Sequence record: NC_020079.1
DNA from: Escherichia phage phAPEC8
Length of the DNA: 64,000 nucleotides
Direction: 5' to 3' (one strand)
Positions within the stretch are counted from its first letter, which is position 1, and each line of letters begins with the position of its first letter. Shown here piece after piece: positions 1 through 64,000 of the stretch. A program made the position numbers and the translations under genes. The notes beneath the pieces are model-generated. The model made no database searches. It was not told where the DNA came from and worked only from the letters and a program-made list of their open reading frames with translations.

Positions 1-29
1 GGGCGCACCAAGCGCCCTTTCTTTTTATA
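1..29 (+). terminator. Rho-independent terminator (GGGCGCACCAAGCGCCC hairpin + T-run)
   Basis: GC stem-loop followed by TTTCTTTTT; identical copy at 5494-5520. Confidence 0.7.
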
Positions 30-47
30 TGTAGAGGATAAACAAAG

Positions 48-233
48 ATGACTTTAAGCGAGCTTAAAACAGCCTACAACGCAACGTTAAAAATAGCCGT
101 GCGTTACCGTGATGCGTATGGTTTTATCGCGCAGGGCGTGATCCTGGGCTTTTCTGACGATGGTTTGATCTATGTTGATGCACATCATAACAAGGTAAAA
201 CCTGAAAACGTCATTAGCATAAAATATCTTTAA
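48..233 (+). CDS. hypothetical small protein
   Basis: ATG ORF with upstream GAGGA SD-like sequence. Confidence 0.5.
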   Translation: MTLSELKTAYNATLKIAVRYRDAYGFIAQGVILGFSDDGLIYVDAHHNKVKPENVISIKYL

Positions 234-239
234 AAGTGG

Positions 240-268
240 TTGACACCATAACCGGACCTGTTAAACTG
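240..268 (+). promoter_or_regulatory. sigma70-like promoter (TTGACA, 17 bp, TAAACT) followed by GC hairpin
   Basis: -35/-10 hexamers read directly; GGGGAA..TTCCCC stem just downstream. Confidence 0.5.
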
Positions 269-318
269 TATTACATCAGGCGGGGAATAGTTCCCCACCA
301 TACAAAAAGGTAAATATC

Positions 319-525
319 ATGATCACAACAAAACAAGAAAAAATTATTACAGACATTGCCGCAGTAGCCGCTATTGCTATTATTGGTACCTACTATGACA
401 CCGCGCGTCCTTCCTCCTTGCATGAGGTCGCCGCCGTTGCATCAGTTGGCGTGCTGTTTTACGTTGGTAAACGCTATTTATCACCAATGATTAACAAGCT
501 GACACCGTGGAAAAATAAAGGTTGA
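319..525 (+). CDS. small hydrophobic (membrane) protein
   Basis: ORF; Ala/Ile/Val-rich stretches consistent with TM helices. Confidence 0.5.
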   Translation: MITTKQEKIITDIAAVAAIAIIGTYYDTARPSSLHEVAAVASVGVLFYVGKRYLSPMINKLTPWKNKG

Positions 526-576
526 TCCTGTTTTACATTGTGTTATAGTTATCGTGTAGGGCGGCAATGGTGCCGC
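522..576 (+). promoter_or_regulatory. promoter (TTGATC/TATAGT) plus conserved 5' hairpin GTAGGGCGGCAATGGTGCCGC
   Basis: hexamers with 16 bp spacer; 21-nt element repeated at 1787-1807 and 3202-3222. Confidence 0.55.
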
Positions 577-596
577 GCCCCTTTGAGGATGCAATC

Positions 597-881
597 ATGA
601 GTAAAGCTAACACCGTGCTAATGTTTTCCCTGATTAATGATCCCGCTTACTTGTCCAACATGACGCAGGAGGGTGACACATTAACGGCAACATTCACCAA
701 TAAGCTTGACCGAGTGATCATCATCTCACTGAAAACAGTTAGTAAAGGCTTTTACTCGTTAGCTTATCATTGGATCACCGATACCGATGAGACAAGCCAG
801 GACTATAGCGCCCCTTTCCCTGAATCAATGGCACGGGAGATCATCGCCGCCGTTGTAAATGATGGTTTGTTTACTGCATAA
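597..881 (+). CDS. hypothetical protein
   Basis: ORF; start moved to ATG 597 (GAGG SD) because track ATG 567 lies inside the 5' hairpin. Confidence 0.5.
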   Translation: MSKANTVLMFSLINDPAYLSNMTQEGDTLTATFTNKLDRVIIISLKTVSKGFYSLAYHWITDTDETSQDYSAPFPESMAREIIAAVVNDGLFTA

Positions 882-979
882 AATAATTCAGAAAAAGGCT
901 TGCAATCATTTTGGGATAATGTATATTTAATGCATAGGGCGGCGGGAATAGTTCCCAAAGCAAACGAGAGGATTACACG

Positions 980-1099
980 ATGAGCAAGTACACAGTAGAA
1001 TACACGGTAGAAAATCCGGCAGTATCCGAAGGTAAAAAGATGACATTTGCCATCAGTAAAATCGCTTTCGTTGTCACTATCTTATCAATCATCTTATAA
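980..1099 (+). CDS. small hydrophobic protein (39 aa)
   Basis: ATG ORF below track size cutoff, GAGAGG SD upstream, follows promoter+hairpin at 899-957. Confidence 0.4.
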   Translation: MSKYTVEYTVENPAVSEGKKMTFAISKIAFVVTILSIIL

Positions 1100-1109
1100 G
1101 GTGCATACC

Positions 1110-1271
1110 ATGAAAACAGCAGACATTATCAAAGAGATCGCCCTTGCCGCTGACGTTGAGATCGAGGAAGTGATCGCGCTCAATCTTACAGAAAACGATC
1201 TGCGCAACTATGAAGCGGAAAGCGTGAAAGCAAGCGGCGCGGTCCTGGCATATAATCCGGCTAACAAATAG
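1110..1271 (+). CDS. hypothetical small acidic protein
   Basis: internal ATG of track ORF 1047-1271 with AAGGTG SD. Confidence 0.45.
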   Translation: MKTADIIKEIALAADVEIEEVIALNLTENDLRNYEAESVKASGAVLAYNPANK

Positions 1272-1350
1272 TTTGACAAGCTGAATCAACCTGATAAGAT
1301 GTATCACATAGGGGCGACAAGCGCCCCGCCTAACAGAAGAGAGAAAAATC

Positions 1351-1629
1351 ATGACCATCGTTAAATTAACAACCGAAGAAATGAAAACAATGTTAACCAC
1401 TAATTTACAAAATTGGAAAATTGGTGTTGACGTTGAAACAGTGTGCAAGTTGAACGACAAACTAACACCGGACGACATTGAAACGATCATCCGTGCAGAT
1501 TTCTATGATGCTTTATACGATGATTCCACAGTCCTTGAAACGATGTTGGATAACGCTTGGATCAATCCCGATTTGGCGGCTTATGGTCATCTTGCCTTTG
1601 AAGCCATCCATAATGTTTATAATCGTTAA
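1351..1629 (+). CDS. hypothetical protein
   Basis: ORF after promoter (TTGACA 1272-1277) and GC hairpin; SD AGAGAGA. Confidence 0.55.
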   Translation: MTIVKLTTEEMKTMLTTNLQNWKIGVDVETVCKLNDKLTPDDIETIIRADFYDALYDDSTVLETMLDNAWINPDLAAYGHLAFEAIHNVYNR

Positions 1630-1639
1630 GGGGGATAAC

Positions 1640-1750
1640 ATGAATCCGAAAGATATGCAAGCATGGAAAGGGTACGACGATCTAAGCGCCTTGCGCAATA
1701 AGTCAAGCCGTAACCTTAGACGGTTGGAAGCAAAGAAAAAGAAAAAATAG
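1640..1750 (+). CDS. small basic protein (36 aa)
   Basis: ATG with strong SD AAGGGGGA; C-terminal part of track ORF 1478-1750. Confidence 0.4.
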   Translation: MNPKDMQAWKGYDDLSALRNKSSRNLRRLEAKKKKK

Positions 1751-1751
1751 T

Positions 1752-1807
1752 TTGACAAGTCCGCGTAGTCTGGTAATATGTATCTTGTAGGGCGGCAATG
1801 GTGCCGC
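1752..1807 (+). promoter_or_regulatory. promoter (TTGACA, 16 bp, TAATAT) plus conserved 5' hairpin GTAGGGCGGCAATGGTGCCGC
   Basis: hexamers and hairpin read directly. Confidence 0.6.
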
Positions 1808-1828
1808 TCACAAGAAGAGAGAAAAATC

Positions 1829-2113
1829 ATGAAAATCACAAAAAGCCTGACTAATTATGCAGCACGTCGCGGATTATGTTTAACCGTTGAAAACTTAGGG
1901 AAAGAAGACTTTTTGTGTTTTTGGGAGCTTGAAAATGATTGCGAATGGATGTTTTCTTATTCTATCTGCGAAGATCAAAACGGTTGTTTGTTAACCTGGC
2001 GCGGTAATATCTATTTACCGGAAGAAATTAAAGAAGAGCTACCAGGTACGATCATGACAGAGAGACAGCTTAAGGAAGTGATCAATTTTGTAGGGCAAAA
2101 CATTAAAAAATAA
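1829..2113 (+). CDS. hypothetical Cys-rich protein
   Basis: ATG with same leader (AGAAGAGAGAAAAATC) as gene at 1351. Confidence 0.5.
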   Translation: MKITKSLTNYAARRGLCLTVENLGKEDFLCFWELENDCEWMFSYSICEDQNGCLLTWRGNIYLPEEIKEELPGTIMTERQLKEVINFVGQNIKK

Positions 2114-2198
2114 TTTGACAGCAGGCAAACAACGTAGTAAAGTTTATTACATAGAGCGGCGGAATGGTCCACCGCTCACAACAGAAGAGAAACAAATC

Positions 2199-2369
2199 AT
2201 GATCCCGACTATGTTTTATGTATCGCGCAAAGGTCACAATATTTTTTGGTCTGAAGATTTAAATGAAGCTATGACGTTTGCCCGTGATCGTGTTGCTATC
2301 GGTGGCGTTAACATCACTGTAACCGATGAAAACGGTATTGAATACTATAACGGCGACGATGAAGAATAA
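2199..2369 (+). CDS. hypothetical small protein
   Basis: internal ATG of track ORF 2115-2369 after promoter/hairpin, conserved leader. Confidence 0.45.
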   Translation: MIPTMFYVSRKGHNIFWSEDLNEAMTFARDRVAIGGVNITVTDENGIEYYNGDDEE

Positions 2370-2446
2370 TTAATGAGGCGGGGGAGTATTCCCCGCCGTC
2401 AATAGGGCGGGGCAATAAGGCAACGCCCACTAATGAGGGTAAAATC

Positions 2447-2551
2447 ATGTTAGAGAAAATTTTCACGGTTGCAGTGGTTGGCCTGGCGTTATCGGTTGGA
2501 GTAGTTGCAACTATGGCTAACATGATCCTATCTTCCCACGGTATCGGTTAA
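2447..2551 (+). CDS. small hydrophobic peptide (34 aa)
   Basis: ATG ORF below cutoff; SD GAGGG; single TM-like segment. Confidence 0.35.
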   Translation: MLEKIFTVAVVGLALSVGVVATMANMILSSHGIG

Positions 2552-2561
2552 GGTGAAACAA

Positions 2562-2777
2562 ATGATCACGAACAAAACAGGCAAAACGGAATTTTTACGC
2601 GGCTTACAAGTTGGTAAACCTGAGATCTGGCATTGCACGAAGTCCGCGCATAACGAAATGAAAGATTTCACCGCTACTTTACAACGTGTTAAAATATCTA
2701 TTACGCAGAAAAAAGCCTTATTAGTAGTAGAAAACGAGATCCCGCAAACTATTATTATTGTCGAGCGTACAGCATGA
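2562..2777 (+). CDS. hypothetical protein
   Basis: track ORF 2553-2777; ATG 2562 preferred over GTG 2553. Confidence 0.45.
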   Translation: MITNKTGKTEFLRGLQVGKPEIWHCTKSAHNEMKDFTATLQRVKISITQKKALLVVENEIPQTIIIVERTA

Positions 2778-3160
2778 AAACAGAAATCATTATTGAAATC
2801 ATCAACGGCTATAAAGAAGCCTTTATTTTTGCTGAATCAGCAAGGGATCATGAAGGTAATTTTATTGATAACTTAGACGATTATGATTTTTCTCCTAGTG
2901 CGGATCAACGGATCGCCCAGGATGTAACAGCCTTTATTAATGCTAATCTTGCCGCTATCTCTGAGGCAATGAGCGACGGCGCAACAGCCAACCAGATCGG
3001 GAATGATTTACATTTTACCCGTAACAGTCACGGCGTAGGCTTTTGGGATCGCCCTGAAATATACACCACTAACACGGCGAACCGCCTAACCAATGCAGCT
3101 AAGTTTATGCCGAACGTGTCGGCTTACATTGGTGAAGATAATTTGATTTATATTGAATAA
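2774..3160 (+). CDS. hypothetical protein
   Basis: ORF, ATGA overlap with upstream gene. Confidence 0.5.
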   Translation: MKTEIIIEIINGYKEAFIFAESARDHEGNFIDNLDDYDFSPSADQRIAQDVTAFINANLAAISEAMSDGATANQIGNDLHFTRNSHGVGFWDRPEIYTTNTANRLTNAAKFMPNVSAYIGEDNLIYIE

Positions 3161-3166
3161 AAAGTA

Positions 3167-3222
3167 TTGACACAGATCGCCAGTGTGCTAATATTTACCA
3201 CGTAGGGCGGCAATGGTGCCGC
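3167..3222 (+). promoter_or_regulatory. promoter (TTGACA/TAATAT) plus conserved 5' hairpin GTAGGGCGGCAATGGTGCCGC
   Basis: third exact copy of the 21-nt hairpin element. Confidence 0.6.
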
Positions 3223-3241
3223 CGATAATGAGGAAAATAAA

Positions 3242-3541
3242 ATGGAAACTATCGCTATTGTTACCGTAGAAAAACTGGTTGTTGGTGATGTATTCGCGTT
3301 AATGGTACCTAACAGCAGCAAGCTGGGCGCTTATGAAGTGATGGATCATAAAAATGAATCATTTGGCGACGGTTGCACAATGGCGGTAAAATCCTTAAAG
3401 GATGGAATCATCCGTCAAGCTAATTGGCACAAAGGGAATCAAGTCGGATTAATATCAGCTAATTTCTTGCCAGAACAGCAAACGTTAGACCAACTATCAG
3501 GCGGTAAGACGTTAGCCGAACTACTGGAAACAGCGATCTAA
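3242..3541 (+). CDS. hypothetical protein
   Basis: ORF with SD GAGGAAAA. Confidence 0.55.
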   Translation: METIAIVTVEKLVVGDVFALMVPNSSKLGAYEVMDHKNESFGDGCTMAVKSLKDGIIRQANWHKGNQVGLISANFLPEQQTLDQLSGGKTLAELLETAI

Positions 3542-3585
3542 TCAACAAAGGGGCGGCAACGCCCCACATCAGAAAGGAAAAGATT

Positions 3586-3822
3586 ATGAGTATTGCAACA
3601 GTATTAACCGCCGTTAAAACCGCTGAATCATCCGGCTTGCATGTTGAGCTTATAGATCAACCAGGTGGCGATCTCCTTGTCCAGGTTTACCCGCCGAAAG
3701 TAGGGGATGATCATTATTGGTGTTATTCTGATACGTTCGAACAAGTAGACACGAAAGCGATCACAGCCTTTATTTTAAAAGCCGTTGAAGAAAATAACTT
3801 TCATTATAACATCAATCAATAA
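3586..3822 (+). CDS. hypothetical protein
   Basis: ORF preceded by GGGGCGGCAACGCCCC hairpin and A-rich SD. Confidence 0.5.
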   Translation: MSIATVLTAVKTAESSGLHVELIDQPGGDLLVQVYPPKVGDDHYWCYSDTFEQVDTKAITAFILKAVEENNFHYNINQ

Positions 3823-3876
3823 ACCATAAGCAGGGCGGTAACGCCCCATTAAACGCAATAGGAAGAGGATAGACGC

Positions 3877-4161
3877 ATGAAAAAGATGATCGCAGTAGTT
3901 GCCCTGGTTGTTGGTATTAACGCGCCTACACTGGCTAATGAGTTGCCAGAATCCATCACGCTAACCGACATCAACGCAGTGAATCGGATCGGTGTTAATT
4001 ATCGCCTATGCCTTGCCGCTAAAACTTTCCAGGACGGCACGACAGAGTACTACGGATTCGAGGGTATCCGCTGCGGTGAGCTTGCACGCGACCTTAAGGA
4101 AGATCCAGACCTTGAGGCCATACCGATGACCGTAAACGGTAAAGCCCACGTAAACCGCTAA
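3877..4161 (+). CDS. secreted/periplasmic small protein
   Basis: N-terminal signal-peptide-like MKKMIAVVALVVGINAPTLA. Confidence 0.55.
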   Translation: MKKMIAVVALVVGINAPTLANELPESITLTDINAVNRIGVNYRLCLAAKTFQDGTTEYYGFEGIRCGELARDLKEDPDLEAIPMTVNGKAHVNR

Positions 4162-4163
4162 CC

Positions 4164-4298
4164 ATGAGAAAGGTAATCATCACAATGGGGATCGTAGTAG
4201 CAACGCTGGCGCTTATCCCTTTCATGGTTGAACATGTGCTGATCAGTGTTGTCCTTGTAGTCAGTGACCTATTGGAAACGGTTGGCACCTGGTTTTAA
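4164..4298 (+). CDS. small membrane peptide (44 aa)
   Basis: ATG ORF below cutoff; hydrophobic; terminator-like hairpin + T-run at about 4307-4332. Confidence 0.35.
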   Translation: MRKVIITMGIVVATLALIPFMVEHVLISVVLVVSDLLETVGTWF

Positions 4299-4550
4299 GA
4301 TAATAAATAGGGCTTGCAATAGTCCTATTTTTTGTTATACTTGTTGAACGGGCGGCACCTGGGAGCAGGGGAAGATAATCACCGGAAGACTCCGCTATAT
4401 ATTGATAACTAACGCCTATCAAACAACAAAACATCAAAGTAACAAACTATCAAATCTTTACAATTCCACCTATTGACACCGGATCACGCTTACACTATTA
4501 TTTATCACGTAGGGCGAGCAATACAGCAAGCCCACAAAGAGGAAAATAAA

Positions 4551-4919
4551 ATGAGCAAATCAGCAATTAAAGCACTTGAAAAAGCACAAAAAGTGATCGC
4601 CACTTCCACCACTGGCACAAGTATTAATCTGGTCGCTTACTTGGAAGATGAAACTATCCGTAAAAATTGGCGTAATGCTGATTTACTGGCTTGCTTGTTG
4701 ATTAATAGTGTCGCTAATGCTTTCCAGTGTGAAACAGCCGAGAGCCTAGAACAAAACTTGTTCGATAATATGGACCAAGCAATTGAAACATATATCCAAT
4801 CTAATTTGGACAGCTGGAACAGTAAAACATGGCCTGACAGCTTACGCGATACAACTGATCAACTGATCCGCCTTGCCCTGATGGTTGAACGCGATAACGT
4901 TTACAACAGCACAAAGTAA
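4551..4919 (+). CDS. hypothetical protein
   Basis: internal ATG with SD AGAGGAAAA; track ATG 4473 lies inside the TTGACA promoter. Confidence 0.5.
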   Translation: MSKSAIKALEKAQKVIATSTTGTSINLVAYLEDETIRKNWRNADLLACLLINSVANAFQCETAESLEQNLFDNMDQAIETYIQSNLDSWNSKTWPDSLRDTTDQLIRLALMVERDNVYNSTK

Positions 4920-5058
4920 GATTATACAAGGGCGCACTAAGCGCCCTTTAACGTAAAGAAATGTAAATAATGCGCTATTCCCTATTGACAGGGGATCGGC
5001 GTTATATTATATTTAACTCACTGGCAGCAAACAACGAAACGAAACAAAGGACAACACC

Positions 5059-5478
5059 ATGAACATTAAATCAAATAATCCGGCTTACTCCTTCGATAAC
5101 GCTTTTTGTCACGGTAGCGCCGCCAAAGGCTTCGAAATCGATGGTAAATTGGTTATCGTGAACGTTGACGGGGAAGAGGTTGCAGTATATCCGGTAAACG
5201 ATGTTAAAAGCCGTTTACAATGCCGCATGGATGTTACCGCATATCAGCTTGATCCGATCCGTGTAGTTGCCCTGGTATTAGAGGAAGAGATCAAAGCAAT
5301 GCATCACAGCAATAAGTTTATTGGTGACGCGCAGGATAATATGAACGTTTGCCGCCATAAAGTTAATGAAGCACTGAAAGAATGCGGTTTTAAGGATCTG
5401 ATGATCAAACGTGATGAAAAATTCCGCTTTCGTAATGACCTGGCAAACCGGATCTACTCAATCTATGAAGCGTTATAA
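5059..5478 (+). CDS. hypothetical protein
   Basis: ORF after promoter TTGACA 4985-4990. Confidence 0.55.
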   Translation: MNIKSNNPAYSFDNAFCHGSAAKGFEIDGKLVIVNVDGEEVAVYPVNDVKSRLQCRMDVTAYQLDPIRVVALVLEEEIKAMHHSNKFIGDAQDNMNVCRHKVNEALKECGFKDLMIKRDEKFRFRNDLANRIYSIYEAL

Positions 5479-5493
5479 TTGACAACAAAACAA

Positions 5494-5520
5494 GGGGCGC
5501 ACCAAGCGCCCTTTCTTTTT
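5494..5520 (+). terminator. Rho-independent terminator, identical to 1-29
   Basis: GGGCGCACCAAGCGCCC + TTTCTTTTT. Confidence 0.7.
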
Positions 5521-7020
5521 GCCCGAACAATGTTGATAGCTTTCGCCTATGAAAAACCGACACAGAACAAAATTGAATAAATCGCGGTATCGAGCTAATC
5601 AACCATTAAACGAATAACCATACCTCCCAGGGTAACAGGCTGTTAGAGAGCCATTTAAAGCGGTTAAAATCGATCAACAACCAACAACAAACCATCAAAA
5701 ACACCCTTTTACCTCCTTTCTAGTGCAATGATAACCATTATCATCTATCCATGTTTATCTATGCAATATAAGTGCATAACTATAATGTTGATAATAGTTC
5801 GCAACAACTAACTAACCAACAACCTAAAACAATAAGCAAACTAATCATAATCAAAGGAATAATAGCAAGATGATTGATAACGACAAACAATCAAACCATG
5901 ATGAATACTAAGCAAGATAACGATAACACGACAAAACAACCAACTAACGAACAATAACAAACGAAACCATTAAAATAACAACTATTAGCAAAATAGTGCC
6001 TGAATGAAATCATTACAAAACGAATCATTCACAGGATCATCATTAGCACGCTATGCCGGACACATAGCGAGCTAATAATAAGCCAACTACACCCCAACAA
6101 TCATAACCATCGGTGATGGTTATTTCTTGTTACTGCGTAGCTTGCAATAATTGCAAGCGTAATTACGCTTACACTTATTGCGCTGGCTTATTATTAGCAT
6201 TATATGTAATTACCAAGATCATAACATTAGCGCAATAACAATAATCATTGTGGTAATTACAAGATGAGATCATTAGCAAGATGAATAATTGCACGTAGCA
6301 ACATGAGCGAATAGCGACAGGTTGCATAGTGTGCACATAGTGTATAAACATACAAGAAAATAAAGGCTAATCTTTTGGGGGCGAATACTATCGCGTAGCG
6401 ATATGTTGAGCACCTTCTCTTAAACGTAAATAAAATCAGAATAATCTTGATTTATTTTAGTTTTTATGTTAATAAACGTTTAAATAATAATCATTCTCAT
6501 ATAAATAATAGTCCGTTTGTCATGAGCGGGATTAGTTGACAGTGTTCCGTCATATGATGAAGTTGCCAACCCCTTGATAAATAAGCCTTTGTGTGATTTA
6601 TAATCAAGTGGCCCACCTTGTCGCTACGTTGGCATGAAGCTTGCATAAGTCATTGAATACGAATGATAATTATTCTCATTCGCATGATATTTGGGAATTG
6701 TCGCTGCGTGGACCTGACGGCCCGAAAATTCGCGTTAAGCACTTCTTACGTATACGCCATGATTTTTGCCATATGATATTGATTCTATTAGATATTCTTG
6801 CCATGATTGCCATGAAACAGGGTGTCCCGAAATAATCTCTCCCCGTAGATATTTTGGGTTACTTTTTATACAAGAGTGGGGTGTCAAAAATAATCGGTAT
6901 ATATGGGATAATTGATAGGAATCCCCTATGATAATTCGATTGTAATTCCCTAAGATTGATCGTATGATGTTGGTGATTGATGATTGCCATGAAAGATGGC
7001 TAACGATGAGAGGAGATTAT
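5521..7020. other. ORF-poor, A+C-skewed, palindrome-rich non-coding region
   Basis: no credible ORF; CAACAA-type low complexity; palindromes GCGTAATTACGC, TTGCAATAATTGCAA; repeated CATTAGCA and TTGCCATGA motifs. Confidence 0.6.
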
Positions 7021-7021
7021 C

Positions 7022-7366
7022 ATGCAAGAGAGTAAAAATGTTCCGTTGAGTAGTTTACGTCTAATGAAGTTTTACAAAGCTTGGCTTGCTGGTGAGGTAG
7101 AAGGTCACACAACGAGTGGCTTGTGCATATGTTTGATTAAGTATGTAGAGGGAACATATCCTGATGAACTGTTACCTCGTCTACAACAGGAGATGAAATC
7201 ACAGTTTATTGGTGCAGGACTGGATTACAATTTCCCGTTTAATGAAGGTGGTTATGAGGAATACACCTTCGAACATAAAAAACATATTTGCCATAAAAAC
7301 AAACATCGTATACAATGGGTGCTAGATAGAATTCAAGATTACGAAGGAGAGAAAAATGACAAATAG
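7022..7366 (+). CDS. paralog family A member 1 (FY..W / GLC / GL..PFN / R..WV.DR motifs)
   Basis: ORF with SD; shared motifs with six other ORFs. Confidence 0.6.
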   Translation: MQESKNVPLSSLRLMKFYKAWLAGEVEGHTTSGLCICLIKYVEGTYPDELLPRLQQEMKSQFIGAGLDYNFPFNEGGYEEYTFEHKKHICHKNKHRIQWVLDRIQDYEGEKNDK

Positions 7367-7724
7367 TATTCCGTTGAGCAGTGCAACATTGCTTCGCTTC
7401 TATAAAGCATGGATTGCCAACTATCCTGCAATGAATCGCACAACGAGTGGCTTATGTGGTTGTCTGGTAGATTATGTAGATGATTTTGTTGGTGAGACAA
7501 CTAGAGAAGAAGATAGAAGATGGCGGGATAGTTTGTTGGACCGTTTGAAATATGAAATGAGGAAACAATTTACATGTGCAGGGCTGGACTATAATCTTCC
7601 GTTCAATGCAGATTGCATGGATTACCTTTCAGAGTGTATAAACTTGGCGTGTCATACCAACACGTTACGTCTTCAATGGGTGAAAGACAGAATTGAAGAT
7701 GCAAATAATGCTTGCATTGAATAA
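7356..7724 (+). CDS. paralog family A member 2
   Basis: LLRFYKAWI, SGLCGCL, AGLDYNLPFN, RLQWVKDRI. Confidence 0.6.
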   Translation: MTNSIPLSSATLLRFYKAWIANYPAMNRTTSGLCGCLVDYVDDFVGETTREEDRRWRDSLLDRLKYEMRKQFTCAGLDYNLPFNADCMDYLSECINLACHTNTLRLQWVKDRIEDANNACIE

Positions 7725-7773
7725 AAATGTCTGTATAGTGGATGACATAACAGATAGCCAATGAGGAGATGAA

Positions 7774-7983
7774 ATGAAGAATTTGAAAACTGTCACAATG
7801 TTCTTGACTGATCCTACACGTGTGCAAGCACTGGCTAAAGCCAGCCGTGTAGCTGTAGAATTCCAAAACTTTAAGCCGTCCGTTGTGACAGGCAGTGAAA
7901 CGTGTGTTATCGATTTCATTAACGAATACTTCCGAGGGAATCCGGTTAGTCGTTACTTCATTAAGGGTCTGAAGGATGCATAA
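7774..7983 (+). CDS. hypothetical protein
   Basis: ORF with SD GAGGAG. Confidence 0.5.
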   Translation: MKNLKTVTMFLTDPTRVQALAKASRVAVEFQNFKPSVVTGSETCVIDFINEYFRGNPVSRYFIKGLKDA

Positions 7984-7984
7984 T

Positions 7985-8206
7985 ATGAAACGCATGAAAA
8001 TTCGTATTGAGAATGATGGTGGTTATAAAGGATTGGCACATGCAAAATTTCCACTTGTGTTGGAAGCTACGGTGGAATACAGTGGGCTTGCTCATGTGCG
8101 ATTCTCGAAGATGATGGAAGTGCAGGAATGGTTTTGGGACGAGATAGATGCACGAGAAGGAGAAGATTATGTTTTCTTTCCTCACGAATATAACATTGTC
8201 TATTAA
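7985..8206 (+). CDS. paralog family B member 1 (W.W..E...G.DYVFF motif)
   Basis: C-terminal motif shared with 11486-11707; second ATG chosen to avoid overlap. Confidence 0.5.
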   Translation: MKRMKIRIENDGGYKGLAHAKFPLVLEATVEYSGLAHVRFSKMMEVQEWFWDEIDAREGEDYVFFPHEYNIVY

Positions 8207-8209
8207 AGG

Positions 8210-8458
8210 TTGTGTGCAATGATCACACCACAACAGAATGAAGCCGCAATGGATCTTCTTGATAGTTTGTATTTCGATAATTGGTACTCTGAATGTGAAT
8301 GGATGAATATGCAAACTCTGAAAGAGAAGACAAAAGCGTTGATTACAGTAGATCAATTTCTTGCAGAGACGGAAAGAATGAATTATGATATGGCATCTCG
8401 CGCACGACGCGTTTCCATTTTCAATAAAATGTTAGCATTATGGGGAGGTAGAAAATGA
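8210..8458 (+). CDS. hypothetical protein
   Basis: ORF tiling. Confidence 0.5.
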   Translation: MCAMITPQQNEAAMDLLDSLYFDNWYSECEWMNMQTLKEKTKALITVDQFLAETERMNYDMASRARRVSIFNKMLALWGGRK

Positions 8459-8916
8459 GACAACTATCTATACTAGAAGCGCATGTGCAATGTGTTGTAG
8501 ATTATGTCAAAGAACACTCAAGTTTGTTGAATGTAACCTGTGCAGTGCAAAACGATGTAGGTATTGTCTGTGTGCAACATATCTTATCTGAAACTCGTTA
8601 TGAAGTATTTCGTGCCACGTTGTTTGGATGTGATCGAGTACATGTAAACTTCCTGGACTCCAATTATCGTTATGCTTTAGAAAATATTGATGATTATCTT
8701 CCTTGCTCTCCGACAGGATATGTAATGGTAACAGCAAACGAAGTAACGCCAAACAACAGTGAGCAGGAAGCTTTGTTACGGAAGAAAATACGCCAACTAC
8801 AAGTGTTGAATGAACTGAAAGAAGAGATTGAAAAAGAACTAAAAGAAGATTTTGGTATGCTTCCAAAAGACGCTTTGAAATGGTATGATGAACTAGGAGG
8901 AGAGAACAATGTTTAA
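8455..8916 (+). CDS. hypothetical protein
   Basis: ORF, ATGA overlap, SD GGGGAGG. Confidence 0.55.
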   Translation: MRQLSILEAHVQCVVDYVKEHSSLLNVTCAVQNDVGIVCVQHILSETRYEVFRATLFGCDRVHVNFLDSNYRYALENIDDYLPCSPTGYVMVTANEVTPNNSEQEALLRKKIRQLQVLNELKEEIEKELKEDFGMLPKDALKWYDELGGENNV

Positions 8917-9358
8917 AGAAGGTCATGTCTACCGTTTCCAGGATGAGGATTATATGCGATTATATTCTACCTTTGATAACAGCATTGCTGCTATCATTGG
9001 AGAGAATTTTTTCGAGGTGTTGAGCACTGATACAAATGGTAATATCTTGTCAATGGTTGTGATAGGTATGAGAGACGGTATTATCACTGCTGGTGATGGG
9101 GATCGTTACATAATCAATTCGGCTCATATAGATTATTTTGTTGACGGTGGTGGTCGTGGAAAACCTCAAGAAGAACCCGCAGTGAATTTTAAACACTATG
9201 CTATTGTTAAAGGTATGAATGTCCAACTGGTGTCACATTCTTACGAAGAGATCGCCACAGAAGCAAAAAAGATGAAGGAAGAATACCCAATTTCTACTGT
9301 TGAGATCTATGAGCGTATTGGTGTTGTTAGTATTGAGCCTACTGCGGTAATAAAATAA
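8909..9358 (+). CDS. hypothetical protein
   Basis: ORF, SD GGAGGAG. Confidence 0.55.
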   Translation: MFKEGHVYRFQDEDYMRLYSTFDNSIAAIIGENFFEVLSTDTNGNILSMVVIGMRDGIITAGDGDRYIINSAHIDYFVDGGGRGKPQEEPAVNFKHYAIVKGMNVQLVSHSYEEIATEAKKMKEEYPISTVEIYERIGVVSIEPTAVIK

Positions 9359-9367
9359 GGAGTTATT

Positions 9368-9805
9368 ATGTTCAAAGTTAATGCTGTTTACTGTTTCAAA
9401 AGTAAAGCTGCCTGTGAAGCTTTCTCTATGATCTCTGATGAAAATTTCAAAATGGCAGCTTTGATTGAAGGGTCTTGTTTCCGCGTCGAAGATGTTAGTG
9501 AATCAGGGTCTGTTTGCTCATTGACTTTATTGGACAGCGGGGATATTATTGAAGCTGGACAGTATCCGTTCAGAAGTTGGGAGATATTGTTAGCTCGCGG
9601 AGAGCGTAACTTTTTTATGTGTGTGTCTGCGGGGGAAGTTGTGAAAGAAACTAAGGATGTTTCTGTTTACAATTCTGAATTTATAAGTTATAGTGAGTAT
9701 CAACATCTGGAAGGCATTGTTGGTCACTTGTTATCTCTGATTGACGTTGAATGTGACCTGCCTGAATCATTGAAAGAAGAGTTGAAAGCATTAGATCTGT
9801 TATAA
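9368..9805 (+). CDS. hypothetical protein
   Basis: ORF, SD AAGGAG. Confidence 0.55.
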   Translation: MFKVNAVYCFKSKAACEAFSMISDENFKMAALIEGSCFRVEDVSESGSVCSLTLLDSGDIIEAGQYPFRSWEILLARGERNFFMCVSAGEVVKETKDVSVYNSEFISYSEYQHLEGIVGHLLSLIDVECDLPESLKEELKALDLL

Positions 9806-9832
9806 TGTTTCGCACAACGAAAGGAGAATAAG

Positions 9833-10132
9833 ATGAATCTGACCGAACAGTTACGCCGTATTGCAAAAGAAGCTTCCTTCAACTTCCCTGTTGAAGAAGT
9901 GATCGAGACATGTTTTGCTGAAGCACGAGCGGGAAACTCTTCAAGAAATTTCACGCCATCTGATTTTGGTCTGGATAATTCCCCTACCCACCCAGGGGAG
10001 ATCTACAATCAGGTGAAGTGGATGGATGAAGCAGTAGCAATTCTTCGTGAGCGTGGACTTATTGTTTATAAAGAAATGGATTTGAACGGAGCATACGAGT
10101 GGATCACTATTGATTGGTCGGAGGTGAAATGA
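9833..10132 (+). CDS. hypothetical protein
   Basis: ORF, SD AAGGAG. Confidence 0.55.
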   Translation: MNLTEQLRRIAKEASFNFPVEEVIETCFAEARAGNSSRNFTPSDFGLDNSPTHPGEIYNQVKWMDEAVAILRERGLIVYKEMDLNGAYEWITIDWSEVK

Positions 10133-10341
10133 TGGTTACTATTACATTGACAGTTACACAAGAGCAAGCAGAAGAATTGCGTGACGCAGTGGCATACATG
10201 GGACGTTCTTATTATATGCCTCATAAATCTCAAGATGTTTTTGCTACAGCCGTTGAGAAAGCTTTAAACAAATATCGAGAAACTCATGCCGTTCCTAAAG
10301 TATCAGCAGAAGAGTTTGGCACTTGGCACGAAGTTCACTAA
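10129..10341 (+). CDS. hypothetical protein
   Basis: ATG after GGAGGTG; track start 10114 is TTG. Confidence 0.5.
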   Translation: MMVTITLTVTQEQAEELRDAVAYMGRSYYMPHKSQDVFATAVEKALNKYRETHAVPKVSAEEFGTWHEVH

Positions 10342-10351
10342 GGAGGTTTCG

Positions 10352-10585
10352 ATGAAAGGTAACAAGATGAAAGTTAATCAGGTACCAAGCGCATACACTT
10401 TGTGGCTTGCGCGAGCGTTACACCAGACGATCAAAAACCCTAAGAAGCCAATGAAGAGCGGGAAGAAGTTTATGTCTAAGGGCAAAACAACCTTTGGCTT
10501 CACTCGTATGTCTGTTAAGATGAAAAGGCTGGGGTACAAGCCAAACTACGCTCGTTACCCTTCCGAATACAACTGGTTTGACTAA
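10352..10585 (+). CDS. small basic (Lys-rich) protein
   Basis: internal ATG with SD AAGGAGG. Confidence 0.5.
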   Translation: MKGNKMKVNQVPSAYTLWLARALHQTIKNPKKPMKSGKKFMSKGKTTFGFTRMSVKMKRLGYKPNYARYPSEYNWFD

Positions 10586-10598
10586 AAGGAGAAAGATT

Positions 10599-10775
10599 AT
10601 GGCTACTTTTCAACAATTGAAAGATGTTTCACGTTTAGTAAGAAAAATCCGAGAAGCAGACGCTGCTGTGCGGAATGCACTAACACCAGCAGAGCGTGAA
10701 GATCTTGAAGAGGAGGTGAAAACAGCCGAGAATGCTTTTGCTGTGTATCTTTCAACACTGCATACGGGAGGCTAA
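10599..10775 (+). CDS. hypothetical small protein
   Basis: ATG with SD AAGGAG. Confidence 0.5.
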   Translation: MATFQQLKDVSRLVRKIREADAAVRNALTPAEREDLEEEVKTAENAFAVYLSTLHTGG

Positions 10776-11090
10776 ATGTCAGAGGAACTTAAAGAATTTT
10801 ATCAAGCATATCATAACTGGCTGTTAGCTGGTGCTCCAGACAATAATCCTTTCTGGCATGATAAAGGTTTGTGCAGTTGCCTCTATCTTTGGTCTGGTGG
10901 TTATGATGATCTAAATTATGAAATGCAAATGCAATTCCGCGAAGCAGGATTGTCTGAAGAATACCCGTTTGATGACGGAGACTGGTTTAAATATGATTTT
11001 GCACAAAGAAACGGGCTATTGCATTTGAATGCTGCCCGTATAAAATGGGTAAAAGATCATGCTACACAGGAGGATGTGCAATGCCAATAG
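10776..11090 (+). CDS. paralog family A member 3
   Basis: EFYQAYHNWL, KGLCSCL, AGLSEEYPFD, RIKWVKDH. Confidence 0.6.
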   Translation: MSEELKEFYQAYHNWLLAGAPDNNPFWHDKGLCSCLYLWSGGYDDLNYEMQMQFREAGLSEEYPFDDGDWFKYDFAQRNGLLHLNAARIKWVKDHATQEDVQCQ

Positions 11091-11281
11091 TGTTTAGTTT
11101 CTTGGTAATTGTTATGGTTGTTCTTTTCGCGGCATGGCTTTGGGATTTTGACCCAGGAGCAGCGCAGCAAAGAGCTACAGACTGGAAAGAACAATGTATT
11201 GTGCTCAAACATGAACGAAATGCGGAGAAATTTCTTGACCTGGAGTGTGATCGCCTTGTAAGATACAAGCAAGATAAATAA
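11081..11281 (+). CDS. small membrane protein
   Basis: ATG with SD AGGAGG; N-terminal hydrophobic helix. Confidence 0.5.
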   Translation: MPIVFSFLVIVMVVLFAAWLWDFDPGAAQQRATDWKEQCIVLKHERNAEKFLDLECDRLVRYKQDK

Positions 11282-11295
11282 CCTTGAGGTGCAAA

Positions 11296-11484
11296 ATGAT
11301 AATTGAGATTAAACTTGAATATGCTGGGGCTGTTGCTCTGATCGCACAAATGCTTGGAGCAAAGATTGAAGAAGTGTATATCAATGCCTGGAGCGTAGAG
11401 ATTGATGTTCCTATGGACAACATTGCTAATCGCTTGCTGGTGGCAGAGTGTGAACGCACCAACATAATCTACAAAGGAGCATAA
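11296..11484 (+). CDS. hypothetical small protein
   Basis: ATG with SD GAGGTG. Confidence 0.45.
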   Translation: MIIEIKLEYAGAVALIAQMLGAKIEEVYINAWSVEIDVPMDNIANRLLVAECERTNIIYKGA

Positions 11485-11485
11485 T

Positions 11486-11707
11486 ATGAAAATTAGAGTT
11501 TGTGATGTATTGGGTTATGTTGGTTTTGAGAATGTTCAGATTCCTTTTATTGTTGAAGCACATCTTGTTAGTGATGATATGACAACATTCTTTGTTACGA
11601 TAGAAGAAATGTCCAAAGTTGAGGGATGGGAGTGGTTTGAAGAAGATGTTTGGGAAGGTTGTGATTACGTATTTTTCTCTGACGAAGTGAATGTTCTTTC
11701 GGAGTAG
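11486..11707 (+). CDS. paralog family B member 2
   Basis: EGWEWFEEDVWEGCDYVFFSDEVN matches 7985-8206 C-terminus. Confidence 0.5.
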   Translation: MKIRVCDVLGYVGFENVQIPFIVEAHLVSDDMTTFFVTIEEMSKVEGWEWFEEDVWEGCDYVFFSDEVNVLSE

Positions 11708-11709
11708 GT

Positions 11710-11916
11710 ATGTCTCGTTTTACAAAAGCAGTGTCCATATGTAAGAAACAGTATGAAAGTGATTACGGAATATTTAATATTCCAGCGGATCATACAGAGT
11801 ATTGTTCATGTGGTAGCAGAATGAAGAAAACAGTGATTTATGCGGATAATGGAGATGAACTTGTTCCGGTTATGGTTTGCAAAGCTTGTCATTCTGTTAA
11901 AACATTAAAAGCGTAA
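11710..11916 (+). CDS. small Cys-rich (zinc-ribbon-like) protein
   Basis: CSCGSR ... CKACH pairs. Confidence 0.45.
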   Translation: MSRFTKAVSICKKQYESDYGIFNIPADHTEYCSCGSRMKKTVIYADNGDELVPVMVCKACHSVKTLKA

Positions 11917-12011
11917 GGAGTCGGGACACCCGACGATTGGAGCTAAAAATTTTGCGTACAACCCTTTCCGCCCAACAGGGGCGCGTCGGGTAAATAAAGA
12001 GGAGAGTTTAT

Positions 12012-12410
12012 ATGAAAAAGATCATCGTAGGTTTATTGTTACTCATTGCATCACTCGGAACAGCAAATGCGTCTCAAGTTTATGAGTGTGTGTCAGAGGT
12101 GGTTGTTAAAAATCTGAAAGGTGAAGTGATTTCTGGTCCTAAGAAAATGGCTTCTGTTGTCATTAATAAAGATAACTCCTTTATCCTTAAAAATTCAGGT
12201 GGTGCTTTGATGAGTGGCATTCTGCAATACACAGGAGAAAAAAGTAAAGATGGTAGTGCTATGTATGGTTCACAACAGTTTATTGGCACTACTGAAGTTG
12301 TGATGATGCGCACAGAGTATCGAGACACTTTAGCTTGGTTTGCATTTCTAAAAAATGATAAAACAATAACGAATGTTCTTACTCTAGAAGCTGATTGTAC
12401 GCAACGATAA
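12012..12410 (+). CDS. secreted protein
   Basis: signal-peptide-like MKKIIVGLLLLIASLGTANA; SD AGAGGAGAG. Confidence 0.55.
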   Translation: MKKIIVGLLLLIASLGTANASQVYECVSEVVVKNLKGEVISGPKKMASVVINKDNSFILKNSGGALMSGILQYTGEKSKDGSAMYGSQQFIGTTEVVMMRTEYRDTLAWFAFLKNDKTITNVLTLEADCTQR

Positions 12411-12419
12411 GGGGGATTT

Positions 12420-12875
12420 ATGACTAAAATGAGACATTACGCTGTAAACTGCAACGATGCTTGGCGTTTGTGTCCTGATGATCCGACAGAAGGCACATTT
12501 GTAAGATATGAAGATTATAAAAAGTTATCGGATGCTGTAATCGCATTGTTAACTGATATCCGTTCACGTTATCCAGGACAAGATTTCACTTGCCCTCACA
12601 TCAAACTTCTTGCTTGCCTGGTAGAAGGTGAGAAAGAAGTGGAAGATGGCTTCAAGCGTGTAGAGTATCAAGGTGAAACTTTAGATGTTCCTGAATTTGT
12701 TAATTATATTGCAACAGATTCAAGTGGCGAGCGTTATGGTTACACTCATAAACCGGAGATTCCAGATTTCGCTTATGCGTGGCGTATTCCTTATGAAGTT
12801 TTTAATGTTGCAGATTGCTGGTATTTAGGAGAAGGAAACAACCTTAATTGGCGTGATTCCTTGGTTCAGGTTTAA
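12420..12875 (+). CDS. hypothetical protein
   Basis: ORF, SD AAGGGGGA. Confidence 0.55.
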   Translation: MTKMRHYAVNCNDAWRLCPDDPTEGTFVRYEDYKKLSDAVIALLTDIRSRYPGQDFTCPHIKLLACLVEGEKEVEDGFKRVEYQGETLDVPEFVNYIATDSSGERYGYTHKPEIPDFAYAWRIPYEVFNVADCWYLGEGNNLNWRDSLVQV

Positions 12876-12879
12876 CAAT

Positions 12880-13143
12880 ATGAAAGAGACATTACCAGCA
12901 GCATACCGTTTGAATGATGAACGTATTTGGGAGTGGACCGACGTTTCTTGTTTTTACCCTGAAATAGTTCAATATTGGCGAGCAAAAGGGTGTGTTGTAG
13001 TTATCAACCCATGTGGACCAGTGGATGAAGATTGCTTGTATCTCGATGGAAAGTGGCACAGTTATTGTCGCTGGCCTTTTGAGTGGATGTGTAAAGAAGA
13101 TCTCCCAGAGGGTTGGGAGTATCCAAAAGCAAATAGGAGATAA
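12880..13143 (+). CDS. hypothetical Cys/Trp-rich protein
   Basis: ATG 12880 avoids overlap; track start is GTG 12853. Confidence 0.45.
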   Translation: MKETLPAAYRLNDERIWEWTDVSCFYPEIVQYWRAKGCVVVINPCGPVDEDCLYLDGKWHSYCRWPFEWMCKEDLPEGWEYPKANRR

Positions 13144-13144
13144 T

Positions 13145-13507
13145 ATGTCTAAAGATTTTGTTGAAATGTTTGTCAAAGATGAAGAAACTGGTTTAGGCAC
13201 AGGTTTCATTTGTGAAGAAACCTTTAAACGTGAACAAGAAAAAGCTATTCTTATGCGAAACTATGATCACGCATTAGAACAATGGAAAAATGCAGAACAA
13301 AAATGCAAAAACCTTTATGCAGAAAATAGAAAACTACAAGATCAAATGGAGTTGTTAGCTATCAGTTTACGATCTCTCATTTTGGCTGTAGAAGATGGTT
13401 TTAAAAATCCAGATGGTTTTCCTGTGAGCGATATTGAACATGATTTGTATCTTGCTCGTGGTGCTTACTTCTATGTTAAACAGAAGTCTGTAGAAGGAGA
13501 GAAGTGA
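13145..13507 (+). CDS. hypothetical protein
   Basis: internal ATG with SD AATAGGAGA. Confidence 0.5.
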   Translation: MSKDFVEMFVKDEETGLGTGFICEETFKREQEKAILMRNYDHALEQWKNAEQKCKNLYAENRKLQDQMELLAISLRSLILAVEDGFKNPDGFPVSDIEHDLYLARGAYFYVKQKSVEGEK

Positions 13508-13704
13508 TGGAAGAAAAACTGGAACGTATTATCGAGTTAGCCATGTCTATTGGCTACGACGATTGTTTTCTCCAAACTATTGGAGAAACAGAGAACGATT
13601 ACGACTCTTGGGTGAAAGAGTTGGAAGAACTTAAAACTTCCTTGATTGCTGACTTTGCTGAAGCAGAGGATAAAGCAGATCGTTACAACTATCTGTGTCG
13701 ATAA
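13507..13704 (+). CDS. hypothetical small acidic protein
   Basis: ATG after SD GAAGGAGAG. Confidence 0.5.
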   Translation: MEEKLERIIELAMSIGYDDCFLQTIGETENDYDSWVKELEELKTSLIADFAEAEDKADRYNYLCR

Positions 13705-13766
13705 GCCTTGACATTTATTTTATGTATGGTATACATACATTATCAACGTGAGCAAGGTGGTGTAAT

Positions 13767-14039
13767 ATGAATAAAGATCGGTTTCTTTCTTTAGTCGCGG
13801 AAGCTCCTTTTGATGTTCTTGGGGTGAGATTATGGAAAGACAGAAACTATGGGTTAGATGTTCAAACATACTCTCTTTGGTTGGTTGGGGAACACAGCTT
13901 AGATGAAAGCTTGTGCATGGGTAGGGATTCTCGTTCCCTCTGTTTAAAGTTCAGAAGCTTAGAACGCGCAAACAAAGAGCAAGAAAAACTAACGAGGTGG
14001 CTAAATGAAAACAAGCGCAAGGTTGATGGAGTTTTATAA
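13767..14039 (+). CDS. hypothetical protein
   Basis: ORF after promoter TTGACA 13707-13712; SD AAGGTGG. Confidence 0.5.
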   Translation: MNKDRFLSLVAEAPFDVLGVRLWKDRNYGLDVQTYSLWLVGEHSLDESLCMGRDSRSLCLKFRSLERANKEQEKLTRWLNENKRKVDGVL

Positions 14040-14331
14040 AATTTATCTAGCATGGATTGATGTTGGTGCTCCTGATGGTAAACCTTTTCGGCGGGATTGC
14101 GGTTTGTGTGCCAACTTATTCGACTATGTGCACGCGGATGGCTACAATCCCCTTATAACAACCTTGTCAGATGAAATGCACGCACAGTTTTACCACAAAG
14201 GGTTGAGTCAAGAATTACCCTTCAATGAGAACTACGATGCATATGTCTTAGAATCAGATGCAGAGGTATGTCACCTGAATGTGGACAGGATTAATTGGGT
14301 AAGAGATCGTATTGCAGAGGAGGATGAATAA
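14005..14331 (+). CDS. paralog family A member 4
   Basis: MEFYKIYLAWI, CGLCANL, KGLSQELPFN, RINWVRDRI. Confidence 0.6.
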   Translation: MKTSARLMEFYKIYLAWIDVGAPDGKPFRRDCGLCANLFDYVHADGYNPLITTLSDEMHAQFYHKGLSQELPFNENYDAYVLESDAEVCHLNVDRINWVRDRIAEEDE

Positions 14332-14558
14332 TGTCGGATTATAACTGGTATGAACTTGAGGCTGTTTGTCAGTTTTATGACTCAATAGTTCTGCGTGATC
14401 CAATCTGTCAAGAATTGAGTCGCCGTGCAAGTGCATTGGCAATCCGTGTTAAAATAAACGGTTGGAACGCAGATTTGGAAAAAGAGTTGGAATTTCTCTT
14501 AGAAAACACGCGGGTCTTCCGCAAAGTGTTCCCTGAATGGTTTGAGATGGAAGAATGA
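14331..14558 (+). CDS. hypothetical protein
   Basis: ORF, SD GAGGAGG. Confidence 0.55.
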   Translation: MSDYNWYELEAVCQFYDSIVLRDPICQELSRRASALAIRVKINGWNADLEKELEFLLENTRVFRKVFPEWFEMEE

Positions 14559-14773
14559 TCATGTGGATTGTGCGTCTTAAGTATGATGGCAAGTTTCCGT
14601 GGGAGAAAGATGTTTGTGCTTGTGATTCGGCAGCACATGCCAAAGCAGCGGGTCAGGCAGTAGTTGACATGTATAACAACACTTCCGTTGATCCAGAAAT
14701 GGCAGGTGTTACAATGAGCATGTTCACTTACTATTCTTTTGAGGTTTACTATCATGAAGGAGAGTGGAAATGA
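14555..14773 (+). CDS. hypothetical protein
   Basis: ORF, overlaps neighbours by 4 nt. Confidence 0.5.
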   Translation: MIMWIVRLKYDGKFPWEKDVCACDSAAHAKAAGQAVVDMYNNTSVDPEMAGVTMSMFTYYSFEVYYHEGEWK

Positions 14774-15090
14774 GCGAAGAACTATTAACATTTTACCGCA
14801 CGTATTTGGCATGGTTGGAAGCTGGTGCTCCTGAAGGCGAACCGTTCACCCGTTGCACAGGTTTGTGCTCGAACCTCTATGATTTTTACGATATGGGTGA
14901 AAGCGAACGATACGAACCCGTACTGGATGAAATGCATGAGCAGTTCTACCACAAAGATTTGGTTATGGTGTTGCCTTTCAACAGTAATTTTGGAAAGTAC
15001 ACCTTAGAAGCGGAAAAAAGCCGTTGTCATTTGAATGTGGATCGTGTGAACTGGGTAAAAGAACGTGTAGCAGAAGAAATAAATAGTTGA
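14770..15090 (+). CDS. paralog family A member 5
   Basis: MSEELLTFYRTYLAWL, TGLCSNL, LPFN, RVNWVKERV; ATG chosen over GTG 14764. Confidence 0.6.
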   Translation: MSEELLTFYRTYLAWLEAGAPEGEPFTRCTGLCSNLYDFYDMGESERYEPVLDEMHEQFYHKDLVMVLPFNSNFGKYTLEAEKSRCHLNVDRVNWVKERVAEEINS

Positions 15091-15144
15091 CAGAAGGATC
15101 TGTCTTTGTCATAATCATCTCATCGAAACAAAGAGGAGAAAATC

Positions 15145-15699
15145 ATGAAAAAGTTTATTTGCACCCGTTCCACTAACAGTGATATCCTTGTAGGTAAGGT
15201 TATCAAAGGAGAACTCTTCCATGCAAACGGTAAGAAATATATTCTGCTGAAAGATTCTTTCAACGGGGAATATCCGCGCTGCACTTTCTTCAATTACAAC
15301 ACTCCATTTGCTTTAGAAGGAGATGCTTGGGACTGGGCTGAACTTCATCCTTTCTGTGAAGATGGACAGACAGAAGAGCAGGAAGAATCTACGGGAAGTT
15401 TACGTGATAAATTGCGTAATAAAGCACTGCAAGCAAATTCCCATTTTACTGAAATGGTAGACGCCGTTCTATTAGAGATTGAAGATTGTGCGGAACAAGG
15501 GAAGTTTGAAAAATACTTTGAACCTTCCAGTTTTGGTTTGTGCAATAACCCTTCTTCTTATGAACAGATAAGTGAACAGAAAAGAGGGGCAAATGTTGTA
15601 GCTACAATACTACGTGCAAAAGGTTTGGATGTAACATTGGCAACCGCAGAGCACAGTATTTTTGGGATTATCAAACACATCATTATTAGTTGGAACTAA
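15145..15699 (+). CDS. hypothetical protein
   Basis: ORF after promoter TTGACA(15087)/CATAAT with inverted repeat GACAG..CTGTC in the spacer. Confidence 0.55.
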   Translation: MKKFICTRSTNSDILVGKVIKGELFHANGKKYILLKDSFNGEYPRCTFFNYNTPFALEGDAWDWAELHPFCEDGQTEEQEESTGSLRDKLRNKALQANSHFTEMVDAVLLEIEDCAEQGKFEKYFEPSSFGLCNNPSSYEQISEQKRGANVVATILRAKGLDVTLATAEHSIFGIIKHIIISWN

Positions 15700-15709
15700 A
15701 GGAGAGAAT

Positions 15710-16009
15710 ATGCAAGTTGAAGACCTGATCCACATCCTGAATAAAGCCAAAGAGAAGGGTGCTATCAAAGACTGGAAACGTGAAACAAGTGAAGATTTAT
15801 CTCACTGTTGTCGAGAATTTTACATCGAAGGTATTGCTAACGATCATTATACTATTGAATGGTATATCAACTTAATGACTCTTAAGCACGGTTCGTTTGA
15901 GGTTTGGTTTGATGACATTGATGTAAATGGTTTTCATCCTGGCTATAAAATCGCTATGCAGTTATCTTATCGTAGAGAAGTTGTAGCACATTTAGGTTTA
16001 CATAACTAA
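15710..16009 (+). CDS. hypothetical protein
   Basis: ATG with SD AAGGAGAG. Confidence 0.5.
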   Translation: MQVEDLIHILNKAKEKGAIKDWKRETSEDLSHCCREFYIEGIANDHYTIEWYINLMTLKHGSFEVWFDDIDVNGFHPGYKIAMQLSYRREVVAHLGLHN

Positions 16010-16019
16010 GGAGAAAAGA

Positions 16020-16343
16020 ATGCAAGCAGTTGTTAACGAAGCTATTATGAACTTATCCTTCTTGTTAGCTGGTTTAGGAGGTGTCCTCATAGGTTTGGCT
16101 CTTATCTGGTGTATTCGTCGATTAATCGGGTACCGACAAAAAGGTGTTTCATGTTTTGTATCTTACAATTTTACAACTGCTTACAGCAATGAGGTTGGAT
16201 CTGGCAATGCTCAAGCATTTTTACCAACATATCCTCCTACGGTGGAAGATATTCGAAACTTGGAAGTAGAACTTATGGGACTAGGTGATAACTATACATC
16301 TCTAGTTATTCAAAATATTTTTCGACTAAAACAGGGGGAGTGA
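16020..16343 (+). CDS. membrane protein
   Basis: TM-like LSFLLAGLGGVLIGLALIWCI; SD AAGGAGAA. Confidence 0.55.
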   Translation: MQAVVNEAIMNLSFLLAGLGGVLIGLALIWCIRRLIGYRQKGVSCFVSYNFTTAYSNEVGSGNAQAFLPTYPPTVEDIRNLEVELMGLGDNYTSLVIQNIFRLKQGE

Positions 16344-16556
16344 ATGAAGGTACATTACCCTCATCCGTTTGATCCTAAAAACAAAGCCGTAATTCTTCGT
16401 CAGTGGCAACGGGTTTGTCGTACTAAATGTCCAATCAATAGCCCACACAATGTAGACAAGGACTATCTTGGGACATTTGTTGAATACACTTACATAGACA
16501 AAAACAAGCGTAAACAACATGTCGAGGAATACTGCTTAAGAGTAGAATGGCTGTAA
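16344..16556 (+). CDS. hypothetical small protein
   Basis: ORF, SD GGGGGAG. Confidence 0.5.
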   Translation: MKVHYPHPFDPKNKAVILRQWQRVCRTKCPINSPHNVDKDYLGTFVEYTYIDKNKRKQHVEEYCLRVEWL

Positions 16557-16626
16557 ATAATAAATACCTTGACAAGTGTTTATTCGTTTTGTAAAGTGAG
16601 AATACAGCAATGGTTTAGGAGTGGTT

Positions 16627-17298
16627 ATGAAAAAGTTTGTTGTTTACAGTCGTCTTTCTAAACAGAAAAAAGGTGAGGCACAATATGGTATGGAGAGCCA
16701 AGAGAATGATATCCGTTACTTCTTAGACTCTGTGCCTGATGCGGAAGTTATTGGTCAATTTTCTGAATACTATTCGGGTAAGGGCGATTGGAAGCAACGT
16801 AAGGAACTGGTTAAAGCGGTTGAAATGTGTAAAGCTACCGGAGCAACTTTATTGGTAGCTAAAGTTGACCGCTTGGGTCGTAACAACGCCTCCGTAGCAA
16901 CTCTTCTAGAGATGATCGATGTTAAGATAGCCATCATGCCAGACGCAGATAAAATGGTTATACAGCTTCTGTCTGTTCTGGCTGAACAAGAAGTTAGAGG
17001 TATTGCTGATCGTATTAAAAAGGGTCTTGCTGTAGCAAAAAGCAAAGGTGTTTTATTAGGCAGTGCTAATCCTAAAACTGCCGCTGCACGTAGAAAAGGG
17101 AAAATGGAATACAACTCTGTTAAAGCAGACGCTTTTGCAGAGACATTCCGTGAACGCTTGGAGATCCTTAGAGATTTAAATACACCTTACAAAACTATTG
17201 CTGAAAAATTCAATAGTAAGAAAATAGCAACAGCACGTGGTGGTAAATGGGATGCTAAAACTGTTTCTCGTTTGTGTGCCAGACTGAACATTAAATAG
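16627..17298 (+). CDS. small serine recombinase (resolvase/invertase family)
   Basis: YSRLS (Ser nucleophile context), LLVAKVDRLGRN, E-helix LSVLAEQEVRGIADR; own TTGACA promoter at 16571. Confidence 0.7.
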   Translation: MKKFVVYSRLSKQKKGEAQYGMESQENDIRYFLDSVPDAEVIGQFSEYYSGKGDWKQRKELVKAVEMCKATGATLLVAKVDRLGRNNASVATLLEMIDVKIAIMPDADKMVIQLLSVLAEQEVRGIADRIKKGLAVAKSKGVLLGSANPKTAAARRKGKMEYNSVKADAFAETFRERLEILRDLNTPYKTIAEKFNSKKIATARGGKWDAKTVSRLCARLNIK

Positions 17299-17306
17299 GA
17301 GAGGAT

Positions 17307-17729
17307 ATGAAACAAGAAAATGAATCTGTAGATCACTTAATCATGCTGTCAGCCCTTTTTGCCGGATGGGACGTATTTTTTGAAAATTTGTTCAATTCTT
17401 CTACAGATGGTTCCGATTTTATGCGCCAGTTTAAACGACGAACTGTTGAGGACTATGCTTTCTATTCAGGTCGGATTGAAAAAGGTTACGAAGATACAAA
17501 TACAACACTCACCATTAAAGTTTTAGATGTGATGTTTAGTGTTATAGATGCTATCGACGAAAGTCTTCCGATCCTAGACAATTGTAATACGAAAGCCTAT
17601 GTTTACAAAATAGCTCGTGCTTATGTGTCTGCAAACAGTTGTCTTCTTTCCACCCAGATTGCCGTGAACAATCTTGCCAACTTGTTTGATGAAGGAGAAA
17701 CTTTTTATGACAATCGATTTGAAGTGTAA
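17307..17729 (+). CDS. hypothetical protein
   Basis: ORF, SD TAGGAGAGG. Confidence 0.5.
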   Translation: MKQENESVDHLIMLSALFAGWDVFFENLFNSSTDGSDFMRQFKRRTVEDYAFYSGRIEKGYEDTNTTLTIKVLDVMFSVIDAIDESLPILDNCNTKAYVYKIARAYVSANSCLLSTQIAVNNLANLFDEGETFYDNRFEV

Positions 17730-18072
17730 GAGGATTCTTTTAGATTTCTATAATAATTGGTTAGAACACCTCCGTCTCTTTCCAAGAGAAAGTGGTTACG
17801 CTGATGTTGGCTTATGCCGAGGTCTGCGTATGTATATAAGTGATGAATTTCGGGCAGAGCATTCTTTAGCATATTCTGTTTATGGTATGCAATTAGCCAG
17901 TTTTGAAAACGCTGGCTTAGATACAACTTTCCCATTTAACACAGCAAAATCTTTTGATCAAGAGTGTAAGGAAAAACGTTGCATGTTTAATGAAAAACGT
18001 GTACAGTGGGTTAAGGATCGAGTTAAACAACTGGAACAAGAGTTGGATTTCTTCTATGATGAGGCAGAATAA
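17707..18072 (+). CDS. paralog family A member 6
   Basis: LLDFYNNWL, VGLCRGL, AGLDTTFPFN, RVQWVKDRV; ATG after GAAGGAGAA. Confidence 0.55.
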   Translation: MTIDLKCKRILLDFYNNWLEHLRLFPRESGYADVGLCRGLRMYISDEFRAEHSLAYSVYGMQLASFENAGLDTTFPFNTAKSFDQECKEKRCMFNEKRVQWVKDRVKQLEQELDFFYDEAE

Positions 18073-18344
18073 TGGATAGACAAACCTTAAAAACAATGGC
18101 AGATGCCACTAATTCCCCGTACTTTGAAAAAGTAAGTAAATTGGTAGCTCAAGCCGCAGAGGAAGGATATTATAACATAAACATCCATAACCCAAGTCTT
18201 ATACTAGAAATGCCAAGTGATAAGAAGATACAAGAGAGTATCTGTGAAGGTATTGTTAGTTACTGGCGCGAGCGTGGGTGTGGTGCAAACATGGCTTTAG
18301 ACAGTGCAAACATTGTAAGATATATAAATATTTCTTGGGGGTGA
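18072..18344 (+). CDS. hypothetical protein
   Basis: ORF tiling. Confidence 0.5.
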   Translation: MDRQTLKTMADATNSPYFEKVSKLVAQAAEEGYYNINIHNPSLILEMPSDKKIQESICEGIVSYWRERGCGANMALDSANIVRYINISWG

Positions 18345-18348
18345 TTTT

Positions 18349-18960
18349 ATGATTCAATGCACTCATATCCAAATTACTTGGAGAGATGAACTTTACCATT
18401 TGGGACAATTTACTGTAGGGGAAACATACCCTGTCATTAAACATAATCCTAACATCGCAAACTTTGATAGGATGGTTCTTGTTGAGGACGATCTGGGTCA
18501 AACTTATTCTTTAGATCTAAAATATCCGTTTTCTTACGGCTACGATTGGATCGTTACTTTTGAAGACGTGGAGGAAAATAAAACAATGAACGAAAAAAAT
18601 TCTTGGTATTATCGTTGTGAACTGCCGCCAGTAGGTGAAAAGGTTATCTTTGTTCCTGATTTGGAAAGATATTCTTGGGACAGTTCTTATTCTATTCCTA
18701 AAGAAGGCACCGAAGTTGAAGTTATTGCACATCGCACAACTTCGCATGGTAACGATGTAGCAGTTGTTTTCTGGGATGATGAAGGCGCTGCTTGTGCAGG
18801 TGGCTTTGTTGCAGGTAATTTTGAACCCCTGCCAGATCCTTTGAAGGAGGCAATTTTAGGCGTAGCTTCTTTTGGACTCTCTTACACATCTGCACAAGAG
18901 ATCGTAGAAGGTATTTTAAACGGTACCGTTCCAAACGAAATTTTTAAACAGATTAAATAA
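18349..18960 (+). CDS. hypothetical protein
   Basis: ORF, SD GGGGGTGA; hairpin CACCCCGTTCTGCGGGGTG + T-rich tract follows. Confidence 0.55.
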   Translation: MIQCTHIQITWRDELYHLGQFTVGETYPVIKHNPNIANFDRMVLVEDDLGQTYSLDLKYPFSYGYDWIVTFEDVEENKTMNEKNSWYYRCELPPVGEKVIFVPDLERYSWDSSYSIPKEGTEVEVIAHRTTSHGNDVAVVFWDDEGAACAGGFVAGNFEPLPDPLKEAILGVASFGLSYTSAQEIVEGILNGTVPNEIFKQIK

Positions 18961-19011
18961 TAGTTGCACCCCGTTCTGCGGGGTGTTATTGTATATGTAA
19001 AGGAGGCGCTA

Positions 19012-19350
19012 ATGTATTACACTGAAGACTACATATTGTATAACTTTTTTAAAGGTTGGTTGAAATGGGCGGAACAAGCTCCTGTCGGAGATTGTGTTTT
19101 TCCTTGGGATTCTCGTCAAGGCTTGTGTCGTTGTTTGGAAGATTGGCTTATAACCACAAACTACAATTCAGAAACTAAGAAATCTACATCAAACAGATTA
19201 AAAATGTTGTTTGAAGAAGATGGTTTAGATCCAATTTATCCTTTCGGTGAGGAAAGTTTCCACAATGGTCTTTTCCTTGGCACTCAACATTATGATAAAG
19301 ATCGTGTAGATTGGGTAAAAGAAAAGGTAGCACAGTATGAATGGGGTTAA
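19012..19350 (+). CDS. paralog family A member 7
   Basis: FFKGWLKW, QGLCRCL, DGLDPIYPFG, RVDWVKEKV; ATG after AAAGGAGG. Confidence 0.55.
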   Translation: MYYTEDYILYNFFKGWLKWAEQAPVGDCVFPWDSRQGLCRCLEDWLITTNYNSETKKSTSNRLKMLFEEDGLDPIYPFGEESFHNGLFLGTQHYDKDRVDWVKEKVAQYEWG

Positions 19351-19540
19351 GAATTATCACCGCTGGTTAGAAAGCTATCTTAAGAAATGTGAACTTGGTG
19401 TTCCAGGTTATACTTACGACACGGACGAGATTCTTGATGAAATGGAAGTTTGGTTTAAAGAGCCTCGTGAACTATTGGAAAACATTCTAATGGCTTGGGA
19501 TGGTACGGCACAAAGCATTGAAGGAGATAGAAATGAGTAA
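19337..19540 (+). CDS. hypothetical small protein
   Basis: ORF but no clear SD. Confidence 0.35.
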   Translation: MNGVKNYHRWLESYLKKCELGVPGYTYDTDEILDEMEVWFKEPRELLENILMAWDGTAQSIEGDRNE

Positions 19541-19667
19541 GAAATTGTTTAATATTCGTGAGAACCGTGATGGATCGTTCTCTGTAGTCAATGAGTTTAA
19601 CGTTTCGGTTGGGACTTTTATTACTAAACGTCAAGCAGAACAAGTAAGAGATACTTTAAACAAGTAA
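19533..19667 (+). CDS. small protein (44 aa)
   Basis: ATG ORF below cutoff, SD GAAGGAGA. Confidence 0.35.
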   Translation: MSKKLFNIRENRDGSFSVVNEFNVSVGTFITKRQAEQVRDTLNK

Positions 19668-19685
19668 ATTTTTAAGGGGGGACTT

Positions 19686-20105
19686 ATGTTAGGTAAGATC
19701 AAAGCTTTTTTCAAACGTATTGTTGAAGGAAGTCCAACAGAAGGTGCATTAGGAAGATCTCTAACAGGAGAACCGCTTGCCATAATTTCTATCAGTCGGT
19801 ATGGTGGATATTCAATTAAACAAACACCTTTAGGTATAGAAGGTAGTATGCTTTCTTGGACAATATCTCAAGTTGGTGATAACAGGCTTGCAGCTATAGC
19901 ATTGCTTCGTGGGGAGTATGACTATTGTTTATCAGCGCCTTGTAAAAAGCATCTCATAGAGCACATTAGAGACAGAGTAGAAAGAGAAGGCGGATACTTC
20001 TTCGAAACTAAGAGAAACGAACAAGGAACTCTTGACTTCACTAAGGTTTACTGGGACAATCATACTCGTCAAACTGTTGAACAACTTCTGGAGGAAAGAT
20101 GTTAA
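19686..20105 (+). CDS. hypothetical protein
   Basis: ORF, SD AAGGGGGGA. Confidence 0.55.
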   Translation: MLGKIKAFFKRIVEGSPTEGALGRSLTGEPLAIISISRYGGYSIKQTPLGIEGSMLSWTISQVGDNRLAAIALLRGEYDYCLSAPCKKHLIEHIRDRVEREGGYFFETKRNEQGTLDFTKVYWDNHTRQTVEQLLEERC

Positions 20106-20308
20106 AAGCTTTTGCTGTATACTCTACTGTAGGATTCTTTTATTGGATTATAGTTATTGTCGGGTGTTGGTTAGGTTCTTGTGTTGTGATGGGAGAATGG
20201 TTAACATACAATGTATTTGAATGGGATGTAGTTTGTAGATCATTACTTGTTATATGGACTGCTATTGTTTGTTGGATAACTGTTAGTCTAACATTGGATC
20301 TATACTGA
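20099..20308 (+). CDS. small membrane protein
   Basis: two hydrophobic helices; SD GGAGGAAAG. Confidence 0.5.
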   Translation: MLKAFAVYSTVGFFYWIIVIVGCWLGSCVVMGEWLTYNVFEWDVVCRSLLVIWTAIVCWITVSLTLDLY

Positions 20309-20309
20309 T

Positions 20310-20668
20310 TAATAGATGGTAGATAGATGATCATAGTTTATCTACCTTCACTTACGTTTCATACCTCACTATCGTGAGTAACATGAAACATTATTATATA
20401 GAAATCTACTACTCGCTATCGCTCGTAAACATATGTTTAGGGTACCATATTTTTTTGAAAAAGTCAATGCTGATTCACCTATCAATTATCTGTTTAAGAT
20501 AAGTCTTACCTATCAATCTAACTCTTAACTAGTATTGCACCTATAGTCAGACTATTCCTATAGTTATTAACCCTCTTCTTCTATAGAATGTAATTAGATC
20601 CTTGACAAACTCACAAAGCTTGTGTTACATTGTGTCTCACAAGTGAATAATACCGAACAGGAGGAAGA
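20310..20668. promoter_or_regulatory. intergenic regulatory region with nested hairpins, CCTAT(C/A)(A/G) direct repeats and TTGACA promoter (20602)
   Basis: GGTAGATA..TATCTACC and GTTTCAT..ATGAAAC inverted repeats; five CTATCA/CTATAG motifs. Confidence 0.45.
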
Positions 20669-20884
20669 ATGAGTTCCAATTTTCTATACAAAGCAAAAGA
20701 TTCACGAGATGGAGAGAACCATTGGTGGTTGATCACAGGAGATGGTGTTATCATCCTACCGTGGGACGGAGAGACAAAAGTTCAAATACTGGAGAAAGTA
20801 AAAGGTGTTAGTTTTAATGTTAGTCATGACATAACAACTTTCAAAGCTTTTGCTATGAATCCTAGTCTTGTTGCTGAATGGTAA
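20669..20884 (+). CDS. hypothetical protein
   Basis: ORF, SD CAGGAGGAAG. Confidence 0.55.
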   Translation: MSSNFLYKAKDSRDGENHWWLITGDGVIILPWDGETKVQILEKVKGVSFNVSHDITTFKAFAMNPSLVAEW

Positions 20885-20897
20885 TCCAGGAGAAAAT

Positions 20898-21116
20898 ATG
20901 ACTAAAATGTATGCAGCCGTTGATAAGCTGGATGGGTCTGATTCTGTTTTTATTTTGAATAAAATGGGTGTCTTAGTTTATGCCCGAACTTCTCAAAACA
21001 TAGAACACCAAGTGGAAGCAGCACAAATTTTAGAGCAAATAACCCCTCCATACCTATACTCAAATGTTGAGCGTTTTAACGATGCACTTGGTTTGACGTT
21101 AATAGCGGAATGGTAA
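20898..21116 (+). CDS. hypothetical protein
   Basis: ATG after CCAGGAGAAA; track start is TTG 20868. Confidence 0.5.
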   Translation: MTKMYAAVDKLDGSDSVFILNKMGVLVYARTSQNIEHQVEAAQILEQITPPYLYSNVERFNDALGLTLIAEW

Positions 21117-21118
21117 TA

Positions 21119-21316
21119 ATGGCGAAAATGTTGGAAATTGATAATGTCGTAACAATCACTACGTCCACACCTTGTTCTCCTATGCCTTGCCCCTATTGTG
21201 GTGGTGCAGGATATGTTATGGCGGATGTAGGTCAAATTTACGAGTGTAACCCGTGCAAAACCACAGGTTATATCCAAATAGAATCAGAGGAGAAACACTA
21301 TGAGCCAAAACACTAA
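21119..21316 (+). CDS. small zinc-binding protein
   Basis: CPYCGG ... CNPCKTTG pairs. Confidence 0.45.
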   Translation: MAKMLEIDNVVTITTSTPCSPMPCPYCGGAGYVMADVGQIYECNPCKTTGYIQIESEEKHYEPKH

Positions 21317-21749
21317 AGAAAAAGAAGTAATCACGGTAATCCGTCAGATGGAAGGTGCCGAAAACAATGCTTTTGTTACTAAAATTCTTCTTAATATCTT
21401 TGAAGATGTTATTTTAAACAATCCTGGTCATAAAGATTATCAGTATGATGTTATGATGGGGGCTTTGCTTGAGATTAACAAAAACACTTTTGCTGAATAT
21501 GAGCAACACATGCTTTTACCAGAGGAAGATCAGGATTATTTGTTATCTGGTGCTTTAAGTGCACAAGAAAATTTCTACCACGTTCTTAATATGGCTTATG
21601 CAGATGAACTTGCTGTCTCCCTTGAAGAGCGGATTCAAATGGTTCGTGACGTAATGAATGAACAAATCCAAGAAGTTGAAGATCTGGTAGCAGAGCCTTT
21701 AGCAGAAATTCGTGCAGCTATTGAAAAACAAAAAGGAACTCAATCATGA
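21300..21749 (+). CDS. hypothetical protein
   Basis: ORF, SD GAGGAGAAA. Confidence 0.55.
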   Translation: MSQNTKEKEVITVIRQMEGAENNAFVTKILLNIFEDVILNNPGHKDYQYDVMMGALLEINKNTFAEYEQHMLLPEEDQDYLLSGALSAQENFYHVLNMAYADELAVSLEERIQMVRDVMNEQIQEVEDLVAEPLAEIRAAIEKQKGTQS

Positions 21750-21913
21750 TGCAAGTAGGTGATGTGGTTTGTCTTAAAGGTGCAAACAAACAAATGACAG
21801 TAATAGAAAGTTATGGTGAATCTTGTAAAGTAACTTGGTTTGATGAAAACGGTGAGTTGCAACACGCTATATTCGATCAAAAAGCTTTGAGGAAGGTTGA
21901 AGAAAAAGAATGA
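21746..21913 (+). CDS. small protein (55 aa)
   Basis: ATG ORF below cutoff, ATGA overlap both sides. Confidence 0.4.
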   Translation: MMQVGDVVCLKGANKQMTVIESYGESCKVTWFDENGELQHAIFDQKALRKVEEKE

Positions 21914-22173
21914 GCCATCCATCAATATTTTTCTGTTTTGTAGATCTTGAAAACGAGTCTTTAATCGTTGATAGTGAGGGTTACTTCACTTATTGGGAAT
22001 CCGAGCACGAAACTATAAGTGTAGTGAAAGAAATTATGCAAACCAATCCAAATCTACCAGCGCATAAGTACGGTATTGCAAAAGTGTTTGTTACTAAAAC
22101 AGAGTACACAAAAGAGCGAAGCACTTTGTACCATAATATTGAAGTGATTCACTATTTCAAAGATGTTATTTAG
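21910..22173 (+). CDS. hypothetical protein
   Basis: ORF tiling. Confidence 0.5.
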   Translation: MSHPSIFFCFVDLENESLIVDSEGYFTYWESEHETISVVKEIMQTNPNLPAHKYGIAKVFVTKTEYTKERSTLYHNIEVIHYFKDVI

Positions 22174-22181
22174 GAGGTTAT

Positions 22182-22790
22182 ATGGAAGAGAAGATTTGGG
22201 ATGGTAAAGATCCTTTAGAAGTTGGACACGTAGCGCGTGTCAAAAAATCTACTACAGGTCCTGGTTTTTCTGGTTTGTATCATATACCAGAAGAAGGTCA
22301 GCACGTTACAATTTTGGCTCGTGACAAACAAAACGGAGCAACGCCTGTGTGGATTGTTCGTTGGTATGACAAAGATCTTAACATTTGCTTGTCACCTATT
22401 ATGGCTCATTTGCTGGAAGCCCCTTGCTCTGAAGAAGCTCTAATTTTTGTTTCGGCTTTTCAGAAAGCCACAGGTTTAACATTAGATGCAAAAGATGTGC
22501 AAAAAGCATTTGACATTATTCAGGAAGACAACGATACTACATCTAACGACGAACTGGTTGAAGTTACAATCTTATCTTCAGAAGATATCCGAGAGATTGA
22601 TAATTGTGATTTTCCAATCACATTTAAAATGTCGCAGAAAGACATACAGTCATCTGGAAGTTGTTTTGGTATACCTCGTTGGTTTTTTGATTCTATCAAA
22701 AATTCTACTACAGAGGGATCAGACTATGATCAAGATGACATGCTTTGGTTCTTAAAAAACAGAGAGATTGTTCTCTCACCACTTAAATAA
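22182..22790 (+). CDS. hypothetical protein
   Basis: ORF, SD TAGGAGG. Confidence 0.55.
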   Translation: MEEKIWDGKDPLEVGHVARVKKSTTGPGFSGLYHIPEEGQHVTILARDKQNGATPVWIVRWYDKDLNICLSPIMAHLLEAPCSEEALIFVSAFQKATGLTLDAKDVQKAFDIIQEDNDTTSNDELVEVTILSSEDIREIDNCDFPITFKMSQKDIQSSGSCFGIPRWFFDSIKNSTTEGSDYDQDDMLWFLKNREIVLSPLK

Positions 22791-22799
22791 GGAGAAATA

Positions 22800-22901
22800 A
22801 TGGTTTCATTTATCGTAGGTGTAGTTGTAGGCTATCTTATTAACAAATATCAAGACGTTATCACGGCAAAAGTAAAAGACATTTTAGACTCATCTAAATA
22901 A
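22800..22901 (+). CDS. small membrane peptide (33 aa)
   Basis: ATG after AAGGAGAAA; hydrophobic N-terminus. Confidence 0.35.
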   Translation: MVSFIVGVVVGYLINKYQDVITAKVKDILDSSK

Positions 22902-22953
22902 TCTATCAAAGCTGCATCTTCAATAGGTGCAGCCTTTTAAAAGGAGATATGGC

Positions 22954-23127
22954 ATGACTAAACGCACTGATTTTAAATGTATGCATTGTGGGAAATCTTT
23001 TGGGGATCATCAAGCTCGCACATTCAACTGTCCACGTAAAGGTCGCGGAAATTTTAAAGGTTTTAATCCCGCACATGTTTATTCTCCAGATTACGATAAG
23101 CCAGAAGAAGAAAAATTTGTTATTTAA
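22954..23127 (+). CDS. small zinc-finger protein
   Basis: CMHCG ... NCPRKGRG; SD AAAAGGAGA. Confidence 0.5.
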   Translation: MTKRTDFKCMHCGKSFGDHQARTFNCPRKGRGNFKGFNPAHVYSPDYDKPEEEKFVI

Positions 23128-23139
23128 TAAGGAGGTCAT

Positions 23140-23421
23140 ATGGAACTCGTTCAAGAATTGTATAATGCTTTAGGAGCAAAAGGAAAAGATTGGCCCGAAC
23201 ATGCGCTTATTGCTATAAGAGACTCCGATGGTGAGATTAAGTTTTCAAGCGTAAGTAAAGAGCACATCGTAGAAACAAAACTGGGTATTTACATGCGTGG
23301 AACTTATTGCTTATTCAACACCAGAATGGTAGAAGCTCCTGTTATCGAGGATGGAACAAAAGATTGCCCCACAATCGTAACAAAATCTGAATATGAGAAG
23401 TTTTTCTACGCTAAGGCTTGA
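23140..23421 (+). CDS. hypothetical protein
   Basis: ORF, SD TAAGGAGG. Confidence 0.55.
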   Translation: MELVQELYNALGAKGKDWPEHALIAIRDSDGEIKFSSVSKEHIVETKLGIYMRGTYCLFNTRMVEAPVIEDGTKDCPTIVTKSEYEKFFYAKA

Positions 23422-23455
23422 CACAGAAACAATACTATAGGATAGTGATCCTATC

Positions 23456-23490
23456 GTAGCAATAAAACCCGCTTCGGCGGGTTTTTTCAT
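23456..23490 (+). terminator. Rho-independent terminator
   Basis: AACCCGCTTCGGCGGGTT hairpin + TTTTTT. Confidence 0.7.
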
Positions 23491-23512
23491 ATCTGTAGCA
23501 ATAGGAGGTCGT

Positions 23513-23743
23513 GTGTTAAATAAAATCGAAGAAGGTTGTATGGCATTTTTGGTAGATAACCCGTTTCCCTTTATGGTTAAGGTCCATGTAGGAGAGTATT
23601 TAGGTTATGACGAATGGGATTGTAGTATCAATAGTGAAATGCACCACTACCAACCAACAATACTTAAGACGGATCAAATGGCGCGTATTACAGTAGAGGA
23701 TGAATTGATCATTGAGTTATACGAGAGAGCACTACACAAGTAA
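23513..23743 (+). CDS. hypothetical protein
   Basis: GTG start with SD AGGAGG. Confidence 0.45.
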   Translation: MLNKIEEGCMAFLVDNPFPFMVKVHVGEYLGYDEWDCSINSEMHHYQPTILKTDQMARITVEDELIIELYERALHK

Positions 23744-23780
23744 GCTAGAACCCACCTAAATCGAACAGAGACGCTCTAAA

Positions 23781-23812
23781 ATAGAAAAGGCACCCACTTG
23801 GGTGCCTTTGTT
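23781..23812. terminator. bidirectional terminator at convergent junction
   Basis: AGGCACCCACTTGGGTGCCT hairpin with T-rich tracts on both strands. Confidence 0.6.
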
Positions 23813-24085
23813 TTATTCTTCGTTAGATTGCGTTTCAGACGCGTTAAATTCGGTTTCAGTACAGCTTGCTAGGTAACTTATGTTTTGCATCACTACAACT
23901 ACAGGTGTTTGAAGTTTATCTTCTAGCCCAGCAGCCACTTGAGCCAAGGCGTTATCAATATTTGATTTCCTAACGCCTGTTCCATGCCCTGTTGCCAAGT
24001 AAAGATTACCTTCCCCTTTTTGTGTAGCATTGGCAAAGTAGTAAACGTAATGTGCAAGGTAGTAATCACGGATTTCTTCAGTCAT
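23813..24085 (-). CDS. hypothetical protein
   Basis: ORF with SD; preceded by cUUCGg-loop terminator of upstream gene. Confidence 0.5.
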   Translation of the reverse strand: MTEEIRDYYLAHYVYYFANATQKGEGNLYLATGHGTGVRKSNIDNALAQVAAGLEDKLQTPVVVVMQNISYLASCTETEFNASETQSNEE

Positions 24086-24128
24086 TTTATTCTCCTAATA
24101 AGAAAGGGGCCGAAGCCCCTTGAGTGGT

Positions 24129-24929
24129 TTATTTGTTTAAGTGGTCTTCGACCATTTTAATGAAACCTTCATTGCTGAAGGCTGTTGCAGCTTTTTCTCG
24201 GTAAACAAAAACTCCACGATCTTCATAGAGAAGTGTTTCTTCGTAATTAACTCCAGGGTTAACTACAACCATTTTTGTTCCGATGTTAAGAGCAGGAAAA
24301 AGCTCCCAGTTAAAATTGATAACTTGATTAGAGCAACCCACTACAATCACCATATCTTGAGCCGTCAAGCCGTCTAAGATGTGGTACATATCGTTATACA
24401 ATGGGGCAGTCTCCCCAAAGAACACTACATTGGGCTTCACATACTTGTAATCATCTACATCGATAGCAGCATAGCCAACATCTTTGATGATTCTATTGTC
24501 TACGATCACTTCAGGCAGGAAGCCGTGAACATGTAGAACATCTTCATGAACAACACCTGCTTGTTCCAGAAGATCATCTACGTTTGTCGTGATGTTGATA
24601 ACACGATCACAGCCGTACTCTTGGAACCACTCTGCGATCTGGTAATGCGCAGCGTTAGGAGACACACTATCCATCTCTACGCGACGTTTATTGTAGAAGT
24701 CATGAGTTTTACGGTAGAGGTTGTATCCCTCTGCATCTAATCCACCAACAGCGCCAGGAACACACTGTTCTTGCTGGTAGCCAGCACGGAAATTGAAAAT
24801 ATCGCACACTTCAGAAAGGTCGTATTCATCCCACAAAGCTTTCCCACTATCTGTATCAGTGCGGAAAGTACGTACACCGCTATCGGCGCTTAGACCCGCG
24901 CCGCTGATCACTATTAATCGTCTTGGCAT
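24129..24929 (-). CDS. SIR2-family (sirtuin-like) NAD-dependent protein, no zinc-ribbon module
   Basis: GAGLSADSGVRTFR, NAAHYQIAEW, NITTNVDDLLEQAG, HVHG, KPNVVFFGE, VVGCSNQV, VVVNP; no CxxC pairs. Confidence 0.75.
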   Translation of the reverse strand: MPRRLIVISGAGLSADSGVRTFRTDTDSGKALWDEYDLSEVCDIFNFRAGYQQEQCVPGAVGGLDAEGYNLYRKTHDFYNKRRVEMDSVSPNAAHYQIAEWFQEYGCDRVINITTNVDDLLEQAGVVHEDVLHVHGFLPEVIVDNRIIKDVGYAAIDVDDYKYVKPNVVFFGETAPLYNDMYHILDGLTAQDMVIVVGCSNQVINFNWELFPALNIGTKMVVVNPGVNYEETLLYEDRGVFVYREKAATAFSNEGFIKMVEDHLNK

Positions 24930-25417
24930 TCTTCCTCCTCATAATCATCATAATCTTCGTCATCCAAATCGTACACTTCGTCTTGAGAATAACTCACTTC
25001 AAAGTAAATATCAAACTCCGCAAACAAACGTAGAATGTTGGACATGCTGTAATAATTATCGTAGGCAGATTCAGCTTCATAGTAAACATAAAGCAAATGG
25101 TTAGCCTTATCATCTTCCAAATATTTCCCGTCTGCATACGCATAGTCTGCATATGCTTTACCTGCATCTTCCACAAGAGAACGATCAAGCAGAGTAGGAA
25201 ATGGTTTCTCTTTTTCTTTTAGTTTGCTCACCAACCAGTGTGCAATATCATGCCAATCTGCATCCTCTCCGCTGAAGCAGCTTGCGACTTCGCCAAACTT
25301 GGCATCTCCTAAGTCTCCGCTAATAGTGATCATGGTTGAACTATTGTAACCACAAGTCTCGCAATTTGAACAACTGTTGTGCACATGAATTTCTACTTGA
25401 AACATATTTCCTCCCAT
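24914..25417 (-). CDS. hypothetical protein with N-terminal Cys cluster and acidic C-terminus
   Basis: CSNCETCG; DD/EE-rich tail; overlaps SIR2 start by 16 nt. Confidence 0.5.
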   Translation of the reverse strand: MGGNMFQVEIHVHNSCSNCETCGYNSSTMITISGDLGDAKFGEVASCFSGEDADWHDIAHWLVSKLKEKEKPFPTLLDRSLVEDAGKAYADYAYADGKYLEDDKANHLLYVYYEAESAYDNYYSMSNILRLFAEFDIYFEVSYSQDEVYDLDDEDYDDYEEEECQDD

Positions 25418-25463
25418 AAAAGAAAAGCCCCCTGAAACAGGAGGCTTTGTTCAGATATCGGCA

Positions 25464-26117
25464 CTATATCAGACTTTCAAGGTATTTGTCAAGGGCTTCT
25501 TGATCACCTTGACAAACATAGCAACGGAAGTCTTGAGCCGAAGGTTGTTTATTTTCATCCCAGTCCCAATAAACATTACCCTTATAACGTGAACCAGGAA
25601 ACTCAAAAGAGGCTGTATGTGTAATGTATCCTGGGCCACCAGTGAAATCACAGAATGAGAATTGGGGGTATGCCGCCTTTACTGCCTCAATAAACCAAGC
25701 TTTACGATCTAAAGCTTCATTGATGCTATACGCATGTCTCTCCATTTCTTCCCACGTTTTCCAGACACTTCTCTCATCAGGAGAAAAGACAAGCCATTCT
25801 GGAAGGTACAGAGTGTCATAGTAATCATCATATTCGATCTCGGAGGCGCACGAAGCTGACTCCTCCAGTTTTGAGTAATCAAAAGCAGAATATACCCACC
25901 AACCATCTTCCAGTAACGCTTTGATAGGGACGAAGCCTTTATCAGCATATTGATCGAATTGTTTGACACGGTGGCTTGTGCAGTCTTCAAACTCACATTC
26001 TAAACGATATGCACCTTTTCGACGAGCCTCAAGACCGTGTGTACTGAAAATAACAACACTTCCTTCACCATCATTACGATCTACTTGATAAGCAACTACT
26101 GGTTTTGAATTTGACAT
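25464..26117 (-). CDS. hypothetical protein
   Basis: ORF tiling. Confidence 0.5.
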   Translation of the reverse strand: MSNSKPVVAYQVDRNDGEGSVVIFSTHGLEARRKGAYRLECEFEDCTSHRVKQFDQYADKGFVPIKALLEDGWWVYSAFDYSKLEESASCASEIEYDDYYDTLYLPEWLVFSPDERSVWKTWEEMERHAYSINEALDRKAWFIEAVKAAYPQFSFCDFTGGPGYITHTASFEFPGSRYKGNVYWDWDENKQPSAQDFRCYVCQGDQEALDKYLESLI

Positions 26118-26800
26118 TATTTCTCCTTATCTAGAAGATTGTTAGACAAAAACACTGCACGAGCAAAACCACGTGCGGTTAAGGATCTAAGTTGTTTTGT
26201 TTTTGCACTAGCTCCACCTAAGCTTTTCCAACCCCAGAAGCAGCCTATATGATCTACTGGTTTCTTCACTGGTTGAACAAAACCATTGCCGTGCCAAATA
26301 CAAGTTTTCTTTGTATACCCATCACGGGTAGGCATTTTAGGATGAAAGCTTCCTTCCTCTTCAAACAAATACCCACCATACTCATAAGGATCAAAGTAAA
26401 AATCGGGTTTACGCCATAAGGTTGAAAGTTTACCTACTGGGTTCTCAATCATCCAAGGAACATTATATTTGTTACCCAAAGCTTCCACTACACGAATATT
26501 AGCTAAAGCTTCATCTAGTTCCTCTGTGCTACGTTCGTGTTTGCTACCACTACCTGCTAACATAGTGCAAGGTGGAAATCCAAAAATAATATCGGGTTTA
26601 GGTATCCCATGATCTTCAGGGTTGAATGTAGAATCTATCCAGGCATTCACATAGGTTATGTTTGGGTGCTCCATCCTAACCTCGTATTTACCGTGATCCC
26701 CTTCATCAGCGTTTACACAAAAACACTTGTGACCTGCTTCGGCATAACGTAACACCATGATCCCAGATCCGTCAAACATAGACAAAACTGTTTTACTCAT
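26117..26800 (-). CDS. C5-cytosine methyltransferase-like protein
   Basis: FDGSG (motif I-like), GFPPCT (PC motif), ENP (ENV-like); start set at MSKT with SD GGAGGGG. Confidence 0.4.
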   Translation of the reverse strand: MSKTVLSMFDGSGIMVLRYAEAGHKCFCVNADEGDHGKYEVRMEHPNITYVNAWIDSTFNPEDHGIPKPDIIFGFPPCTMLAGSGSKHERSTEELDEALANIRVVEALGNKYNVPWMIENPVGKLSTLWRKPDFYFDPYEYGGYLFEEEGSFHPKMPTRDGYTKKTCIWHGNGFVQPVKKPVDHIGCFWGWKSLGGASAKTKQLRSLTARGFARAVFLSNNLLDKEK

Positions 26801-27206
26801 TACCCCTCCATTCAAGACAAGCCATAACTTTACGCCAATCACTTTCTGTAAGAAAAATCTCGTTTGCTTTCTTCCACAAATCTAAATCGTGAAGGGTTGG
26901 AATACGATATGTTAGTTCACAGAATCTATGCTCTTCTTCTGTAATATAACCAAAATGCAGAGCCACATCGTGAAACCAACACCAACCATGCATCTCTCGA
27001 ACAACATGGTCATGCTGAGACATTGTTTTATGCCGTAAACCTAACCAACAAGGAACAGATACTTTAGTAGTCTTTAATCTGTGATCAACAGTATTAGAGT
27101 ATTCAATAATAGCTGTCAGTTTCAATCGTGCTTTTTCTAAATCCTCATGGGTCACTTTGAAATAACTTTCTGAAAGATATCCACACATATTAATAACCTC
27201 CTTCAA
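26793..27206 (-). CDS. hypothetical protein
   Basis: ORF tiling. Confidence 0.5.
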   Translation of the reverse strand: MKEVINMCGYLSESYFKVTHEDLEKARLKLTAIIEYSNTVDHRLKTTKVSVPCWLGLRHKTMSQHDHVVREMHGWCWFHDVALHFGYITEEEHRFCELTYRIPTLHDLDLWKKANEIFLTESDWRKVMACLEWRGNE

Positions 27207-28131
27207 AAGGCTTAACTACATGTTGATTAGCTTTAAAACGTTCAACATAATCGTTTTCGCCCATGTTTTCATATAGCTTAGTAACAACATAAAAGTTTTC
27301 CCAAGCATATTCCCTAAACCAACCACTAGTGATGGATGTGCAGACTTTAGATAAAGCCATTATAAAACTTTGCTTAGGGGTTGGACCTCCGATCTCTTCA
27401 CCGAAAGGAATTTGTGAACGTTCCAAAGCCAAAACACACGCTTCTTCATAAACACCTAACAGGCGCACATGTTTTGGTTGAGCAAAAAACTTTTCTTTGC
27501 TGGTCATAACTTCACTTCCATCTTTCATATAAGATTTATATGCTGGAGCATCCATTACCGCGATTGCTTCATGGATAGAATCATGATCATAAACATACGG
27601 AACCTCATCACCTTTAAAGAAGTCTTTACTTTTTACGTTTAAGTTCGGATGAGAGTAAGTGTATGTTTCTTTCTCACGCAATTCATAAATACTCTTAAGA
27701 TTTTCTGGGATCTTTGCACCCAGTGACCGCATGAAATGAATATCTTTCATAGTTTTAAAGAAGTGAGGACTATCCTTTTTAAAACGATGACTCATTTTAA
27801 GAAGGTAGAGCACATCTAAAGGAGCAACAACATGTCCAGCGTAAGTTCGACGAACATCATCAGAACCTTCACAATAACTAATCAAAGCTTCTGTGCTATC
27901 TCCTTGAGAAGCAATATCATATTCCAAATGTGCACCAGCTATCATTTTGACATGGCCTTTGTTTCCTTTACGTTCTACAAGTTCAACAAACTCATCTTGA
28001 GAGAACATTTTTGATAATTCTTCCCACTCTTGTTCTGTACACAGGTAATCTAAATCTACACAAGGGCGATACAAGTCTTTTCCCATGTCCATAGCATGAA
28101 TTTGTAATGCACGGCTACCAATTAACACCAT
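27190..28131 (-). CDS. Pol-beta-superfamily nucleotidyltransferase-like protein
   Basis: N-terminal GS-x(n)-VDLD signature (IGSRALQ...CVDLDYL). Confidence 0.4.
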   Translation of the reverse strand: MVLIGSRALQIHAMDMGKDLYRPCVDLDYLCTEQEWEELSKMFSQDEFVELVERKGNKGHVKMIAGAHLEYDIASQGDSTEALISYCEGSDDVRRTYAGHVVAPLDVLYLLKMSHRFKKDSPHFFKTMKDIHFMRSLGAKIPENLKSIYELREKETYTYSHPNLNVKSKDFFKGDEVPYVYDHDSIHEAIAVMDAPAYKSYMKDGSEVMTSKEKFFAQPKHVRLLGVYEEACVLALERSQIPFGEEIGGPTPKQSFIMALSKVCTSITSGWFREYAWENFYVVTKLYENMGENDYVERFKANQHVVKPFEGGY

Positions 28132-28221
28132 AATATTTCTCCTCTATTGGTTGATAGGTTAAGTTTATCAAGCTTCCAGATTCCTGTCAATAAAAAACCC
28201 GCCGAAGCGGGTTATTATTTA

Positions 28222-28494
28222 CTAACACATTGAGGAAGAAGAGATCCAAACACCTCTTGTGGTTAAACCATTTTCATCCAACTCTACACCATAATCTTCA
28301 CAAATGAAATCAATATAGTGATCTGCGGCTGGCGTTCCTGTAGGGTAATAAGTTTCTCCGTTACCGTAGTCACCTATCCAAGCTTGTTCCTGAAACTGTT
28401 CACAAAGTTCTTCAATTTCCTTACGAAACTTTCTTTGTGCTTGTTCCATCTCTTTAACTTTCTTTTTTATCAGCAGTTCGCCTTCAGACTCCAC
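28222..28494 (-). CDS. acidic small protein, paralog 1 (C-terminal W-x-SSS-C)
   Basis: ends GVWISSSSMC; highly acidic. Confidence 0.5.
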   Translation of the reverse strand: MESEGELLIKKKVKEMEQAQRKFRKEIEELCEQFQEQAWIGDYGNGETYYPTGTPAADHYIDFICEDYGVELDENGLTTRGVWISSSSMC

Positions 28495-28503
28495 AATCTC
28501 TCC

Positions 28504-28764
28504 TTAACAGCTACTACTGTGCCAAACGCCTTGAGAATTAACGACGAAACCATCATCACCTTCACCATAACAAGAAGAGGATTGCCAATCTTCAAAACAG
28601 ATTGCGTCATCTTCTAAACTAAGACCAAAACCAGCATCTTCAGCTTCTTTTGTAAGTTCGTCCACTAAAGCCATAATAGCTTGGGCTTTTTCAGTTAATT
28701 CTTCAACATTACGATAACTCATTAGTATTTCTCCTCTGGTTGGAAAACGGAACGACATGCCCAC
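28504..28764 (-). CDS. acidic small protein, paralog 2
   Basis: ends QGVWHSSSC. Confidence 0.5.
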   Translation of the reverse strand: MGMSFRFPTRGEILMSYRNVEELTEKAQAIMALVDELTKEAEDAGFGLSLEDDAICFEDWQSSSCYGEGDDGFVVNSQGVWHSSSC

Positions 28765-29030
28765 ATAGAAGCTTCTTTCAACTTAGTCTTTGCTATTGAA
28801 ATTTGGTCAAGGCGGGTGGATATATTGGTAGACTCTTCCAAATCTTCACAATCATCCAGTTCAGTCCACAATTCAGACATTAGAGCATCAAAGATTAAGC
28901 CTAATCGAACTTCAGCATCTTTAAGAGCATTCACTTTACCAATTTTGTCATCGGTATGCGGTTTATAACCTTTGATATCTTCGATTCCCACTTTACCTCC
29001 TATTAACAACTTAAAGAAGATGGATGCCAA
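28722..29030 (-). CDS. hypothetical protein
   Basis: ORF; overlaps neighbour, start uncertain. Confidence 0.35.
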   Translation of the reverse strand: MASIFFKLLIGGKVGIEDIKGYKPHTDDKIGKVNALKDAEVRLGLIFDALMSELWTELDDCEDLEESTNISTRLDQISIAKTKLKEASMWACRSVFQPEEKY

Positions 29031-29200
29031 TTTGTTCCAGTATTCTCATTTTCATCTTCTGGATCATAATAACCACCCATCCCATATTCAGGGGAGAAAC
29101 TGAAACCTTCACCAGTCTCGTCTGCTAACTGCTCTGCTTCCGCTAAAGCCTCATAAGCTGCTTTTACGGCTTCTTCTACTGTTTTAAACTTGGTCGTCAT
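29003..29200 (-). CDS. acidic small protein, paralog 3
   Basis: ends NWHPSSLSC. Confidence 0.5.
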   Translation of the reverse strand: MTTKFKTVEEAVKAAYEALAEAEQLADETGEGFSFSPEYGMGGYYDPEDENENTGTNWHPSSLSC

Positions 29201-29474
29201 AAAATTTCTCCTCTCCTAAAGACATGTTGACATGAAATGCGCGGTATGTAAATTCGTTGTCCGTTGTGTTAGAATAAAACTCAAATTGAACAACACCATC
29301 TTGAGAAGACAGATACATGCCAATTTGAACTGTTCCTTCTGGTACTAGGTAAGCATACTCTGGACGTAGTGTTACATTGTAAAAATAAAGTTCCCCAACA
29401 CCCATTTCATCCCAAGCTTCCCAAGCGGTAACGAAGTTACTTTCAAAACTTGTTACTGATCTGAACTCTGCCAT
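29184..29474 (-). CDS. hypothetical protein
   Basis: ORF tiling. Confidence 0.5.
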   Translation of the reverse strand: MAEFRSVTSFESNFVTAWEAWDEMGVGELYFYNVTLRPEYAYLVPEGTVQIGMYLSSQDGVVQFEFYSNTTDNEFTYRAFHVNMSLGEEKFYDDQV

Positions 29475-29965
29475 AAAACCTCCTCAATCTTGTAGTTTGA
29501 CTCCATCTCCAACACATTTCCACGAACGTCTCTCCGAAGAAAGGCATAAGCTTTATTAGGTATTGTAGACTCATATTTAACCATATCTGGCACAGCAAAA
29601 GATACTACTACTCCTGCTGGGCTTCTGTCAAGAGCCTTATTAATATTTCTAAGGATATCGTTAGCCAAGATTTCTGCCAATTCTCCAAGAACGGTTTCGG
29701 TTATATCTTTATATCCCATTAAGTATTTGTTGATATCTTTCATCTCTGTATTGTTCAGAGTATAATCCAAAGGATAGAAATTCAAAGCGGAGTCACTTTT
29801 ATGTGTCCACATGAAATGCACCCGATCCGAGCAGAATCGTAACCCTCTTTGAAGAATATCTTCTACAACAGGTAGAATTTCTTTTGTCACATCATTAACC
29901 ATGTTGTAATCTAAGATTTCTGCCAAGTTTGTTCTTTGTTCACCACGTTTACGTTTAGGAATCAC
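29453..29965 (-). CDS. hypothetical protein
   Basis: ORF tiling. Confidence 0.5.
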   Translation of the reverse strand: MIPKRKRGEQRTNLAEILDYNMVNDVTKEILPVVEDILQRGLRFCSDRVHFMWTHKSDSALNFYPLDYTLNNTEMKDINKYLMGYKDITETVLGELAEILANDILRNINKALDRSPAGVVVSFAVPDMVKYESTIPNKAYAFLRRDVRGNVLEMESNYKIEEVLWQSSDQ

Positions 29966-30560
29966 TTGTTATTGCCCTCATTACCAAAGGTCGTAGAAAA
30001 TCGTAAATCTCTTGTTTTGTTTTCCCACGAATATTTAAACAAGGAACATTATTGGCTTTAGCTATCTTCCAAGCCGTAGCTGTTCCACCTTTTGCATCTC
30101 CATGTTTATCAGTATTAGCACAAGCCAACAAGAAACATGATGGAGCAGGATTCTCCAAATCTCTACCTAACACTTGATGCACATTACGTTGGTGCAATTT
30201 TCTAGCACCCTGCTTAAGCTTTTCATAGGCTGGGTGAACATCTTTGATCCATTGCACAGAGATAGCATAGTTCATTGTATCTGGTTTTGCAAGAACAATA
30301 ACATCCCCTGGAATCTGATTACCTTTGAAATTTTCCCAAGGAACATAAATCTCCTTGTTAGTAGGATTTTCAGACTCTTGGACACCTGTTTCAAAAGCAG
30401 AATCACTACCCTCTGCCTTCCCAGACCTTAATTTAAACCCAAGGTTTGAAAGCCATTTCCCTATGCCTACCATCAAAGCCCACTCTTCTTCGGATATGTC
30501 TCTACTTCCAACTCCCGTATAGAACAGTTCTGCCATAATCACCTCAACAAGTAATTTCAA
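29955..30560 (-). CDS. DprA/Smf-like (SLOG-superfamily) Rossmann-fold protein
   Basis: YTGVGSR ... SGKAEGSDSAFETG pattern. Confidence 0.45.
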   Translation of the reverse strand: MKLLVEVIMAELFYTGVGSRDISEEEWALMVGIGKWLSNLGFKLRSGKAEGSDSAFETGVQESENPTNKEIYVPWENFKGNQIPGDVIVLAKPDTMNYAISVQWIKDVHPAYEKLKQGARKLHQRNVHQVLGRDLENPAPSCFLLACANTDKHGDAKGGTATAWKIAKANNVPCLNIRGKTKQEIYDFLRPLVMRAITSDS

Positions 30561-30852
30561 AAGGTGTATACGGTTCCGTATTTCTCATGATCCAAGGACT
30601 GCTAGGATTGCTCGGATCATAAGGACCAAAAGGTTTTATGGTCGGTTGTGTTTCTTTCTTCTGAATCTCTTCAAAAATACGACGAAGTTCAGAATATTCT
30701 TGATCCACCATAAGATTCGGTGCATCTGATTCTACAGCTTGCAGGTTATCTTCCTTAAGAACAATCTCACGAACAAGATTAACATCTTCTGTTTCTAAGA
30801 TAACTTCTTTACGGATATTACCTACACTTTGAATAATTGTAATCTTATACAT
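30544..30852 (-). CDS. hypothetical protein
   Basis: ORF tiling. Confidence 0.5.
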   Translation of the reverse strand: MYKITIIQSVGNIRKEVILETEDVNLVREIVLKEDNLQAVESDAPNLMVDQEYSELRRIFEEIQKKETQPTIKPFGPYDPSNPSSPWIMRNTEPYTPFEITC

Positions 30853-31595
30853 TAATCCTCCTCAAGAGTTGAATAAAATTGAAGACCACCGTCCATATCG
30901 AAATAAGCAAATGTTAAGTTATTATTGAACACAGATCCAGTATCCATATAAACACGATTCGCATTGATAATAGGTGTTTTTACATAAGAGTGTCCATGAA
31001 ACACATAATCCACACCCATCACAACAGGAAGTTTCATTCCCTCTTTAGCACAGTCTACCATATCTCTGTCCCACATAAGTGCTTCAGCAAAACGGTTTTC
31101 CTGTGTTTTTGTCATCTTCGAAATGTATTCTGGGATATCTGTTACAGGGAGATATTCCAAAGAAGATGGATACCCACCATGAATAAACGCAAGTTTCATG
31201 CCTCTGTAGTTAACAATGAGAACAACAGGTAAATCTTCTGTCATCATTGCTAAGGCTGTAGCTCCTTCTTCACCACATTCTTCAAAGACCGTATATCCTC
31301 CATTTTGATACCAACACTCGTAGTAGCTACGATCTCCTTCCAGCATACCTTTAATCATCATGTCTTCATGATTGCCACGAATAGCGTAGCGATTGTGTTT
31401 ACGAGTAAATTCTAAAACACAACGAAAGTTTTGCTTTCCACGGTCAGTAAGATCTCCTAGAGATACAACCACATCTGTATCTCGGATACCTAACTTTGCC
31501 TTTCCTTTTTCATACAAATTATAACAACCGTGTAGATCTCCAATTATAAAAAGATCTTGATCGCTTTTAACAGTAATTTCTCTGTGTATGATCAC
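30852..31595 (-). CDS. Ser/Thr protein phosphatase (lambda PPase-like metallophosphatase)
   Basis: GDLHGCY, GDLTDRG, GNHEDMM, VFHGHS. Confidence 0.9.
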   Translation of the reverse strand: MIIHREITVKSDQDLFIIGDLHGCYNLYEKGKAKLGIRDTDVVVSLGDLTDRGKQNFRCVLEFTRKHNRYAIRGNHEDMMIKGMLEGDRSYYECWYQNGGYTVFEECGEEGATALAMMTEDLPVVLIVNYRGMKLAFIHGGYPSSLEYLPVTDIPEYISKMTKTQENRFAEALMWDRDMVDCAKEGMKLPVVMGVDYVFHGHSYVKTPIINANRVYMDTGSVFNNNLTFAYFDMDGGLQFYSTLEED

Positions 31596-31921
31596 TTATC
31601 CTCCTCAAAATCTAAGAAAATAAAAATATTCACCTTTCCTTCAATCTCTTGTTCTAAAACAAGATCGGCAAATTCTGCATAAGCTTTCTCTTCAACTTTT
31701 TCAATATGTTCTGCGGCATCTTTAAAAGGCGTATCCCCATCCACCTTTACTAATAAGAAAAGAGATCGCATTTCGACGTTTTTACTGTTACGAGGAAGGA
31801 AATCTACAGCTTCAACAATTCTCCAACCCAAATAGCCAGGGGTTTTATGAATCTCCCCTAAATACTTTTCTAAGATTTTACGACCCTCGTCGATAAGGGC
31901 TTGTTCTGTAGTAATTTCCAT
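31592..31921 (-). CDS. hypothetical protein
   Basis: ORF, ATGA overlap. Confidence 0.5.
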   Translation of the reverse strand: MEITTEQALIDEGRKILEKYLGEIHKTPGYLGWRIVEAVDFLPRNSKNVEMRSLFLLVKVDGDTPFKDAAEHIEKVEEKAYAEFADLVLEQEIEGKVNIFIFLDFEEDK

Positions 31922-31931
31922 TCCTTCCTCC

Positions 31932-32522
31932 TCAAATTATTAACGAAACCGCATGACTAAATCTTGGTTCAGATATAACCTCTGCTACAGTCACATATGT
32001 ATCGTGCAGCCAAAAAGATTCTACTCTACAAACACAAATACCGTTGATAATGAAATCTACACAGGCTTTATTATTTTCGCACACTTGTTGACTATAAACA
32101 ACCCCTAAAGAGTCATAAAGTGATCTCACTGTTGCTACCATTTCATCTGTTTCGTCTTCCTGTGAAACAAAGAAAACGAATACAGACAAGTTATTAGCGA
32201 AAGTATTGCTATTCTCTACTTCAACCGACTTACAAGGTAAAAAGGAGTAATATTTACCGTTAGGTATCAATTTCGCCTCAACCTGGTTAAGTATGCTTTG
32301 AGATGGTTTTGTTACATAAAAAAGATTTTCTGTTGGGTTTTCAACATTACTCCTTACTATGCAACGAGTGGGGTTCGAAGGATCAAAAACATGATCGAAA
32401 TCGACACACACAGGTAAGTTAACAACTTTAAACTTTTTGCTAAGAATGCTTACTGCTGTAAAAATCAAACCAGCATTTATTTTGCCAGTGAAAGTTGAAC
32501 GCATAACTACTCCTCGGATCAT
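31932..32522 (-). CDS. hypothetical protein
   Basis: ORF tiling. Confidence 0.5.
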   Translation of the reverse strand: MIRGVVMRSTFTGKINAGLIFTAVSILSKKFKVVNLPVCVDFDHVFDPSNPTRCIVRSNVENPTENLFYVTKPSQSILNQVEAKLIPNGKYYSFLPCKSVEVENSNTFANNLSVFVFFVSQEDETDEMVATVRSLYDSLGVVYSQQVCENNKACVDFIINGICVCRVESFWLHDTYVTVAEVISEPRFSHAVSLII

Positions 32523-32713
32523 TCTACCAAAGAGAATTCCGCCTCTTCCAGGTAGATTACAGACCTTGTTGCATGATATTTAACGCTCCAGAAATTACCT
32601 TCGCGCCGTAAAAGTATCTCATTCACATCAAGATTGCTTAGAAAAACCATATAACTTAAAGCTTGTTGACGCGTTGAGAATTGTTTCTCTAAAAGTTCTT
32701 CTCCGCTCTGCAT
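32519..32713 (-). CDS. hypothetical small protein
   Basis: ORF tiling. Confidence 0.45.
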   Translation of the reverse strand: MQSGEELLEKQFSTRQQALSYMVFLSNLDVNEILLRREGNFWSVKYHATRSVIYLEEAEFSLVE

Positions 32714-32758
32714 AATCCCTCCTTAAAATACTCCCTCCGAAAAGGGAGTATAAGTATA

Positions 32759-32962
32759 TCACGTAGTTGTTATGTTGTCTTCTTGGATTCTAGAATCCAC
32801 TTCTGCAAACATATCTTCTGCACTGTAATTATTTCCAGTCCAGCGTGATAAAAGGATAGCACCAATCTCTTTTGCATGAGATTCGGACTCCGCATAAACG
32901 TTAGTCCCAGTGTCACCTTTTTTCTTTTCATGTGCATAAATGCAGTAATAATTGTAAGCCAT
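32759..32962 (-). CDS. hypothetical small protein
   Basis: ORF tiling. Confidence 0.45.
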   Translation of the reverse strand: MAYNYYCIYAHEKKKGDTGTNVYAESESHAKEIGAILLSRWTGNNYSAEDMFAEVDSRIQEDNITTT

Positions 32963-33198
32963 TAATCTTCCCAGTCATTGCCCTCGGTAGAGTGAACTAA
33001 AGCTCGCACGATACCACCGTAATCTACTGCCTGATTTGCAGCATGTTCGGCATAAACTTCAATGGCTTTTTTGAAGAAAAGAGCAGTAGCTGCTTCAATA
33101 TTATCCATTTCGCCATCTACGTCAGTAGAAAGTGAAAGGTTGAGGCTTTCATCTACTTCATCAAAATCAATAGCCACTGTCATAATTAGTTTACCCAT
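32962..33198 (-). CDS. hypothetical small acidic protein
   Basis: ORF tiling. Confidence 0.45.
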   Translation of the reverse strand: MGKLIMTVAIDFDEVDESLNLSLSTDVDGEMDNIEAATALFFKKAIEVYAEHAANQAVDYGGIVRALVHSTEGNDWED

Positions 33199-33210
33199 AG
33201 TTCACACTCC

Positions 33211-33720
33211 TTAAACAAAATAAAATGGTTGAGAGAGGCCCAAACGATTCTTTGGGTCGTATACATACCAAGCGTATGCTGTCTTATCTGTTCCACCTGC
33301 AACAAACGAAGGCCGTTCTGAAAGGACTATAAGGTTTGTTGGTGGATTCTTTTGATGGAACTCTCGTCGTTTCTTTGACTCCAAGAAGCCCAACCGAAGA
33401 AGATAAATACAAACATCCGCCTCTTTTAAGCTCTTTTCCAAGAACTCCATTGCTAACTTAAATGGAGGATTTGTGATTATAATATCGGGACGATTTTCCC
33501 ATTTATGACTAAAATAATCTTTACCTTCTTCAAGTTCGCAATATTCTGAACCTTCAGGAAAATGGCGATAAATCGCTTCAGCTTCACCTCTACAAGGTTC
33601 TGCAAAAACCCAACCTTCTTCCTTTAGATTTTTGAAATCTATAACACTAAACAAACTATTGATTGCTTTTTGCGGTGTCGGATAATAATCGCTCGTTGGG
33701 CGATCATAATCTAATGCCAT
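33211..33720 (-). CDS. DNA N6-adenine methyltransferase-like protein
   Basis: DIIITNPPF motif IV; EPCRGEA motif I-like. Confidence 0.6.
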   Translation of the reverse strand: MALDYDRPTSDYYPTPQKAINSLFSVIDFKNLKEEGWVFAEPCRGEAEAIYRHFPEGSEYCELEEGKDYFSHKWENRPDIIITNPPFKLAMEFLEKSLKEADVCIYLLRLGFLESKKRREFHQKNPPTNLIVLSERPSFVAGGTDKTAYAWYVYDPKNRLGLSQPFYFV

Positions 33721-34138
33721 CTAAAATCTCCTCTTTTGTAATATTATCCAACTCTTTAAAGGATGAAATCTCGTTTAATAATCCTATTTGATCAGCTTCT
33801 AGAGGATAAGTGTTTTTATCTGTTTTTCTAGACAGGATATCTTCAACAAACTTATCAATAGCCAAAGAAGAATCATAAAATTTTAAAAGTTGGTAATCCA
33901 TAGGAGATATTTTGTCATCTCTTAGAAATATTTCTAACATGTTTTCAGGAGTATCGTGGTTTAGTTTATGTTCACCAAAAATATTAACTTCGTAAACATC
34001 TTTGCCAAACCAACGTTTCTTCTTTTCAACAGTATAGGTTTTTGCCACCAGACCATCTAAACAGTTTCTTGCCCTCTTACATGTTTGACGGTAAGAGTGG
34101 ATAGCGCCTTCAACAAACTTAGCAGGAACTTGTAACAT
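33704..34138 (-). CDS. hypothetical protein
   Basis: ORF; cUUCGg terminator downstream. Confidence 0.5.
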   Translation of the reverse strand: MLQVPAKFVEGAIHSYRQTCKRARNCLDGLVAKTYTVEKKKRWFGKDVYEVNIFGEHKLNHDTPENMLEIFLRDDKISPMDYQLLKFYDSSLAIDKFVEDILSRKTDKNTYPLEADQIGLLNEISSFKELDNITKEEILDGIRL

Positions 34139-34183
34139 TATTAATCTCCTATGTTTAAGAAATGCCCCCGAAGGGGCAGTTTG

Positions 34184-34876
34184 TTAAATAGCGGTTCCTT
34201 CGAAATCCGCCACATTTACGAGATTAATATTTTCAGATTTAGAAGTCAAGTTGTTTTCTGCAACAGATTTTTCTTCAGTATCCGCCTCGTTACCTGCCAC
34301 GTTACGAGGTTCTTCTTCACCGTAGGGATTACCGAATTTCAAAAGATTGATCAATTCTTCTTTGGAGAAGTTTTCTAAATCATCGTCTGTTAATTCAATA
34401 ATCTCGTCTTGTTCTTCAATAAATGTTTCACCACCAGAAAAAGCATCTCGCTTTTTAGCTACTTCCATAGCCTGTTCTGGTGTTGCCCCTGCATCAAGAG
34501 CAGCTAAAGCAAAGTCTGACCCACTTCCTACCGCATAATATTCTTCATCAATCGGATATGCACGTGTTGGGTTGTTACCTTCGTGCAGGAAAATACGTCC
34601 GTCTGGATGAACAACAAGTGCAATAAACTCTTCATCTTCTTTATCTGGATCAGAGTGAATCATCAAACCAGGGACAGCATCACGTGCTGCTTCGCACTGT
34701 AGATTTTGTTCAAACCATTGAAAGAAAGAAAGCACGGAGGTCAGACGACCAGCACCACCTACAAGGTAATCTCCAATTTTTCGGACCTTTTTGAAATTAA
34801 TAGAATCTACACGTCCACCAAAAGTTACCTTACCGTCACTCAAAATCTTATTTTTGGTTGCAATAATTGTCGTCAC
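34184..34876 (-). CDS. HslV-like N-terminal-threonine peptidase with acidic C-terminal extension
   Basis: MTTIIATKN..DGKVTFGG..KKVRK..YAVGSGSDFALAA parallels E. coli HslV; SD GAGGAGG. Confidence 0.65.
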   Translation of the reverse strand: MTTIIATKNKILSDGKVTFGGRVDSINFKKVRKIGDYLVGGAGRLTSVLSFFQWFEQNLQCEAARDAVPGLMIHSDPDKEDEEFIALVVHPDGRIFLHEGNNPTRAYPIDEEYYAVGSGSDFALAALDAGATPEQAMEVAKKRDAFSGGETFIEEQDEIIELTDDDLENFSKEELINLLKFGNPYGEEEPRNVAGNEADTEEKSVAENNLTSKSENINLVNVADFEGTAI

Positions 34877-35379
34877 TATTCTTCCTCCTCTGTTAATGTT
34901 TTAAGAACCGCTTTCCCGCCATTCACATATTTGCAGATGTATTCTATCGCACGTAGTGTCTCTTTGTCAACAAAAATTTGATCAGACGTTGCGAGCGGGT
35001 TATTAAGAAGATCACTGCAATCACGAACAAGCAGTGCTTTCTTATTAAACAAATTACTTAAGAACAGTAACTTCGCCTCTTCTTCTGTTATGTGCAGAAG
35101 GCTAGGATCGGAGCCAGCTATTCCTATTATACAATCAAACAAGCTTTCTTTACTATCAGAAAGTTCTTGAAAATGGTTTAAAAGCCAATCTTCTCCTAGA
35201 CACCAACATTTAAACATTTCCAGTTTATCTCGGAGGGTCATATTCTCTAAAGTAAGAGCAATCTCTTTTTCAATATGGTTTACACAAATTTGACGAAATT
35301 CGTTAGGTTTTACGAGTCCCGTTTGATAGCACTCATCTATACCGCTTCTTCCGATAGCTATTGTTGCTACACCCATCAA
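34876..35379 (-). CDS. hypothetical protein
   Basis: ORF tiling. Confidence 0.5.
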   Translation of the reverse strand: MMGVATIAIGRSGIDECYQTGLVKPNEFRQICVNHIEKEIALTLENMTLRDKLEMFKCWCLGEDWLLNHFQELSDSKESLFDCIIGIAGSDPSLLHITEEEAKLLFLSNLFNKKALLVRDCSDLLNNPLATSDQIFVDKETLRAIEYICKYVNGGKAVLKTLTEEEE

Positions 35380-35411
35380 TCCTCCTTATAAATGGCTTCC
35401 CTGCCATGTTA

Positions 35412-36170
35412 TTAAATAAACACTTCAGTAATCAGTTTAGACAAACGTCCACGTTTATTATCGTCCGTTGTCAGTTCAACGTATCCAATAAAATCTACAA
35501 TTGGCTCACGAACACCTTCTTCATTTTCTGGATATAAAAGTTCCAAAATTTGATGCAGACCATTGCTACGTTTTTTAATTGCATATGTCTGGCGAACATC
35601 GCCTAATACAATAACATGCGTATTAATACCTGCACGTTCAATAAGAAGTTTAAGTGTTTCTGTTGACATAAGTTGTGCTTCGTCAATAATGACGATTGTA
35701 TTATCCAGGGTGGCCCCCAACAAATAGTTAGGAATATTCAATTCGATCTTACCTGATCCAATATCGTTTTCCAATTTGTTGGCTGTCATGAATTGCTGGA
35801 AAATACGTTTTGTAGATTCATAGTGTGCTGCTAGTTTATCTGTTTTATCCCCAGACAAGAAACCAATCTGGTCATCTCCTACTTCAGTAGGGTTCTTGAT
35901 AAAAAGTAGTTTACGGAAGTCTCCTGAACGAAGCATCTGCAAAGCTTTCCATAAAGCAACAGAGGTTTTACCAGTCCCTGCCGGAGCATTTACAACAGTC
36001 AGATCATTCCAGATCATGCTTTGAACAATCTTATTTTGGTCCCCTTCAGGCATAAATTCATCTAAACGGTAATCGTCATTACCTACCGCTTTTGCTGCAT
36101 AACGGCTTTCAATCTTTGCTGAATTAGCCAATTTCTGCCGTTGTGTTTTAGCTGCGGTTTTATTTCCCAT
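35412..36170 (-). CDS. phoH: PhoH-like ATPase
   Basis: Walker A NAPAGTGKTS, Walker B VIIDEAQ; start moved to MGNK after terminator hairpin and SD. Confidence 0.85.
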   Translation of the reverse strand: MGNKTAAKTQRQKLANSAKIESRYAAKAVGNDDYRLDEFMPEGDQNKIVQSMIWNDLTVVNAPAGTGKTSVALWKALQMLRSGDFRKLLFIKNPTEVGDDQIGFLSGDKTDKLAAHYESTKRIFQQFMTANKLENDIGSGKIELNIPNYLLGATLDNTIVIIDEAQLMSTETLKLLIERAGINTHVIVLGDVRQTYAIKKRSNGLHQILELLYPENEEGVREPIVDFIGYVELTTDDNKRGRLSKLITEVFI

Positions 36171-36207
36171 AGTAGCACTCCTTTTAGAAGGGGCCGAAGC
36201 CCCTTTA

Positions 36208-36708
36208 TTAGTTGTAAGCATCTAAAGTTCCAGAAGTCAGAACTTTAATTACTCGTTCAGCACGGTTTGGCGTCTGGCTATACCATTGGCTTTTACGCAT
36301 GTTTTTACCTGCTTGAGTATAATATGCATTGCTGATTAAAGTCAAGCTATTTTGAAACCCTTCAGCACCTTTTAACCCCAACTGGAAAACCATGTTGATT
36401 ATTCCCAATTTACGAGTATCACTAACCTTATCATAGATTGGTGATAAGATAGCACTGTTTTTTATGTCTCTCTTCACTTTTGCAACATCGTCAGCAAAGA
36501 TTTGACGGGCTTCTTTTTCTGTGATAACTCCATTAGTCTTACGACCAAGAAGATTATCTAAGATTTGAATAGCCTTTGCTTTATCTTTTATTTTAGTCAG
36601 AAGGTGTCCTATGCCGACTGTCCAATAACCAAGATGGTCTTGATAAACAGTAAGCTTCAGTCCTTCATCGACTCGTAGCATATCAAACTCATCTACTACT
36701 TTAGCCAT
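36208..36708 (-). CDS. T4-type lysozyme (GH24 endolysin)
   Basis: RVDEGLKLTVYQDHLGYWTVGIGHLLTK, INMVFQLG, WYSQTPNRAERV collinear with T4 lysozyme. Confidence 0.95.
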   Translation of the reverse strand: MAKVVDEFDMLRVDEGLKLTVYQDHLGYWTVGIGHLLTKIKDKAKAIQILDNLLGRKTNGVITEKEARQIFADDVAKVKRDIKNSAILSPIYDKVSDTRKLGIINMVFQLGLKGAEGFQNSLTLISNAYYTQAGKNMRKSQWYSQTPNRAERVIKVLTSGTLDAYN

Positions 36709-36870
36709 TTACTTCCTATTCGTCGTCTCCTACTCCGTGATCCAACTCGTTAAACAACAGATGTTCTGGAGAAGTTTCACGTTTTGGTTTCGTTTTCTTT
36801 ATGTTGGACTTCAGCTCATTTGCCAAAGCACGAGAAAAGATCTTACGTTTCTGTTTACTTTTCATAATTG

Positions 36871-37131
36871 TTACTCCGCAATTTGAGCCATGAGATCACG
36901 CAGTTCGGTAAAACCGCCTACGTATGTTACCTCCCCGTTCACTTCAGACAGAATTTGTGGAAATGTGCGTGGAGGAACTCCGGTAAGATCAACAACTGTT
37001 TTAGTCATTGATTCTAAATCATAGTCTTGATCAAGACTTAAATATTCAAACTGTTTATTGCGCATGGTTAATAGTTGTTTTGACATTTCACAAAATTGAC
37101 AGTTAGGTTTACCAAAAATTACAAATTCCAT
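36871..37131 (-). CDS. glutaredoxin/NrdH-like redoxin
   Basis: 86 aa, N-terminal CQFC active-site motif. Confidence 0.6.
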   Translation of the reverse strand: MEFVIFGKPNCQFCEMSKQLLTMRNKQFEYLSLDQDYDLESMTKTVVDLTGVPPRTFPQILSEVNGEVTYVGGFTELRDLMAQIAE

Positions 37132-37973
37132 TACCTCTCCTTATTAAGTAATACTGCTAAAGACTGTTCAATACCTTTATTTAAATCTGATTTTGTAAGA
37201 TAGTGACTGGTTACTAGTTGTGACTTCATCGGACGTGCTGCTGGAGCATTATAGGTTGAAGCTGATACCGCCGATATCTTAACAGGTTCTGGCATCTGTG
37301 TCAAGATCTTTTCCGCAAACTCCGCCCAAGAAATAAGATGGCTTCCTGCAAAATGGTAAGTCTTAACAGACCTTGACCAACCTGTTCTTAATACTTCAAA
37401 AATAGCTTCTGCTAAATCTGGAGCATATGTTGGACAAGAGAACTGATCAGCAACAATAATAAAATCACGTTGTCCATCATTATAGCGAGACAACATGGTT
37501 TTTAGAAAGTTATTTCCAAATTCGCTATATACCGAGGCTGTTCGAATAATATATGCATTTGGGTTAACTCCTCGCACCATTTTTTCACCAAGTTCTTTCG
37601 TATACCCATAATTGTTTATTGGGTTAGGTGTAGTATCTTCAAAAATAGGATGAGAATAATTAAAAATATAGTCTGTAGAAATATGCACAAAATCAATTTT
37701 AAGTTTGCTGCACACTGCCGCAATATTTGCAGGTCCATACGCATTAACAGCCAAAGCAGTAGCAAAATCATGTTCTGCTTTATCTACAGCCGTATAAGCG
37801 GCGCAATTAATAACACCATCTACATAATCTTCAATAATAGCGTTTCGCACAGCTTCAAAATTTGTAATATCTACACGTTCTTTAGGATAAATTAAAGATA
37901 CATTTGAAGGAGCCACTTTACGTAAAGCTTGTCCCAGTTGTCCATTACCGCCCAATACCAGATATGTTAGCAT
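37131..37973 (-). CDS. rmlD: dTDP-4-dehydrorhamnose reductase
   Basis: N-terminal GGNGQLG Rossmann motif; size and operon context. Confidence 0.8.
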   Translation of the reverse strand: MLTYLVLGGNGQLGQALRKVAPSNVSLIYPKERVDITNFEAVRNAIIEDYVDGVINCAAYTAVDKAEHDFATALAVNAYGPANIAAVCSKLKIDFVHISTDYIFNYSHPIFEDTTPNPINNYGYTKELGEKMVRGVNPNAYIIRTASVYSEFGNNFLKTMLSRYNDGQRDFIIVADQFSCPTYAPDLAEAIFEVLRTGWSRSVKTYHFAGSHLISWAEFAEKILTQMPEPVKISAVSASTYNAPAARPMKSQLVTSHYLTKSDLNKGIEQSLAVLLNKER

Positions 37974-38533
37974 ACACCCTCGCTACGTAACTGTTGAAAA
38001 GATTTAGCCATTGCATCTTTTGTTGATAGAATAGGTTTAAAACCTTCGTCAAAAATCATATCGAAGCCCCAATCGATCCCTATATCAGGATCATCCCAAC
38101 GTAAACTTTGTTCACTAGAAGGGTCGTATGGAGTTGTGCATTTGTATTCAAAGATAGCATCCATACTCAAAACTATAAAACCATGAGCCAAACCAGGCGG
38201 AAGCCAAAACTGCGTATGGTGTCGTGCACGAAGAACAACACCGTCCCAAGCACCGTAAGTTGGACTATCTTTACGTAAATCTACAGCGAAATCCAATACT
38301 TCCCCACTTACACAACGAACTAGCTTACCTTGCGGGTTATTTGTTTGAAAGTGCATTCCTCGCAAAACACCGAAGTTTGATTTAGACATGTTATCTTGAA
38401 CGAAAGTTTGTCTACCAATAATATCTTCGTATTTTTGTTCATTATATGTTTCTAGAAAGAAACCACGATCATCTTTATAAACGTCTGGTTTGATAATTAC
38501 CGCACCTTCAATTTTTGTTTTTTCTACTTTCAT
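37967..38533 (-). CDS. rmlC: dTDP-4-dehydrorhamnose 3,5-epimerase
   Basis: [35 protein letters not shown]; start at internal ATG. Confidence 0.9.
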
Positions 38534-39408
38534 TTTCTCTCCGCTAATTTGAGTAGGTATTGCCCGTACTCTGTTTTCTTCAGTGAGTTTCCATGATACA
38601 CCAAAGTCTCTAAAGAAATCCACCCTTTTTTGAAAGCAATTTCTTCCAAGCACGCAATCTTCAATCCTTGACAGTTCTCAATAGTCTGCACGAATTGACC
38701 AGCTTCCATCAGACTGGCGTGTGTTCCTGTGTCAAGCCAAGTAAATCCTCGTCCGAGAACTTCCACTTGTAACTTCCTGTCTTCTAGGTAGCTGCGATTG
38801 ATATCAGTGATCTCCAGTTCTCCACGCGCGGAAGGGGTTACTTCTAATGCACGTTGAATAACAGAGTTATCATAGAAATACAAACCTGTGACAGCATAAT
38901 CTGATTTAGGATTTTCAGGTTTCTCTTCAATAGAAATAGCTTGACGATTACTCCCAAATTCAACCACACCGAATCGTTCAGGATCTTTCACCAAATACCC
39001 GAAAATACAAGCTCCGCCCCAAACATCTACCATCTCACTGGCGTTAATCAGTAGTTTACCAAAGCTTTGTCCGAAGAATAGGTTGTCACCTAAAATAAGA
39101 GCAACAGAGTCTTCTCCGATAAAATCTTTACCTATGATGAAAGCTTCCGCAAGACCTCGTGGCTCGGATTGGATTGCGTAAGTGAGTTTTATCCCAAACA
39201 TAGACCCATCTCCGAGAAGATACTCAAAGTCTTCCTGATCACCTGGTGTGGTGATGATTAAAATATCCTTAATGTCAGCCAACATCAATACCGATAAAGG
39301 GTAGTAGATCATGGGTTTGTCATACACAGGGAGCAATTGCTTGCTCACACTGCGTGTTACCGGATGAAGGCGGGTTCCACTTCCTCCCGCCAAAATAATA
39401 CCTTTCAT
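38530..39408 (-). CDS. rmlA: glucose-1-phosphate thymidylyltransferase
   Basis: [18 protein letters not shown]. Confidence 0.9.
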
Positions 39409-39416
39409 AACCCTCC

Positions 39417-40409
39417 TTAAATTTTCTCACTCCACCATTGAGGGTTGTTTAAGTACCATTCAATCGTTGAGTAGAGATCTTGTTCAAATGTAGAGTTTGC
39501 ACTCCAGCCCAGTTCAGACTCTATCTTAGAAGGATTGATTTCATAACGCAAGTCATGTCCTTTACGATCTTCAACAAAAGTTATCAAGTTGGAAGAAGGG
39601 TAGGTTACTGCTTCTGGATGTACAGTATCCATATAGTCACAAACCATATAGATGATCTCCATATTGGTTTTGGGATTACGTGTTCCAACATTATACGTTT
39701 GACCTGGTTCTCCACCTGTTGCCACTTGAAGAATAGCTCGCGCATGATCCTCAACAAAAAGCCAGTCTCGCACCTGGTCGCCTTTACCATACACCGGAAT
39801 CTCTTTATTCGTCAAGATACTTGTGATGATTTTTGGGATCAGCTTTTCTGGATGTTGATAAGGCCCAAAGTTATTGGAGCAGTTGGTTATCACAACAGGC
39901 AAATCGTAGGTGCGGTGCCAAGCTTTCACAAGATGGTCAGATGCTGCCTTAGACGCACTGTACGGGCTTGAAGGGGCATAAGCTGTCTCTTCGGTAAAGG
40001 GAACGCCAGAGTCTGCCATATCGCCGTACACTTCGTCTGTGGAGACGTGTACGAACATCTTCAGTTTATTTTTTGGGAGGAGCCTTGCAGCTTCCAATAA
40101 ATTGTATGTACCGATAATATTGGAGTCGATGAAAACTCGTGGATTCTTGATAGAATTATCCACATGACTTTCTGCCGCTAAGTGAATGATGAAGTCAGGA
40201 TTGCACTCTACTACTAAACTTTTGACCTGGGTTTCGTTTGCCAAATCTGTCATGCTTAGTTTAACGTGAGTGATATCGCCTACATTCTCAATATCTGCTG
40301 CATAGCCCATCTTATCAACGACAAAAACTTCGTTATTAGGATCTTGACAAAGAGAGCGCACCACGGCACTCCCAATAAAACCAAGACCACCTGTTACCAG
40401 ATAGCGCAT
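39417..40409 (-). CDS. rmlB: dTDP-glucose 4,6-dehydratase
   Basis: [16 protein letters not shown]; extended SDR fold. Confidence 0.9.
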
Positions 40410-40418
40410 CAGTTCTCC

Positions 40419-40745
40419 TTACCAGACATGTTGAGAAATAATAGTTTCCGTTTTAATGTTATATTTTTCAAGTAGCTTTGCATAGGCTTCTTTTGCATTC
40501 TCATTCAATTGCTCAAGATCTACAGCTATGCTTCCCTCTCCGCCTTCTAAATCAAGGCCATATATGCAATAAGACTCATCCGCATCGTAGAAAGGAGAGA
40601 TGCGGCTTAAGTCCAGACCTTCTTGTAAGAACCAGTTAAAATCTCCATCAAATTCTTCTTCAATTCTAGGATCTTCTCCTACAGCCTCTTCCCATTTATT
40701 AAAAGGTGCACCCTGTAACATACGCCATTCAATATCAATACCCAT
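40419..40745 (-). CDS. hypothetical acidic protein
   Basis: ORF tiling. Confidence 0.5.
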   Translation of the reverse strand: MGIDIEWRMLQGAPFNKWEEAVGEDPRIEEEFDGDFNWFLQEGLDLSRISPFYDADESYCIYGLDLEGGEGSIAVDLEQLNENAKEAYAKLLEKYNIKTETIISQHVW

Positions 40746-40899
40746 TTTTCATCTCCTCCTCTTCTTGAGCAGCTTTAATAATTGCTTCATAAATATCGTA
40801 AGCAATGCCTCCACAACATCTAGCTTCGAAAGCTATTGCTTCTGCAATGTGATCTGTTAATTCTCGTGGAATACGGACATACTCTTTTTCATTCTCCAT
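40735..40899 (-). CDS. hypothetical small protein
   Basis: ORF; start set at internal ATG. Confidence 0.4.
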   Translation of the reverse strand: MENEKEYVRIPRELTDHIAEAIAFEARCCGGIAYDIYEAIIKAAQEEEEMKNGY

Positions 40900-41035
40900 C
40901 TTCCACCTCTTCTTTTTCAAAGACTACTACTCGTCCCTCACCATGACAATTCAGGCAAGGAAATGTTACCATAATTTCCACTTCCATCTGTCCAGTCCCA
41001 CCGCACACAGGACAAAAAATAAGTTTTTCAGCCAT
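40889..41035 (-). CDS. small zinc-ribbon protein (48 aa)
   Basis: ATG ORF below cutoff; CPVCGG ... CLNCHG; TAATG coupling. Confidence 0.4.
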   Translation of the reverse strand: MAEKLIFCPVCGGTGQMEVEIMVTFPCLNCHGEGRVVVFEKEEVEDGE

Positions 41036-41244
41036 TATTCCTCCTTAATTATTTCAAACTTGGCAACACCATTTACAATAATATGACCACAAGACATAAC
41101 TCCTAGCCAAGGATCGCCGTTTTTCTTCAGGCGTTTACCGAATACATCACAAAAACCATTCTTCATTTCGGAGGCTTCATAAGAAGCCCCTTTATCAAAA
41201 ACGTCTTTGAATGTGTCGATTATACCAACACATCTCAAAATCAT
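41035..41244 (-). CDS. hypothetical small protein
   Basis: ORF tiling. Confidence 0.45.
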   Translation of the reverse strand: MILRCVGIIDTFKDVFDKGASYEASEMKNGFCDVFGKRLKKNGDPWLGVMSCGHIIVNGVAKFEIIKEE

Positions 41245-42329
41245 TAGAAGTCAAGCTCCTCATCATCAGAGAGATCTTTGTTAGCTGAATTCAATTTGTA
41301 ATTAGTTAACTGAATCTCTTGGGCTGCTGACTGAATCAAATCAGGATTCAACCATTTTTCCATCCAAGCTAAAGGACTATGTTTAGGTGCTTTAAACTTG
41401 GCTTTCATTTTCAATCGACGATAAATAGGAGCAGCATTGAAATAAACCCACTGTTTAGACAATTCGGCGTTAAGACCTACAATAAAACGACCTTCACTAA
41501 ACAGGTAGTCACACCACTGTTCCTCTTGTTCAACAACAGTGTCGAGGATCAAAGTCAACTCTTCAATATTGTCTTCGTAAATTTTACGCCAAATTGGGTC
41601 ATGCATCAATGCATCAATTACAGCATAATCCATCTTAACATGCAAGATTTCATCTAGCATAATTTTCTGGATCAGTTTACAAGCCCCAACAAACAGTTGT
41701 TGTTCTGCCATAGCAAAAGTAGCAGAGAAGGAAGATATAAACTGAATACCTTCTAATCCAATCAGGGCTACCATCCCTTTAAGAATCAACAATCGAAGTT
41801 CATCGTTAGCTTCAATCAATCCTAGAGCATACTTATGACCAGCTTCTTCCAACTGACCCATGATATCAGCAATGATACCCATACGATTGAAAATTTTATC
41901 ATTAACCATAATCTGATTGATGACTTCAATTGGATCTGGAGTACATTGGCGGATTATTTCAGAATACGTTAACGCATGGAGAACTTCCATTTCACTCTGC
42001 TTCATCATCATAGCACAGGCTTCATTGTTACTCAAGAATGGAGAGAACAAAGTGATGATTGATTTTGCAAGAGAATCATTTTCCCATTGGAACGATAAGT
42101 TTTTAATCATAACGTCATAGTTGTTTTTAGAACAAGCTACGAAATCTTTACGTGTCTGATCCAGATTAACTTCGTTTTCATCCCAATCTTGTGCTTTTTG
42201 AAGTTTGTAGAGTTTGTGCATTTCTGGATAAGTTACGTTAACAGAATCAAAGATCCCTAATTGCTCCCCCAAAAATACTGGATATTTCCCTGTCTTGTAA
42301 ACTTCGTTGTGTAAATTAATTGCTGCCAT
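41244..42329 (-). CDS. nrdB: ribonucleotide reductase class Ia small subunit
   Basis: two E..H iron-ligand motifs (EVLH, EILH); size and adjacency to nrdA. Confidence 0.85.
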   Translation of the reverse strand: MAAINLHNEVYKTGKYPVFLGEQLGIFDSVNVTYPEMHKLYKLQKAQDWDENEVNLDQTRKDFVACSKNNYDVMIKNLSFQWENDSLAKSIITLFSPFLSNNEACAMMMKQSEMEVLHALTYSEIIRQCTPDPIEVINQIMVNDKIFNRMGIIADIMGQLEEAGHKYALGLIEANDELRLLILKGMVALIGLEGIQFISSFSATFAMAEQQLFVGACKLIQKIMLDEILHVKMDYAVIDALMHDPIWRKIYEDNIEELTLILDTVVEQEEQWCDYLFSEGRFIVGLNAELSKQWVYFNAAPIYRRLKMKAKFKAPKHSPLAWMEKWLNPDLIQSAAQEIQLTNYKLNSANKDLSDDEELDF

Positions 42330-42654
42330 TTAAATCCTCCACTATTTCACAAAAACCTCTTAAGCTTAAAATATCTTCTTCCTCAAAATCATTGCTCCGG
42401 TAGAAAGCTTCCAGTGCTTCCCATACGCTTCTACCAAGTATAACAGTCACTGTTTCTTCACTTCTTGCCCTTATTATTGCGTAAGCCGTGGCTTCTGGAT
42501 AAAAAGATTCCCAAATCTGCATGTTAGCTATTTCAAGACCGCCAAGATAATGGTGACACCAAGTAGGGGTAAAATCTTCAGGGCGAATCAACAGAGGCTT
42601 AAACCCAGGTCGGTAGATTGGGGTTACTCCAGGTAAAACTATAAGTGTGCTCAT
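42316..42654 (-). CDS. hypothetical protein
   Basis: start at internal ATG after cUUCGg terminator and SD GAGGAGG. Confidence 0.45.
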   Translation of the reverse strand: MSTLIVLPGVTPIYRPGFKPLLIRPEDFTPTWCHHYLGGLEIANMQIWESFYPEATAYAIIRARSEETVTVILGRSVWEALEAFYRSNDFEEEDILSLRGFCEIVEDLNGSN

Positions 42655-42694
42655 AATCCTCCTCAATAAAAAGGGGCTGAAGCCCCTAGTTTCA

Positions 42695-44935
42695 TCACAT
42701 TTTGCAAGCTTCACAACCACCATCAGAATCTTCTTGTGCTAAAGAGTCTGCTGATTTTGTTCTACTGTTAAGGTAATACAATGACTTGCCACCAAGTCTA
42801 GCAAAATTCAGAATAAACTGCATCTCAGCTTTCACTGATAAACGTCCACCTACCAATTTAGAATAATCTAGCCAAGAATCACAAGAAATTCCTTGGTCCG
42901 TAAACTTGGTAAAGATACCATACATTTCTGCAAGATCTTTAGCCGGAGTGTCCCAGGCAGACTGGTAGAACATTTTCAGTTTTTCATAGTCTGGAACAAT
43001 AAATAATACACTACCTTTCTGACTTTGTTTATACATAATAGTATCACGAACAGGATACAGAGAGTTAGTAGTATTGCTTACCAAACTGCTGGACTCATTA
43101 GGTGCAATAGCAGCCAAGACACTGTTACGGATACCACCTTGTTCAATGATTTCAGCACGTAAGCCTTCCCAGTCCATTTTAAGATCAAAATTACCGATAC
43201 TATCTACTGTTTTAGCATAAGTGTCAATTGGTAGCCAACCTTGAGGCCATTTGGTCTTATCGATCCATTCTGCATTACCTTTTTCCTTAGCCAGACGCAG
43301 AGAGGCTTTTGCCAACCAAAAGTAATGACGTTCTGCAAGTTCATGCATTAATTTTTTAGCATAAGCGTCTGAATAATTTACAAAATTACTTGCCAAATAA
43401 TGCGCTAAGTTTGTAATGCCTACACCAATAGATCTACGTGCTTTAGCAGTTATTTCGTTATGTTTAAATGGATAATCCATTGTTTCAATAACGTTGTCAA
43501 TTGTCAATACAGTGTAGTATGCAACATCCTCATATTCTTCAGGTAAGACACGACCAGCAACAATAGAAGATAAGAAGCATAAAGCCAATTCTTGATTTTC
43601 TGTATTCTCACCAGTAAAGAGATCCGGCATACTGTGGAAAGCTTTAGTTGGTAAGAAGATCTCTTGACACAGGTTTGATTGATACACCGTATCCAGGAAA
43701 GGTGTATGGTTGTTAACGTTGTCAGCAAAGAACATGTAAATACGTCCTGTTTCTGCACGTTGAACAATAATCTCTGTCAGAAGATCACGAGCCTTAACAA
43801 ATTTTTTCTTAATGCGACGACGGCTTACTTTGTCATAAACTGCATCAAACTCTTCTTCACTTTTATACAAAGCTTCATAAAGTTCAGGAGCATCATCACA
43901 ACTAACTAACATCCAATCTTCGTTTTTTGCTGCTCGACGCAAGAACGAACGGTTAACAACAATAGAATAATCCAGTTTGTCTACTCGTTTATCTATAGGT
44001 GTTGTTGGATTCTTCAGTCGAATCAGATCGTCGAAGTCTGGTTCAAGTATGGTAAAGGTAACTGTAGCACTACCTCCACGGCTTGCTTGCTTCGAAGCTC
44101 CAACACTATCTTCCATCCATTTCAGATACGGAAGAAGACCACCATGAATAATACGATTATTCTTAACACCTTGACCTGTGGCACGAGTTTGAAGATTAAC
44201 ACCAATACCTGCGTTATTCAACGTATACTCATGAGCTAAGTAATTAGCAATGGCTAAAGACTCTGCCGTATCGTCTGCACGGAACAAACAACAAGACGCA
44301 CTTCCTTTGATTGGAGTTCGTAGAGTTGTCAGATACGGCGATGGCAGATTAATCTTAAGATCGCTAACATAAGTATAAAGTTTTTTAATATCTTCTATAC
44401 GGCGTTCTTTTGGTTGGATCTCCATAACCTTCATTGCGATACCAATGAAAAGAAACTGTGGAGACTCATGCACCACATCGTTTACTGCATCTCGAATAAG
44501 ATATTTATCTACCATCTGACGTAAAACAGAATAACCATAAGTTAGATTTTTATTATGCTTTACAATCTTACCGATTTCTTTGATCTCTTCATCAGTATAA
44601 TCCATTTTAGCCCAATGTCCACGTTCTACCATATCATGATAAAAGGTATTCAGTGAAGGGATACTGTGGTATCCCCCATGAGCCTGTTTGTAAATCATAC
44701 CCAGAAGAAGTCTTCCTGCCATATCACTGTAAGCTTGTGTTTTCTTGTCAATACACGCTGCAATCATTGCTTTATGCAGATCACGTGTAGACACACCGTC
44801 ATAACACCGCTTCACAGCTTCTAATTCAATTTCAGACCAGTTTAGTTTACCTGCTGCAAATTCAGACCACTTGCGAAGTTTTTCTGGATTAAACTCCTCT
44901 GTCTTACCGTTAGATTTAGTTACAAAACGAATCAA
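42695..44935 (-). CDS. nrdA: ribonucleotide reductase class Ia large subunit
   Basis: 746 aa with N-terminal ATP-cone; C-terminal Cys pair. Confidence 0.9.
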   Translation of the reverse strand: MIRFVTKSNGKTEEFNPEKLRKWSEFAAGKLNWSEIELEAVKRCYDGVSTRDLHKAMIAACIDKKTQAYSDMAGRLLLGMIYKQAHGGYHSIPSLNTFYHDMVERGHWAKMDYTDEEIKEIGKIVKHNKNLTYGYSVLRQMVDKYLIRDAVNDVVHESPQFLFIGIAMKVMEIQPKERRIEDIKKLYTYVSDLKINLPSPYLTTLRTPIKGSASCCLFRADDTAESLAIANYLAHEYTLNNAGIGVNLQTRATGQGVKNNRIIHGGLLPYLKWMEDSVGASKQASRGGSATVTFTILEPDFDDLIRLKNPTTPIDKRVDKLDYSIVVNRSFLRRAAKNEDWMLVSCDDAPELYEALYKSEEEFDAVYDKVSRRRIKKKFVKARDLLTEIIVQRAETGRIYMFFADNVNNHTPFLDTVYQSNLCQEIFLPTKAFHSMPDLFTGENTENQELALCFLSSIVAGRVLPEEYEDVAYYTVLTIDNVIETMDYPFKHNEITAKARRSIGVGITNLAHYLASNFVNYSDAYAKKLMHELAERHYFWLAKASLRLAKEKGNAEWIDKTKWPQGWLPIDTYAKTVDSIGNFDLKMDWEGLRAEIIEQGGIRNSVLAAIAPNESSSLVSNTTNSLYPVRDTIMYKQSQKGSVLFIVPDYEKLKMFYQSAWDTPAKDLAEMYGIFTKFTDQGISCDSWLDYSKLVGGRLSVKAEMQFILNFARLGGKSLYYLNSRTKSADSLAQEDSDGGCEACKM

Positions 44936-44951
44936 CTTCTCCTCCCTATTA

Positions 44952-45206
44952 TTAATGCATATTCAAAACATCTACATCATAACCGAACTTCATTTCATTA
45001 AAAAGTCCATTAGCATATAGAAAACCTTCAAAATGAGTTATGTCATCAAACCCTTTTGCTTTTGCTCGACGGTCTGCTTCTTGTCTTTTAGGAGATAAAC
45101 GTTTTGAAGTGTCTAGAATTACAGTTACATTACAACCAACAGTTTCATCAAAATAGACTTCGATTTCACAGCCTTCATATTTATTATCAGTCATTGTCCC
45201 TCTCAT
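44952..45206 (-). CDS. hypothetical small protein
   Basis: ORF tiling. Confidence 0.45.
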   Translation of the reverse strand: MRGTMTDNKYEGCEIEVYFDETVGCNVTVILDTSKRLSPKRQEADRRAKAKGFDDITHFEGFLYANGLFNEMKFGYDVDVLNMH

Positions 45207-45613
45207 TGATTAGTATCATCTGCTTTCGCAGGATCATAAGAGTTACCGAAATCATCCATCTTAATATGTGACGCACCCCAACCTGTAAATTCTTCATCAC
45301 CAAAATGAAAAATATCATTTTCTTGATAGATTCGTTTAAAACCACAATTAGGTGAAACAGGGAAAGTGAAAAGCGTTGTATTTGAAAACACTACTCGCTT
45401 ATCGTTATTGCTTCGGATATTCACATTACGCTCAACAGAATAGTGTGAATCTTCAGCCATACCCAGCATTACAAGCGACGCTCTAATAACAGCATTTTGT
45501 TTCTCGTGTGGGATATTGCCATTGTGTTTATTTGATTCTAGTTTCCAGATAGGGGTAGACATTACAGTAGACATGCTTACGGTAGCCCAAGTTGTAGTAT
45601 TTACTAATGACAT
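45203..45613 (-). CDS. hypothetical protein
   Basis: start at internal ATG with SD GAAGGAGAA. Confidence 0.45.
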   Translation of the reverse strand: MSLVNTTTWATVSMSTVMSTPIWKLESNKHNGNIPHEKQNAVIRASLVMLGMAEDSHYSVERNVNIRSNNDKRVVFSNTTLFTFPVSPNCGFKRIYQENDIFHFGDEEFTGWGASHIKMDDFGNSYDPAKADDTNQ

Positions 45614-45664
45614 ATTTTCTCCTTCATTTTGAATGGGAGGACTCACCTCCTCCCAGTATTGTGC

Positions 45665-45697
45665 TATATTATACTAAAACTAATACTAAAGTCAATA
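45665..45697 (-). promoter_or_regulatory. sigma70-like promoter (TTGACT, TATAAT) on minus strand
   Basis: consensus hexamers read on reverse complement. Confidence 0.5.
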
Positions 45698-45711
45698 ACT
45701 ATTTAAACAGA

Positions 45712-46710
45712 TCACCATTTAGTATGATTTGTTAAAAGTTGACGATGTTGAATCCAGCCTTTGAAATTGCCAGACCAAAACTTACCATTACGATCTACAT
45801 GGGTAATACCTGGTTCCCAAGAGTTAAAATCCCAAGGAGCATTGATAAACAAATCTTCAAAACAGTTCTCTCCATATTGTTCGCATGTTTCTTGAATTGG
45901 AGTGGCTTGATGTTCAAACGGAGAAGCATGAACCTTGCGCCCAGTCAGCAAACGACCATAGATATCTAAAGCTTTATCTTTAGTTGCATTTAAACGACGA
46001 TAGCTAACCTGTGCACAACATGAAGCTGAAATAGCTTTGGCTTCTTCCAAAGTAAGCACAACAACTTCTCCAGATTCATCTTGAACGTAGTATCCACCAA
46101 AAACAAAATGATCGTCACCTTCTGTGCCAATATTATCGTAGAAATGGTCTACATAAGGTGTGTGCCATTGCCCTGGTTTCAGCACTTCTGGTGTAGATCC
46201 TTCATACTCTTTGTGCATCTCTTTAGCCAAAGCTTCGATAGTAGGATCGGCTTCTTTGTCATCACGTAGCCACCAGAAATTTTCATATTCTGTTGCTGTC
46301 AGAACTGTTTTAATTCGTTGGAAAGGTTCCAGAAGACGGTTTGCAACTTGTTTGTGGTACCCTGCCAAAGAGAATTCTTCTGCAAAACGTGCTGCACTAA
46401 GCGCGGCAAGATCCCACCACTCTTGAGCAGTATAACCTGCATCAATAAGAGCGTCATGATCAACACCTTTATCCTGCATACCAGGTTGGTTAGCCCCAAA
46501 ACGATAAGGACGAGCAGGTTGATTTCGCACCATTTCAATCAGTGTTTTAACAGGTATAGCACGGCTAGAAGCAGCATTACGACTGAACAGGCGGTGAGTC
46601 ATCAATTCTGAATGAATAATACGTGGATATTCTAGTTCAAAAGTTACAATCTCTTTTCCGTCTTCAGTGATGGAATGCGCAATAATACTAGCCGAAATCT
46701 GTTTTGTCAT
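45712..46710 (-). CDS. thyX: flavin-dependent thymidylate synthase-like (ThyX family)
   Basis: ThyX-type signature THRLFSRNAASSRA; 332 aa, longer than typical. Confidence 0.65.
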   Translation of the reverse strand: MTKQISASIIAHSITEDGKEIVTFELEYPRIIHSELMTHRLFSRNAASSRAIPVKTLIEMVRNQPARPYRFGANQPGMQDKGVDHDALIDAGYTAQEWWDLAALSAARFAEEFSLAGYHKQVANRLLEPFQRIKTVLTATEYENFWWLRDDKEADPTIEALAKEMHKEYEGSTPEVLKPGQWHTPYVDHFYDNIGTEGDDHFVFGGYYVQDESGEVVVLTLEEAKAISASCCAQVSYRRLNATKDKALDIYGRLLTGRKVHASPFEHQATPIQETCEQYGENCFEDLFINAPWDFNSWEPGITHVDRNGKFWSGNFKGWIQHRQLLTNHTKW

Positions 46711-46719
46711 TTTTTCTCC

Positions 46720-47328
46720 TTAGTTTTTAAAATTGTTCAAAGTGTTAAAAACATCCAAACATGTTAGCCACTGATCTTCTAAACCTGTGATCACAACATT
46801 TGGTTTTTTCTTTAGTTCTTCTAGATGGTTATCTTTATAAGGCGTATTAAAATATATTTTAACCACTTCATCTGGAAAATATAGTAGGTTATCAGACCTG
46901 TCATCTATTGCTATATCACAAGGCAATAAGTATTTTTCTTTCGTAGCAAAAAAGCCGTTACCAGATCCTTTGCTAAAATCAATCGTATCTAACGTTCTTA
47001 AAACATGCTTATGTTTAGAACTTAAGTGACCACCTTTTGTCACACTTGCGATCAAAAGATTGCTACCTTTCCTTGAAACATACTTTAAGAAATCTGGCAT
47101 ACCTGGAACAAAACCCATTGTATCATAGAGATGAGGATTATCCAGAAATCCGTAAGGATCTATATTGAACTCCTCCCTGAAACCAGGAAAGTAGTTGGTA
47201 AGATCATAGTCTGCATTTTTTGTGAATGTGTCTATCTTAACACCAAGTCCACTAATCTTATTCAACCATTCTAACCAAGCAACATCTAATGGAGCCACAA
47301 CTAAATCCCAATCACATACTATCTGCAT
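46720..47328 (-). CDS. HAD-superfamily 5'(3')-deoxyribonucleotidase-like
   Basis: N-terminal DWDLV (DxD motif I). Confidence 0.45.
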   Translation of the reverse strand: MQIVCDWDLVVAPLDVAWLEWLNKISGLGVKIDTFTKNADYDLTNYFPGFREEFNIDPYGFLDNPHLYDTMGFVPGMPDFLKYVSRKGSNLLIASVTKGGHLSSKHKHVLRTLDTIDFSKGSGNGFFATKEKYLLPCDIAIDDRSDNLLYFPDEVVKIYFNTPYKDNHLEELKKKPNVVITGLEDQWLTCLDVFNTLNNFKN

Positions 47329-47364
47329 AAAACCTCCTCTCTCTTTTAGTATAGTTATCTTATA

Positions 47365-47940
47365 CTAACTTTCAATTTCCTGCAATAGGATTTTGACTAT
47401 TTGTTTGCGGCGTTTCGCTACTGTGCTTTCAGGTTCTATTTTACGCTTCTTCAACCAAGCTTTATCTTTCTTAGCTCTACACAAAGCTATTGCTTCTTTT
47501 TCAGCTTTCGCTTCTTCAAAAGATATACCTTGTTTATCTGCATAAGCAAGAATAGAGTTGCACAATTTACAAACCATTCGCAAATCTTCTTCTTTCACAT
47601 AGATCAAACGGAAAACAAAAAGGGGAATATCCTCAAAACATTGAAGTTGTTTTGCTGCGTGAATATGATCCACTTGGAAGTCTTTCATTCCTCCTCTGTG
47701 TCCACATATTTCGCACTCACAATTCCAAACTTGTTTTGGTTTTCCAGTTTTCTTGTCTATCATCACATTGCCGTCTTTATCTACACGATCAACTTTAAAA
47801 CGCCTTGCATTGATAACCTTAATTTTATTAGGGTGTCTCATCCATGCTTTTCTAAAACATCCCCTAAGATAAGTATAAAATTCAGCTTGTGTTTTCCAGG
47901 GTGTTCCTTCACCCCACATTATTTTTGGTTCACCTGCCAA
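47365..47940 (-). CDS. HNH endonuclease
   Basis: CECEICGH ... DHIHA ... CKLCN. Confidence 0.6.
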   Translation of the reverse strand: MAGEPKIMWGEGTPWKTQAEFYTYLRGCFRKAWMRHPNKIKVINARRFKVDRVDKDGNVMIDKKTGKPKQVWNCECEICGHRGGMKDFQVDHIHAAKQLQCFEDIPLFVFRLIYVKEEDLRMVCKLCNSILAYADKQGISFEEAKAEKEAIALCRAKKDKAWLKKRKIEPESTVAKRRKQIVKILLQEIES

Positions 47941-47980
47941 TATTGCTCACCTTTTTAGCTGTATATTCCCCTGGTGGGAT

Positions 47981-48010
47981 ATTGTGTTTAAAAAACAAAA
48001 GGCGGTCTAA
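47981..48010 (-). terminator. Rho-independent terminator
   Basis: GGCGG..CCGCC hairpin followed by T-run on minus strand. Confidence 0.5.
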
Positions 48011-48107
48011 CCCCGCCTTGCACATTGTTTCTGGAATAGTCAAAGTTAGTAAAAGTTTATCACCTTTTCGGTTGAATATTTTATAAACTTCTCCTGCTCC
48101 ATATTGT

Positions 48108-48509
48108 TTAGTATTGCTCGCCACTAATACGTTCCTTAAGTTGTTTAATAGCTTCGATTGCATCTACATAAGAAGAGTTATACATGTGTTTCAGTGCTAC
48201 TCGTACTAAAGGATCTTTTGTGAAGAAATCAATAAGAAGCATAGCTTGATCATGTTTAGCTGCATTTGTCATAGATGGATAATTTTCACGAACCATATAC
48301 GTGTTATTTTGCATAAGGGTTCTTTCTAGTTCAATACAATGAATAGCTTTATCTAGGTTAATCTGACGTTCACCTTTAATACGTGTTGCGTATTTTGCCA
48401 ATTTGCAAAAACAAGGTGTGCCACCAACCAAATAAGCTAGTTCAATAGGTTGCATTGCCATTTTTGTGTAGTGATCACCGTCAACCTGATTATCAAAAGC
48501 ATTAGACAT
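48108..48509 (-). CDS. hypothetical protein
   Basis: ORF tiling. Confidence 0.5.
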   Translation of the reverse strand: MSNAFDNQVDGDHYTKMAMQPIELAYLVGGTPCFCKLAKYATRIKGERQINLDKAIHCIELERTLMQNNTYMVRENYPSMTNAAKHDQAMLLIDFFTKDPLVRVALKHMYNSSYVDAIEAIKQLKERISGEQY

Positions 48510-48765
48510 AATTTTCCTCCTGAATTCCTACTGCACCTTCTTCTGGGTAGTCTGCATAATAAGCTACCCTACCTTGATAGATAACATCACCATCATTATT
48601 GTAGATTGCTGTATCTTCTTGAATTGTTATTTCAACATCAAGTAAATCTGGGTCTTTCTCGATGGTATAGTTCAAACCTAACATTTCAAACAGTTCGAAA
48701 ATTTCGTTACCTGTTAATGTAATGCTCATATTTCCTCCTTTTATTGTGGTTAGCAGAGTATACAC
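48502..48765 (-). CDS. hypothetical protein
   Basis: ORF tiling. Confidence 0.5.
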   Translation of the reverse strand: MYTLLTTIKGGNMSITLTGNEIFELFEMLGLNYTIEKDPDLLDVEITIQEDTAIYNNDGDVIYQGRVAYYADYPEEGAVGIQEENYV

Positions 48766-48815
48766 TAATATAAAATTTTTGTCAATAAAAAAGGGAGCAA
48801 TAAGCTCCCTGATTA

Positions 48816-49775
48816 TTAGATTCCAATAATAGTTGCTGCTCGTTTATCCTTGGATCTGGTGTTTGCTCTACTACGTGACAAACCGCCGCAAGATTCACAA
48901 CGAATGATATCGAAAGAACTTACCGCAGTGTGGTATTGTTTACCAGTAACAACGTGAACGTGATCACTGCCACAACGAGAACAACGGACCTTCTCATCTG
49001 GGTAATAAGCGGATAAGTTAGGATGCTGTGGAATCCACGGAAGGATTTTCATATACAAATCACGGAGTGAAACAACATCACCATCATTGTAAATCTGCAT
49101 ACGTTCAAAAGCATCACGATCACCTTCACAACATGCTTTCCATAAAGGGAATCCCTCGTTATCCAGTTTTTCACTTTCTGTTTCGAAATATGCTCCCATT
49201 TCTTTAAGGGAGTTGGAAGGAAGTGCAAATTGTTTCTTAGCTGCCTTCAATGTATCAACAACTACATAATTAGAAGGAGGAGCCATATCGTGATATGCAA
49301 ATCGTTGGTTAATGTATGCACGGTCAAACTTATACCCGTTGTGTGCCACAACTACATCTGCCTCATTCAGAAGGTTCCAAAGATCTTGGCAAAGCTCCCA
49401 ATCATCTGTATGATCAATATCAAAAAGAGGATAAGAAGACAAGTTCTTACCTTCCACTTCACCAGTATACAGGTCAGCAGAAGAGTAAGATAACAAATAA
49501 CCCCTACGAATTACTTGATCTGGAGAAATGAAGGCTTTGAATCGACGGAAAGTATATGCAATCTCTGGTGCAGTTTCAACATCAATAATTTTAATAACGG
49601 GTTGTTTCTTTTTAACTAGCTCTTGTTTACTTGCTCCAAATCGTGCAAGGAAATCGTTCACTGTGCTTTTTCTTGTTGGACTACCTAAAACAATTGCTGC
49701 AATATTACGAGAAGACATACCCTCTGCACTCATACTAAGGATATCTGCTTTCTGCTCTTCTGTTAATCTGCTCAC
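48816..49775 (-). CDS. DEDD-type 3'-5' exonuclease-like protein with N-terminal HTH and C-terminal zinc ribbon
   Basis: IIDVET (Exo I), VVVAHNGYKFD (Exo II), C-terminal CSRCG..CESCGG. Confidence 0.5.
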   Translation of the reverse strand: MSRLTEEQKADILSMSAEGMSSRNIAAIVLGSPTRKSTVNDFLARFGASKQELVKKKQPVIKIIDVETAPEIAYTFRRFKAFISPDQVIRRGYLLSYSSADLYTGEVEGKNLSSYPLFDIDHTDDWELCQDLWNLLNEADVVVAHNGYKFDRAYINQRFAYHDMAPPSNYVVVDTLKAAKKQFALPSNSLKEMGAYFETESEKLDNEGFPLWKACCEGDRDAFERMQIYNDGDVVSLRDLYMKILPWIPQHPNLSAYYPDEKVRCSRCGSDHVHVVTGKQYHTAVSSFDIIRCESCGGLSRSRANTRSKDKRAATIIGI

Positions 49776-50461
49776 TCTGCCTCCTGTTGTGAGATGTATG
49801 ACTGAAGCATACTCTCAAATGTTGTATCGTCATTATCCCAGCGTTTCATGTATACCAACTGGAAAATTGTTTCTATCCATTCATCTGTTGTCATATGGAC
49901 TTCTTCTCCATCCCAAGAAGTAAAATTAACACCATCTGGGAACCATGAGTAGTAAGTATCTTTAACTGTTTGGAAAAGTTCTGCTTGAGTTTTACAAGCT
50001 GAAAGAAGATTAAAACAAGTAATATCTCCGAACTTAATATCAAAATCTTGATAAGGTCGGATACTATCTGTTTTATCTCCCATTAGCATCTGATATGCTA
50101 ACCAGTAACTGCCCCAACCTTTAACTTCTTTCTTTTTACCTTTATCTACGATCCATATATCGCCAATAGACTCGTCAATAAGAATTATATCTGGATTTTT
50201 AAATACTCCATCCTCTTTGTAGAAATTAAAAAGGATACTAGGAGTATGTAAACTATCTTTATCTATAGATACTACGATATAAGAAAATTTACCCGTCCTT
50301 TTATAATCTTTATAACCTTGGAAACCATACTTCTCTAACTCATCATCAGCTTCTATTACAGTAACAACATCACCATTGTGGAACTCCACAAGATAATCTT
50401 TGGTTTCTGAAAGCTGAAGTGGTTTGATATCTAATCGTTCAGATTTATATTCTACAGGCAT
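49772..50461 (-). CDS. hypothetical protein; reading frame stays open upstream to 50902 with GVGKT P-loop-like motif
   Basis: ATG ORF; 147 in-frame sense codons upstream without ATG/GTG/TTG. Confidence 0.45.
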   Translation of the reverse strand: MPVEYKSERLDIKPLQLSETKDYLVEFHNGDVVTVIEADDELEKYGFQGYKDYKRTGKFSYIVVSIDKDSLHTPSILFNFYKEDGVFKNPDIILIDESIGDIWIVDKGKKKEVKGWGSYWLAYQMLMGDKTDSIRPYQDFDIKFGDITCFNLLSACKTQAELFQTVKDTYYSWFPDGVNFTSWDGEEVHMTTDEWIETIFQLVYMKRWDNDDTTFESMLQSYISQQEAE

Positions 50462-50902
50462 TTTGAAGGCGTGTCTGAAAGTTTTTCCTACGCCAATAAC
50501 TCCGCAATATTTTTCTAAACGTAGATGTTTTAGAATACCTAAGACTTTTGTTTTAGCTGCTTGGAAGGTGTGTCCGATATCTTCTGGCGGGTATTGCTTA
50601 TCAATGATTTCGAACTCTTCCTTTGTGAAGGGACGTTTGTTTTTGGAGGCTCTTTCTGCATTTGTATCTCCTAGCCAACCTCCAATTTTAGTCTTGCTTT
50701 TACCCCAAAACTCTGTCTTATTTTTAAATTCCTTTTGAGCACCTGAAGGGATGTGCTTCGCAATGATTGTTCTTTTCTCTAATGCAGACGCTGCTTGGAA
50801 AGCGATCTGATCATAATCAATTGCAGCTATTGTTTCTTCATTGACATATAAATGAAGATCTTCAGGTTTAATTAAAATATAACCGCTAATATTTCCCCCT
50901 AG

Positions 50903-51112
50903 TTATTCATCGTCATCCTCTGTTGAGAATGTTTTAGTATACGGACATTGACGACTTTTCGGGATTGCTATAACTTCATCTTGGTTAGCGTTAGAATAGT
51001 AGCAATATTTTGTATTGCCATTAACTTCAGAATCAGACAAGATTAAAGTAATTTGACCTGCTGCTACTGTGAAACTAAAAGCTAAAAGAACGACTGTCAG
51101 AATCTTTTTCAT
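50903..51112 (-). CDS. small secreted protein
   Basis: signal-peptide-like MKKILTVVLLAFSFTVAAG; two Cys. Confidence 0.5.
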   Translation of the reverse strand: MKKILTVVLLAFSFTVAAGQITLILSDSEVNGNTKYCYYSNANQDEVIAIPKSRQCPYTKTFSTEDDDE

Positions 51113-51184
51113 AACGCCTCCTAAAAAGCCTACCTCATTAAGTAGGTAGGCATAATATCATAACTAATCCCGCAAGTCAAGAAC

Positions 51185-52063
51185 TTATTTAAGGATTGTT
51201 GCTTTGGTTAAATCTTCCATCAGACCTCGAATCTCATTGAAGCACAGAAGGACTGAAGCTTCAATACTGCCTTCTTCGTCTGCAAAATATTTCGGAAAAC
51301 GTAGTTTAGAAAGTTTAAACTCTTTATCCACTACGAAATCTACAACACCGTCATATTCAAGACCGATTGCAACAACATCTTTACCATCTTCTTTTAGTTC
51401 GACAGCTTTAGACTCGTATAGGGATTCTTTACTCCAAACAACAACGCCCTCGCTATCCTCCATTTTGATATAATTTCCGAGAGTAATACGATCTGCTTCG
51501 TGATTCTCCAGCAATTCACCAAAACCTTTTACAATAGCTTCTTCATGCACACTAAAACCTACCGAAGGGAAAGTCCCCAGAACGGAACGGAGGAAAGAAG
51601 TAATCTCTTCTGCAACCTTTTTACTTCCATTAAGAACATAAAGAAGATTCGTAGTTTTATCCAAGACAACATAGTTAAAGAAATCTTCAGGTTCTGTTTC
51701 AGGCAATAGTGCAAATTCAATATCTTCCTTCATTGCTTTTACTACTTCTTTATCGACATAAAACTCTTTACCTTCGCTCTCCATGTCCTGACGCATTTCT
51801 TCTAGACGTTCATTCAGAATACGTTTAACTTTCTTTTTATCTACCTTCTTCACAGATTGACCTACATTAAGCAGTTCAAGATCTGAAAACTCTTTTACAA
51901 ATTTAGAGTCATCTTCGAAACGAACAAGACCGATAGTGTGTGACTGGGAGCCTTCTGCTGTTACAAATTCCAGAGGAATATCTGTAATGTTGTTAAGGGA
52001 TGCTACAGAAGCATTGTCACCAACAACCATAGGCAGAGCGGATTTAAAAGATTTTACAAACAT
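51185..52063 (-). CDS. RdgC-like recombination-associated protein
   Basis: FALLPETEPEDFFNYVVLDKTTNLLYV...LRSVLGTFPSV parallels E. coli RdgC. Confidence 0.6.
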   Translation of the reverse strand: MFVKSFKSALPMVVGDNASVASLNNITDIPLEFVTAEGSQSHTIGLVRFEDDSKFVKEFSDLELLNVGQSVKKVDKKKVKRILNERLEEMRQDMESEGKEFYVDKEVVKAMKEDIEFALLPETEPEDFFNYVVLDKTTNLLYVLNGSKKVAEEITSFLRSVLGTFPSVGFSVHEEAIVKGFGELLENHEADRITLGNYIKMEDSEGVVVWSKESLYESKAVELKEDGKDVVAIGLEYDGVVDFVVDKEFKLSKLRFPKYFADEEGSIEASVLLCFNEIRGLMEDLTKATILK

Positions 52064-52119
52064 GTTTCCTCCTATTTAATACATCTCACATTACCGCCCG
52101 TAAAGGGCGGCTTACAACA

Positions 52120-52845
52120 TTACTTGTTAATAATACCTGCAATATTAGGTTTGACAAAGGTCGATGGTTTCATGATCTTACCTTTATCATCAAAGAACAC
52201 ATACACTTTCTGTTTTTCATTATAAACAGCATGAACACCAGTGTATGCCCCTTCTGGACGATTGGCATTTCGTTCTTCAATTGCAGCGCATTCTTGTGCA
52301 ATGGCTGAATCGATATCCGAAGTTTTCCAAGTTTTCAGCAACTGTTGTTTAGTTGGATACTTGGAATCATTACTTTTCAATACCTCTTTAATAACTTTCT
52401 TTTCTGGATATTTTGAACGGATTAGAGTGTCACGAGACATACGCATAATACCAGCAGCCATTAGTGCCATTTGAACTGGCTCTGTAAATGTTTGTTCCAA
52501 AGCATCAAAATCAGTATACACAGTTGGAGTAAAAACATCGCCTACAGCATAGTCCAAGAAATTCATCGTATGTTCTTCACCAAAGAACATGTAAGTCAGA
52601 TAACTGGATACTACAAAAATATCCGCTGCTGCATCCAAGAGTTCTACATGATCGTTTACTTTCGCGGCTGTTTCATACTCTTTAAGCTCTTCACGAACGA
52701 ACCCGATTTGGGACATAAATAACTCTTGAGTGAATTCAGGTTGTTCACCACCTCGTGCTTTGGCATTCCAATCAATTACGTGCTTTGCTGCATTTTTGAA
52801 AAATTCAGTATCGAATTTAATATCTTTAAAAAAATTCTCGATCAT
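52120..52845 (-). CDS. MazG-like nucleotide pyrophosphohydrolase-like protein
   Basis: EELKEYETAA...ELLDAAADIFVV (ExxE...DxxD pattern). Confidence 0.4.
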   Translation of the reverse strand: MIENFFKDIKFDTEFFKNAAKHVIDWNAKARGGEQPEFTQELFMSQIGFVREELKEYETAAKVNDHVELLDAAADIFVVSSYLTYMFFGEEHTMNFLDYAVGDVFTPTVYTDFDALEQTFTEPVQMALMAAGIMRMSRDTLIRSKYPEKKVIKEVLKSNDSKYPTKQQLLKTWKTSDIDSAIAQECAAIEERNANRPEGAYTGVHAVYNEKQKVYVFFDDKGKIMKPSTFVKPNIAGIINK

Positions 52846-52854
52846 TATAACTCC

Positions 52855-53037
52855 TTATTTAAAATAGCTTTCTAGAAAGTTGCTAATATTTACTACAGAC
52901 TCACCCATGTAAATCCCTGCGAAACCGAAAACAAGCATACGTGGAATATTGAAATACCATTTATCTGCCGGAAAAGATGCCAGAATTACAATAGCAATTG
53001 CTATCAACATCATAAGAATTGTTGCTAAAATTATCAT
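52855..53037 (-). CDS. small membrane protein
   Basis: two hydrophobic helices. Confidence 0.45.
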   Translation of the reverse strand: MIILATILMMLIAIAIVILASFPADKWYFNIPRMLVFGFAGIYMGESVVNISNFLESYFK

Positions 53038-53090
53038 AAAAATGCCTCCAGGTATTTTTCACAATGATAAGCTAAGAACATTTTTCCTCC

Positions 53091-54218
53091 TTATTCTGCT
53101 GGTTCCCAAGTGCCTGGGATCATTTCTCGAATACGAACACCAACAGGTTTTGTTGGAATACCTTCATCTGAAAATTCTTCATACTCTATTTCAACGAACT
53201 GATTAATCAAGGTAGAAGCATTCTCTGCTTTACGATAATTGATAGTCTCATGAGCATCTTTACGCATTAAGAATTCGACTACTTTACCATTTTCCATCTC
53301 GCCTGTCAACACTCCATCACCATTTTTATCACTTTTTGAATTTATTACTTTAACTTCAAGCGTATGACGAGGCTTACGTTTAATAACATCATAAGAACGT
53401 TTATCAAATTCGTAAACTCCGTGAGCATTACGATATACTACACCTTCAGCTTTCTCAAGTAAAGCTTTTTCATAGAAAGCATCAAACTGTTCTTGGTTTT
53501 CAATATACTCTGTATGAACTACACAAATAAGCTCATCAAGACCATAATCCTCCACTACTGCCTTAAGAGCAGTAAGAACATCAACACGTTTTTCAAACGG
53601 TAGATCTGGAACTGGAATATCGTATACGTAATAGTTCAGCAAAGGTGTATTTGCATTATGCTTCTTCCAGGCACTGTTAATTTGTTGTAGACTAAGGACA
53701 CCTAACCCAGCAAACACTTCACCATCAAGAGGATGACCAACAACTTCACTAATAAAGTTTGGAATACCTTTCCAATGAGGTGGCAGGTTATACACTTCCC
53801 CAGCTTTTGATAAACACTCCCCTTTCATGTTAATCATAGAACGTAACCCGTTCAGTTTGTATTGTGCATAACCAGGGAACACAACCCTTTCAGGATAATC
53901 TTTATAATCCTGGCATTTCATTGGTGTGGAAGGAACATGGTTTTCAGCTTCTTCTTTTGTTTTATAATAGCCATTCTTTAACTGTTTTGTCCATTTGGCA
54001 AAAGCTTCAAGTTCAGCTTGTTCTTCCGGTGTTGTTTCATTGGAACGACCAATGTTTTTTGCTTCTGCTGTATAAGATTTTTCTGTGATTTTTCCACCTA
54101 CCCTTCCATGAGCTACAGTAACAACTGCACCATCTGTATACACTGTCCACTGTTTAAGTTTTCCTTTTGAATCTTTACCATACAGCGTTTGATTTGTTTG
54201 TTGCATTAGTCCTCCCAT
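53091..54218 (-). CDS. nucleotidyltransferase-superfamily ligase-like protein (DNA or RNA ligase)
   Basis: motif I-like YKLNGLR (KxNG rather than KxDG). Confidence 0.4.
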   Translation of the reverse strand: MGGLMQQTNQTLYGKDSKGKLKQWTVYTDGAVVTVAHGRVGGKITEKSYTAEAKNIGRSNETTPEEQAELEAFAKWTKQLKNGYYKTKEEAENHVPSTPMKCQDYKDYPERVVFPGYAQYKLNGLRSMINMKGECLSKAGEVYNLPPHWKGIPNFISEVVGHPLDGEVFAGLGVLSLQQINSAWKKHNANTPLLNYYVYDIPVPDLPFEKRVDVLTALKAVVEDYGLDELICVVHTEYIENQEQFDAFYEKALLEKAEGVVYRNAHGVYEFDKRSYDVIKRKPRHTLEVKVINSKSDKNGDGVLTGEMENGKVVEFLMRKDAHETINYRKAENASTLINQFVEIEYEEFSDEGIPTKPVGVRIREMIPGTWEPAE

Positions 54219-54538
54219 TTAAAAACTGAAATTTTCAATCTGTTACACACTTCATCCAAATCTGCGTCGAGTAACGTTGTAGATGTTGCCAACATATAAT
54301 CAATGCTTGTGAAACCTTGCCCTTTGGCATAGTCAAACATATCTTCATACATATCTTCTTCAGTCCCGAAACAGAAGTCACCCAAATGCCACATCTTGAC
54401 ACCTGGACTCGTAGCGCATTTATTCCATGCTTCGATCAGTGCTTCTGTCATGTGGTCCATATCTTCCCACGGTCGATATTCAGGAGCAAACTCTCGTATA
54501 CGTTTGTGCATAAAATGCAAATCACTTGTAATAAACAT
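54206..54538 (-). CDS. hypothetical protein
   Basis: ORF; DLH and GD motifs only. Confidence 0.4.
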   Translation of the reverse strand: MFITSDLHFMHKRIREFAPEYRPWEDMDHMTEALIEAWNKCATSPGVKMWHLGDFCFGTEEDMYEDMFDYAKGQGFTSIDYMLATSTTLLDADLDEVCNRLKISVFKWED

Positions 54539-54894
54539 TAGTATAATCCCTCGCTAAATAGGTCACGATCATGACCATTACGTTCGTAGTCAATCTGGTC
54601 TGCGTGTTTTGCAATAATGTATGCATCTTCACGACTCCACCAATTGTAGTATTGATCAATAAAACCTTGATTGTTTGGAAGACAATGCACTTTATCAAGC
54701 ACACCTGCTTCTTTCAATACATTCAACTGTGTAGATAATACAGGATTTGCATGTCGAACACAAGGAATAATTAACTCTTCACCATTATTCAAAATATACT
54801 TATTCGCAGCACAGACTATAACACGTTGCGCATAATGACCCTCACCAATCCAGGTAAGAGGCTGGTAACAAATGTTGTTTTCAATACCACTCAT
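54538..54894 (-). CDS. hypothetical protein
   Basis: ORF tiling. Confidence 0.45.
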   Translation of the reverse strand: MSGIENNICYQPLTWIGEGHYAQRVIVCAANKYILNNGEELIIPCVRHANPVLSTQLNVLKEAGVLDKVHCLPNNQGFIDQYYNWWSREDAYIIAKHADQIDYERNGHDRDLFSEGLY

Positions 54895-55053
54895 TGTTTC
54901 CTAATCCTCCTCTCTTAAGTTATCCTCTAAAAAGCTAGTATCTGGAAGTAAAAGATCATTACTTGTGTCGGGCCAACCCTCTTCTTCTCGGTAGATAAAG
55001 TAACCTTCGTCCTCTTCTTGTTCTGACCAAACCGAATGATGCATGTTCTCTCC

Positions 55054-55398
55054 TTAATAGTGCACACGAATCATTTTAATACCATAACGCAGCATGGATT
55101 CTTTTGCAAGCATGAATTTATCCCCAGCGGCGGGATTAGAAGTATGCACGAAAATGGTAGGTGAACCAAAGCAAGGTTTACCAAACGCCAGAAGTTCTTC
55201 CAGGTACAGGAAAACATCATACCCATCTTGGTCTGACTCCATACCTAAATCATTGTCAAAAGACCACTCGGTTACTCTTCGATACAGTTTAGCAGGATCA
55301 TTAAGAAAAGCCATAGCTTCTTGTGACGTTTTAAACCAAATTGCATCTTCCTGTCCATAGTCGGCTGGGTTCCGCATATCATCTATCCAAACTTTCAT
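55054..55398 (-). CDS. hypothetical protein
   Basis: ORF tiling. Confidence 0.45.
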   Translation of the reverse strand: MKVWIDDMRNPADYGQEDAIWFKTSQEAMAFLNDPAKLYRRVTEWSFDNDLGMESDQDGYDVFLYLEELLAFGKPCFGSPTIFVHTSNPAAGDKFMLAKESMLRYGIKMIRVHY

Positions 55399-55408
55399 AT
55401 AACCTCCT

Positions 55409-55879
55409 CTAAGCTGGCATGATTAAAAAAGAACTCTCCACTTCAAAATGCCAATCCTCCACAAGCCCTGATTCCCAGTCCTTCTCTTCGTGGAAGGAAC
55501 AGATCCAACGGTACATTCCTGGCGGTGTATTCTCCACATCTTCCGGCAACCCATAATCCAAGGCTGTCTTGCCATTCTCTGTAAAACCAGGGTGGAGATT
55601 AGGAGCTTTCAGTACAGAAACCATACCTCCAACATCCACAGCTACGATCCACTCTGTCATGTATGGGCTGTCATATTGAGGCTCATCAGAACCTACCTCA
55701 ACAGCCTCTGTGCGTAAGATGATAATAGGCTGCTCTGTGATTGGGGCTTTGACAATATAACCGTGGTCCTCAAAAAGATCGATAACCTCGAACTCATCGC
55801 CGTTTTCGACACCATAGCTCTTATTCAAAGAGATAAACTTCGGGTTATCATCATAAGCTTTAGTTACTTTAATTCTCAT
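55409..55879 (-). CDS. hypothetical protein
   Basis: ORF tiling. Confidence 0.5.
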   Translation of the reverse strand: MRIKVTKAYDDNPKFISLNKSYGVENGDEFEVIDLFEDHGYIVKAPITEQPIIILRTEAVEVGSDEPQYDSPYMTEWIVAVDVGGMVSVLKAPNLHPGFTENGKTALDYGLPEDVENTPPGMYRWICSFHEEKDWESGLVEDWHFEVESSFLIMPA

Positions 55880-56100
55880 TTTCCCTCCTTCACTTTAACC
55901 TCAAATTCTACAGGCTTACCCTCAATGTAAAAACACTGATACTCTGCCTTATCATCCTCATCACGAGGCCAAGTTACCAAGGAGTTATAGCAATCTTCTG
56001 GTGCTTTGAAGATGGTTTTAGTCTCCATAGTAACATTCCCATTAAGTGTTGCCAATACCACCCACCCAGCTACAGGGATCATAGTGCCTCCACTTTCCAC
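55876..56100 (-). CDS. hypothetical small protein
   Basis: ORF, ATGA overlap. Confidence 0.45.
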   Translation of the reverse strand: MESGGTMIPVAGWVVLATLNGNVTMETKTIFKAPEDCYNSLVTWPRDEDDKAEYQCFYIEGKPVEFEVKVKEGK

Positions 56101-56261
56101 GTTTTACCCTTATCAACCAAGGTCTTTGCTACAGCATACTCCTTCCCATTAACAAGGAAATAATAAACTATAAAAGATTTCCCGATTGTTACTGTCTTAG
56201 TAACCTCTACACGTTTAACACCTTGCATGTATTTTGCCTTACCGGAATAGAGTAAAATCAT
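56079..56261 (-). CDS. hypothetical small protein
   Basis: ORF tiling. Confidence 0.4.
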   Translation of the reverse strand: MILLYSGKAKYMQGVKRVEVTKTVTIGKSFIVYYFLVNGKEYAVAKTLVDKGKTWKVEAL

Positions 56262-56539
56262 TTTGCATTCCTCTTGTTGTTGATAACATCCATAGCAGTA
56301 TATGGTTTATTAGTGCCATGATACTCTAGAATCATTGGAGAGCCTTCTTGCACTACTTCAAAAATACCATAAACAGAACTTTCAGCAAATACCATTTGCT
56401 TCGTTCCTTCATCGTTTACAACGAGAGAAAACTTCTTACCTGTCCCGTTGAGGATCTCGTATTTCTTGCCAGCAGTGAATAATCCAGAGTACCACTCACT
56501 ATCTGTTGCTTTTACACACTTCAGGAAAGTCTTGATCAT
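56258..56539 (-). CDS. hypothetical protein
   Basis: ORF tiling. Confidence 0.45.
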   Translation of the reverse strand: MIKTFLKCVKATDSEWYSGLFTAGKKYEILNGTGKKFSLVVNDEGTKQMVFAESSVYGIFEVVQEGSPMILEYHGTNKPYTAMDVINNKRNAK

Positions 56540-56889
56540 TTCTTTTTGCTCCTCTTCTTAGATTTATCATACAAACCTAACACAGCAGCCTCTTTTGCAC
56601 AAGTAGGGACTGAAGTCATTCCTCTTCGCTTTGCATCGGGCAGGTTGAGCGTCCACCATCCGAACCAGTAGATTTGGTCTTCCGTGAGTGGTTCAGCCAT
56701 TGGATCTGCCTCCTGCTTCTCAAGACGTTGCAACGCTTCTTCAATCTTCTCAATTGGTGTGTCAAAGACGAATGCCTCCGTATCAAACTTATCTTTCTTA
56801 GGAACTGATTTGGCTACTTTGAGAACCTCGTTTTTCGGTTTCTTAGTAACGTTCTTTGGCTTTGATAACTTCTTCGGTGTTTTCGCCAC
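56536..56889 (-). CDS. Lys-rich basic protein
   Basis: N-terminal KKxxK repeats. Confidence 0.45.
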   Translation of the reverse strand: MAKTPKKLSKPKNVTKKPKNEVLKVAKSVPKKDKFDTEAFVFDTPIEKIEEALQRLEKQEADPMAEPLTEDQIYWFGWWTLNLPDAKRRGMTSVPTCAKEAAVLGLYDKSKKRSKKK

Positions 56890-57082
56890 TTACTACCTCC
56901 ATACGATCTAAAAAGTCATTCACAAATCTCCAATAACGTTGACCTGTTCTAAGATCTTCATAGATAACAACAGGATCAAACACTTTAGATATTCCGGCAG
57001 GTTTTGGAAATTCCACGACCGTATATAAGCCACCTTTTGATACACAAGAATAGGTTACACCTGTAATTGGATATTTGCTCAT
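56843..57082 (-). CDS. hypothetical small protein
   Basis: ORF; 47 nt overlap with downstream gene. Confidence 0.4.
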   Translation of the reverse strand: MSKYPITGVTYSCVSKGGLYTVVEFPKPAGISKVFDPVVIYEDLRTGQRYWRFVNDFLDRMEVVSGENTEEVIKAKERY

Positions 57083-57273
57083 TTCTTTACGTACTCCATG
57101 ATTGGGGTATGGTCGCCAGTGAGCGTCACACGGTTGTAGGAAACGTTTTGTGTCTTCAACGTCTCAACCCATTCCAGGAAATGTTCTTTCGCTTCTGTGT
57201 AGTTCTGGGTGCCTTTAACAACATGAATATCATCCAGGGTGACACGGAATACCATTTGAATAACGTCTTTCAT
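57079..57273 (-). CDS. hypothetical small protein
   Basis: ORF tiling. Confidence 0.4.
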   Translation of the reverse strand: MKDVIQMVFRVTLDDIHVVKGTQNYTEAKEHFLEWVETLKTQNVSYNRVTLTGDHTPIMEYVKK

Positions 57274-57386
57274 TTCTTACCTCCTTTGTTGTCAAAATAG
57301 CTTACCAGAACATCGTGAACCACACAAATGGCAAAAATCAGAACAATTGTTGCCAGGATTGGGTTCTCACTAATTAGTGCTATCAT
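57270..57386 (-). CDS. small membrane peptide (38 aa)
   Basis: internal ATG with SD GGAGG; hydrophobic core. Confidence 0.35.
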   Translation of the reverse strand: MIALISENPILATIVLIFAICVVHDVLVSYFDNKGGKK

Positions 57387-57693
57387 CTTTAACCACCTCC
57401 AATTGCCTTTCGAGTTTGACTCTGTTTGAGAACTGATAATGACACAACTTACATTGCATGTCAACAATCTGATCGTGATTTAACCCTACAATTTTAACTT
57501 CCTTTGCACCATCCCACTCCAAATACTCAAAGCCATCCAAATGATTACTCTTGTCCAACAGGAATGCTATCTGCTGCCATTCAATCTGAATGTCATTTAA
57601 ATGATATGCTGCACAGAAGATATCCTCATAGTAAAAGACGATCATTGTCATTGCTTCGTCCAGCACAACTACTTCTTGTCTTGTAAATCTCAT
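57370..57693 (-). CDS. hypothetical protein
   Basis: first gene of minus block; SD GGAGG. Confidence 0.5.
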   Translation of the reverse strand: MRFTRQEVVVLDEAMTMIVFYYEDIFCAAYHLNDIQIEWQQIAFLLDKSNHLDGFEYLEWDGAKEVKIVGLNHDQIVDMQCKLCHYQFSNRVKLERQLEVVKDDSTN

Positions 57694-57699
57694 TCTAGC

Positions 57700-58164
57700 C
57701 TCCTAAACGCGTCTCTGACGCACTTTTTATATATAAGATGATAAATCACCTTACCTAGTAAGTAAGCTTGCTCTACGAGCCTCTTATGAAGCTTAAGTTA
57801 TACTATTGCTACCTGTTTAAGCAAGGTTTTGCACACAGAAAATAATTTTTAATAAAACTCTTGACTTTTGTGTTCGAAGTATGCTACCCTAGAAATCTAT
57901 TAACGAGCGCAGCGAGTTAAGGTTTTAGGTTGTTGATGTAGTACTCTGTACTAAAGCACTGTACTCCGTACTAGATTAATAATTATTAAATATTAATAAA
58001 TAATTATTAGATCTAACAAACAGGTACAGTGTATCAGAACTGGTACGTACATATCAACTTCTATCAATTAAAAAATAAAATAATAAATTATTATAAATAA
58101 TACTTGATCTATAAATCAGTATGAAGTACAGTACGTAACATCTTAACAAGAATGGAGGTGTGCA
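57700..58164. promoter_or_regulatory. divergent intergenic control region with GTAC-containing repeats and AT-rich palindromes
   Basis: TGTACT/AGTACAG half-sites about 8 times; TAATAATTATTAAATATTAATAAATAATTATTA; minus-strand TTGCTT/TATAAC promoter. Confidence 0.5.
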
Positions 58165-58350
58165 ATGATTAGTGAGAATCCGTGCAAATGGCATCATGTG
58201 CCTATTAAAGATTGTATGTCTTGTAATCCACGTTCTATTTATAACATTGCATCTTATGATGATGACAATGTGTTAGACGATGATGAAGGCTGGGAGGATT
58301 TAGATTGGACTGGTTATGAAACCAAAAAGGATAAAATTATTCCTAGTTGA
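58165..58350 (+). CDS. hypothetical small acidic protein
   Basis: ORF, SD GGAGGTG. Confidence 0.5.
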   Translation: MISENPCKWHHVPIKDCMSCNPRSIYNIASYDDDNVLDDDEGWEDLDWTGYETKKDKIIPS

Positions 58351-58387
58351 CTTAAGATATCCTTCGTGCTAAACTAGAAGTGAGGAG

Positions 58388-58639
58388 ATGCCGATCACTC
58401 CCCATTTGGGGTTCGAAGGATATATGCAAAATAGCTTTTATTTTAGGTGCCGTGCTTGTAATAGGCATTTGACAAACCACTCCAGACGTGATAAAAATGG
58501 AGTCATCAAGGAATCAGACCTCTGTTCTATTTGCACAGGTTTGGCTTTTGATGATAGTCCCGAAAGGGTTTATCAGCATCAATGTATAACAGACGTTCTC
58601 GTGTCAAACTTGGTAGAGGACGAACAACTAACAGATTAG
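58388..58639 (+). CDS. small zinc-finger protein
   Basis: CRACN ... CSICTG pairs; SD GAGGAGA. Confidence 0.5.
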   Translation: MPITPHLGFEGYMQNSFYFRCRACNRHLTNHSRRDKNGVIKESDLCSICTGLAFDDSPERVYQHQCITDVLVSNLVEDEQLTD

Positions 58640-58647
58640 GAGGAACA

Positions 58648-58896
58648 ATGTCTCTATTAGAAAAACACGTGTTTGAAGATGGTAACGGCAATGCAGTTTT
58701 TCTTTTCCATCCAGAAAAATACACATCTGAAAACAATGGTACAACTTCTATTGTAATCACTAAAGATGTTAAAGTTATTGATTTCTTGGCTCTGATGCGA
58801 GAGATGGATCTTGAAATTAATACTTTTAACGCAGAAGCTTTGGTTGTTGCTCTTCTGGAAAAGAAAGATAGTGAAGAAGTAGCAGAATATGCTTAA
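58648..58896 (+). CDS. hypothetical protein
   Basis: internal ATG with SD TAGGAGGAA. Confidence 0.5.
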   Translation: MSLLEKHVFEDGNGNAVFLFHPEKYTSENNGTTSIVITKDVKVIDFLALMREMDLEINTFNAEALVVALLEKKDSEEVAEYA

Positions 58897-58903
58897 ATAA
58901 CTA

Positions 58904-58938
58904 TTGACAAACGTATCCTTCATATGTTAGGATACGTT
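58904..58938 (+). promoter_or_regulatory. promoter (TTGACA) overlapped by 9-bp inverted repeat AACGTATCC..GGATACGTT
   Basis: hexamer and palindrome read directly. Confidence 0.5.
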
Positions 58939-59142
58939 CATCAAGTGTGGTAACAGGGTCGTTGACTTTTGTTAAGAGGGGCTTGCACTGCGGTAGTGTT
59001 AGAGACTACTTCTTCAGAGGTTAGCTACCAAAGAGGAAAAGGAATAGTCTCGGCTCAAGAACTTTTACGCTGAAAGTTGGGCTTGGTCTTAGAGAATGTA
59101 GCGGTTCTCTACAATCGTCAGCGTCTCTGTTACCACATTTAT

Positions 59143-59214
59143 GGCCCTGTAGCTCAATGGGAGAGCTGTCGGCTCATAACCGATAGGTAGCTGGATCGAA
59201 ACCAGCCAGGGCCA
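59143..59214 (+). tRNA. tRNA-Met (anticodon CAT)
   Basis: manual cloverleaf: acceptor GGCCCTG/CAGGGCC, loop CTCATAA, T-loop GATCGAA, CCA encoded. Confidence 0.75.
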
Positions 59215-59219
59215 CCAAC

Positions 59220-59291
59220 GTCTTTATGGTGTAATGGATAGCACAGGAGTCTTCTAAACTCTTAGTCAAGGTTCGATTCCTTGTAAAGACA
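59220..59291 (+). tRNA. tRNA-Arg (anticodon TCT)
   Basis: acceptor GTCTTTA/TAAAGAC, loop CTTCTAA, T-loop TTCGATT. Confidence 0.7.
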
Positions 59292-59528
59292 CCAGAACAT
59301 TTTAACATGAATTAGCTCAAGTGATTTGAACCCACTACTGATCATGGTGGCAGAGAATGAGGCAAGTATGTCAGACATTATAAACAAAGGCCACGGTTAC
59401 ATTAGAAGACATAAATGCTCGAAGAGCACCGTTCGTGGAGAACGGGGGTTGGTGGAGTCACCATTCATGGTAAAATGTTTTAAAAAACTATTGACAACTA
59501 ACATTATTTTATGTTAGATTATAAGTAT

Positions 59529-59616
59529 GGAAGGGCAAATCGACGTGGCGACGAAAACGGTCTTGAAAACCGCCGAGCTTGAAAGAGCCTTGGGAGTTCG
59601 ACTCTCCCTCCTTCCG
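59529..59616 (+). tRNA. tRNA-Ser (anticodon TGA), type II
   Basis: long variable arm; loop CTTGAAA; T arm GGGAG-TTCGACT-CTCCC. Confidence 0.7.
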
Positions 59617-59623
59617 CCAGATT

Positions 59624-59706
59624 GGTAGATTGGTGAAATGGTAGCCACGACAGTTTGCTAAACTGTAGTCGGAAACGGCGTGTAGGTTCGAGTCCTACAT
59701 CTACCG
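59624..59706 (+). tRNA. tRNA-Ser (anticodon GCT), type II
   Basis: acceptor GGTAGAT/ATCTACC; stem ACAGT/ACTGT loop TTGCTAA; long variable arm. Confidence 0.7.
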
Positions 59707-59836
59707 CCAAGTTGTTTTTAATGTAGCGTTGCGGCTACTTACTTTAGCAGAGTAAATCTTCGGCAAGTGGCGGTAACCACTTTACCGATACCGCATAGTC
59801 AGTAAGGCGAATACTGGCTACTTTAAAAACAATTTT

Positions 59837-59917
59837 GTGAGATTGGCAGAGTGGTCGATTGCGGGGGACTGTAAATCCCTTCTGAAAGGCGCGGTGGTTC
59901 GAATCCATCATCTCACA
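59837..59917 (+). tRNA. tRNA-Tyr (anticodon GTA), type II
   Basis: acceptor GTGAGAT/ATCTCAC; loop CTGTAAA; long variable arm. Confidence 0.7.
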
Positions 59918-59926
59918 CCAAATTAA

Positions 59927-60009
59927 GATGAGTTGGCTGAATGGTTTAAGCGGCGGACTGTTAATCCGTGTTCGAAAGAACGATATAGGTTCAAATCCTA
60001 TACTCATCG
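59927..60009 (+). tRNA. tRNA-Asn-like (anticodon GTT) with 15-nt variable arm
   Basis: anticodon arm GCGGA-CTGTTAA-TCCGT matches E. coli tRNA-Asn; extra GTTC-GAAA-GAAC hairpin in variable region. Confidence 0.55.
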
Positions 60010-60019
60010 CCAGAATTAT

Positions 60020-60096
60020 GGACTTGTAGAGTTAAGGTAAACCCCCAGTCGCCAAGAGGCTTCTGGAATTGCAGGTATCGAATCCTGCCGAGTCCC
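60020..60096 (+). tRNA. tRNA-like element, non-canonical, anticodon unresolved
   Basis: 7-bp acceptor GGACTTG/CGAGTCC and T-arm-like GCAGG..CCTGC, but no canonical anticodon arm and 8-nt T-loop. Confidence 0.3.
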
Positions 60097-60102
60097 AGCT
60101 TT

Positions 60103-60174
60103 GCTCCTATAGTATAATGGCTATTACAACGGTTTTGTAATCCGTGGATCTCTGTTCGATTCAGAGTGGGAGCA
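60103..60174 (+). tRNA. tRNA-Thr (anticodon TGT)
   Basis: acceptor GCTCCTA/TGGGAGC; loop TTTGTAA; T arm CTCTG-TTCGATT-CAGAG. Confidence 0.65.
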
Positions 60175-60452
60175 CCAACACAACATTAAGGGCACTGTGA
60201 TTGATCGTCGTATCCTGTGCACAAGGTCTGTTCGAAAGACAGTGTTCTTAGTATTGTGTTGATCACACAAAAAGAGTTACCTGAAACTTGACCGGAGTAG
60301 GGTTGGATGGGGCAAAAGAAGAAGCGGCTCTCCCATCGACAGCAACGAAGAATAATATTTGACTTTGGTTTTGTATTATTTTAAGTTAGCTTACCGAACG
60401 TAGGGCTAGTCACCCAACGGGATACTCGTCACTGTCCCACTCAATAAAACTA

Positions 60453-60483
60453 TTGACAACCAATAGTAAAATGTAGTATAGTA
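60453..60483 (+). promoter_or_regulatory. promoter (AACTATTGACAA ... TAGTAT) upstream of tRNA-Gly
   Basis: -35 TTGACA, 16 bp spacer, -10-like hexamer. Confidence 0.5.
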
Positions 60484-60493
60484 AAGATGTAGG

Positions 60494-60564
60494 GCGTTCT
60501 TGGTGTAGCGGTAGCATTCCGTCCTTCCAAGTCGGCGGCACGAGTTCGATCCTCGTAGAACGCT
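60494..60564 (+). tRNA. tRNA-Gly (anticodon TCC)
   Basis: acceptor GCGTTCT/AGAACGC; D-loop AGCGGTAG; loop CTTCCAA; T arm ACGAG-TTCGATC-CTCGT. Confidence 0.7.
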
Positions 60565-60666
60565 CCAAATTATTTAATAAAGGGTTGCCAGAAAACTTTC
60601 TCTTTTACTCATGGTTTTCTCCTTCTCTCACACCTCTTCTGGTTGCCCTTCATTAAATGATTTATT

Positions 60667-60739
60667 GGTTTGTAGTGTAGTCCGGTAGCACACGACACTT
60701 TGACTGTCGTAGGTTTGGTTCAAATCCAGACAGACCAGC
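60667..60739 (+). tRNA. tRNA-Gln (anticodon TTG)
   Basis: acceptor TGGTTTG/CAGACCA; stem CGACA/TGTCG loop CTTTGAC. Confidence 0.7.
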
Positions 60740-60834
60740 CATATAACAAAGGTGAGTCACTACCTCAAGTGTGAAGTTAAAAACGAGGAGCCGCCGAACA
60801 CTTTCTTTTGCGGCGTACCTTTAGAATGTTATGA

Positions 60835-60908
60835 CGGAATTTAGCTCAGTTTGGTAGAGTGTACGCTTTGGGAGCGTATTGTCGCAGGTTCGAATCCTGC
60901 AATTCCGA
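60835..60908 (+). tRNA. tRNA-Pro (anticodon TGG)
   Basis: acceptor CGGAATT/AATTCCG; D arm TAGCTCAGTTTGGTAGAG; loop TTTGGGA; T arm GCAGG-TTCGAAT-CCTGC. Confidence 0.8.
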
Positions 60909-60917
60909 CCAATTAAA

Positions 60918-60988
60918 TGTTTCGTAGTTCAATGGTAGAACCCACGACTGATAATCGTGAGATACAAGTTCGATTCTTGTCGAAACAA
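60918..60988 (+). tRNA. tRNA-Ile (anticodon GAT)
   Basis: acceptor TGTTTCG/CGAAACA; stem CACGA/TCGTG loop CTGATAA. Confidence 0.75.
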
Positions 60989-60993
60989 CCAGT

Positions 60994-61062
60994 TTCCCGT
61001 TAGACTTACAGGATAAGAGTTCCACAATTTATTGTGACGCTGGTTCGAATCCAGCACGGGAT
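60994..61062 (+). tRNA. degenerate tRNA-like element (possible tRNA pseudogene)
   Basis: 6-bp acceptor TCCCGT/ACGGGA and canonical T arm GCTGG-TTCGAAT-CCAGC, but anticodon region is a palindrome with no 7-nt loop. Confidence 0.3.
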
Positions 61063-61069
61063 ACATAAT

Positions 61070-61145
61070 AGCGGGATAGAGGAGTCTGGTCGTCCTCGCC
61101 AGTTTCATATGCTGGAGATCATTGGTTCAAATCCAATTCCCGCCT
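61070..61145 (+). tRNA. tRNA with CAT anticodon (Met, initiator or Ile-lysidine)
   Basis: D arm GAGG..CCTC; stem CCAGT/GCTGG loop TTCATAT; A1-C72 mismatch. Confidence 0.6.
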
Positions 61146-61355
61146 CCAAATATCGCTTGCCAGCGGTATCTTTGAAGACCTTGCCTGGTTCCTTCTAAGA
61201 TGGAGGGGTGCGACTCCTTAACGCACAATTATAATAAAGCATTTCAAATTAACAGTATTTATTAGCCTCCTTATTGGAGGCTTTTTGCTATCTATTGAAT
61301 AAAACTTGACTTATTATTTTTTATATGTTAAGATAAAGTTTAGGAGGATTTTATT

Positions 61356-61652
61356 ATGCCTAAACTAAAACGTGGTCGTGGAAGACCAACAGCCGAAATG
61401 CAACAGATTTACGCAATGGATGCGGCGCAAGCAAGTGTAAAAGAATTATTTGCAGAGCATTATTTAGAAGCTATGCGGTATATTGTTGAACTTGTTAATG
61501 ATAAGGATGCAGCAAAACCTCTCCGCTTCCAAGCAGCTAAAGCTATTAAAGAGCAAGTAGAAGAATGGTTAGAAGAACATTATGAAGCTATGGAAGAAGA
61601 AACCCCTGCCGTGCAGAATACAGATGACGTTCCTAAAAAGATCGTAATCTAA
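61356..61652 (+). CDS. hypothetical protein with N-terminal AT-hook-like motif
   Basis: KRGRGRP motif; promoter TTGACT at 61306; SD AGGAGG. Confidence 0.5.
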   Translation: MPKLKRGRGRPTAEMQQIYAMDAAQASVKELFAEHYLEAMRYIVELVNDKDAAKPLRFQAAKAIKEQVEEWLEEHYEAMEEETPAVQNTDDVPKKIVI

Positions 61653-61699
61653 TCCCTCTCCTCTCTTGGGGCTTTGCCCCTCCTCCTTGTTATTTTTAA

Positions 61700-61735
61700 C
61701 ACCCCTCTCCGAAAGGTTAGGGGCTTTTTTATTTT
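61700..61735 (+). terminator. Rho-independent terminator
   Basis: CCCCTCTCCGAAAGGTTAGGGG hairpin + TTTTTTATTTTT. Confidence 0.6.
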
Positions 61736-61814
61736 TAATGCTTGCAATTATATATCATTTTGTGATAAGATCAGATATGAGGAGGATAAAATATGCGCAA
61801 TTTTGTAGTTAAAA

Positions 61815-62030
61815 ATGATTTTAACCGTTCTTCTTATCATAAAGATAAAAAGAATGATTACACACGGGCTTGGAACTTGGAGGAAGAACTTTATGATGAC
61901 AGAGAAGACTTGGGAAGAGATCCTAGCGGAGGCTCAACCAATGGAAGTGAAGAAGATAGTTAACAACGCCCCTTCTCTTCCTAAAATAAAATTTTATGAG
62001 AAAGTAGAAGATAATGAATCTAAAGACTAA
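61815..62030 (+). CDS. hypothetical small protein (frame and start uncertain)
   Basis: track ORF; competing 59-aa ORF 61793-61969 in another frame has the stronger SD. Confidence 0.3.
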   Translation: MILTVLLIIKIKRMITHGLGTWRKNFMMTEKTWEEILAEAQPMEVKKIVNNAPSLPKIKFYEKVEDNESKD

Positions 62031-62406
62031 AACTGTATTAAGTTTTGTTTTAATTGTTGTTCTTATTCTTGCCGGAATGTTTGCTTATAACAAGATACGT
62101 GAGTCTGGCTACAAAGATGGTGTTGCCTATCAAACGCAAGTATATCAAGCAGCCCAAGCAAAAGCAAAACAAGATTTTGATGTTCTTCAAAAAAGAGCAG
62201 ATGAAGAAAGAGCATTATTAAATACTCAAATAAACAACTTGTCTAAAAACAATGCACAATTAAAAGCAGATTTAGAGAAGAAGAAACAAACGATCAATGA
62301 GGATACAACGAATTATGCAAAAACTAATTCTGGCAGTATGTCTTGCTTTGCCCCTAATGATGACGGGTTGTTCATCATCAACAAAAGTTTCCCCAGTTCT
62401 TATTGA
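62014..62406 (+). CDS. i-spanin (Rz-like) candidate
   Basis: N-terminal TM helix then Gln/Ala/Lys-rich coiled-coil-like region; overlaps lipoprotein ORF. Confidence 0.5.
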   Translation: MNLKTKTVLSFVLIVVLILAGMFAYNKIRESGYKDGVAYQTQVYQAAQAKAKQDFDVLQKRADEERALLNTQINNLSKNNAQLKADLEKKKQTINEDTTNYAKTNSGSMSCFAPNDDGLFIINKSFPSSY

Positions 62407-62641
62407 TGAGTGTAAGGCTGTAGCCATAGAAAAGGTTAAAGGTCCAGATTCGGACTTGATGGATAAAGTATCGACACCTGTGCCATACACTAAAAATCAA
62501 ATTGCAAAAGGGGTTAGTAGATCTGAAGTTGTTAACAACCAAACTCAAAACAATGCTCTTTGGGAGCAAGATAGACGAAAGGTTCTAGGTTTACAAACAT
62601 ATATTAAAACACTGCAAGAAAAAGGTATTATTGCTGAATAA
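62315..62641 (+). CDS. o-spanin (Rz1-like) lipoprotein candidate
   Basis: lipobox-like LMMTGC after hydrophobic signal; +1 frame overlap with i-spanin. Confidence 0.5.
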   Translation: MQKLILAVCLALPLMMTGCSSSTKVSPVLIDECKAVAIEKVKGPDSDLMDKVSTPVPYTKNQIAKGVSRSEVVNNQTQNNALWEQDRRKVLGLQTYIKTLQEKGIIAE

Positions 62642-62650
62642 GGAGGGAAT

Positions 62651-64000
62651 GTGGCAAAGAAAAAGGCAGCAGGTAGTTTAGCTGGAGTAGATATTGAAGT
62701 AAAGGCTCAACCAGGTAAACAGACTCTTGCAATGGATTTAATGCCAGAAGTTATGATTTATGGTGGTGCCGCTGGATGTGTTTCTGCTGAAACGGAATAT
62801 CTTACAAAAGATGGTTGGAGGCAGATTAGTGAATATTCGGGAGAGGATATTTACCAATACAATCCTAAGAATAAGCGTTTAGAATTGGTAACACCTTATT
62901 TTGTAGAATATGATTTAAATGGAGATAACCTATACAGAATAACAAATGGTGTAGGATTGTTCCAAGAACTTAGTATGGAACACCGTTTTGTATTCTATAA
63001 GAAAAAGAAATCAAAGAAACATTTCGAGATTCTTGTAGGAGATCTTATTGCATTACAGCAAATAGGAAAACCCCTGCGAGGTTATGTAGAAAATCCATTC
63101 GGTAAACGTGTTCCTTTTAACATACCTGGTAAAAAGAGCACTTACTTAAAAATACACGAGGTTATTTCAACAGATGATAAGAAATATTGTTTTGAGACTC
63201 CAAGCAGCTATATTGTCTTTAGACGTGGCGATCACTGCTTCGTTACTGGGAATAGCGGCAAGTCTCGTCTGCTATTGCTGAAAGCTTTAAAATACGCCTA
63301 CAAAGACCCTTTGTTTGGTGGAATACTTTTCCGTAAGAACACCACTGCTCACCGTAAACCAGGTGGTCTGTTTACAGAAGCAAAACGTTTGTATCTTCCT
63401 TTACAACCACACGTAAAAGAAAGTACAATGGATATCATTTTTGAAGCCACTGGTGGTGGAACCCTCAAATTTGACCATTTGGAAAATGATAACGTAACAG
63501 CAGAAACAAACCATCAGGGTACACAGTATTCAATGGTAGGTTTTGACGAGTTAACCCACTTCACACAATATGAAATGCTCTATCTTCTGGGACGTATGCG
63601 TTCAGAGTCAGAAACAAGTTTCATGTTGTGCACATGTAACCCTGACGCAGATAGTTGGGTTTTGAATTGGGTGTTACCTTATCTTGATGAGGGTGGTTAT
63701 CCTAGAGAAGATATGTGTGGTAAACAAAAATATTTCATCATTGTTAACGATGAACCTGTTTTTGCTGACACACCTGAAGAACTGAAAGAAAAATATCCAG
63801 AGAACTGTTTCATGGAAAACCCTAATACAGGGGAGACAGTTGTTATTGAACCACAAACTTTCGTATTTATTGGTGGGACAATATTTGATAACCCAGAACT
63901 CATTAGGCTTAACCCTAATTACTTAGCACAGCTTAAATCACAAACAGCTATCAAAAGAGCACAGCTTCTGGACGGTTGTTGGTTTGCACGTATCCAGAAA
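62651..64000 (+). CDS. terL: terminase large subunit-like P-loop ATPase (runs off window end), interrupted by mini-intein
   Basis: GTG start after SD AGGAGGG; Walker B MVGFDELTHF; canonical Walker A GAAGSGKS only if 62777-63253 is removed. Confidence 0.55.
   Translation, partial: MAKKKAAGSLAGVDIEVKAQPGKQTLAMDLMPEVMIYGGAAGCVSAETEYLTKDGWRQISEYSGEDIYQYNPKNKRLELVTPYFVEYDLNGDNLYRITNGVGLFQELSMEHRFVFYKKKKSKKHFEILVGDLIALQQIGKPLRGYVENPFGKRVPFNIPGKKSTYLKIHEVISTDDKKYCFETPSSYIVFRRGDHCFVTGNSGKSRLLLLKALKYAYKDPLFGGILFRKNTTAHRKPGGLFTEAKRLYLPLQPHVKESTMDIIFEATGGGTLKFDHLENDNVTAETNHQGTQYSMVGFDELTHFTQYEMLYLLGRMRSESETSFMLCTCNPDADSWVLNWVLPYLDEGGYPREDMCGKQKYFIIVNDEPVFADTPEELKEKYPENCFMENPNTGETVVIEPQTFVFIGGTIFDNPELIRLNPNYLAQLKSQTAIKRAQLLDGCWFARIQK
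62777..63253 (+). mobile_element. mini-intein (159 aa) in terminase P-loop
   Basis: starts CVSAETEY (block A-like), SMEH (block B-like), ends ...FVTGN before Ser +1; no endonuclease domain. Confidence 0.5.

Follow-up and report, generated by a model that had tools for sequence, protein, structure and literature searches.

The early region of Escherichia phage phAPEC8 raises the question of whether a SIR2-family protein, a SLOG protein and a nucleotidyltransferase (NTase), all encoded within 6.4 kb, form one phage module that makes, reshapes or destroys Thoeris or CBASS signals, as a first-pass annotation of this DNA had tentatively proposed. The window analyzed, a stretch of 64,000 nucleotides from the record NC_020079.1, belongs to a Phapecoctavirus genome with 99.6% identity to sequenced E. 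coli phages. All of the open reading frames named in that annotation proved to be real minus-strand genes at the positions given, and more than 60 near-identical Phapecoctavirus genomes have them as annotated coding sequences. The genes of the region are as follows.

24129-24929, minus strand: SIR2-family protein, 266 aa (PF02146, E 6e-20), in a separate downstream unit with a 167-aa acidic protein at 24914-25417
26117-26842, minus strand: Dcm-like DNA cytosine methyltransferase, annotated as such in phage tuntematon, sharing the predicted unit of the NTase gene
27190-28131, minus strand: 313-aa NTase, with an N-terminal Pol-beta/MenT-like core that spans DUF7277 and the first part of DUF7275, and then a helical C-terminal extension
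28222-28494, minus strand: paralog a, 90 aa, pI 4.40, of the YG-G ... W-SSS-C family (phrog_899, E 5e-14; family HMM, E 3e-17)
28504-28722, minus strand: paralog b, 72 aa from its ATG, pI 4.05 (phrog_899, E 3e-6; family HMM, E 4e-7)
28722-28991, minus strand: Vs.4/Acb2 homologue, 89 aa, GTG start, a cyclic-oligonucleotide sponge and anti-CBASS protein by homology (PF24729 and PDB 7UQ2)
29003-29200, minus strand: paralog c, 65 aa, pI 4.05, the most canonical member (phrog_899, E 1.4e-13; family HMM, E 2e-25)
29184-29474, minus strand: 96-aa acidic protein (phrog_4991), in an overlapping gene string with the paralog array
29453-29965, minus strand: 170-aa protein (phrog_8569), in the same overlapping string
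29955-30536, minus strand: stand-alone SLOG/DprA-like Rossmannoid protein, 193 aa (phrog_768 'DprA-like', E 2e-62), with its annotated ATG at 30536

Taken singly, the domain and paralogy assignments all survive profile and structure searches. The GS...DxD signature of the Pol-beta NTase is invariant in alignment and its fold is backed by structure search; the SIR2 gene, noted as lying about 6 kb away, matches its Pfam family; and the DprA/SLOG-like frame drawn at 29955-30560 has both its phrog_768 match and a SLOG fold by structure, with a slightly later annotated start. The three tandem acidic proteins described at 28222-29200 are indeed paralogs, each matching phrog_899, although an unrelated fourth gene among them (28722-28991) had been overlooked.

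What fails is their union into one nucleotide-signalling module, as SIR2, SLOG and NTase are not co-conserved. In other phages, SLOG lies near the NTase or DUF7275 gene in two or three of 14 lineages from other genera and SIR2 in one, that of Vibrio phage PVA23, where a SIR2 homologue (35% identity, E 5e-41) is found 2.1 kb from a DUF7275 gene. This locus speaks for a module, as do the close spacing of the three domains in the window, the SLOG genes within 3 kb of the NTase and the NAD-salvage genes (NAMPT) near it in phages Aes508 and Mendera, and the signal sponge apparently encoded among the genes. Against these stand, besides the distribution, an NTase that is MenT-like rather than CD-NTase-like, a SLOG protein nearer to DprA and LOG than to ThsA, and the placement of the genes in different predicted transcription units, divided by terminator-plus-promoter sites at ~28.2 kb and ~25.45 kb. 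The SIR2 gene lies 2.3 kb from that of the NTase and 5 kb from that of the SLOG protein, and the scan marked terminator-like sites at 25448-25424 and 24121-24104 in support of its separate unit. The boundary beside the NTase gene consists of two elements.

28162-28190, minus strand: candidate sigma-70-like promoter, TTGACA-17-TAAACT, TG-extended and followed by a GAGGAG ribosome-binding site, before the NTase gene (consensus match only)
28196-28213, minus strand: intrinsic-terminator hairpin AACCCGC-TTCG-GCGGGTT with a T-run, ending the upstream unit (scan and sequence)

The RNA fold of this hairpin has a dG of -14.8 kcal/mol (z -3.9), and none of 200 shuffles was as stable. A single signal-manipulating module is quite improbable. 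The region falls within the long block of leftward early genes that this virulent Phapecoctavirus carries; it is not one machine, and the explanation that we favor for it as a whole, with somewhat better than even confidence, is that it would hold three functionally separate items: a Vs.4/Acb2 sponge, an NTase with small acidic proteins, and a stand-alone SLOG protein, with SIR2 a neighbor and not a partner. The Dcm-like methyltransferase matched MTase_II/DruM in PADLOC (E 1e-4).

Counter-defence content does appear to be present, by way of a gene of known type that had gone unrecognized, so the earlier suggestion of a counter-defence or signal-manipulating set holds for the sponge and not for a SIR2-SLOG-NTase unit. 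Close homology indicates that 28722-28991 encodes a cyclic-nucleotide sponge of the Vs.4/Acb2 type: its product matches the Pfam family Acb2_Tad1_hairpin (PF24729) at E 1.2e-18 and 67.5 bits (cut-off 27), and in phmmer matches T4 Vs.4 (PDB 7UQ2) at E 3e-42 with 77% identity over residues 3-89. T4 Vs.4 is a hexamer that binds cGAMP (PMC10449767), and its Y8A and F82C substitutions abolish or weaken nucleotide binding (PMC12657218); the equivalents of both residues are kept in the alignment. By analogy with T4, a hexamer of the homologue would sequester 3'3'-cGAMP and related cyclic oligonucleotides that host CBASS produces, such that the CBASS effector would never be triggered. Within the genus the gene occurs as two allele types, one T4-like (77%) and the other JS98-like (74%), which are 65-66% identical to each other in a setting of flanking genes that are 94-100% identical; allele exchange in a near-identical background is as expected for an arms-race gene. 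Nothing in the analysis argues against this probable sponge assignment.

The second item centers on the 313-aa NTase, whose Pfam matches are DUF7277 at residues 1-87 (E 8e-14) and DUF7275 at residues 107-297 (E 1e-75). The Pol-beta catalytic motifs hG[GS] ... [DE]h[DE]h ... h[DE]h are present, with G5, S6, D26, D28, and E70 invariant in an alignment of 27 sequences down to 51% identity, and the modelled protein has the alpha-beta-alpha-beta-alpha-beta core fold of NTases. The AF2 model lies nearest to the MenT1 toxin, with MenT1, MenT3, and MenT4 as the nearest solved structures, and the invariant K112 and D130 (at least 90% conserved) are candidates by spacing for the C-terminal motifs III (Lys) and IV (Asp), which complete the toxin active site and correspond to K137 and D152 in MenT1. 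The helical C-terminal extension of ~140 residues is absent from MenT and has no solved relative. A profile search of PDB sequences with the NTase did not find MenT, no Pfam match to AbiEii/DUF1814 appeared beside DUF7277 and DUF7275 at E <= 0.1, and no AbiEi/COG5340-type antitoxin gene lies upstream. Identity as a cGAS/CD-NTase was rejected, as structures of that class appeared only at Foldseek E 0.18-0.24 (probability 0.11-0.21) and PADLOC gave no hit. The NTase resembles MenT/AbiEii and the antibiotic NTases and not cGAS/CD-NTases. Such an enzyme would most likely transfer NMPs to the 3' end of RNA, the best precedent for which is the acceptor end of tRNA.

The small acidic proteins (pI 4.05-4.40) share a W-x-S-S-x(0-2)-C motif at the C-terminus. 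The family, which has 537 cluster representatives, opens with an amphipathic helix and runs through an AYGMGG-YYP motif and a variable acidic linker to W-x-SSS-x-C as its last residues; the conserved module always stands at the extreme C-terminus. The residues Y, G, G, W, S, and the C-terminal Cys are invariant. Neither Pfam nor PDB offered a relative of the family (AYGMGG...WxSSxxC-COOH). Paralog b would be 86 aa long if started from a GTG at 28764 instead of the annotated ATG, which overlaps the stop codon of the Vs.4 homologue by 1 nt. Several paralogs per NTase are unusual for an antitoxin.

These proteins, and not SIR2 and SLOG, form the conserved unit with the NTase. With the family HMM, small-family genes were found within 4 kb of the NTase, mostly directly upstream, in nine of 15 sampled phage loci (Phapecoctavirus, Muldoonvirus, Dhakavirus, Tulanevirus, Lazarusvirus, Otagovirus, Busanvirus, Menderavirus, and an Erwinia jumbo phage); in eight of these lineages the small helical acidic proteins lie upstream and in one downstream, and the other neighbors of the pair differ. 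A tblastn search placed the small protein at one site per genome in 405 records, and per host genus it has nearly as many records as the NTase (Escherichia, 249 vs. 258; Klebsiella, 34 vs. 35; Enterobacter, 34 vs. 36; Shigella, 18 vs. 18). Within Straboviridae, part of the synteny may be inherited and not independently maintained. No small-family neighbor was detected at the distant NTase/DUF7275 loci of Bacillus phage G, Brevibacillus phage Sundance, Streptomyces phage Limpid, Gordonia phage WilliamBoone, and Vibrio phage PVA23, which makes the partnership clade-limited or replaceable.

The proposed module would thus comprise one to four tandem small acidic proteins encoded beside a MenT/AbiEii-like NTase with a large helical extension. 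MenT1 has its active site blocked by MenA1, a helical protein of 68 aa whose gene lies upstream of that of the toxin (PMC10435456). The small phage proteins would likewise be cognate binding partners of the NTase, whether as active-site blockers or regulators like MenA1, as specificity adaptors, or as substrates, and early in infection the two together would act in host takeover or counter-defence. By its resemblance to MenA1-MenT1, the pair may be regarded as a new, uncharacterized candidate lead.

The same resemblance admits a toxin-antitoxin or abortive-infection-like cassette in the manner of MenAT or AbiE, which would act in host shut-off or competitor exclusion and not in counter-immunity. 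The solved MenT toxins nearest in structure, a gene order as in menA1-menT1, and the predicted strong early-type promoter of the NTase itself are all consistent with such a cassette, yet virulent phages have no need of an addiction system, up to four diverged 'antitoxin' paralogs would face each toxin, the strictly conserved C-terminal W-SSS-C is without antitoxin precedent, and MenT lacks the 140-residue extension; we consider this reading unlikely.

The terminator and promoter that part the small-protein array from the NTase gene in the window phage argue against strict co-transcription, and they favor a further reading in which the small proteins act independently as inhibitors in host takeover or anti-defence, perhaps as protein or DNA mimics. 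On this reading they would have no more in common with the NTase than a plastic early region, and the NTase would function by itself, for instance in repairing tRNA 3' ends. Small, acidic (pI ~4), tandem, and diversified proteins are typical of phage inhibitor arrays, and they are missing beside distant NTase homologues. In Hallingskeid, ACP17, Limpid, WilliamBoone, and Mendera the NTase has genes for RNA ligase, polynucleotide kinase or tRNA nearby, and the window phage has a tRNA set of its own, with 11 tRNA genes in the window. Independence is nevertheless hard to square with an adjacency seen in nine genera whose flanks are otherwise unrelated and with nearly matching phyletic counts, and we hold it to be doubtful, if the least so of the readings set against partnership.

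A last proposal, that the small proteins are RiPP-like precursors with a leader helix, a GG motif, and a C-terminus rich in Ser and Cys, whose Ser or Tyr residues the NTase would nucleotidylylate, possibly followed by elimination and thioether formation, is highly improbable. It would account for several paralogous precursors beside one enzyme, as in prochlorosin-type systems, and for the invariant Y, G, G, W, S, and C-terminal C. Two very weak matches, one with a lanthipeptide family at E 0.07 and one with the Nif11 leader at E 0.044 (in one of 36 members), are, however, at chance level, the family is conserved at its C-terminal end and not in a leader alone, and no cyclase, protease or exporter is encoded near the small-protein genes. 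To our knowledge, no Pol-beta NTase acts as a RiPP dehydratase. The partnership of NTase and small proteins remains the reading that we prefer for this pair.

The third item, the SLOG protein, belongs to a very widespread phage family, with homologues in 1467 phage records. Structure confirms the SLOG fold, and the model is Rossmannoid with Gly-rich phosphate-binding loops. It was compared across the superfamily with DprA, ShosA, LOG, the MoCo carrier protein, YpsA, the SLOG domain of ThsA, and ORF83 of PhiDruSM1. Identity as DprA was rejected: DNA_processg_A scored 12.8 bits against a cut-off of 29.6, a profile search of PDB reached DprA at only E 0.09 over 42 residues, and the single 193-aa domain differs from DprA in being without the SAM and DML1 accessory domains or a winged helix. 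The catalytic motif of LOG phosphoribohydrolases is PGGxGTxxE, in place of which the window protein has K-G-G-T-A-T-A, with an invariant Ala where Glu is expected, and this identity was likewise dismissed. Lacking the LOG Glu, the SAM domain, and the winged helix, the protein is not to be assumed to have either known SLOG activity. Nor does it fit a mimic of ThsA-type SIR2-SLOG proteins, in that SIR2 and SLOG are neither fused nor adjacent here and the SLOG protein is nearer to DprA and LOG than to ThsA. It would bind a nucleotide-derived ligand or ssDNA and act independently. The Queuovirinae phage PhiDruSM1 plated less well on AVAST type III hosts once ORF83, a Smf/DprA-like gene, had been deleted (bioRxiv 10.1101/2024.04.14.589459). 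A Queuovirinae phage homologue is 29% identical to the window protein, and through it we infer a family-level link to ORF83 and its reported anti-AVAST III role.

Among known systems, MenT1-MenA1, MenT3/MenT4, and AbiEii-AbiEi are DUF1814 NTase toxins with upstream antitoxins, whereas the window NTase has no DUF1814 match and the proteins upstream of it are of an apparently unrelated family, with YGMGG and a C-terminal W-SSS-C, in one to four copies. MenAT and AbiE reside on bacterial chromosomes, while the window pair is in a virulent phage. The MNT-like NTases of phages such as Av05 and BCP1 are likewise phage Pol-beta NTases near DNA methyltransferases and NAD-related genes, and have been proposed to act against signalling by making competitor cyclic dinucleotides (Ho et al., bioRxiv 10.1101/2022.06.09.495361). 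Their signature, GS-x-AY[GAN]T-x4-SDxD and then NP-x-h2[DE], is absent from the window NTase, in which 19 residues separate GS from DxD, and a loosened regular expression for the first motif had no match in any frame of the window; the sequence thus points to a different clade. Gad2 is also an anti-defence phage protein of NTase fold (anti-Gabija, with a predicted NTase domain) and has homologues reported in Brevibacillus prophages, but it is 400 aa long, and an indirect search gave no sign of homology. Among the best 40 records of a tblastn search with the homologue from Brevibacillus phage Sundance, no SPbeta-like phage appeared, and Sundance and Bacillus phage G were the only Firmicutes phages. 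T4 Vs.4 offers the closest likeness: the window protein is of equal length, counting one extra N-terminal residue, and conserves the N- and C-terminal hairpin segments along with the binding Tyr and Phe, while the central ~35 residues diverge. In T-even relatives such as JS98, the Vs.4 gene lies ~6 kb away, beside regB and vs.1, whereas in this Stephanstirmvirinae phage, whose genus has the two exchanged alleles, it sits inside the small-protein array and is translationally coupled to one of the paralogs.

The 3.7 kb surrounding the nucleotidyltransferase (NTase) gene and its small acidic neighbours match Escherichia phage iGC_PHA_EC001 at 99.6% identity and tuntematon, ESCO13, phAPEC8_ev052 and others at 99% or above; tuntematon is classified in the subfamily Stephanstirmvirinae, genus Phapecoctavirus. 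The locus lies inside a long minus-strand gene run, traced by the sign of the GC skew, that extends from ~24 kb to ~57 kb. The first-pass annotation had recognized here an NTase-like ORF, three tandem acidic paralogs spanning 28222-29200, a SLOG/DprA-like Rossmann protein and a nearby SIR2 gene, all of which are upheld below, and each of these ORFs is an annotated CDS in near-identical records, nearly always labelled 'hypothetical protein'. It had passed over a Vs.4/Acb2 gene situated among them:

24129-24929, minus strand: SIR2 gene
27190-28131, minus strand: NTase, 313 aa
28222-28494, minus strand: paralog a, 90 aa
28504-28722, minus strand: paralog b, 72 aa
28722-28991, minus strand: Vs.4/Acb2 homologue, 89 aa, between paralogs c and b
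29003-29200, minus strand: paralog c, 65 aa
29955-30536, minus strand: SLOG protein, 193 aa from the annotated ATG
30852-31595, minus strand: NinI-like Ser/Thr phosphatase

At the edge of the run, a perfect 10-bp-stem hairpin (23786-23809), which scores as a terminator on both strands, marks the exact junction of a plus-strand block (ending at 23743) and the minus-strand block (starting at 23813), and coincides with a change in GC-skew sign; a second change occurs near 58 kb. The minus strand also carries a dTDP-rhamnose gene run (37131-40409), comprising a reductase, a 3,5-epimerase and a glucose-1-phosphate thymidylyltransferase by the tuntematon annotation, which in a virulent phage suggests that sugar nucleotides are made to modify DNA or a surface.

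The NTase matches Pfam DUF7277 (residues 1-87) and DUF7275 (residues 107-297) as well as phrog_2141, and has homologues in 734 phage records. In an alignment of 27 homologues, reaching down to 51% identity, G5/S6, D26/D28 and E70 are invariant and represent the Pol-beta hG[GS] motif, the DxD motif and the third carboxylate, respectively; K112 is invariant as well, and D130 reaches at least 90% conservation. Because the motifs are invariant, we infer that the enzyme is catalytically competent. NCBIfam gave no useful match for any of ten proteins, and PADLOC none for the NTase, SLOG protein, Vs.4 or paralogs. PDB searches with single NTase and SLOG sequences and with family profiles returned nothing, or just a 42-residue DprA motif match, and structure prediction was therefore needed for both proteins. 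The modelled NTase has its fold relatives among MenT/AbiEii-type and antibiotic NTases, not cGAS-like enzymes, and its last ~140 residues form a helical extension with no solved relative. In predicted working it is most like DUF1814/MenT-AbiEii, though it does not belong to that group by sequence. By structural analogy with MenT1, MenT3 and MenT4, its most plausible activity is the addition of nucleotides to RNA 3′ ends; MenT enzymes lengthen tRNA acceptor stems (PMC10435456). The plus strand of the window carries 11 tRNA genes (59143-61148; Met twice, Arg, Ser, Tyr, Asn, Thr, Gly, Gln, Pro and Ile), a cluster that becomes relevant if a MenT-like NTase acts on tRNA 3′ ends.

Two other classes of phage NTase were considered and rejected. 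A relaxed regular expression for the Av05-type MNT motif, drawn from the CDN-making phage NTases of Ho et al., had 0 matches in the six frames of the window, which places the NTase outside that MNT-like class. For Gad2, the anti-Gabija NTase, tblastn with the Brevibacillus homologue returned no SPbeta-like phage in the best 40 records, and so gave no evidence of a link.

The three acidic paralogs all match phrog_899, can be aligned with one another and have pI values of 4.05-4.40. Searching 1.84 billion cluster representatives with a family profile recovered 537 members (clusters at 50% identity) at E ≤ 1e-3, which are 65-200 aa long; among the 150 matches listed, the match reaches the last residue in nearly all. 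An alignment of 36 sequences shows an N-terminal amphipathic helix (..AY.AI.EAE.IADE.G..F.F), an invariant Y-G-x-G-G motif (AYGMGGTYYP), a variable acidic linker and the ending GW-x-SSS-x-C-COOH, in which W, S and the terminal C are invariant. The family lacks a Pfam model and any PDB relative: searches of Pfam with 36 members and of the PDB with the profile gave nothing beyond chance-level hits and designed helical bundles, the latter reflecting a generic helix. A reading of the small proteins as internal head proteins, based on L-x-E motifs of capsid-targeting sequences, was discarded since the motif is too short to carry meaning.

The association of this family with the NTase was assessed by comparing the window with NTase-homologue loci of 14 further phage lineages, using HMMs for the small family, the NTase and the SLOG protein and tblastn with 17 window proteins. 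Nine lineages, the window included, have small-family genes within 4 kb of the NTase:

Small-family copies and their position relative to the NTase
Phapecoctavirus (window): 3 copies, upstream, nearest 90 nt away
Serratia phage WSPA: 3 copies, directly upstream
JS98: 4 copies, 1.1-2.2 kb upstream
Aeromonas phage Aes508: 2 copies, directly upstream
Erwinia jumbo phage Hallingskeid: 2 copies, one directly upstream
Pseudomonas phage PPSC2: 1-2 copies, 1.4 kb upstream
Acidovorax phage ACP17: 1 copy, directly upstream
Stenotrophomonas phage Mendera: 2 copies, just downstream
Acinetobacter phage DP45: 2 copies, 0.8 kb upstream

The remaining neighbours vary among these nine loci. No small-family neighbour was detected at the distant homologues of Bacillus phage G, Brevibacillus phage Sundance (two scans), Streptomyces phage Limpid, Gordonia phage WilliamBoone and Vibrio phage PVA23, the last three of which encode a shortened N-terminal domain. 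The pairing is also supported by tblastn, in which paralog a has a single location in each genome across 405 records, with host-genus counts nearly equal to those of the NTase (Escherichia 249 versus 258, Klebsiella 34 versus 35, Enterobacter 34 versus 36, Shigella 18 versus 18). The 65-aa paralog c retrieved just 75 Stephanstirmvirinae-type records and is too insensitive a query for co-occurrence statistics.

Consensus predictions from sequence divide the locus into three transcription units:

Phosphatase, g102, SLOG protein, g170, g96, paralog c, Vs.4, paralog b, paralog a
NTase, g137, Dcm-like methyltransferase, g217
g167, SIR2

From the phosphatase gene (31595) to paralog a (28222), neighbouring genes either overlap or lie at most 11 nt apart. 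In the 90-nt gap that precedes the NTase gene, a GC-rich hairpin with a T-run (28213-28196; dG -14.8 kcal/mol, z -3.9) is directly followed by TTGACA-17-TAAACT with an upstream TG and then by a GAGGAG ribosome-binding site. Terminator-like sites also precede the g167-SIR2 pair (25448-25424) and follow SIR2 (24121-24104). The phosphatase that heads the string of SLOG, Vs.4 and paralog genes has a 36%-identical homologue in Hallingskeid (L005, 7645-8394), 0.7 kb downstream of the NTase. The Dcm-like methyltransferase (26117-26842, minus strand) is one of two separate DNA methyltransferase genes; the other (33211-33720, minus strand, 169 aa) lies further upstream, and both likely have anti-restriction functions.

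The first-pass annotation had tentatively joined SIR2, SLOG and NTase into one linked set. Co-conservation, which it had itself named as a refuting test, did not bear this out: among the 14 other lineages, just Aes508 and Mendera have a SLOG gene near the NTase and just PVA23 has a SIR2 gene there, and the appealing narrative built on the three domains is corrected here as unsupported. The interpretation is nevertheless supported in part, for counter-defence content is present, through the overlooked Vs.4/Acb2 gene rather than the proposed linkage.

Taken individually, the SLOG protein matches phrog_768 ('DprA-like') at E 2e-62, with a Pfam DprA match below threshold, and a sequence search found no PDB relative; modelling confirmed a SLOG fold. 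Its invariant motifs are GVGSR, R37-x-G-x-A-x-G-x-D45, R117-N118 and G150-G151-T152. It lacks the LOG catalytic Glu and the DprA accessory domains, and probably binds a nucleotide-derived ligand or ssDNA. Literature searches on anti-defence by phage SLOG/DprA-like proteins and by Phapecoctavirus gave just indirect leads (Atd1, ORF83 and ShosA). ORF83, a stand-alone Smf/DprA-like protein of the Queuovirinae phage PhiDruSM1, is modelled as an AMP binder and is reported as necessary for the phage to plate fully on AVAST type III hosts (bioRxiv 10.1101/2024.04.14.589459); a Queuovirinae phage encodes a homologue with 29% identity to the window protein, which is a putative counterpart of ORF83. A 214-aa homologue from E. 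coli genomes (P0162; 37% identity, 131 member sequences) is presumably prophage- or island-borne.

The SIR2 protein matches PF02146 at E 6e-20. The KVP40-like phage PVA23 encodes a full-length homologue (L016, 7766-8527; 35% identity, E 5e-41) 2.1 kb downstream of its DUF7275 gene, a second, distant case of NTase/DUF7275-SIR2 proximity that may be due to chance. NAD-salvage genes lie within 3-5 kb of the NTase homologue in two unrelated phages, Aes508 (L004, 14180-15652) and Mendera (L008, 84-2666), and echo the NAD theme of the window SIR2; both include a nicotinamide phosphoribosyltransferase, and Mendera also has an annotated 'nucleotidyl transferase' with a Rossmann-like fold. Within the window, the SIR2 start is overlapped by 16 nt by g167 (24914-25417, minus strand), a 167-aa acidic protein whose N-terminus, HNSCSNCETCGY, is rich in Cys and whose tail, DLDDEDYDDYEEEECQDD, is extremely acidic (pI 4.05, 40 D+E). 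Given this overlap and the predicted unit that they share, g167 may be a partner of SIR2. The 'major head protein' label on its EF1-1 homologue looks wrong.

The Vs.4 homologue matches Pfam Acb2_Tad1_hairpin (E 1.2e-18) and, over its full length, T4 Vs.4 (PDB 7UQ2; 77% identity, E 3e-42), an anti-CBASS sponge that forms a cGAMP-binding hexamer (PMC10449767). The substitutions Y8A and F82C abolish or weaken nucleotide binding by Vs.4 (PMC12657218), and the equivalents of both residues are kept in the window protein. Close homology shows it to be a sponge that would sequester CBASS cyclic oligonucleotides, and it adds a member to a known family, although public annotations still call its gene a 'hypothetical protein'. 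Its stop codon shares one base with the ATG of paralog b; in JS98, by contrast, vs.4 adjoins regB and vs.1, ~6 kb from the NTase. Between the window and Ro121c4YLVW or EF1-1, all flanking proteins show 94-100% identity, whereas Vs.4 shows just 65-66%. Phapecoctaviruses carry two alleles, the T4-like type of the window (77%) and a JS98-like alternative (74%), each in roughly half of 63 full-length records. Comparison of window positions 28722-28991 with two other Phapecoctavirus loci (L012, 3023-3298; L013, 4001-4276) shows conserved N- and C-terminal thirds and a swapped centre, which suggests recombination with T-even phages; such local exchange is as expected of a gene under arms-race selection. 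Therapy cocktails make use of phAPEC8-like phages. That these carry an Acb2-type sponge, with two exchangeable alleles, predicts how they behave on CBASS-bearing strains and, since Acb2 sets off Panoptes (PMC12657218), on Panoptes-bearing strains as well.

The NTase/small-protein module, which is widespread, testable and located beside a bona fide anti-defence gene, is the lead to follow, and its repeated adjacency provides a concrete and cheaply testable hypothesis. The literature search found no paper mentioning DUF7275, and the NTase lacks the Ho et al. motif and shows no link to Gad2, so this recurring pairing of a toxin-antitoxin-like NTase with a small partner in virulent phages appears to be undescribed. 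A broader model, which we hold to be rather improbable, is that the NTase and the AYGMGG...W-SSS-C proteins constitute an undescribed two-component system shared by hundreds of large, virulent proteobacterial phages, in which the small proteins, as nucleotidylylated substrates or diversified adaptors/inhibitors, would direct or gate a tRNA/RNA 3′-end transferase that disables host translation or defence RNAs, or shields phage tRNAs from acceptor-stem-targeting immunity, with the Vs.4/Acb2 insertion and recurring NAD-salvage/SIR2 neighbours marking an anti-defence island. From synteny and the MenA1-MenT1 precedent, we infer that the small acidic proteins are partners of the NTase. They may block it as MenA1 does, or act as its substrates or adaptors. 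MenA1 is a helical protein of 68 aa whose gene lies upstream of menT1, and it occludes two active sites of MenT1 (PMC10435456). MenA1-MenT1 is the nearest model for the small proteins, even though no sequence relationship joins the families and the presence of several paralogs per enzyme is unusual.

Follow-up and report, generated by a model that had tools for sequence, protein, structure and literature searches.

Three small, acidic proteins of Escherichia phage phAPEC8, here called A, B and C, end in a common tail, and their genes lie just upstream of a gene for a nucleotidyltransferase (NTase), an arrangement that recurs in phages of diverse lineages. What this linkage suggests is not DNA mimicry but a pairing of an enzyme with partner proteins that has not been described before, and A, B and C are probably functional partners of the adjacent NTase. 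The DNA analysed was a stretch of 64,000 nucleotides of sequence record NC_020079.1 (hereafter the window), to which all coordinates refer.

All three genes are on the minus strand. Gene A (29003-29200) encodes a canonical-type protein of 65 aa ending in NWHPSSLSC. Gene B (28504-28722) encodes a protein of 72 aa with a duplicated unit, ending in GVWHSSSC; it starts at the ATG that yields MSYRN and does not extend over the longer ORF of 86 aa. Gene C (28222-28494), which starts with GTG, encodes a longer type of 90 aa ending in GVWISSSSMC. These positions, proposed in a preliminary description of the region, agree with annotated RefSeq CDSs in the 99%-identical phage ESCO13, and the 4 kb around the genes are 99% identical to phAPEC8/ESCO13-like coliphages (Phapecoctavirus, Stephanstirmvirinae, genomes of about 150 kb). 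The same description took the three ORFs to be adjacent. This is correct for B and C, but A and B are separated by a gene for a protein of 89 aa (28722-28991) which, by its matches to Pfam PF24729 (E=7e-19) and to PDB 7uq2, the Vs.4 protein of T4 (E=3e-42), is a clear homolog of the anti-CBASS sponge Acb2/Vs.4. On the related contig L004 the three genes follow one another directly and the Acb2 gene is missing, so that in the phAPEC8 cluster Acb2 is a later, secondary insertion. In ESCO13 the genes for A, B, C, the Acb2/Vs.4 homolog and the NTase are all labelled 'hypothetical protein'.

The tail persisted when starts and stops had been established. It is encoded at 29006-29029 in A (WHPSSLSC, with the stop codon directly after it), at 28507-28524 in B (WHSSSC) and at 28225-28248 in C (WISSSSMC), and B carries an additional internal copy, WQSSSC, at 28570-28587, again all on the minus strand. 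The window contains 1073 stop-to-stop ORFs with a minimum length of 30 aa, and among them only A, B and C had an ending of the form W-x-x-S-x(0-3)-C. Since these three were also the ones that matched phrog_899 (PHROGs v4; E=1.4e-13 for A, 7e-6 for B and 5e-14 for C), the motif cannot be put down to chance. In each case the alignment covered the C-terminal portion of the phrog_899 profile, whose annotation is 'unknown function'. Direct pairwise likeness was weak (A against C, BLASTP E = 0.014), so that the homology of A, B and C rests on profiles and shared motifs. On these grounds they are paralogs within a single family of small, acidic proteins that is restricted to phages. Scans of A, B and C against Pfam, NCBIfam and PADLOC gave only sub-threshold matches (coiled-coil families; the lanthipeptide SflA, E=0.05), and a profile of the three proteins found no match in a sequence search of the PDB.

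How far does the family extend? A word-indexed search retrieved only close relatives and proteins of T4-like phages, for example Edwardsiella phage PEi20 and Enterobacter phage Entb_45, and tblastn with C found matches in 479 of 50,697 phage records, most of them from Tevenvirinae-like or Aeromonas phages. An exhaustive HMMER search with a 14-sequence profile against 1.84 billion representative sequences yielded 190 clusters at a cut-off of E <=1e-3. A itself matched the family HMM with E=3e-22. Tail statistics were taken from the best 150 of the 190 cluster representatives. Their median length was 88 aa and 85% had a pI below 5. An exact C-terminal cysteine was present in 142 of the 150. Of these Cys-ending proteins 139 had Trp at position -7, 140 had Ser at -4 and all 142 had Ser at -3, while position -5 was Ser, Ala or Pro. 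The terminal cysteine was the sole cysteine in 90 of 149 representatives. Additional internal copies of W-x-x-S occurred in 41 of the 150, a pattern characteristic of short motifs for recognition or modification. The hairpin sequence Y-G-x-G-G was found in 130 representatives and was exactly YGMGG in 109. The resulting consensus runs from an amphipathic helix (..EAE..ADE.G) through a hairpin, F-S-F...YGMGG-T-Y-Y-P, and a variable, mostly acidic linker to G-x-W-x-S-S-S-x-x-C-COOH.

A follows this layout closely, with an N-terminal helix, a hairpin F-S-F-S-P-E-YGMGG-Y-Y-D-P, the acidic linker and the tail. In C the helix is followed by a variant hairpin (DYGNGETYYP) and then by an insert before the tail, and both proteins show the canonical tail spacing. 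In B the helix-hairpin feature, F-x-F...Y-G-x-G-G-x-Y-x-P, is only partly present: the helix is followed by a divergent first unit (GFGLSL..AICF), the internal EDWQSSSC, the sequence YGEGDDGFVV and the terminal GVWHSSSC. The tail of B is a variant two residues shorter than the canonical one and is common to B orthologs. The double motif also occurs in phage JS98, in Aeromonas phage 31 and in IMG/VR loci, and B-type proteins look like the product of a duplication of the hairpin-tail unit. An AlphaFold (AF2) model of A with a pLDDT of 91 has a helix at residues 8-29, in agreement with the helical N-terminal half expected earlier, and strands at 33-38 and 41-45; Trp58 of the tail forms a strand inside the small fold. 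The fold is thus confidently predicted to be a helix with a three-stranded sheet, and part of the conservation of the tail motif may be structural. Comparison with solved structures by sequence and by fold revealed no known relative.

The gene downstream of C (27190-28131, minus strand) encodes a protein of 313 aa composed of DUF7277, whose match covers the N-terminal 87 aa, and DUF7275. It shows the residues of a Pol-beta-fold NTase, G5 S6...D26 x D28...E70 and K112, followed by a His-rich, helical C-terminal half. In an alignment of 34 homologs the signature residues G5, S6, D26, D28 and E70 were invariant, and so were K112, H115, H123, H161, H183, D184 and H187 as well as E229, E230, E237, R238 and C264. 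The AlphaFold model has a pLDDT of 90, and the protein is mildly acidic (pI 5.7). It resembles NTases with hydroxyl acceptors, such as the 3'-OH of tRNA (MenT) or a sugar hydroxyl (ANT(2''), LnuA). It has a MenT/AbiEii-like Pol-beta fold and looks like an active enzyme. A profile of the NTase gave no match in a PDB sequence search, and the His-rich half had no PDB counterpart. RlaP, of the RNA-ligase-associated NTases (PMC7824862), was considered and rejected for want of a Pfam match. The family is large, with 2210 matches, and tblastn detected it in 734 of the 50,697 phage records. Its motif C264-TSITSG-W271 is a mirror image of the tail with the same 7-residue spacing; the three most remote NTases, none of which has a tail partner, carry Thr in place of C264.

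The gap between the end of gene C and the NTase start codon is 90 bp, or 79 bp to the stop-to-stop ORF of the NTase. It contains an intrinsic-terminator-like hairpin with a T-run directly after gene C (28196-28213) and a sigma-70-like promoter before the NTase gene (28162-28190; TTGACA-17-TAAACT with a TG), both on the minus strand. In this phage the genes are thus not strictly co-transcribed.

The association of the two kinds of gene was found from both directions. Loci retrieved through the NTase alone numbered 35 (L004-L033 and L047-L051), and 28 of them had one to five tail ORFs no more than 3 kb away on the same strand, upstream of the NTase in 27 and downstream in Stenotrophomonas phage Moby. 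The distance between tail ORF and NTase was often below 100 bp, or the genes overlapped. Where IMG/VR loci had been collected with the NTase protein (44-78% identity), 20 of 23 had one to five upstream tail ORFs on the same strand. In the reverse search a DNA pattern for YGMGGTYYP identified 13 IMG/VR loci, and in all ten that extended far enough the NTase was directly downstream; it was also just downstream in three phage records found through protein C. Taking all NTase loci together, the window included, 45 of 51 had tail ORFs on the same strand at a distance of up to 3 kb, and in 44 these were upstream, L010 being counted among the 45 only on a probably spurious pattern match.

Upstream of its DUF7275 homolog JS98 has five tail ORFs, of which four are annotated as CDSs, and Aeromonas phage 31 has two; the linkage was also seen in Pseudomonas phage phiPsa381 (Otagovirus) and Acinetobacter phage Berthold. 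A locus may contain one to six paralogs with divergent bodies and an identical tail beside a single enzyme gene. The flanking genes vary by lineage, including nrdD and endo VII, e.6 and e.8, the gp41 helicase gene, or a DprA-like gene with Acb2, which argues that the pair is a mobile unit and not a case of inherited synteny. When one genome per species was searched for 185,579 bacterial and archaeal species, only five loci were recovered, all on phage-like MAG contigs and each with a tail ORF immediately upstream of the NTase, so that the module is in essence viral.

Seven of the 35 loci retrieved through the NTase lacked tail ORFs. Four of these contain remote homologs with 25-33% identity (DSS3_VP1, Streptomyces phage BillNye, Gordonia phage Bachita and Vibrio phage phi-Grn1). 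They lie near RNA ligase, PNK or tRNA genes; the small acidic neighbour differs from one to the next and represents a separate family in each case. The other three, L008-L010, are close NTase loci without tail proteins nearby, an observation that runs counter to a partnership. Fusions of small protein and NTase were also sought. The longer NTase homologs P0138, P0145 and P0146 were explained by insertions or miscalled starts, and the long small-protein homologs had only coiled-coil or spurious N-terminal extensions and no NTase fusion.

What might the enzyme do with its neighbours? The preliminary description had suggested that the tail is a shared modification or binding determinant, and this gains support from the present data: the tail is the most conserved element across the 190 clusters, is obligatorily C-terminal, recurs in internal copies and belongs to proteins whose genes nearly always lie beside that of one particular NTase. 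Its C-terminal position, the internal recurrences and the presence of one enzyme beside several divergent paralogs suggest a short motif that is read by the enzyme. In the mechanism that we propose the tail and the adjacent Y-G-x-G-G loop would be presented to the NTase, which would O-nucleotidylylate or phosphorylate an invariant hydroxyl, that of Ser -3 or Ser -4 or possibly of the hairpin Tyr. The several divergent paralogs would form a set of substrates or effectors, each of them relying on the same NTase. This model has been chosen because Pol-beta NTases act on hydroxyls and because MntA and MenT, discussed below, offer precedents. We infer a physical interaction of A-C with the NTase, a covalent modification and a downstream role for the pair. 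That the proteins are partners modified in this way, at the tail Ser or the hairpin Tyr, is a tentative proposal by analogy, with chances somewhat short of even. The invariant terminal cysteine is left over by Ser nucleotidylylation and counts against it. A role of A-C and the NTase in counter-defence is plausible because an Acb2 gene sits in the cluster. A more specific version, in which the NTase would attach a nucleotide or, in the manner of MntA with HepT, a short Ser-primed oligonucleotide to the tail, the conjugates would counter tRNA-directed or nucleotide-signalling immunity and the His-rich domain might be an eraser or lyase, we consider improbable.

With a small acidic gene lying before that of a MenT-fold enzyme, the arrangement suits an antitoxin-like inhibitor as well as it suits a substrate. 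If A, B and C were regulators of this kind, they would bind the NTase and block or time its action on a true substrate such as tRNA 3' ends, another nucleic acid or a nucleotide, and the tail would serve as a pseudo-substrate plug. Such regulation would be analogous to that of MenA1-MenT1. However, up to six divergent paralogs per enzyme gene would be unusual for an antitoxin, and many divergent paralogs beside one enzyme fit many substrates better than many inhibitors. Neither in sequence nor in fold do the proteins resemble MenA1 or any solved protein. The near absence of the module from bacterial chromosomes, with five MAG contigs among the 185,579 species genomes, also speaks against this explanation, as does its occurrence in virulent phages, to which the logic of addiction does not apply. 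Moreover, a pI of 5.7 is not what would be expected of a tRNA binder or of the partner of a very acidic inhibitor. Regulation of the antitoxin type is the chief competitor of the substrate model, but appears to us a minority prospect, perhaps one chance in several.

A, B and C were described from the outset as acidic, and with pI values of 4.05, 4.05 and 4.40 for A, B and C and net charges of -10 to -13 they are; their proposed role as DNA mimics received no support, as no similarity to Ocr, ArdA, Arn or other solved proteins was found. In a wider sense A, B and C could be stand-alone effectors directed at the host, whether mimics of DNA or other nucleic acids, signal sponges or proteins that inhibit an enzyme or a defence of the host, and would work independently of the NTase. 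The tail would then have a structural role, or one in oligomerisation or in binding a metal or a host target, and the linkage would reflect a shared island of accessory genes. Besides the extreme acidity (pI about 4), the small size and early-region location of the proteins are in keeping with this, and so are the terminator and promoter that split C from the NTase and the placement of the tail Trp inside the predicted fold. The Acb2/Vs.4 sponge gene in the cluster fits too, given that anti-defence genes tend to group, but it is the secondary insertion missing from L004. The main difficulty is the linkage to one enzyme, which was observed in both search directions and across diverse lineages and flanks and is hard to explain by co-residence on an island alone. 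Independence from the NTase is accordingly unlikely, and a partnership with it remains our preferred interpretation.

The topology of epidermin-type AviCys is S-x-x-C-COOH. A RiPP-like maturation, in which Ser -3 or -4, once activated by the NTase (for example through nucleotidylylation), would undergo beta-elimination to dehydroalanine and the terminal cysteine would add to give a C-terminal lanthionine- or AviCys-like ring, is suggested by the several tandem 'precursor' paralogs per single enzyme (1-6 per locus) with their conserved Ser/Cys C-terminal motif, by the invariant Ser(-3)-x-x-Cys-COOH with a lone cysteine in so many representatives and by the invariant His-rich second half of the NTase, but it is very improbable, since no LanB, LanM, LanKC, LanD-type or other RiPP enzyme was found among the neighbours (Pfam, PHROG and NCBIfam scans and RefSeq annotation over 16 kb), the 'precursors' are folded proteins of 65-150 aa with the conserved part as core, the sole lanthipeptide match was noise below the cut-off (E=0.05) and NTase-driven dehydration is without precedent.

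The module of enzyme and tail protein is widespread, being found in T4-like, phAPEC8-like, Pseudomonas, Acinetobacter and jumbo phages, and several of its carriers are candidates for therapy. The literature that was searched holds no description of phrog_899, DUF7275/DUF7277, the YGMGG sequence or the tail motif, and neither component has a name or a paper; searches on phage MenT-like NTases, on anti-defence in Phapecoctavirus and on phage AMPylation likewise gave nothing relevant. No earlier account seems to exist of the small proteins as a family, of their tail or of the pairing confined to phages, while the enzyme fold and the theme of an NTase with a small neighbour are already known. NTases with the MenT/AbiEii fold are known as bacterial toxins and abortive-infection effectors. 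If our interpretation is true, a virus-restricted branch with small partners of its own would show that phages have repurposed this fold, possibly for modifying their own effector proteins or for manipulating tRNA ends under pseudo-substrate regulators. The C-terminal W-x-S-S-S-x-x-Cys is a sharp and readily mutated handle on the system, and it provides a simple annotation signature for a gene pair now labelled 'hypothetical'.

Among known systems Ocr, ArdA and Arn are likewise small, very acidic, early phage proteins. They differ from A-C in having neither an invariant C-terminal tail nor a dedicated enzyme partner, and there is no structural or sequence similarity. The mechanistic precedent for the proposed reaction is HepT-MntA, where the Pol-beta NTase MntA (GS..DxD) oligo-AMPylates the conserved Tyr104 of HepT, which is encoded by the neighbouring gene (PMC7641770). 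As in the phage module, an NTase-fold enzyme stands beside a small partner with an invariant hydroxyl. However, HepT is a HEPN RNase with the motif Rx4HxY and a Tyr acceptor; this motif was sought in the sequences of A, B and C and was absent, and there was no Pfam HEPN match. The phage enzyme, with 313 aa and GS-x19-DxD, also differs from the minimal MNT enzymes of less than 150 aa, and the modification that is established for HepT is only inferred here.

MenT toxins lengthen tRNAs at the 3' end with added nucleotides, and small or kinase-like antitoxins keep them in check (PMC10435456, PMC11375011), and MenT enzymes can also transfer phosphate to their own active-site Ser or Thr (PMC11375011). 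In contrast to these enzymes, the phage NTase has no Pfam DUF1814 match, has DxD in place of the [S/T]xD of MenT and carries an added His-rich domain. A, B and C show no sequence or fold likeness to MenA1 of the M. tuberculosis pair MenA1-MenT1. The phage module further differs from MenAT in the number of partners, which are one to six paralogs sharing an invariant W..SS..C tail at the C-terminus, and in its restriction to phages. GlnD and GlnE, with their targets PII and GS, illustrate the general principle that an NTase-fold enzyme can attach a nucleotide reversibly to a hydroxyl of a small regulatory protein. In GlnD the NTase is coupled to a hydrolase (HD) domain, an organisation that the NTase and His-rich domain of the phage enzyme would parallel.

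Two conserved hypothetical genes lie upstream of the gene for A, the first member of the small acidic tail-protein family A-C. The product of one (phrog_4991, 96 aa; 29184-29474, minus strand) is encoded directly upstream of A, and that of the other (phrog_8569, 170 aa; 29453-29965, minus strand) beyond it. Both genes and A overlap one another, and the two probably belong to a common operon with A-C. A DprA-like/SLOG-type protein (phrog_768) is encoded at 29955-30560.

Nested between A and B is a gene for an 89-aa homologue of the anti-CBASS sponge Acb2/Vs.4 (28722-28991, minus strand; PF24729, E=7e-19; PDB 7uq2, E=3e-42), labelled only 'hypothetical protein' in the RefSeq entry of the relative ESCO13. 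Since the corresponding cluster of the related contig L004 has no Acb2/Vs.4 homologue, this gene is a lineage-specific insertion. A 137-aa ORF (26793-27206, minus strand), for which a family search gave no match, overlaps the stop codon of the predicted nucleotidyltransferase (NTase) gene by 17 nt, which suggests that the two are translationally coupled. Its counterpart is kept directly after the NTase gene in L004 (5941-6339) but not in other lineages.

Residues 264-271 of the NTase (27190-28131, minus strand) read C-T-S-I-T-S-G-W and mirror the partner tail W-x-S-S-S-x-x-C, with a Cys-Trp spacing of 7 residues in both. This motif could be a docking site, or merely a phosphate-binding loop. 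The three remotest NTases, those of BillNye, Bachita and phi-Grn1, have Thr in place of Cys264 and are all without tail partners, although the Cys is retained in those of DSS3_VP1 and the close locus L008, which likewise have no tail partners nearby.

No W..SS..C protein was found at the remote DUF7275 NTase homologues of DSS3_VP1, Streptomyces phage BillNye, Gordonia phage Bachita and Vibrio phage phi-Grn1 (loci L030-L033). Instead, each has a small acidic protein of another kind nearby (L030 6217-6612; L031 5749-6084; L032 5417-5887, also 5130-5420; L033 4570-4866). These neighbours form one common family, distinct from the tail family and without a Pfam match, with the pattern ..GGEGQG...YFK..GWY.SY.G....EV.P..VT.T.W; they may represent a second partner family of the same enzyme.

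Eleven tRNA genes are clustered at 59143-61148 of the window (plus strand): two for Met and one each for Arg, Ser, Tyr, Asn, Thr, Gly, Gln, Pro and Ile.

In L030, L031 and L032, the remote NTase gene has as neighbours RNA ligase 2 and a metallophosphoesterase, two RNA ligases with a polynucleotide kinase, or a tRNA cluster, which hints at an RNA-end or tRNA-related role of the enzyme family. NAD-related genes also recur near the NTase module. In ESCO13, Sir2-like NAD-dependent deacetylase and DNA methyltransferase genes (RefSeq; L001 2805-3936 and 5118-5801) lie downstream of the NTase gene at a distance of a few kb, and correspond to about 23.8-26.8 kb of the window. A SIR2/CobB gene is found at a similarly short distance in Klebsiella phage KP13-26 and Vibrio phage phi-Grn1, and in Aeromonas phage 31, Moby and DSS3_VP1 the module has nicotinamide phosphoribosyltransferase genes as neighbours.

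Follow-up and report, generated by a model that had tools for sequence, protein, structure and literature searches.

The 64-kb stretch of DNA analysed here, hereafter the window, belongs to an E. coli myovirus resembling phAPEC8 and ESCO5. These two, both Phapecoctavirus members, are among over 50 Escherichia phages of that genus that match the 4 kb surrounding the gene of interest at 99.5–99.6% nucleotide identity. The gene occupies positions 34184..34876, and both the list of open reading frames and the sequence itself give it 230 codons, translating into a 230-aa protein with the N-terminus MTTIIATKNK. The initial annotation had placed an open reading frame here, and that frame is real; to it must be added that it lies on the minus strand and begins with a GTG codon. 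Its stop codon is TAA (34184–34186). Read from the sequence, a Shine-Dalgarno element, GAGGAGG (34884..34890, minus strand), precedes the GTG by 7 nt, and 5 nt past the stop codon a consensus scan located a GC-rich hairpin, TGCCCC-TTCG-GGGGCA (34163..34178, minus strand), with a T-rich run behind it, which resembles a terminator. In phage vB_EcoM_ASO2A, the 4 kb that match this region include, at some point, an annotated ‘terminator’ feature. A sigma-70-like promoter at 34970..34941 was discounted, since sites of this kind are no more numerous in the region than shuffling leads one to expect.

The peptidase gene is the last in a minus-strand block ordered lysozyme, PhoH, a 167-aa open reading frame, peptidase and terminator-like hairpin. 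The surrounding minus-strand run is non-structural in content and includes ribonucleotide reductase, glutaredoxin, dTDP-sugar enzymes and methyltransferases in the annotation of ESCO5. The 167-aa open reading frame (34876..35379, minus strand; phrog_14834, E = 2.6e-103) is translationally coupled to the peptidase, its TAG stop codon (34876–34878) sharing one base with the peptidase start codon. Counterparts occur in phi92 (gp059, 67%) and in Klebsiella phage FBKp34 (FBKp34_243, 38%), and phrog_14834 is confined to the E. coli/Klebsiella group. AlphaFold2 (AF2) predicts a confident all-helical domain (pLDDT 92.9) of orphan fold, for which no Pfam or NCBIfam match and no fold match in the PDB (best E = 0.21) were found. 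In an Aeromonas phage, the gene upstream of the peptidase is a paralog of it, in tandem, which prompted the idea that the 167-aa protein might be a divergent proteasome-fold partner; its all-helical model, and the lack of any family or PDB fold match, led to the rejection of this candidate.

Upstream of this pair lies a gene for a PhoH-like P-loop ATPase (35412..36221, minus strand), assigned from the annotations of ESCO5, phi92, FBKp34, 424E50-1 and VnaP, from a metagenomic contig, and by BLASTP to the PhoH proteins of Vibrio and Aeromonas. The gene order recurs in phi92, Klebsiella FBKp34, Vibrio 424E50-1, VnaP and one metagenomic contig, and in Aeromonas 4L372D a PhoH-like gene sits about 2.7 kb upstream of the peptidase gene. 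The PhoH–peptidase order is absent from the alphaproteobacterial phages examined, whose peptidases are short (131–156 aa). PhoH was considered as a functional ATPase partner of the peptidase and rejected: the synteny holds in the examined myoviruses of E. coli, Klebsiella, Vibrio and Aeromonas but not in the alphaproteobacterial phages, and is therefore inseparable from shared backbone ancestry.

The peptidase gene itself is already known. In RefSeq, gp077 of ESCO5 bears the name ‘peptidase HslV family’ and gene 058 of phi92 the name ‘peptidase HslV family / putative 20S proteasome’; other phage records list the same gene as ‘ATP-dependent protease subunit’ or ‘hypothetical protein’, and the literature describes the wider family. 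The coding sequence is designated here as that of a proteasome-fold threonine peptidase of the HslV superfamily, probably of PPH type, on the basis of the ESCO5 gp077 annotation, of Pfam PF00227 and of a full-length match to phrog_1040, ‘peptidase HslV family’ (E = 1.6e-63, residues 1–229 on profile positions 14–247 of 277). With gene and family both on record, its finding is not a discovery. Searchable literature on phage HslV/PPH proteins yielded mentions in genome annotations and no experimental work. What is added to the annotation is a refinement of the picture, in how the tail is built and in the findings that speak against a partnership with HslU: the name ‘HslV’ overstates the kinship, the peptidase is unlikely to depend on the HslU of the host, and its C-terminal extension divides into a helical part that is conserved and a distal part that can be swapped.

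Proteasome-like peptidases are widespread among phages. The initial annotation had suggested that related phages be searched for the gene, and tblastn recovered homologs in 232 phage records, among them those of phages of Escherichia and Klebsiella (Stephanstirmvirinae), Vibrio, Aeromonas, Shewanella, Caulobacter, Rhizobium and Rhodobacter; more than 100 of the carriers are Escherichia phages. A profile of the family, run against 1.84 billion representatives of clusters at 50% identity, gave 11,144 matching proteins at E ≤ 0.001, of which 5,146 (about 5,000 such clusters) reach E ≤ 1e-10, and 47 viral structure clusters have the same fold as the peptidase model.

The protease core comprises residues 1–158 (34403..34876, minus strand), and is supported by invariant alignment columns, by mapping onto HslV, and by AF2 and Foldseek. 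Its features are Thr2, whose codon lies at 34871–34873, Asp14, Lys30, Gly40, Gly117-Ser118-Gly119 and, near its end, an RDAFSGG motif. In pairwise and multiple alignments, T2, D14, K30, G40 and S118 correspond to Thr1, Asp17, Lys33, Gly45 and Ser124 of E. coli K-12 HslV, K30 being the second lysine of FKKVRK, and S118 falling within YAVGSGSDFALAA. Across an alignment of 55 homologs that extends down to 26% identity, M1, T2, T3, I4, D14, K30, G117, S118 and G119 are invariant, and G40 is conserved in at least 90% of the sequences. The Met-Thr-Thr-Ile start, the catalytic lysine within KKVRK and the GSG segment, all of which the initial annotation had singled out, are thereby substantiated; failure of the catalytic Thr and Lys to align with HslV had been named in advance as grounds for abandoning the assignment, and the alignment holds. 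The peptidase is probably active. Host methionine aminopeptidase would remove Met1 and so expose the threonine nucleophile, as in E. coli HslV, since Met is cleaved before small residues and HslV starts identically.

Profile and structure comparisons point to the same family. Against Pfam Proteasome (PF00227) the protein scores 25.6 bits, above the gathering score of 22.4 (E = 1.1e-5), and its closest solved relatives by sequence are HslV chains, with T. maritima HslV (1m4y) matching at E = 4.9e-9. At the level of sequence, the resemblance to the proteasome/HslV superfamily is far beyond chance. The AF2 model, built from 55 homologs, has a mean pLDDT of 85.2, with values above 90 across most of the core, and forms an alpha-beta-beta-alpha sandwich that superposes on solved members of the superfamily. 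A Foldseek search of the PDB with this model returned 776 chains at E ≤ 0.001, the leading matches being the HslV proteins of five species together with BPH and 20S beta subunits, with E between about 1e-10 and 1e-8 and a target-normalised TM of about 0.67. Structure prediction combined with alignment to HslV had been proposed as a check, and HslV chains are indeed among the top PDB matches of the model, at E about 1e-10. As far as sequence and predicted structure go, the protein is a proteasome-type threonine peptidase.

Kinship to HslV proper is another matter. The label ‘HslV-like’, applied in the initial annotation, is true at the level of the superfamily only: on the NCBIfam HslV equivalogs NF003964/TIGR03692 the peptidase scores 32.2/31.4 bits, more than 100 bits short of both cut-offs (137/157.75), whereas E. 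coli HslV, run as a control, scores 303.8/288.2 bits. Identity between the two proteins is 27% across 157 residues. Within the best 150 of the 11,144 profile matches, none exceeds 37.5 bits against E. coli HslV, nearly all start with MTT[IV], and beyond the ~65 closest clusters the bulk are 137–160 residues long; the phage protein groups with these small phage-type homologs. Judged by these scores and alignments, it is not an HslV ortholog. Fold, MTTI N-terminus and the full set of Thr1, Asp17, Lys33, Gly45 and Ser124 are shared with HslV, but the phage protein is without helix H2, without most of the residues that receive the HslU tail and without an adjacent hslU, and carries a C-terminal extension. 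It also keeps an RDxxSGG motif that is absent from E. coli HslV. This motif presumably resembles one in 20S beta5, a likeness drawn from the beta5 sequence and from the range of weak full-length matches; a query of the PDB with the RDxxSGG fragment gave no proteasome matches.

At the H2 site of HslV, AF2 and the HslV alignment place an acidic loop, VPGLMIHSDPDKEDEE (residues 68–83; 34628..34675, minus strand), with six Asp/Glu against one Lys/Arg in 16 residues. The model has a single long helix at residues 45–67, then a 16-residue coil as far as residue 83, and the absence of H2 is read from this AF2 monomer together with the Pro/Gly content of the loop. In the HslV proteins of E. coli and H. 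influenzae, the C-terminal residues of HslU insert between subunits and are accommodated by Phe54, Phe57 (H1), Ala79, Lys80 (H2) and Gln114 (PMC6429459). In the phage peptidase, the Phe57 position is conserved, as Phe52; the Phe54 position is Leu49, the Gln114 position is Ala106, and the positions of Ala79 and Lys80 fall inside the Pro/Gly-containing loop that replaces H2. The predicted structure does not contain the pairing of H1 and H2, with its pocket for the HslU C-terminus, that marks HslV proper.

The initial annotation had seen no HslU-like ATPase nearby, and no HslU-like sequence was found in the 64-kb window, nor is any hslU annotated in the 44 kb of ESCO5 examined. Searched by tblastn against all phage records, E. 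coli HslU matched 164 records, mainly host contamination and Erwinia/Salmonella jumbo phages; only four of them are ‘Escherichia’ phage records, against the more than 100 that carry the peptidase. This phage group appears to encode no HslU. For two distant family members on metagenomic contigs, likewise, no unfoldase gene was found beside the peptidase. In BPH, which is without an unfoldase partner, the pore loop is long and acidic; its counterpart in HslV is very short (PMC8665760). Given the missing H2 and pocket, the lack of a phage HslU and the BPH-like acidic loop, dependence on host HslU is therefore unlikely. Three options had been offered at the outset, namely that the phage protein assembles with host HslU, poisons it or acts alone; the missing H2, the largely absent pocket and the 27% identity tell against the first two.

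Proteasome homologs were surveyed by Fuchs, Alva & Lupas 2021 (PMC8665760). By its published description, the PPH group of that survey fits the phage peptidase in everything except the tail: the protein comes from tailed phages, its threonine follows Met directly without a propeptide, it has a Thr/Asp/Lys triad, and it is without H2. Its nearest neighbours in the profile search, within the best 150 of 11,144, are proteins of 137–160 aa that match the PPH description, and short forms occur in the phages of Caulobacter, Rhizobium and Rhodobacter. The difference is one of size, with a PPH being ~140 residues, as against a core of ~158 aa here, which with a 72-aa C-terminal extension makes up the 230 aa of the protein; the closest of its distant relatives have 137–160 aa. 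The same authors define RPC, a related bacterial group with a C-terminal extension (PMC8665760). Taken by description, RPC resembles the phage protein in combining a PPH-like core lacking H2 with an additional C-terminal region, but it is reported from proteobacterial genomes only and is described as more divergent, whereas the peptidase studied here is phage-borne. BPH (PDB 5ovs; PMC5777263), one of the best matches by fold, is not known to pair with an unfoldase; after H1/H2 its pore is lined by a long acidic loop, and the phage protein also has an acidic loop at that point. It differs in being bacterial, in keeping both H1 and H2, in forming heptameric double rings and in having no acidic C-terminal tail.

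The C-terminal extension had been described as about 60 acidic residues that HslV lacks. An acidic extension is present, but it is longer, at about 72–75 residues, and Asp and Glu make up only 18–20 of these (against five Lys/Arg, net –13), while its first ~25 residues are confidently predicted to be helical and are moderately conserved. The figure of 72 follows from setting the end of the core ten residues past the conserved D-x-[FY]-[ST]-G motif. Just beyond lie two short helices, DDDLEN and KEELINLLKF (residues 164–181; 34334..34387, minus strand), supported by AF2, which places them at 164–169 and 172–181 in a block of pLDDT 89–93, and by a conserved motif. Of the 122 family members that have a tail of more than 25 aa, 91 carry this motif, ‘LT.E.L..[FM]SKEEL..LL’ (hereafter SKEEL), and these include members from Vibrio, Aeromonas and Klebsiella phages that are only about 35% identical in the core. 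The remainder, residues 185–230 (34187..34324, minus strand), appears in AF2 and in the alignment as a disordered, acid-rich and hypervariable distal tail, with pLDDT 46–60 and 11 Asp/Glu against three Lys/Arg.

Conservation falls off along the protein. Across 75 long homologs, the core matches the query at an identity of 0.74, segment 159–184 at 0.44 and residues 185–230 at 0.14; in this last part, occupancy among the long homologs is 68%. A C-terminal docking motif of the HslU-tail or HbYX kind, which might serve as a built-in activator, was sought, and the C-terminal tripeptides proved not to be conserved among the long homologs. Other relatives have acidic linkers and then further domains at the same place, with one type of tail having a helix-turn-helix-like ending, ‘L..LA..L.I.FAHNIG..KL’, and another ending in ‘KWRLHNA’; no Pfam domain is significant in these extra regions, Rho_N scoring best (E = 0.39). 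As the helices are conserved, and what follows them is variable or replaced, the extension is a semi-conserved two-helix hairpin joined to an interchangeable distal module. In the superfamily, according to Fuchs et al., C-termini are directed outward from the rings and are potential sites of interaction (PMC8665760), and on this basis we speculate that the extension may serve as an outward-facing arm for recruitment or regulation.

Evidence on the need for the gene comes from phage VEcB. Its RefSeq genome, NC_052663 (147,702 bp), has a 267-aa open reading frame that joins PhoH residues 1–112 to the C-terminal 155 residues of the peptidase. Relative to phi92 and to OZ035773, a second VEcB assembly of 148,885 bp, about 1,122 bp are deleted, with an overlap of 8–9 bases at the junction. 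Lost are the 3' part of phoH, the entire upstream open reading frame and some 62 codons at the start of the peptidase gene, those for the catalytic Thr, Asp and Lys among them. Since VEcB is a viable isolate without an intact gene, the peptidase is accessory and not needed for laboratory propagation, unless NC_052663 is an assembly error.

Taking these results together, we hold with moderate confidence that the protein is a catalytically competent N-terminal-nucleophile threonine peptidase from the small phage-type branch of the proteasome/HslV group, which is not an HslV ortholog, acts independently of HslU and is accessory to the phage. Its fold suggests that it probably forms rings like those of HslV and BPH. 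The replacement of H2, and of half of the pocket for the HslU tail, by an acidic loop resembling that of the unfoldase-independent BPH indicates that it most likely works without HslU, and from such independence it would follow that its substrates are likely to be unfolded or disordered polypeptides and peptides.

The chief competing explanation is that the phage protein docks on host HslU, either to make a hybrid ATP-dependent protease of new specificity or to titrate HslU away from host HslV. Every host known for a phage with this gene is a proteobacterium, proteobacteria possess HslUV, and the phage is without an unfoldase of its own; moreover, HslV chains are the closest solved structures, and the Phe57 equivalent (Phe52) is kept. 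Docking is nonetheless unlikely in view of the shortfall of over 100 bits against both HslV equivalogs, the loss of H2 and of the pocket residues Ala79, Lys80 and Gln114, and an identity to E. coli HslV of only 27%, to which can be added that the nearest relatives (in the best 150 of 11,144) are even more reduced, at 137–160 aa, and come from phages of very different hosts. A different machine might instead be engaged, with the tail or hairpin recruiting ClpX, ClpA, Lon or a host or defence protein, and the peptidase serving as a targeted degrader. The modular, lineage-specific nature of the tail beside a conserved core, the alternative C-terminal domains at the same place in relatives, and the view of Fuchs et al. 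that outward C-termini are possible interaction sites would all suit such recruitment; we regard it as decidedly unlikely, however, as no known interaction motif or Pfam domain is recognisable in any tail, the extreme C-terminus is not conserved, and hypervariability of the distal tail also fits relaxed constraint.

The protein could instead have a non-degradative role, as a sequence-specific transpeptidase, ligase or processing enzyme, or as a non-catalytic scaffold. There is a precedent in connectase, a monomeric proteasome homolog that acts as a ligase (PMC8665760), and the loss of H2 could impair ring formation. Connectase, however, lacks H1 as well as H2, and its active site is covered by a two-helix insertion (Fuchs et al., PMC8665760); neither feature is seen in the AF2 model of the phage protein, and the invariance of the full catalytic set speaks against a role without catalysis. 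This reading is accordingly highly improbable. Many large phages encode a dedicated head-maturation protease, which would make a morphogenetic (prohead-maturation) role worth considering, but the peptidase gene lies among non-structural genes (ribonucleotide reductase, glutaredoxin, PhoH, methyltransferases) and is destroyed in viable VEcB, a deletion that effectively refutes such a role and leaves its probability negligible. The known prohead proteases also have folds that differ from that of the phage peptidase.

The phages phAPEC8, ESCO5 and phi92 are easily handled E. coli phages that carry the peptidase and, with a natural deletion variant of VEcB (MT932211) and its intact sister assembly (OZ035773), they open the role of a phage proteasome-like enzyme to genetics and biochemistry. 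A bolder extension of the accessory, HslU-independent peptidase favoured above, and one that we consider quite improbable, is that the conserved core and its interchangeable arms constitute an unfoldase-independent phage ‘targeted degrader’, in which the arm of each lineage would choose certain host proteins, for instance factors of defence or stress response, to be destroyed while the infection proceeds. The arms in that case would be the acidic disordered tail of the protein studied here, the HeH/Rho_N-like or ‘KWRLHNA’ regions of its relatives, and the tandem second paralog of the Aeromonas phages. If this were true, the two-gene arrangement in Aeromonas phages would represent the first viral hetero-oligomeric proteasome-like particle.

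The hslV gene of E. coli K-12 (2758–3288 on the minus strand of the compared locus, L010) opens with a GTG codon and then reads ACx ACx ATx, encoding V/M-T-T-I. This pairing of a GTG start with a V/M-T-T-I N-terminus is an unusual arrangement common to E. coli hslV and the phage peptidase gene. Among the relatives, the 159-residue protein P0023 of Escherichia phage vB_EcoM-Ro121c4YLVW is identical to residues 72–230 of the phAPEC8 peptidase and, as deposited, starts at an internal Met, lacking the catalytic N-terminus. Either the start was annotated wrongly, or the N-terminal part is disrupted in vB_EcoM-Ro121c4YLVW.

A truncated form is found in phage VEcB (NC_052663.1; locus L011, 2501–3304), where ~1,122 bp are deleted, with an 8–9-nt overlap at the junction, as defined against phi92 (L002, 3064–4186) and a second VEcB assembly, OZ035773.1 (L012). 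In the resulting in-frame chimera, PhoH residues 1–112 are followed by the last 155 residues of the peptidase; the fusion has no catalytic Thr, Asp or Lys, and nevertheless carries the RefSeq name “peptidase HslV family”. The gene is intact in OZ035773.1, which has an additional 1,183 bp relative to NC_052663.1.

At the other end of the protein, members of the family carry at least two unrelated additional C-terminal domains, seen in the C-terminal 60–200 residues of the homologues P0061–P0071, P0075, P0092, P0099, P0119, P0130 and P0137. One type ends in “KWRLHNA”; the other contains a helix-extended-helix-like motif, “L..LA..L.I.FAHNIG..KL...I”, which recalls the Rho_N/HeH/SAP motifs. Against Pfam, the Rho_N match of this “FAHNIG”-type domain is not significant (E-value 0.39).

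Aeromonas phage 4L372D encodes two proteasome-fold proteins in tandem (locus L007, 3432–3983 and 4001–4885), and this pair could form a two-subunit particle. The upstream product, of 183 residues, begins MTCIIAL, matches phrog_1040 (E 9.6e-26), and retains Thr2, Asp and Lys, with GCG in place of GSG; the downstream gene encodes a 294-residue orthologue of the phAPEC8 peptidase. An HslU-like ATPase occurs in some jumbo phages of Erwinia and Salmonella; it is 33–44% identical to E. coli HslU and aligns in two pieces. A full HslUV-like system encoded by a phage would best be sought there. The Salmonella jumbo phage pSal-SNUABM-04 is reported to carry two HslV genes without an HslU (PMC7823757).

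Upstream of the peptidase gene, a translationally coupled ORF (34876–35379, minus strand) encodes a 167-residue protein of phrog_14834, a family found only in the group to which phAPEC8 belongs. The PDB contains no match for its helical predicted structure, which is very confident (pLDDT 92.9); across the family, C17 and C121 are invariant and C83 is at least 90% conserved. A run of dTDP-sugar biosynthesis genes (RmlA/RmlC/RmlD-like) occupies 36871–39408 on the minus strand, is also present in ESCO5 (gp083–gp086), and adjoins glutaredoxin and lysozyme genes, with Sir2-like and DprA-like genes located farther away on the same phage.

Five records labelled “Campylobacter phage”, including MG065650.1, share 99.5% nucleotide identity with the E. 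coli phage, and their Campylobacter jejuni host labels therefore look doubtful. A protein of “Pseudomonas phage PsgM04F” (OR584014.1) shares 85.6% identity with the phAPEC8 peptidase.
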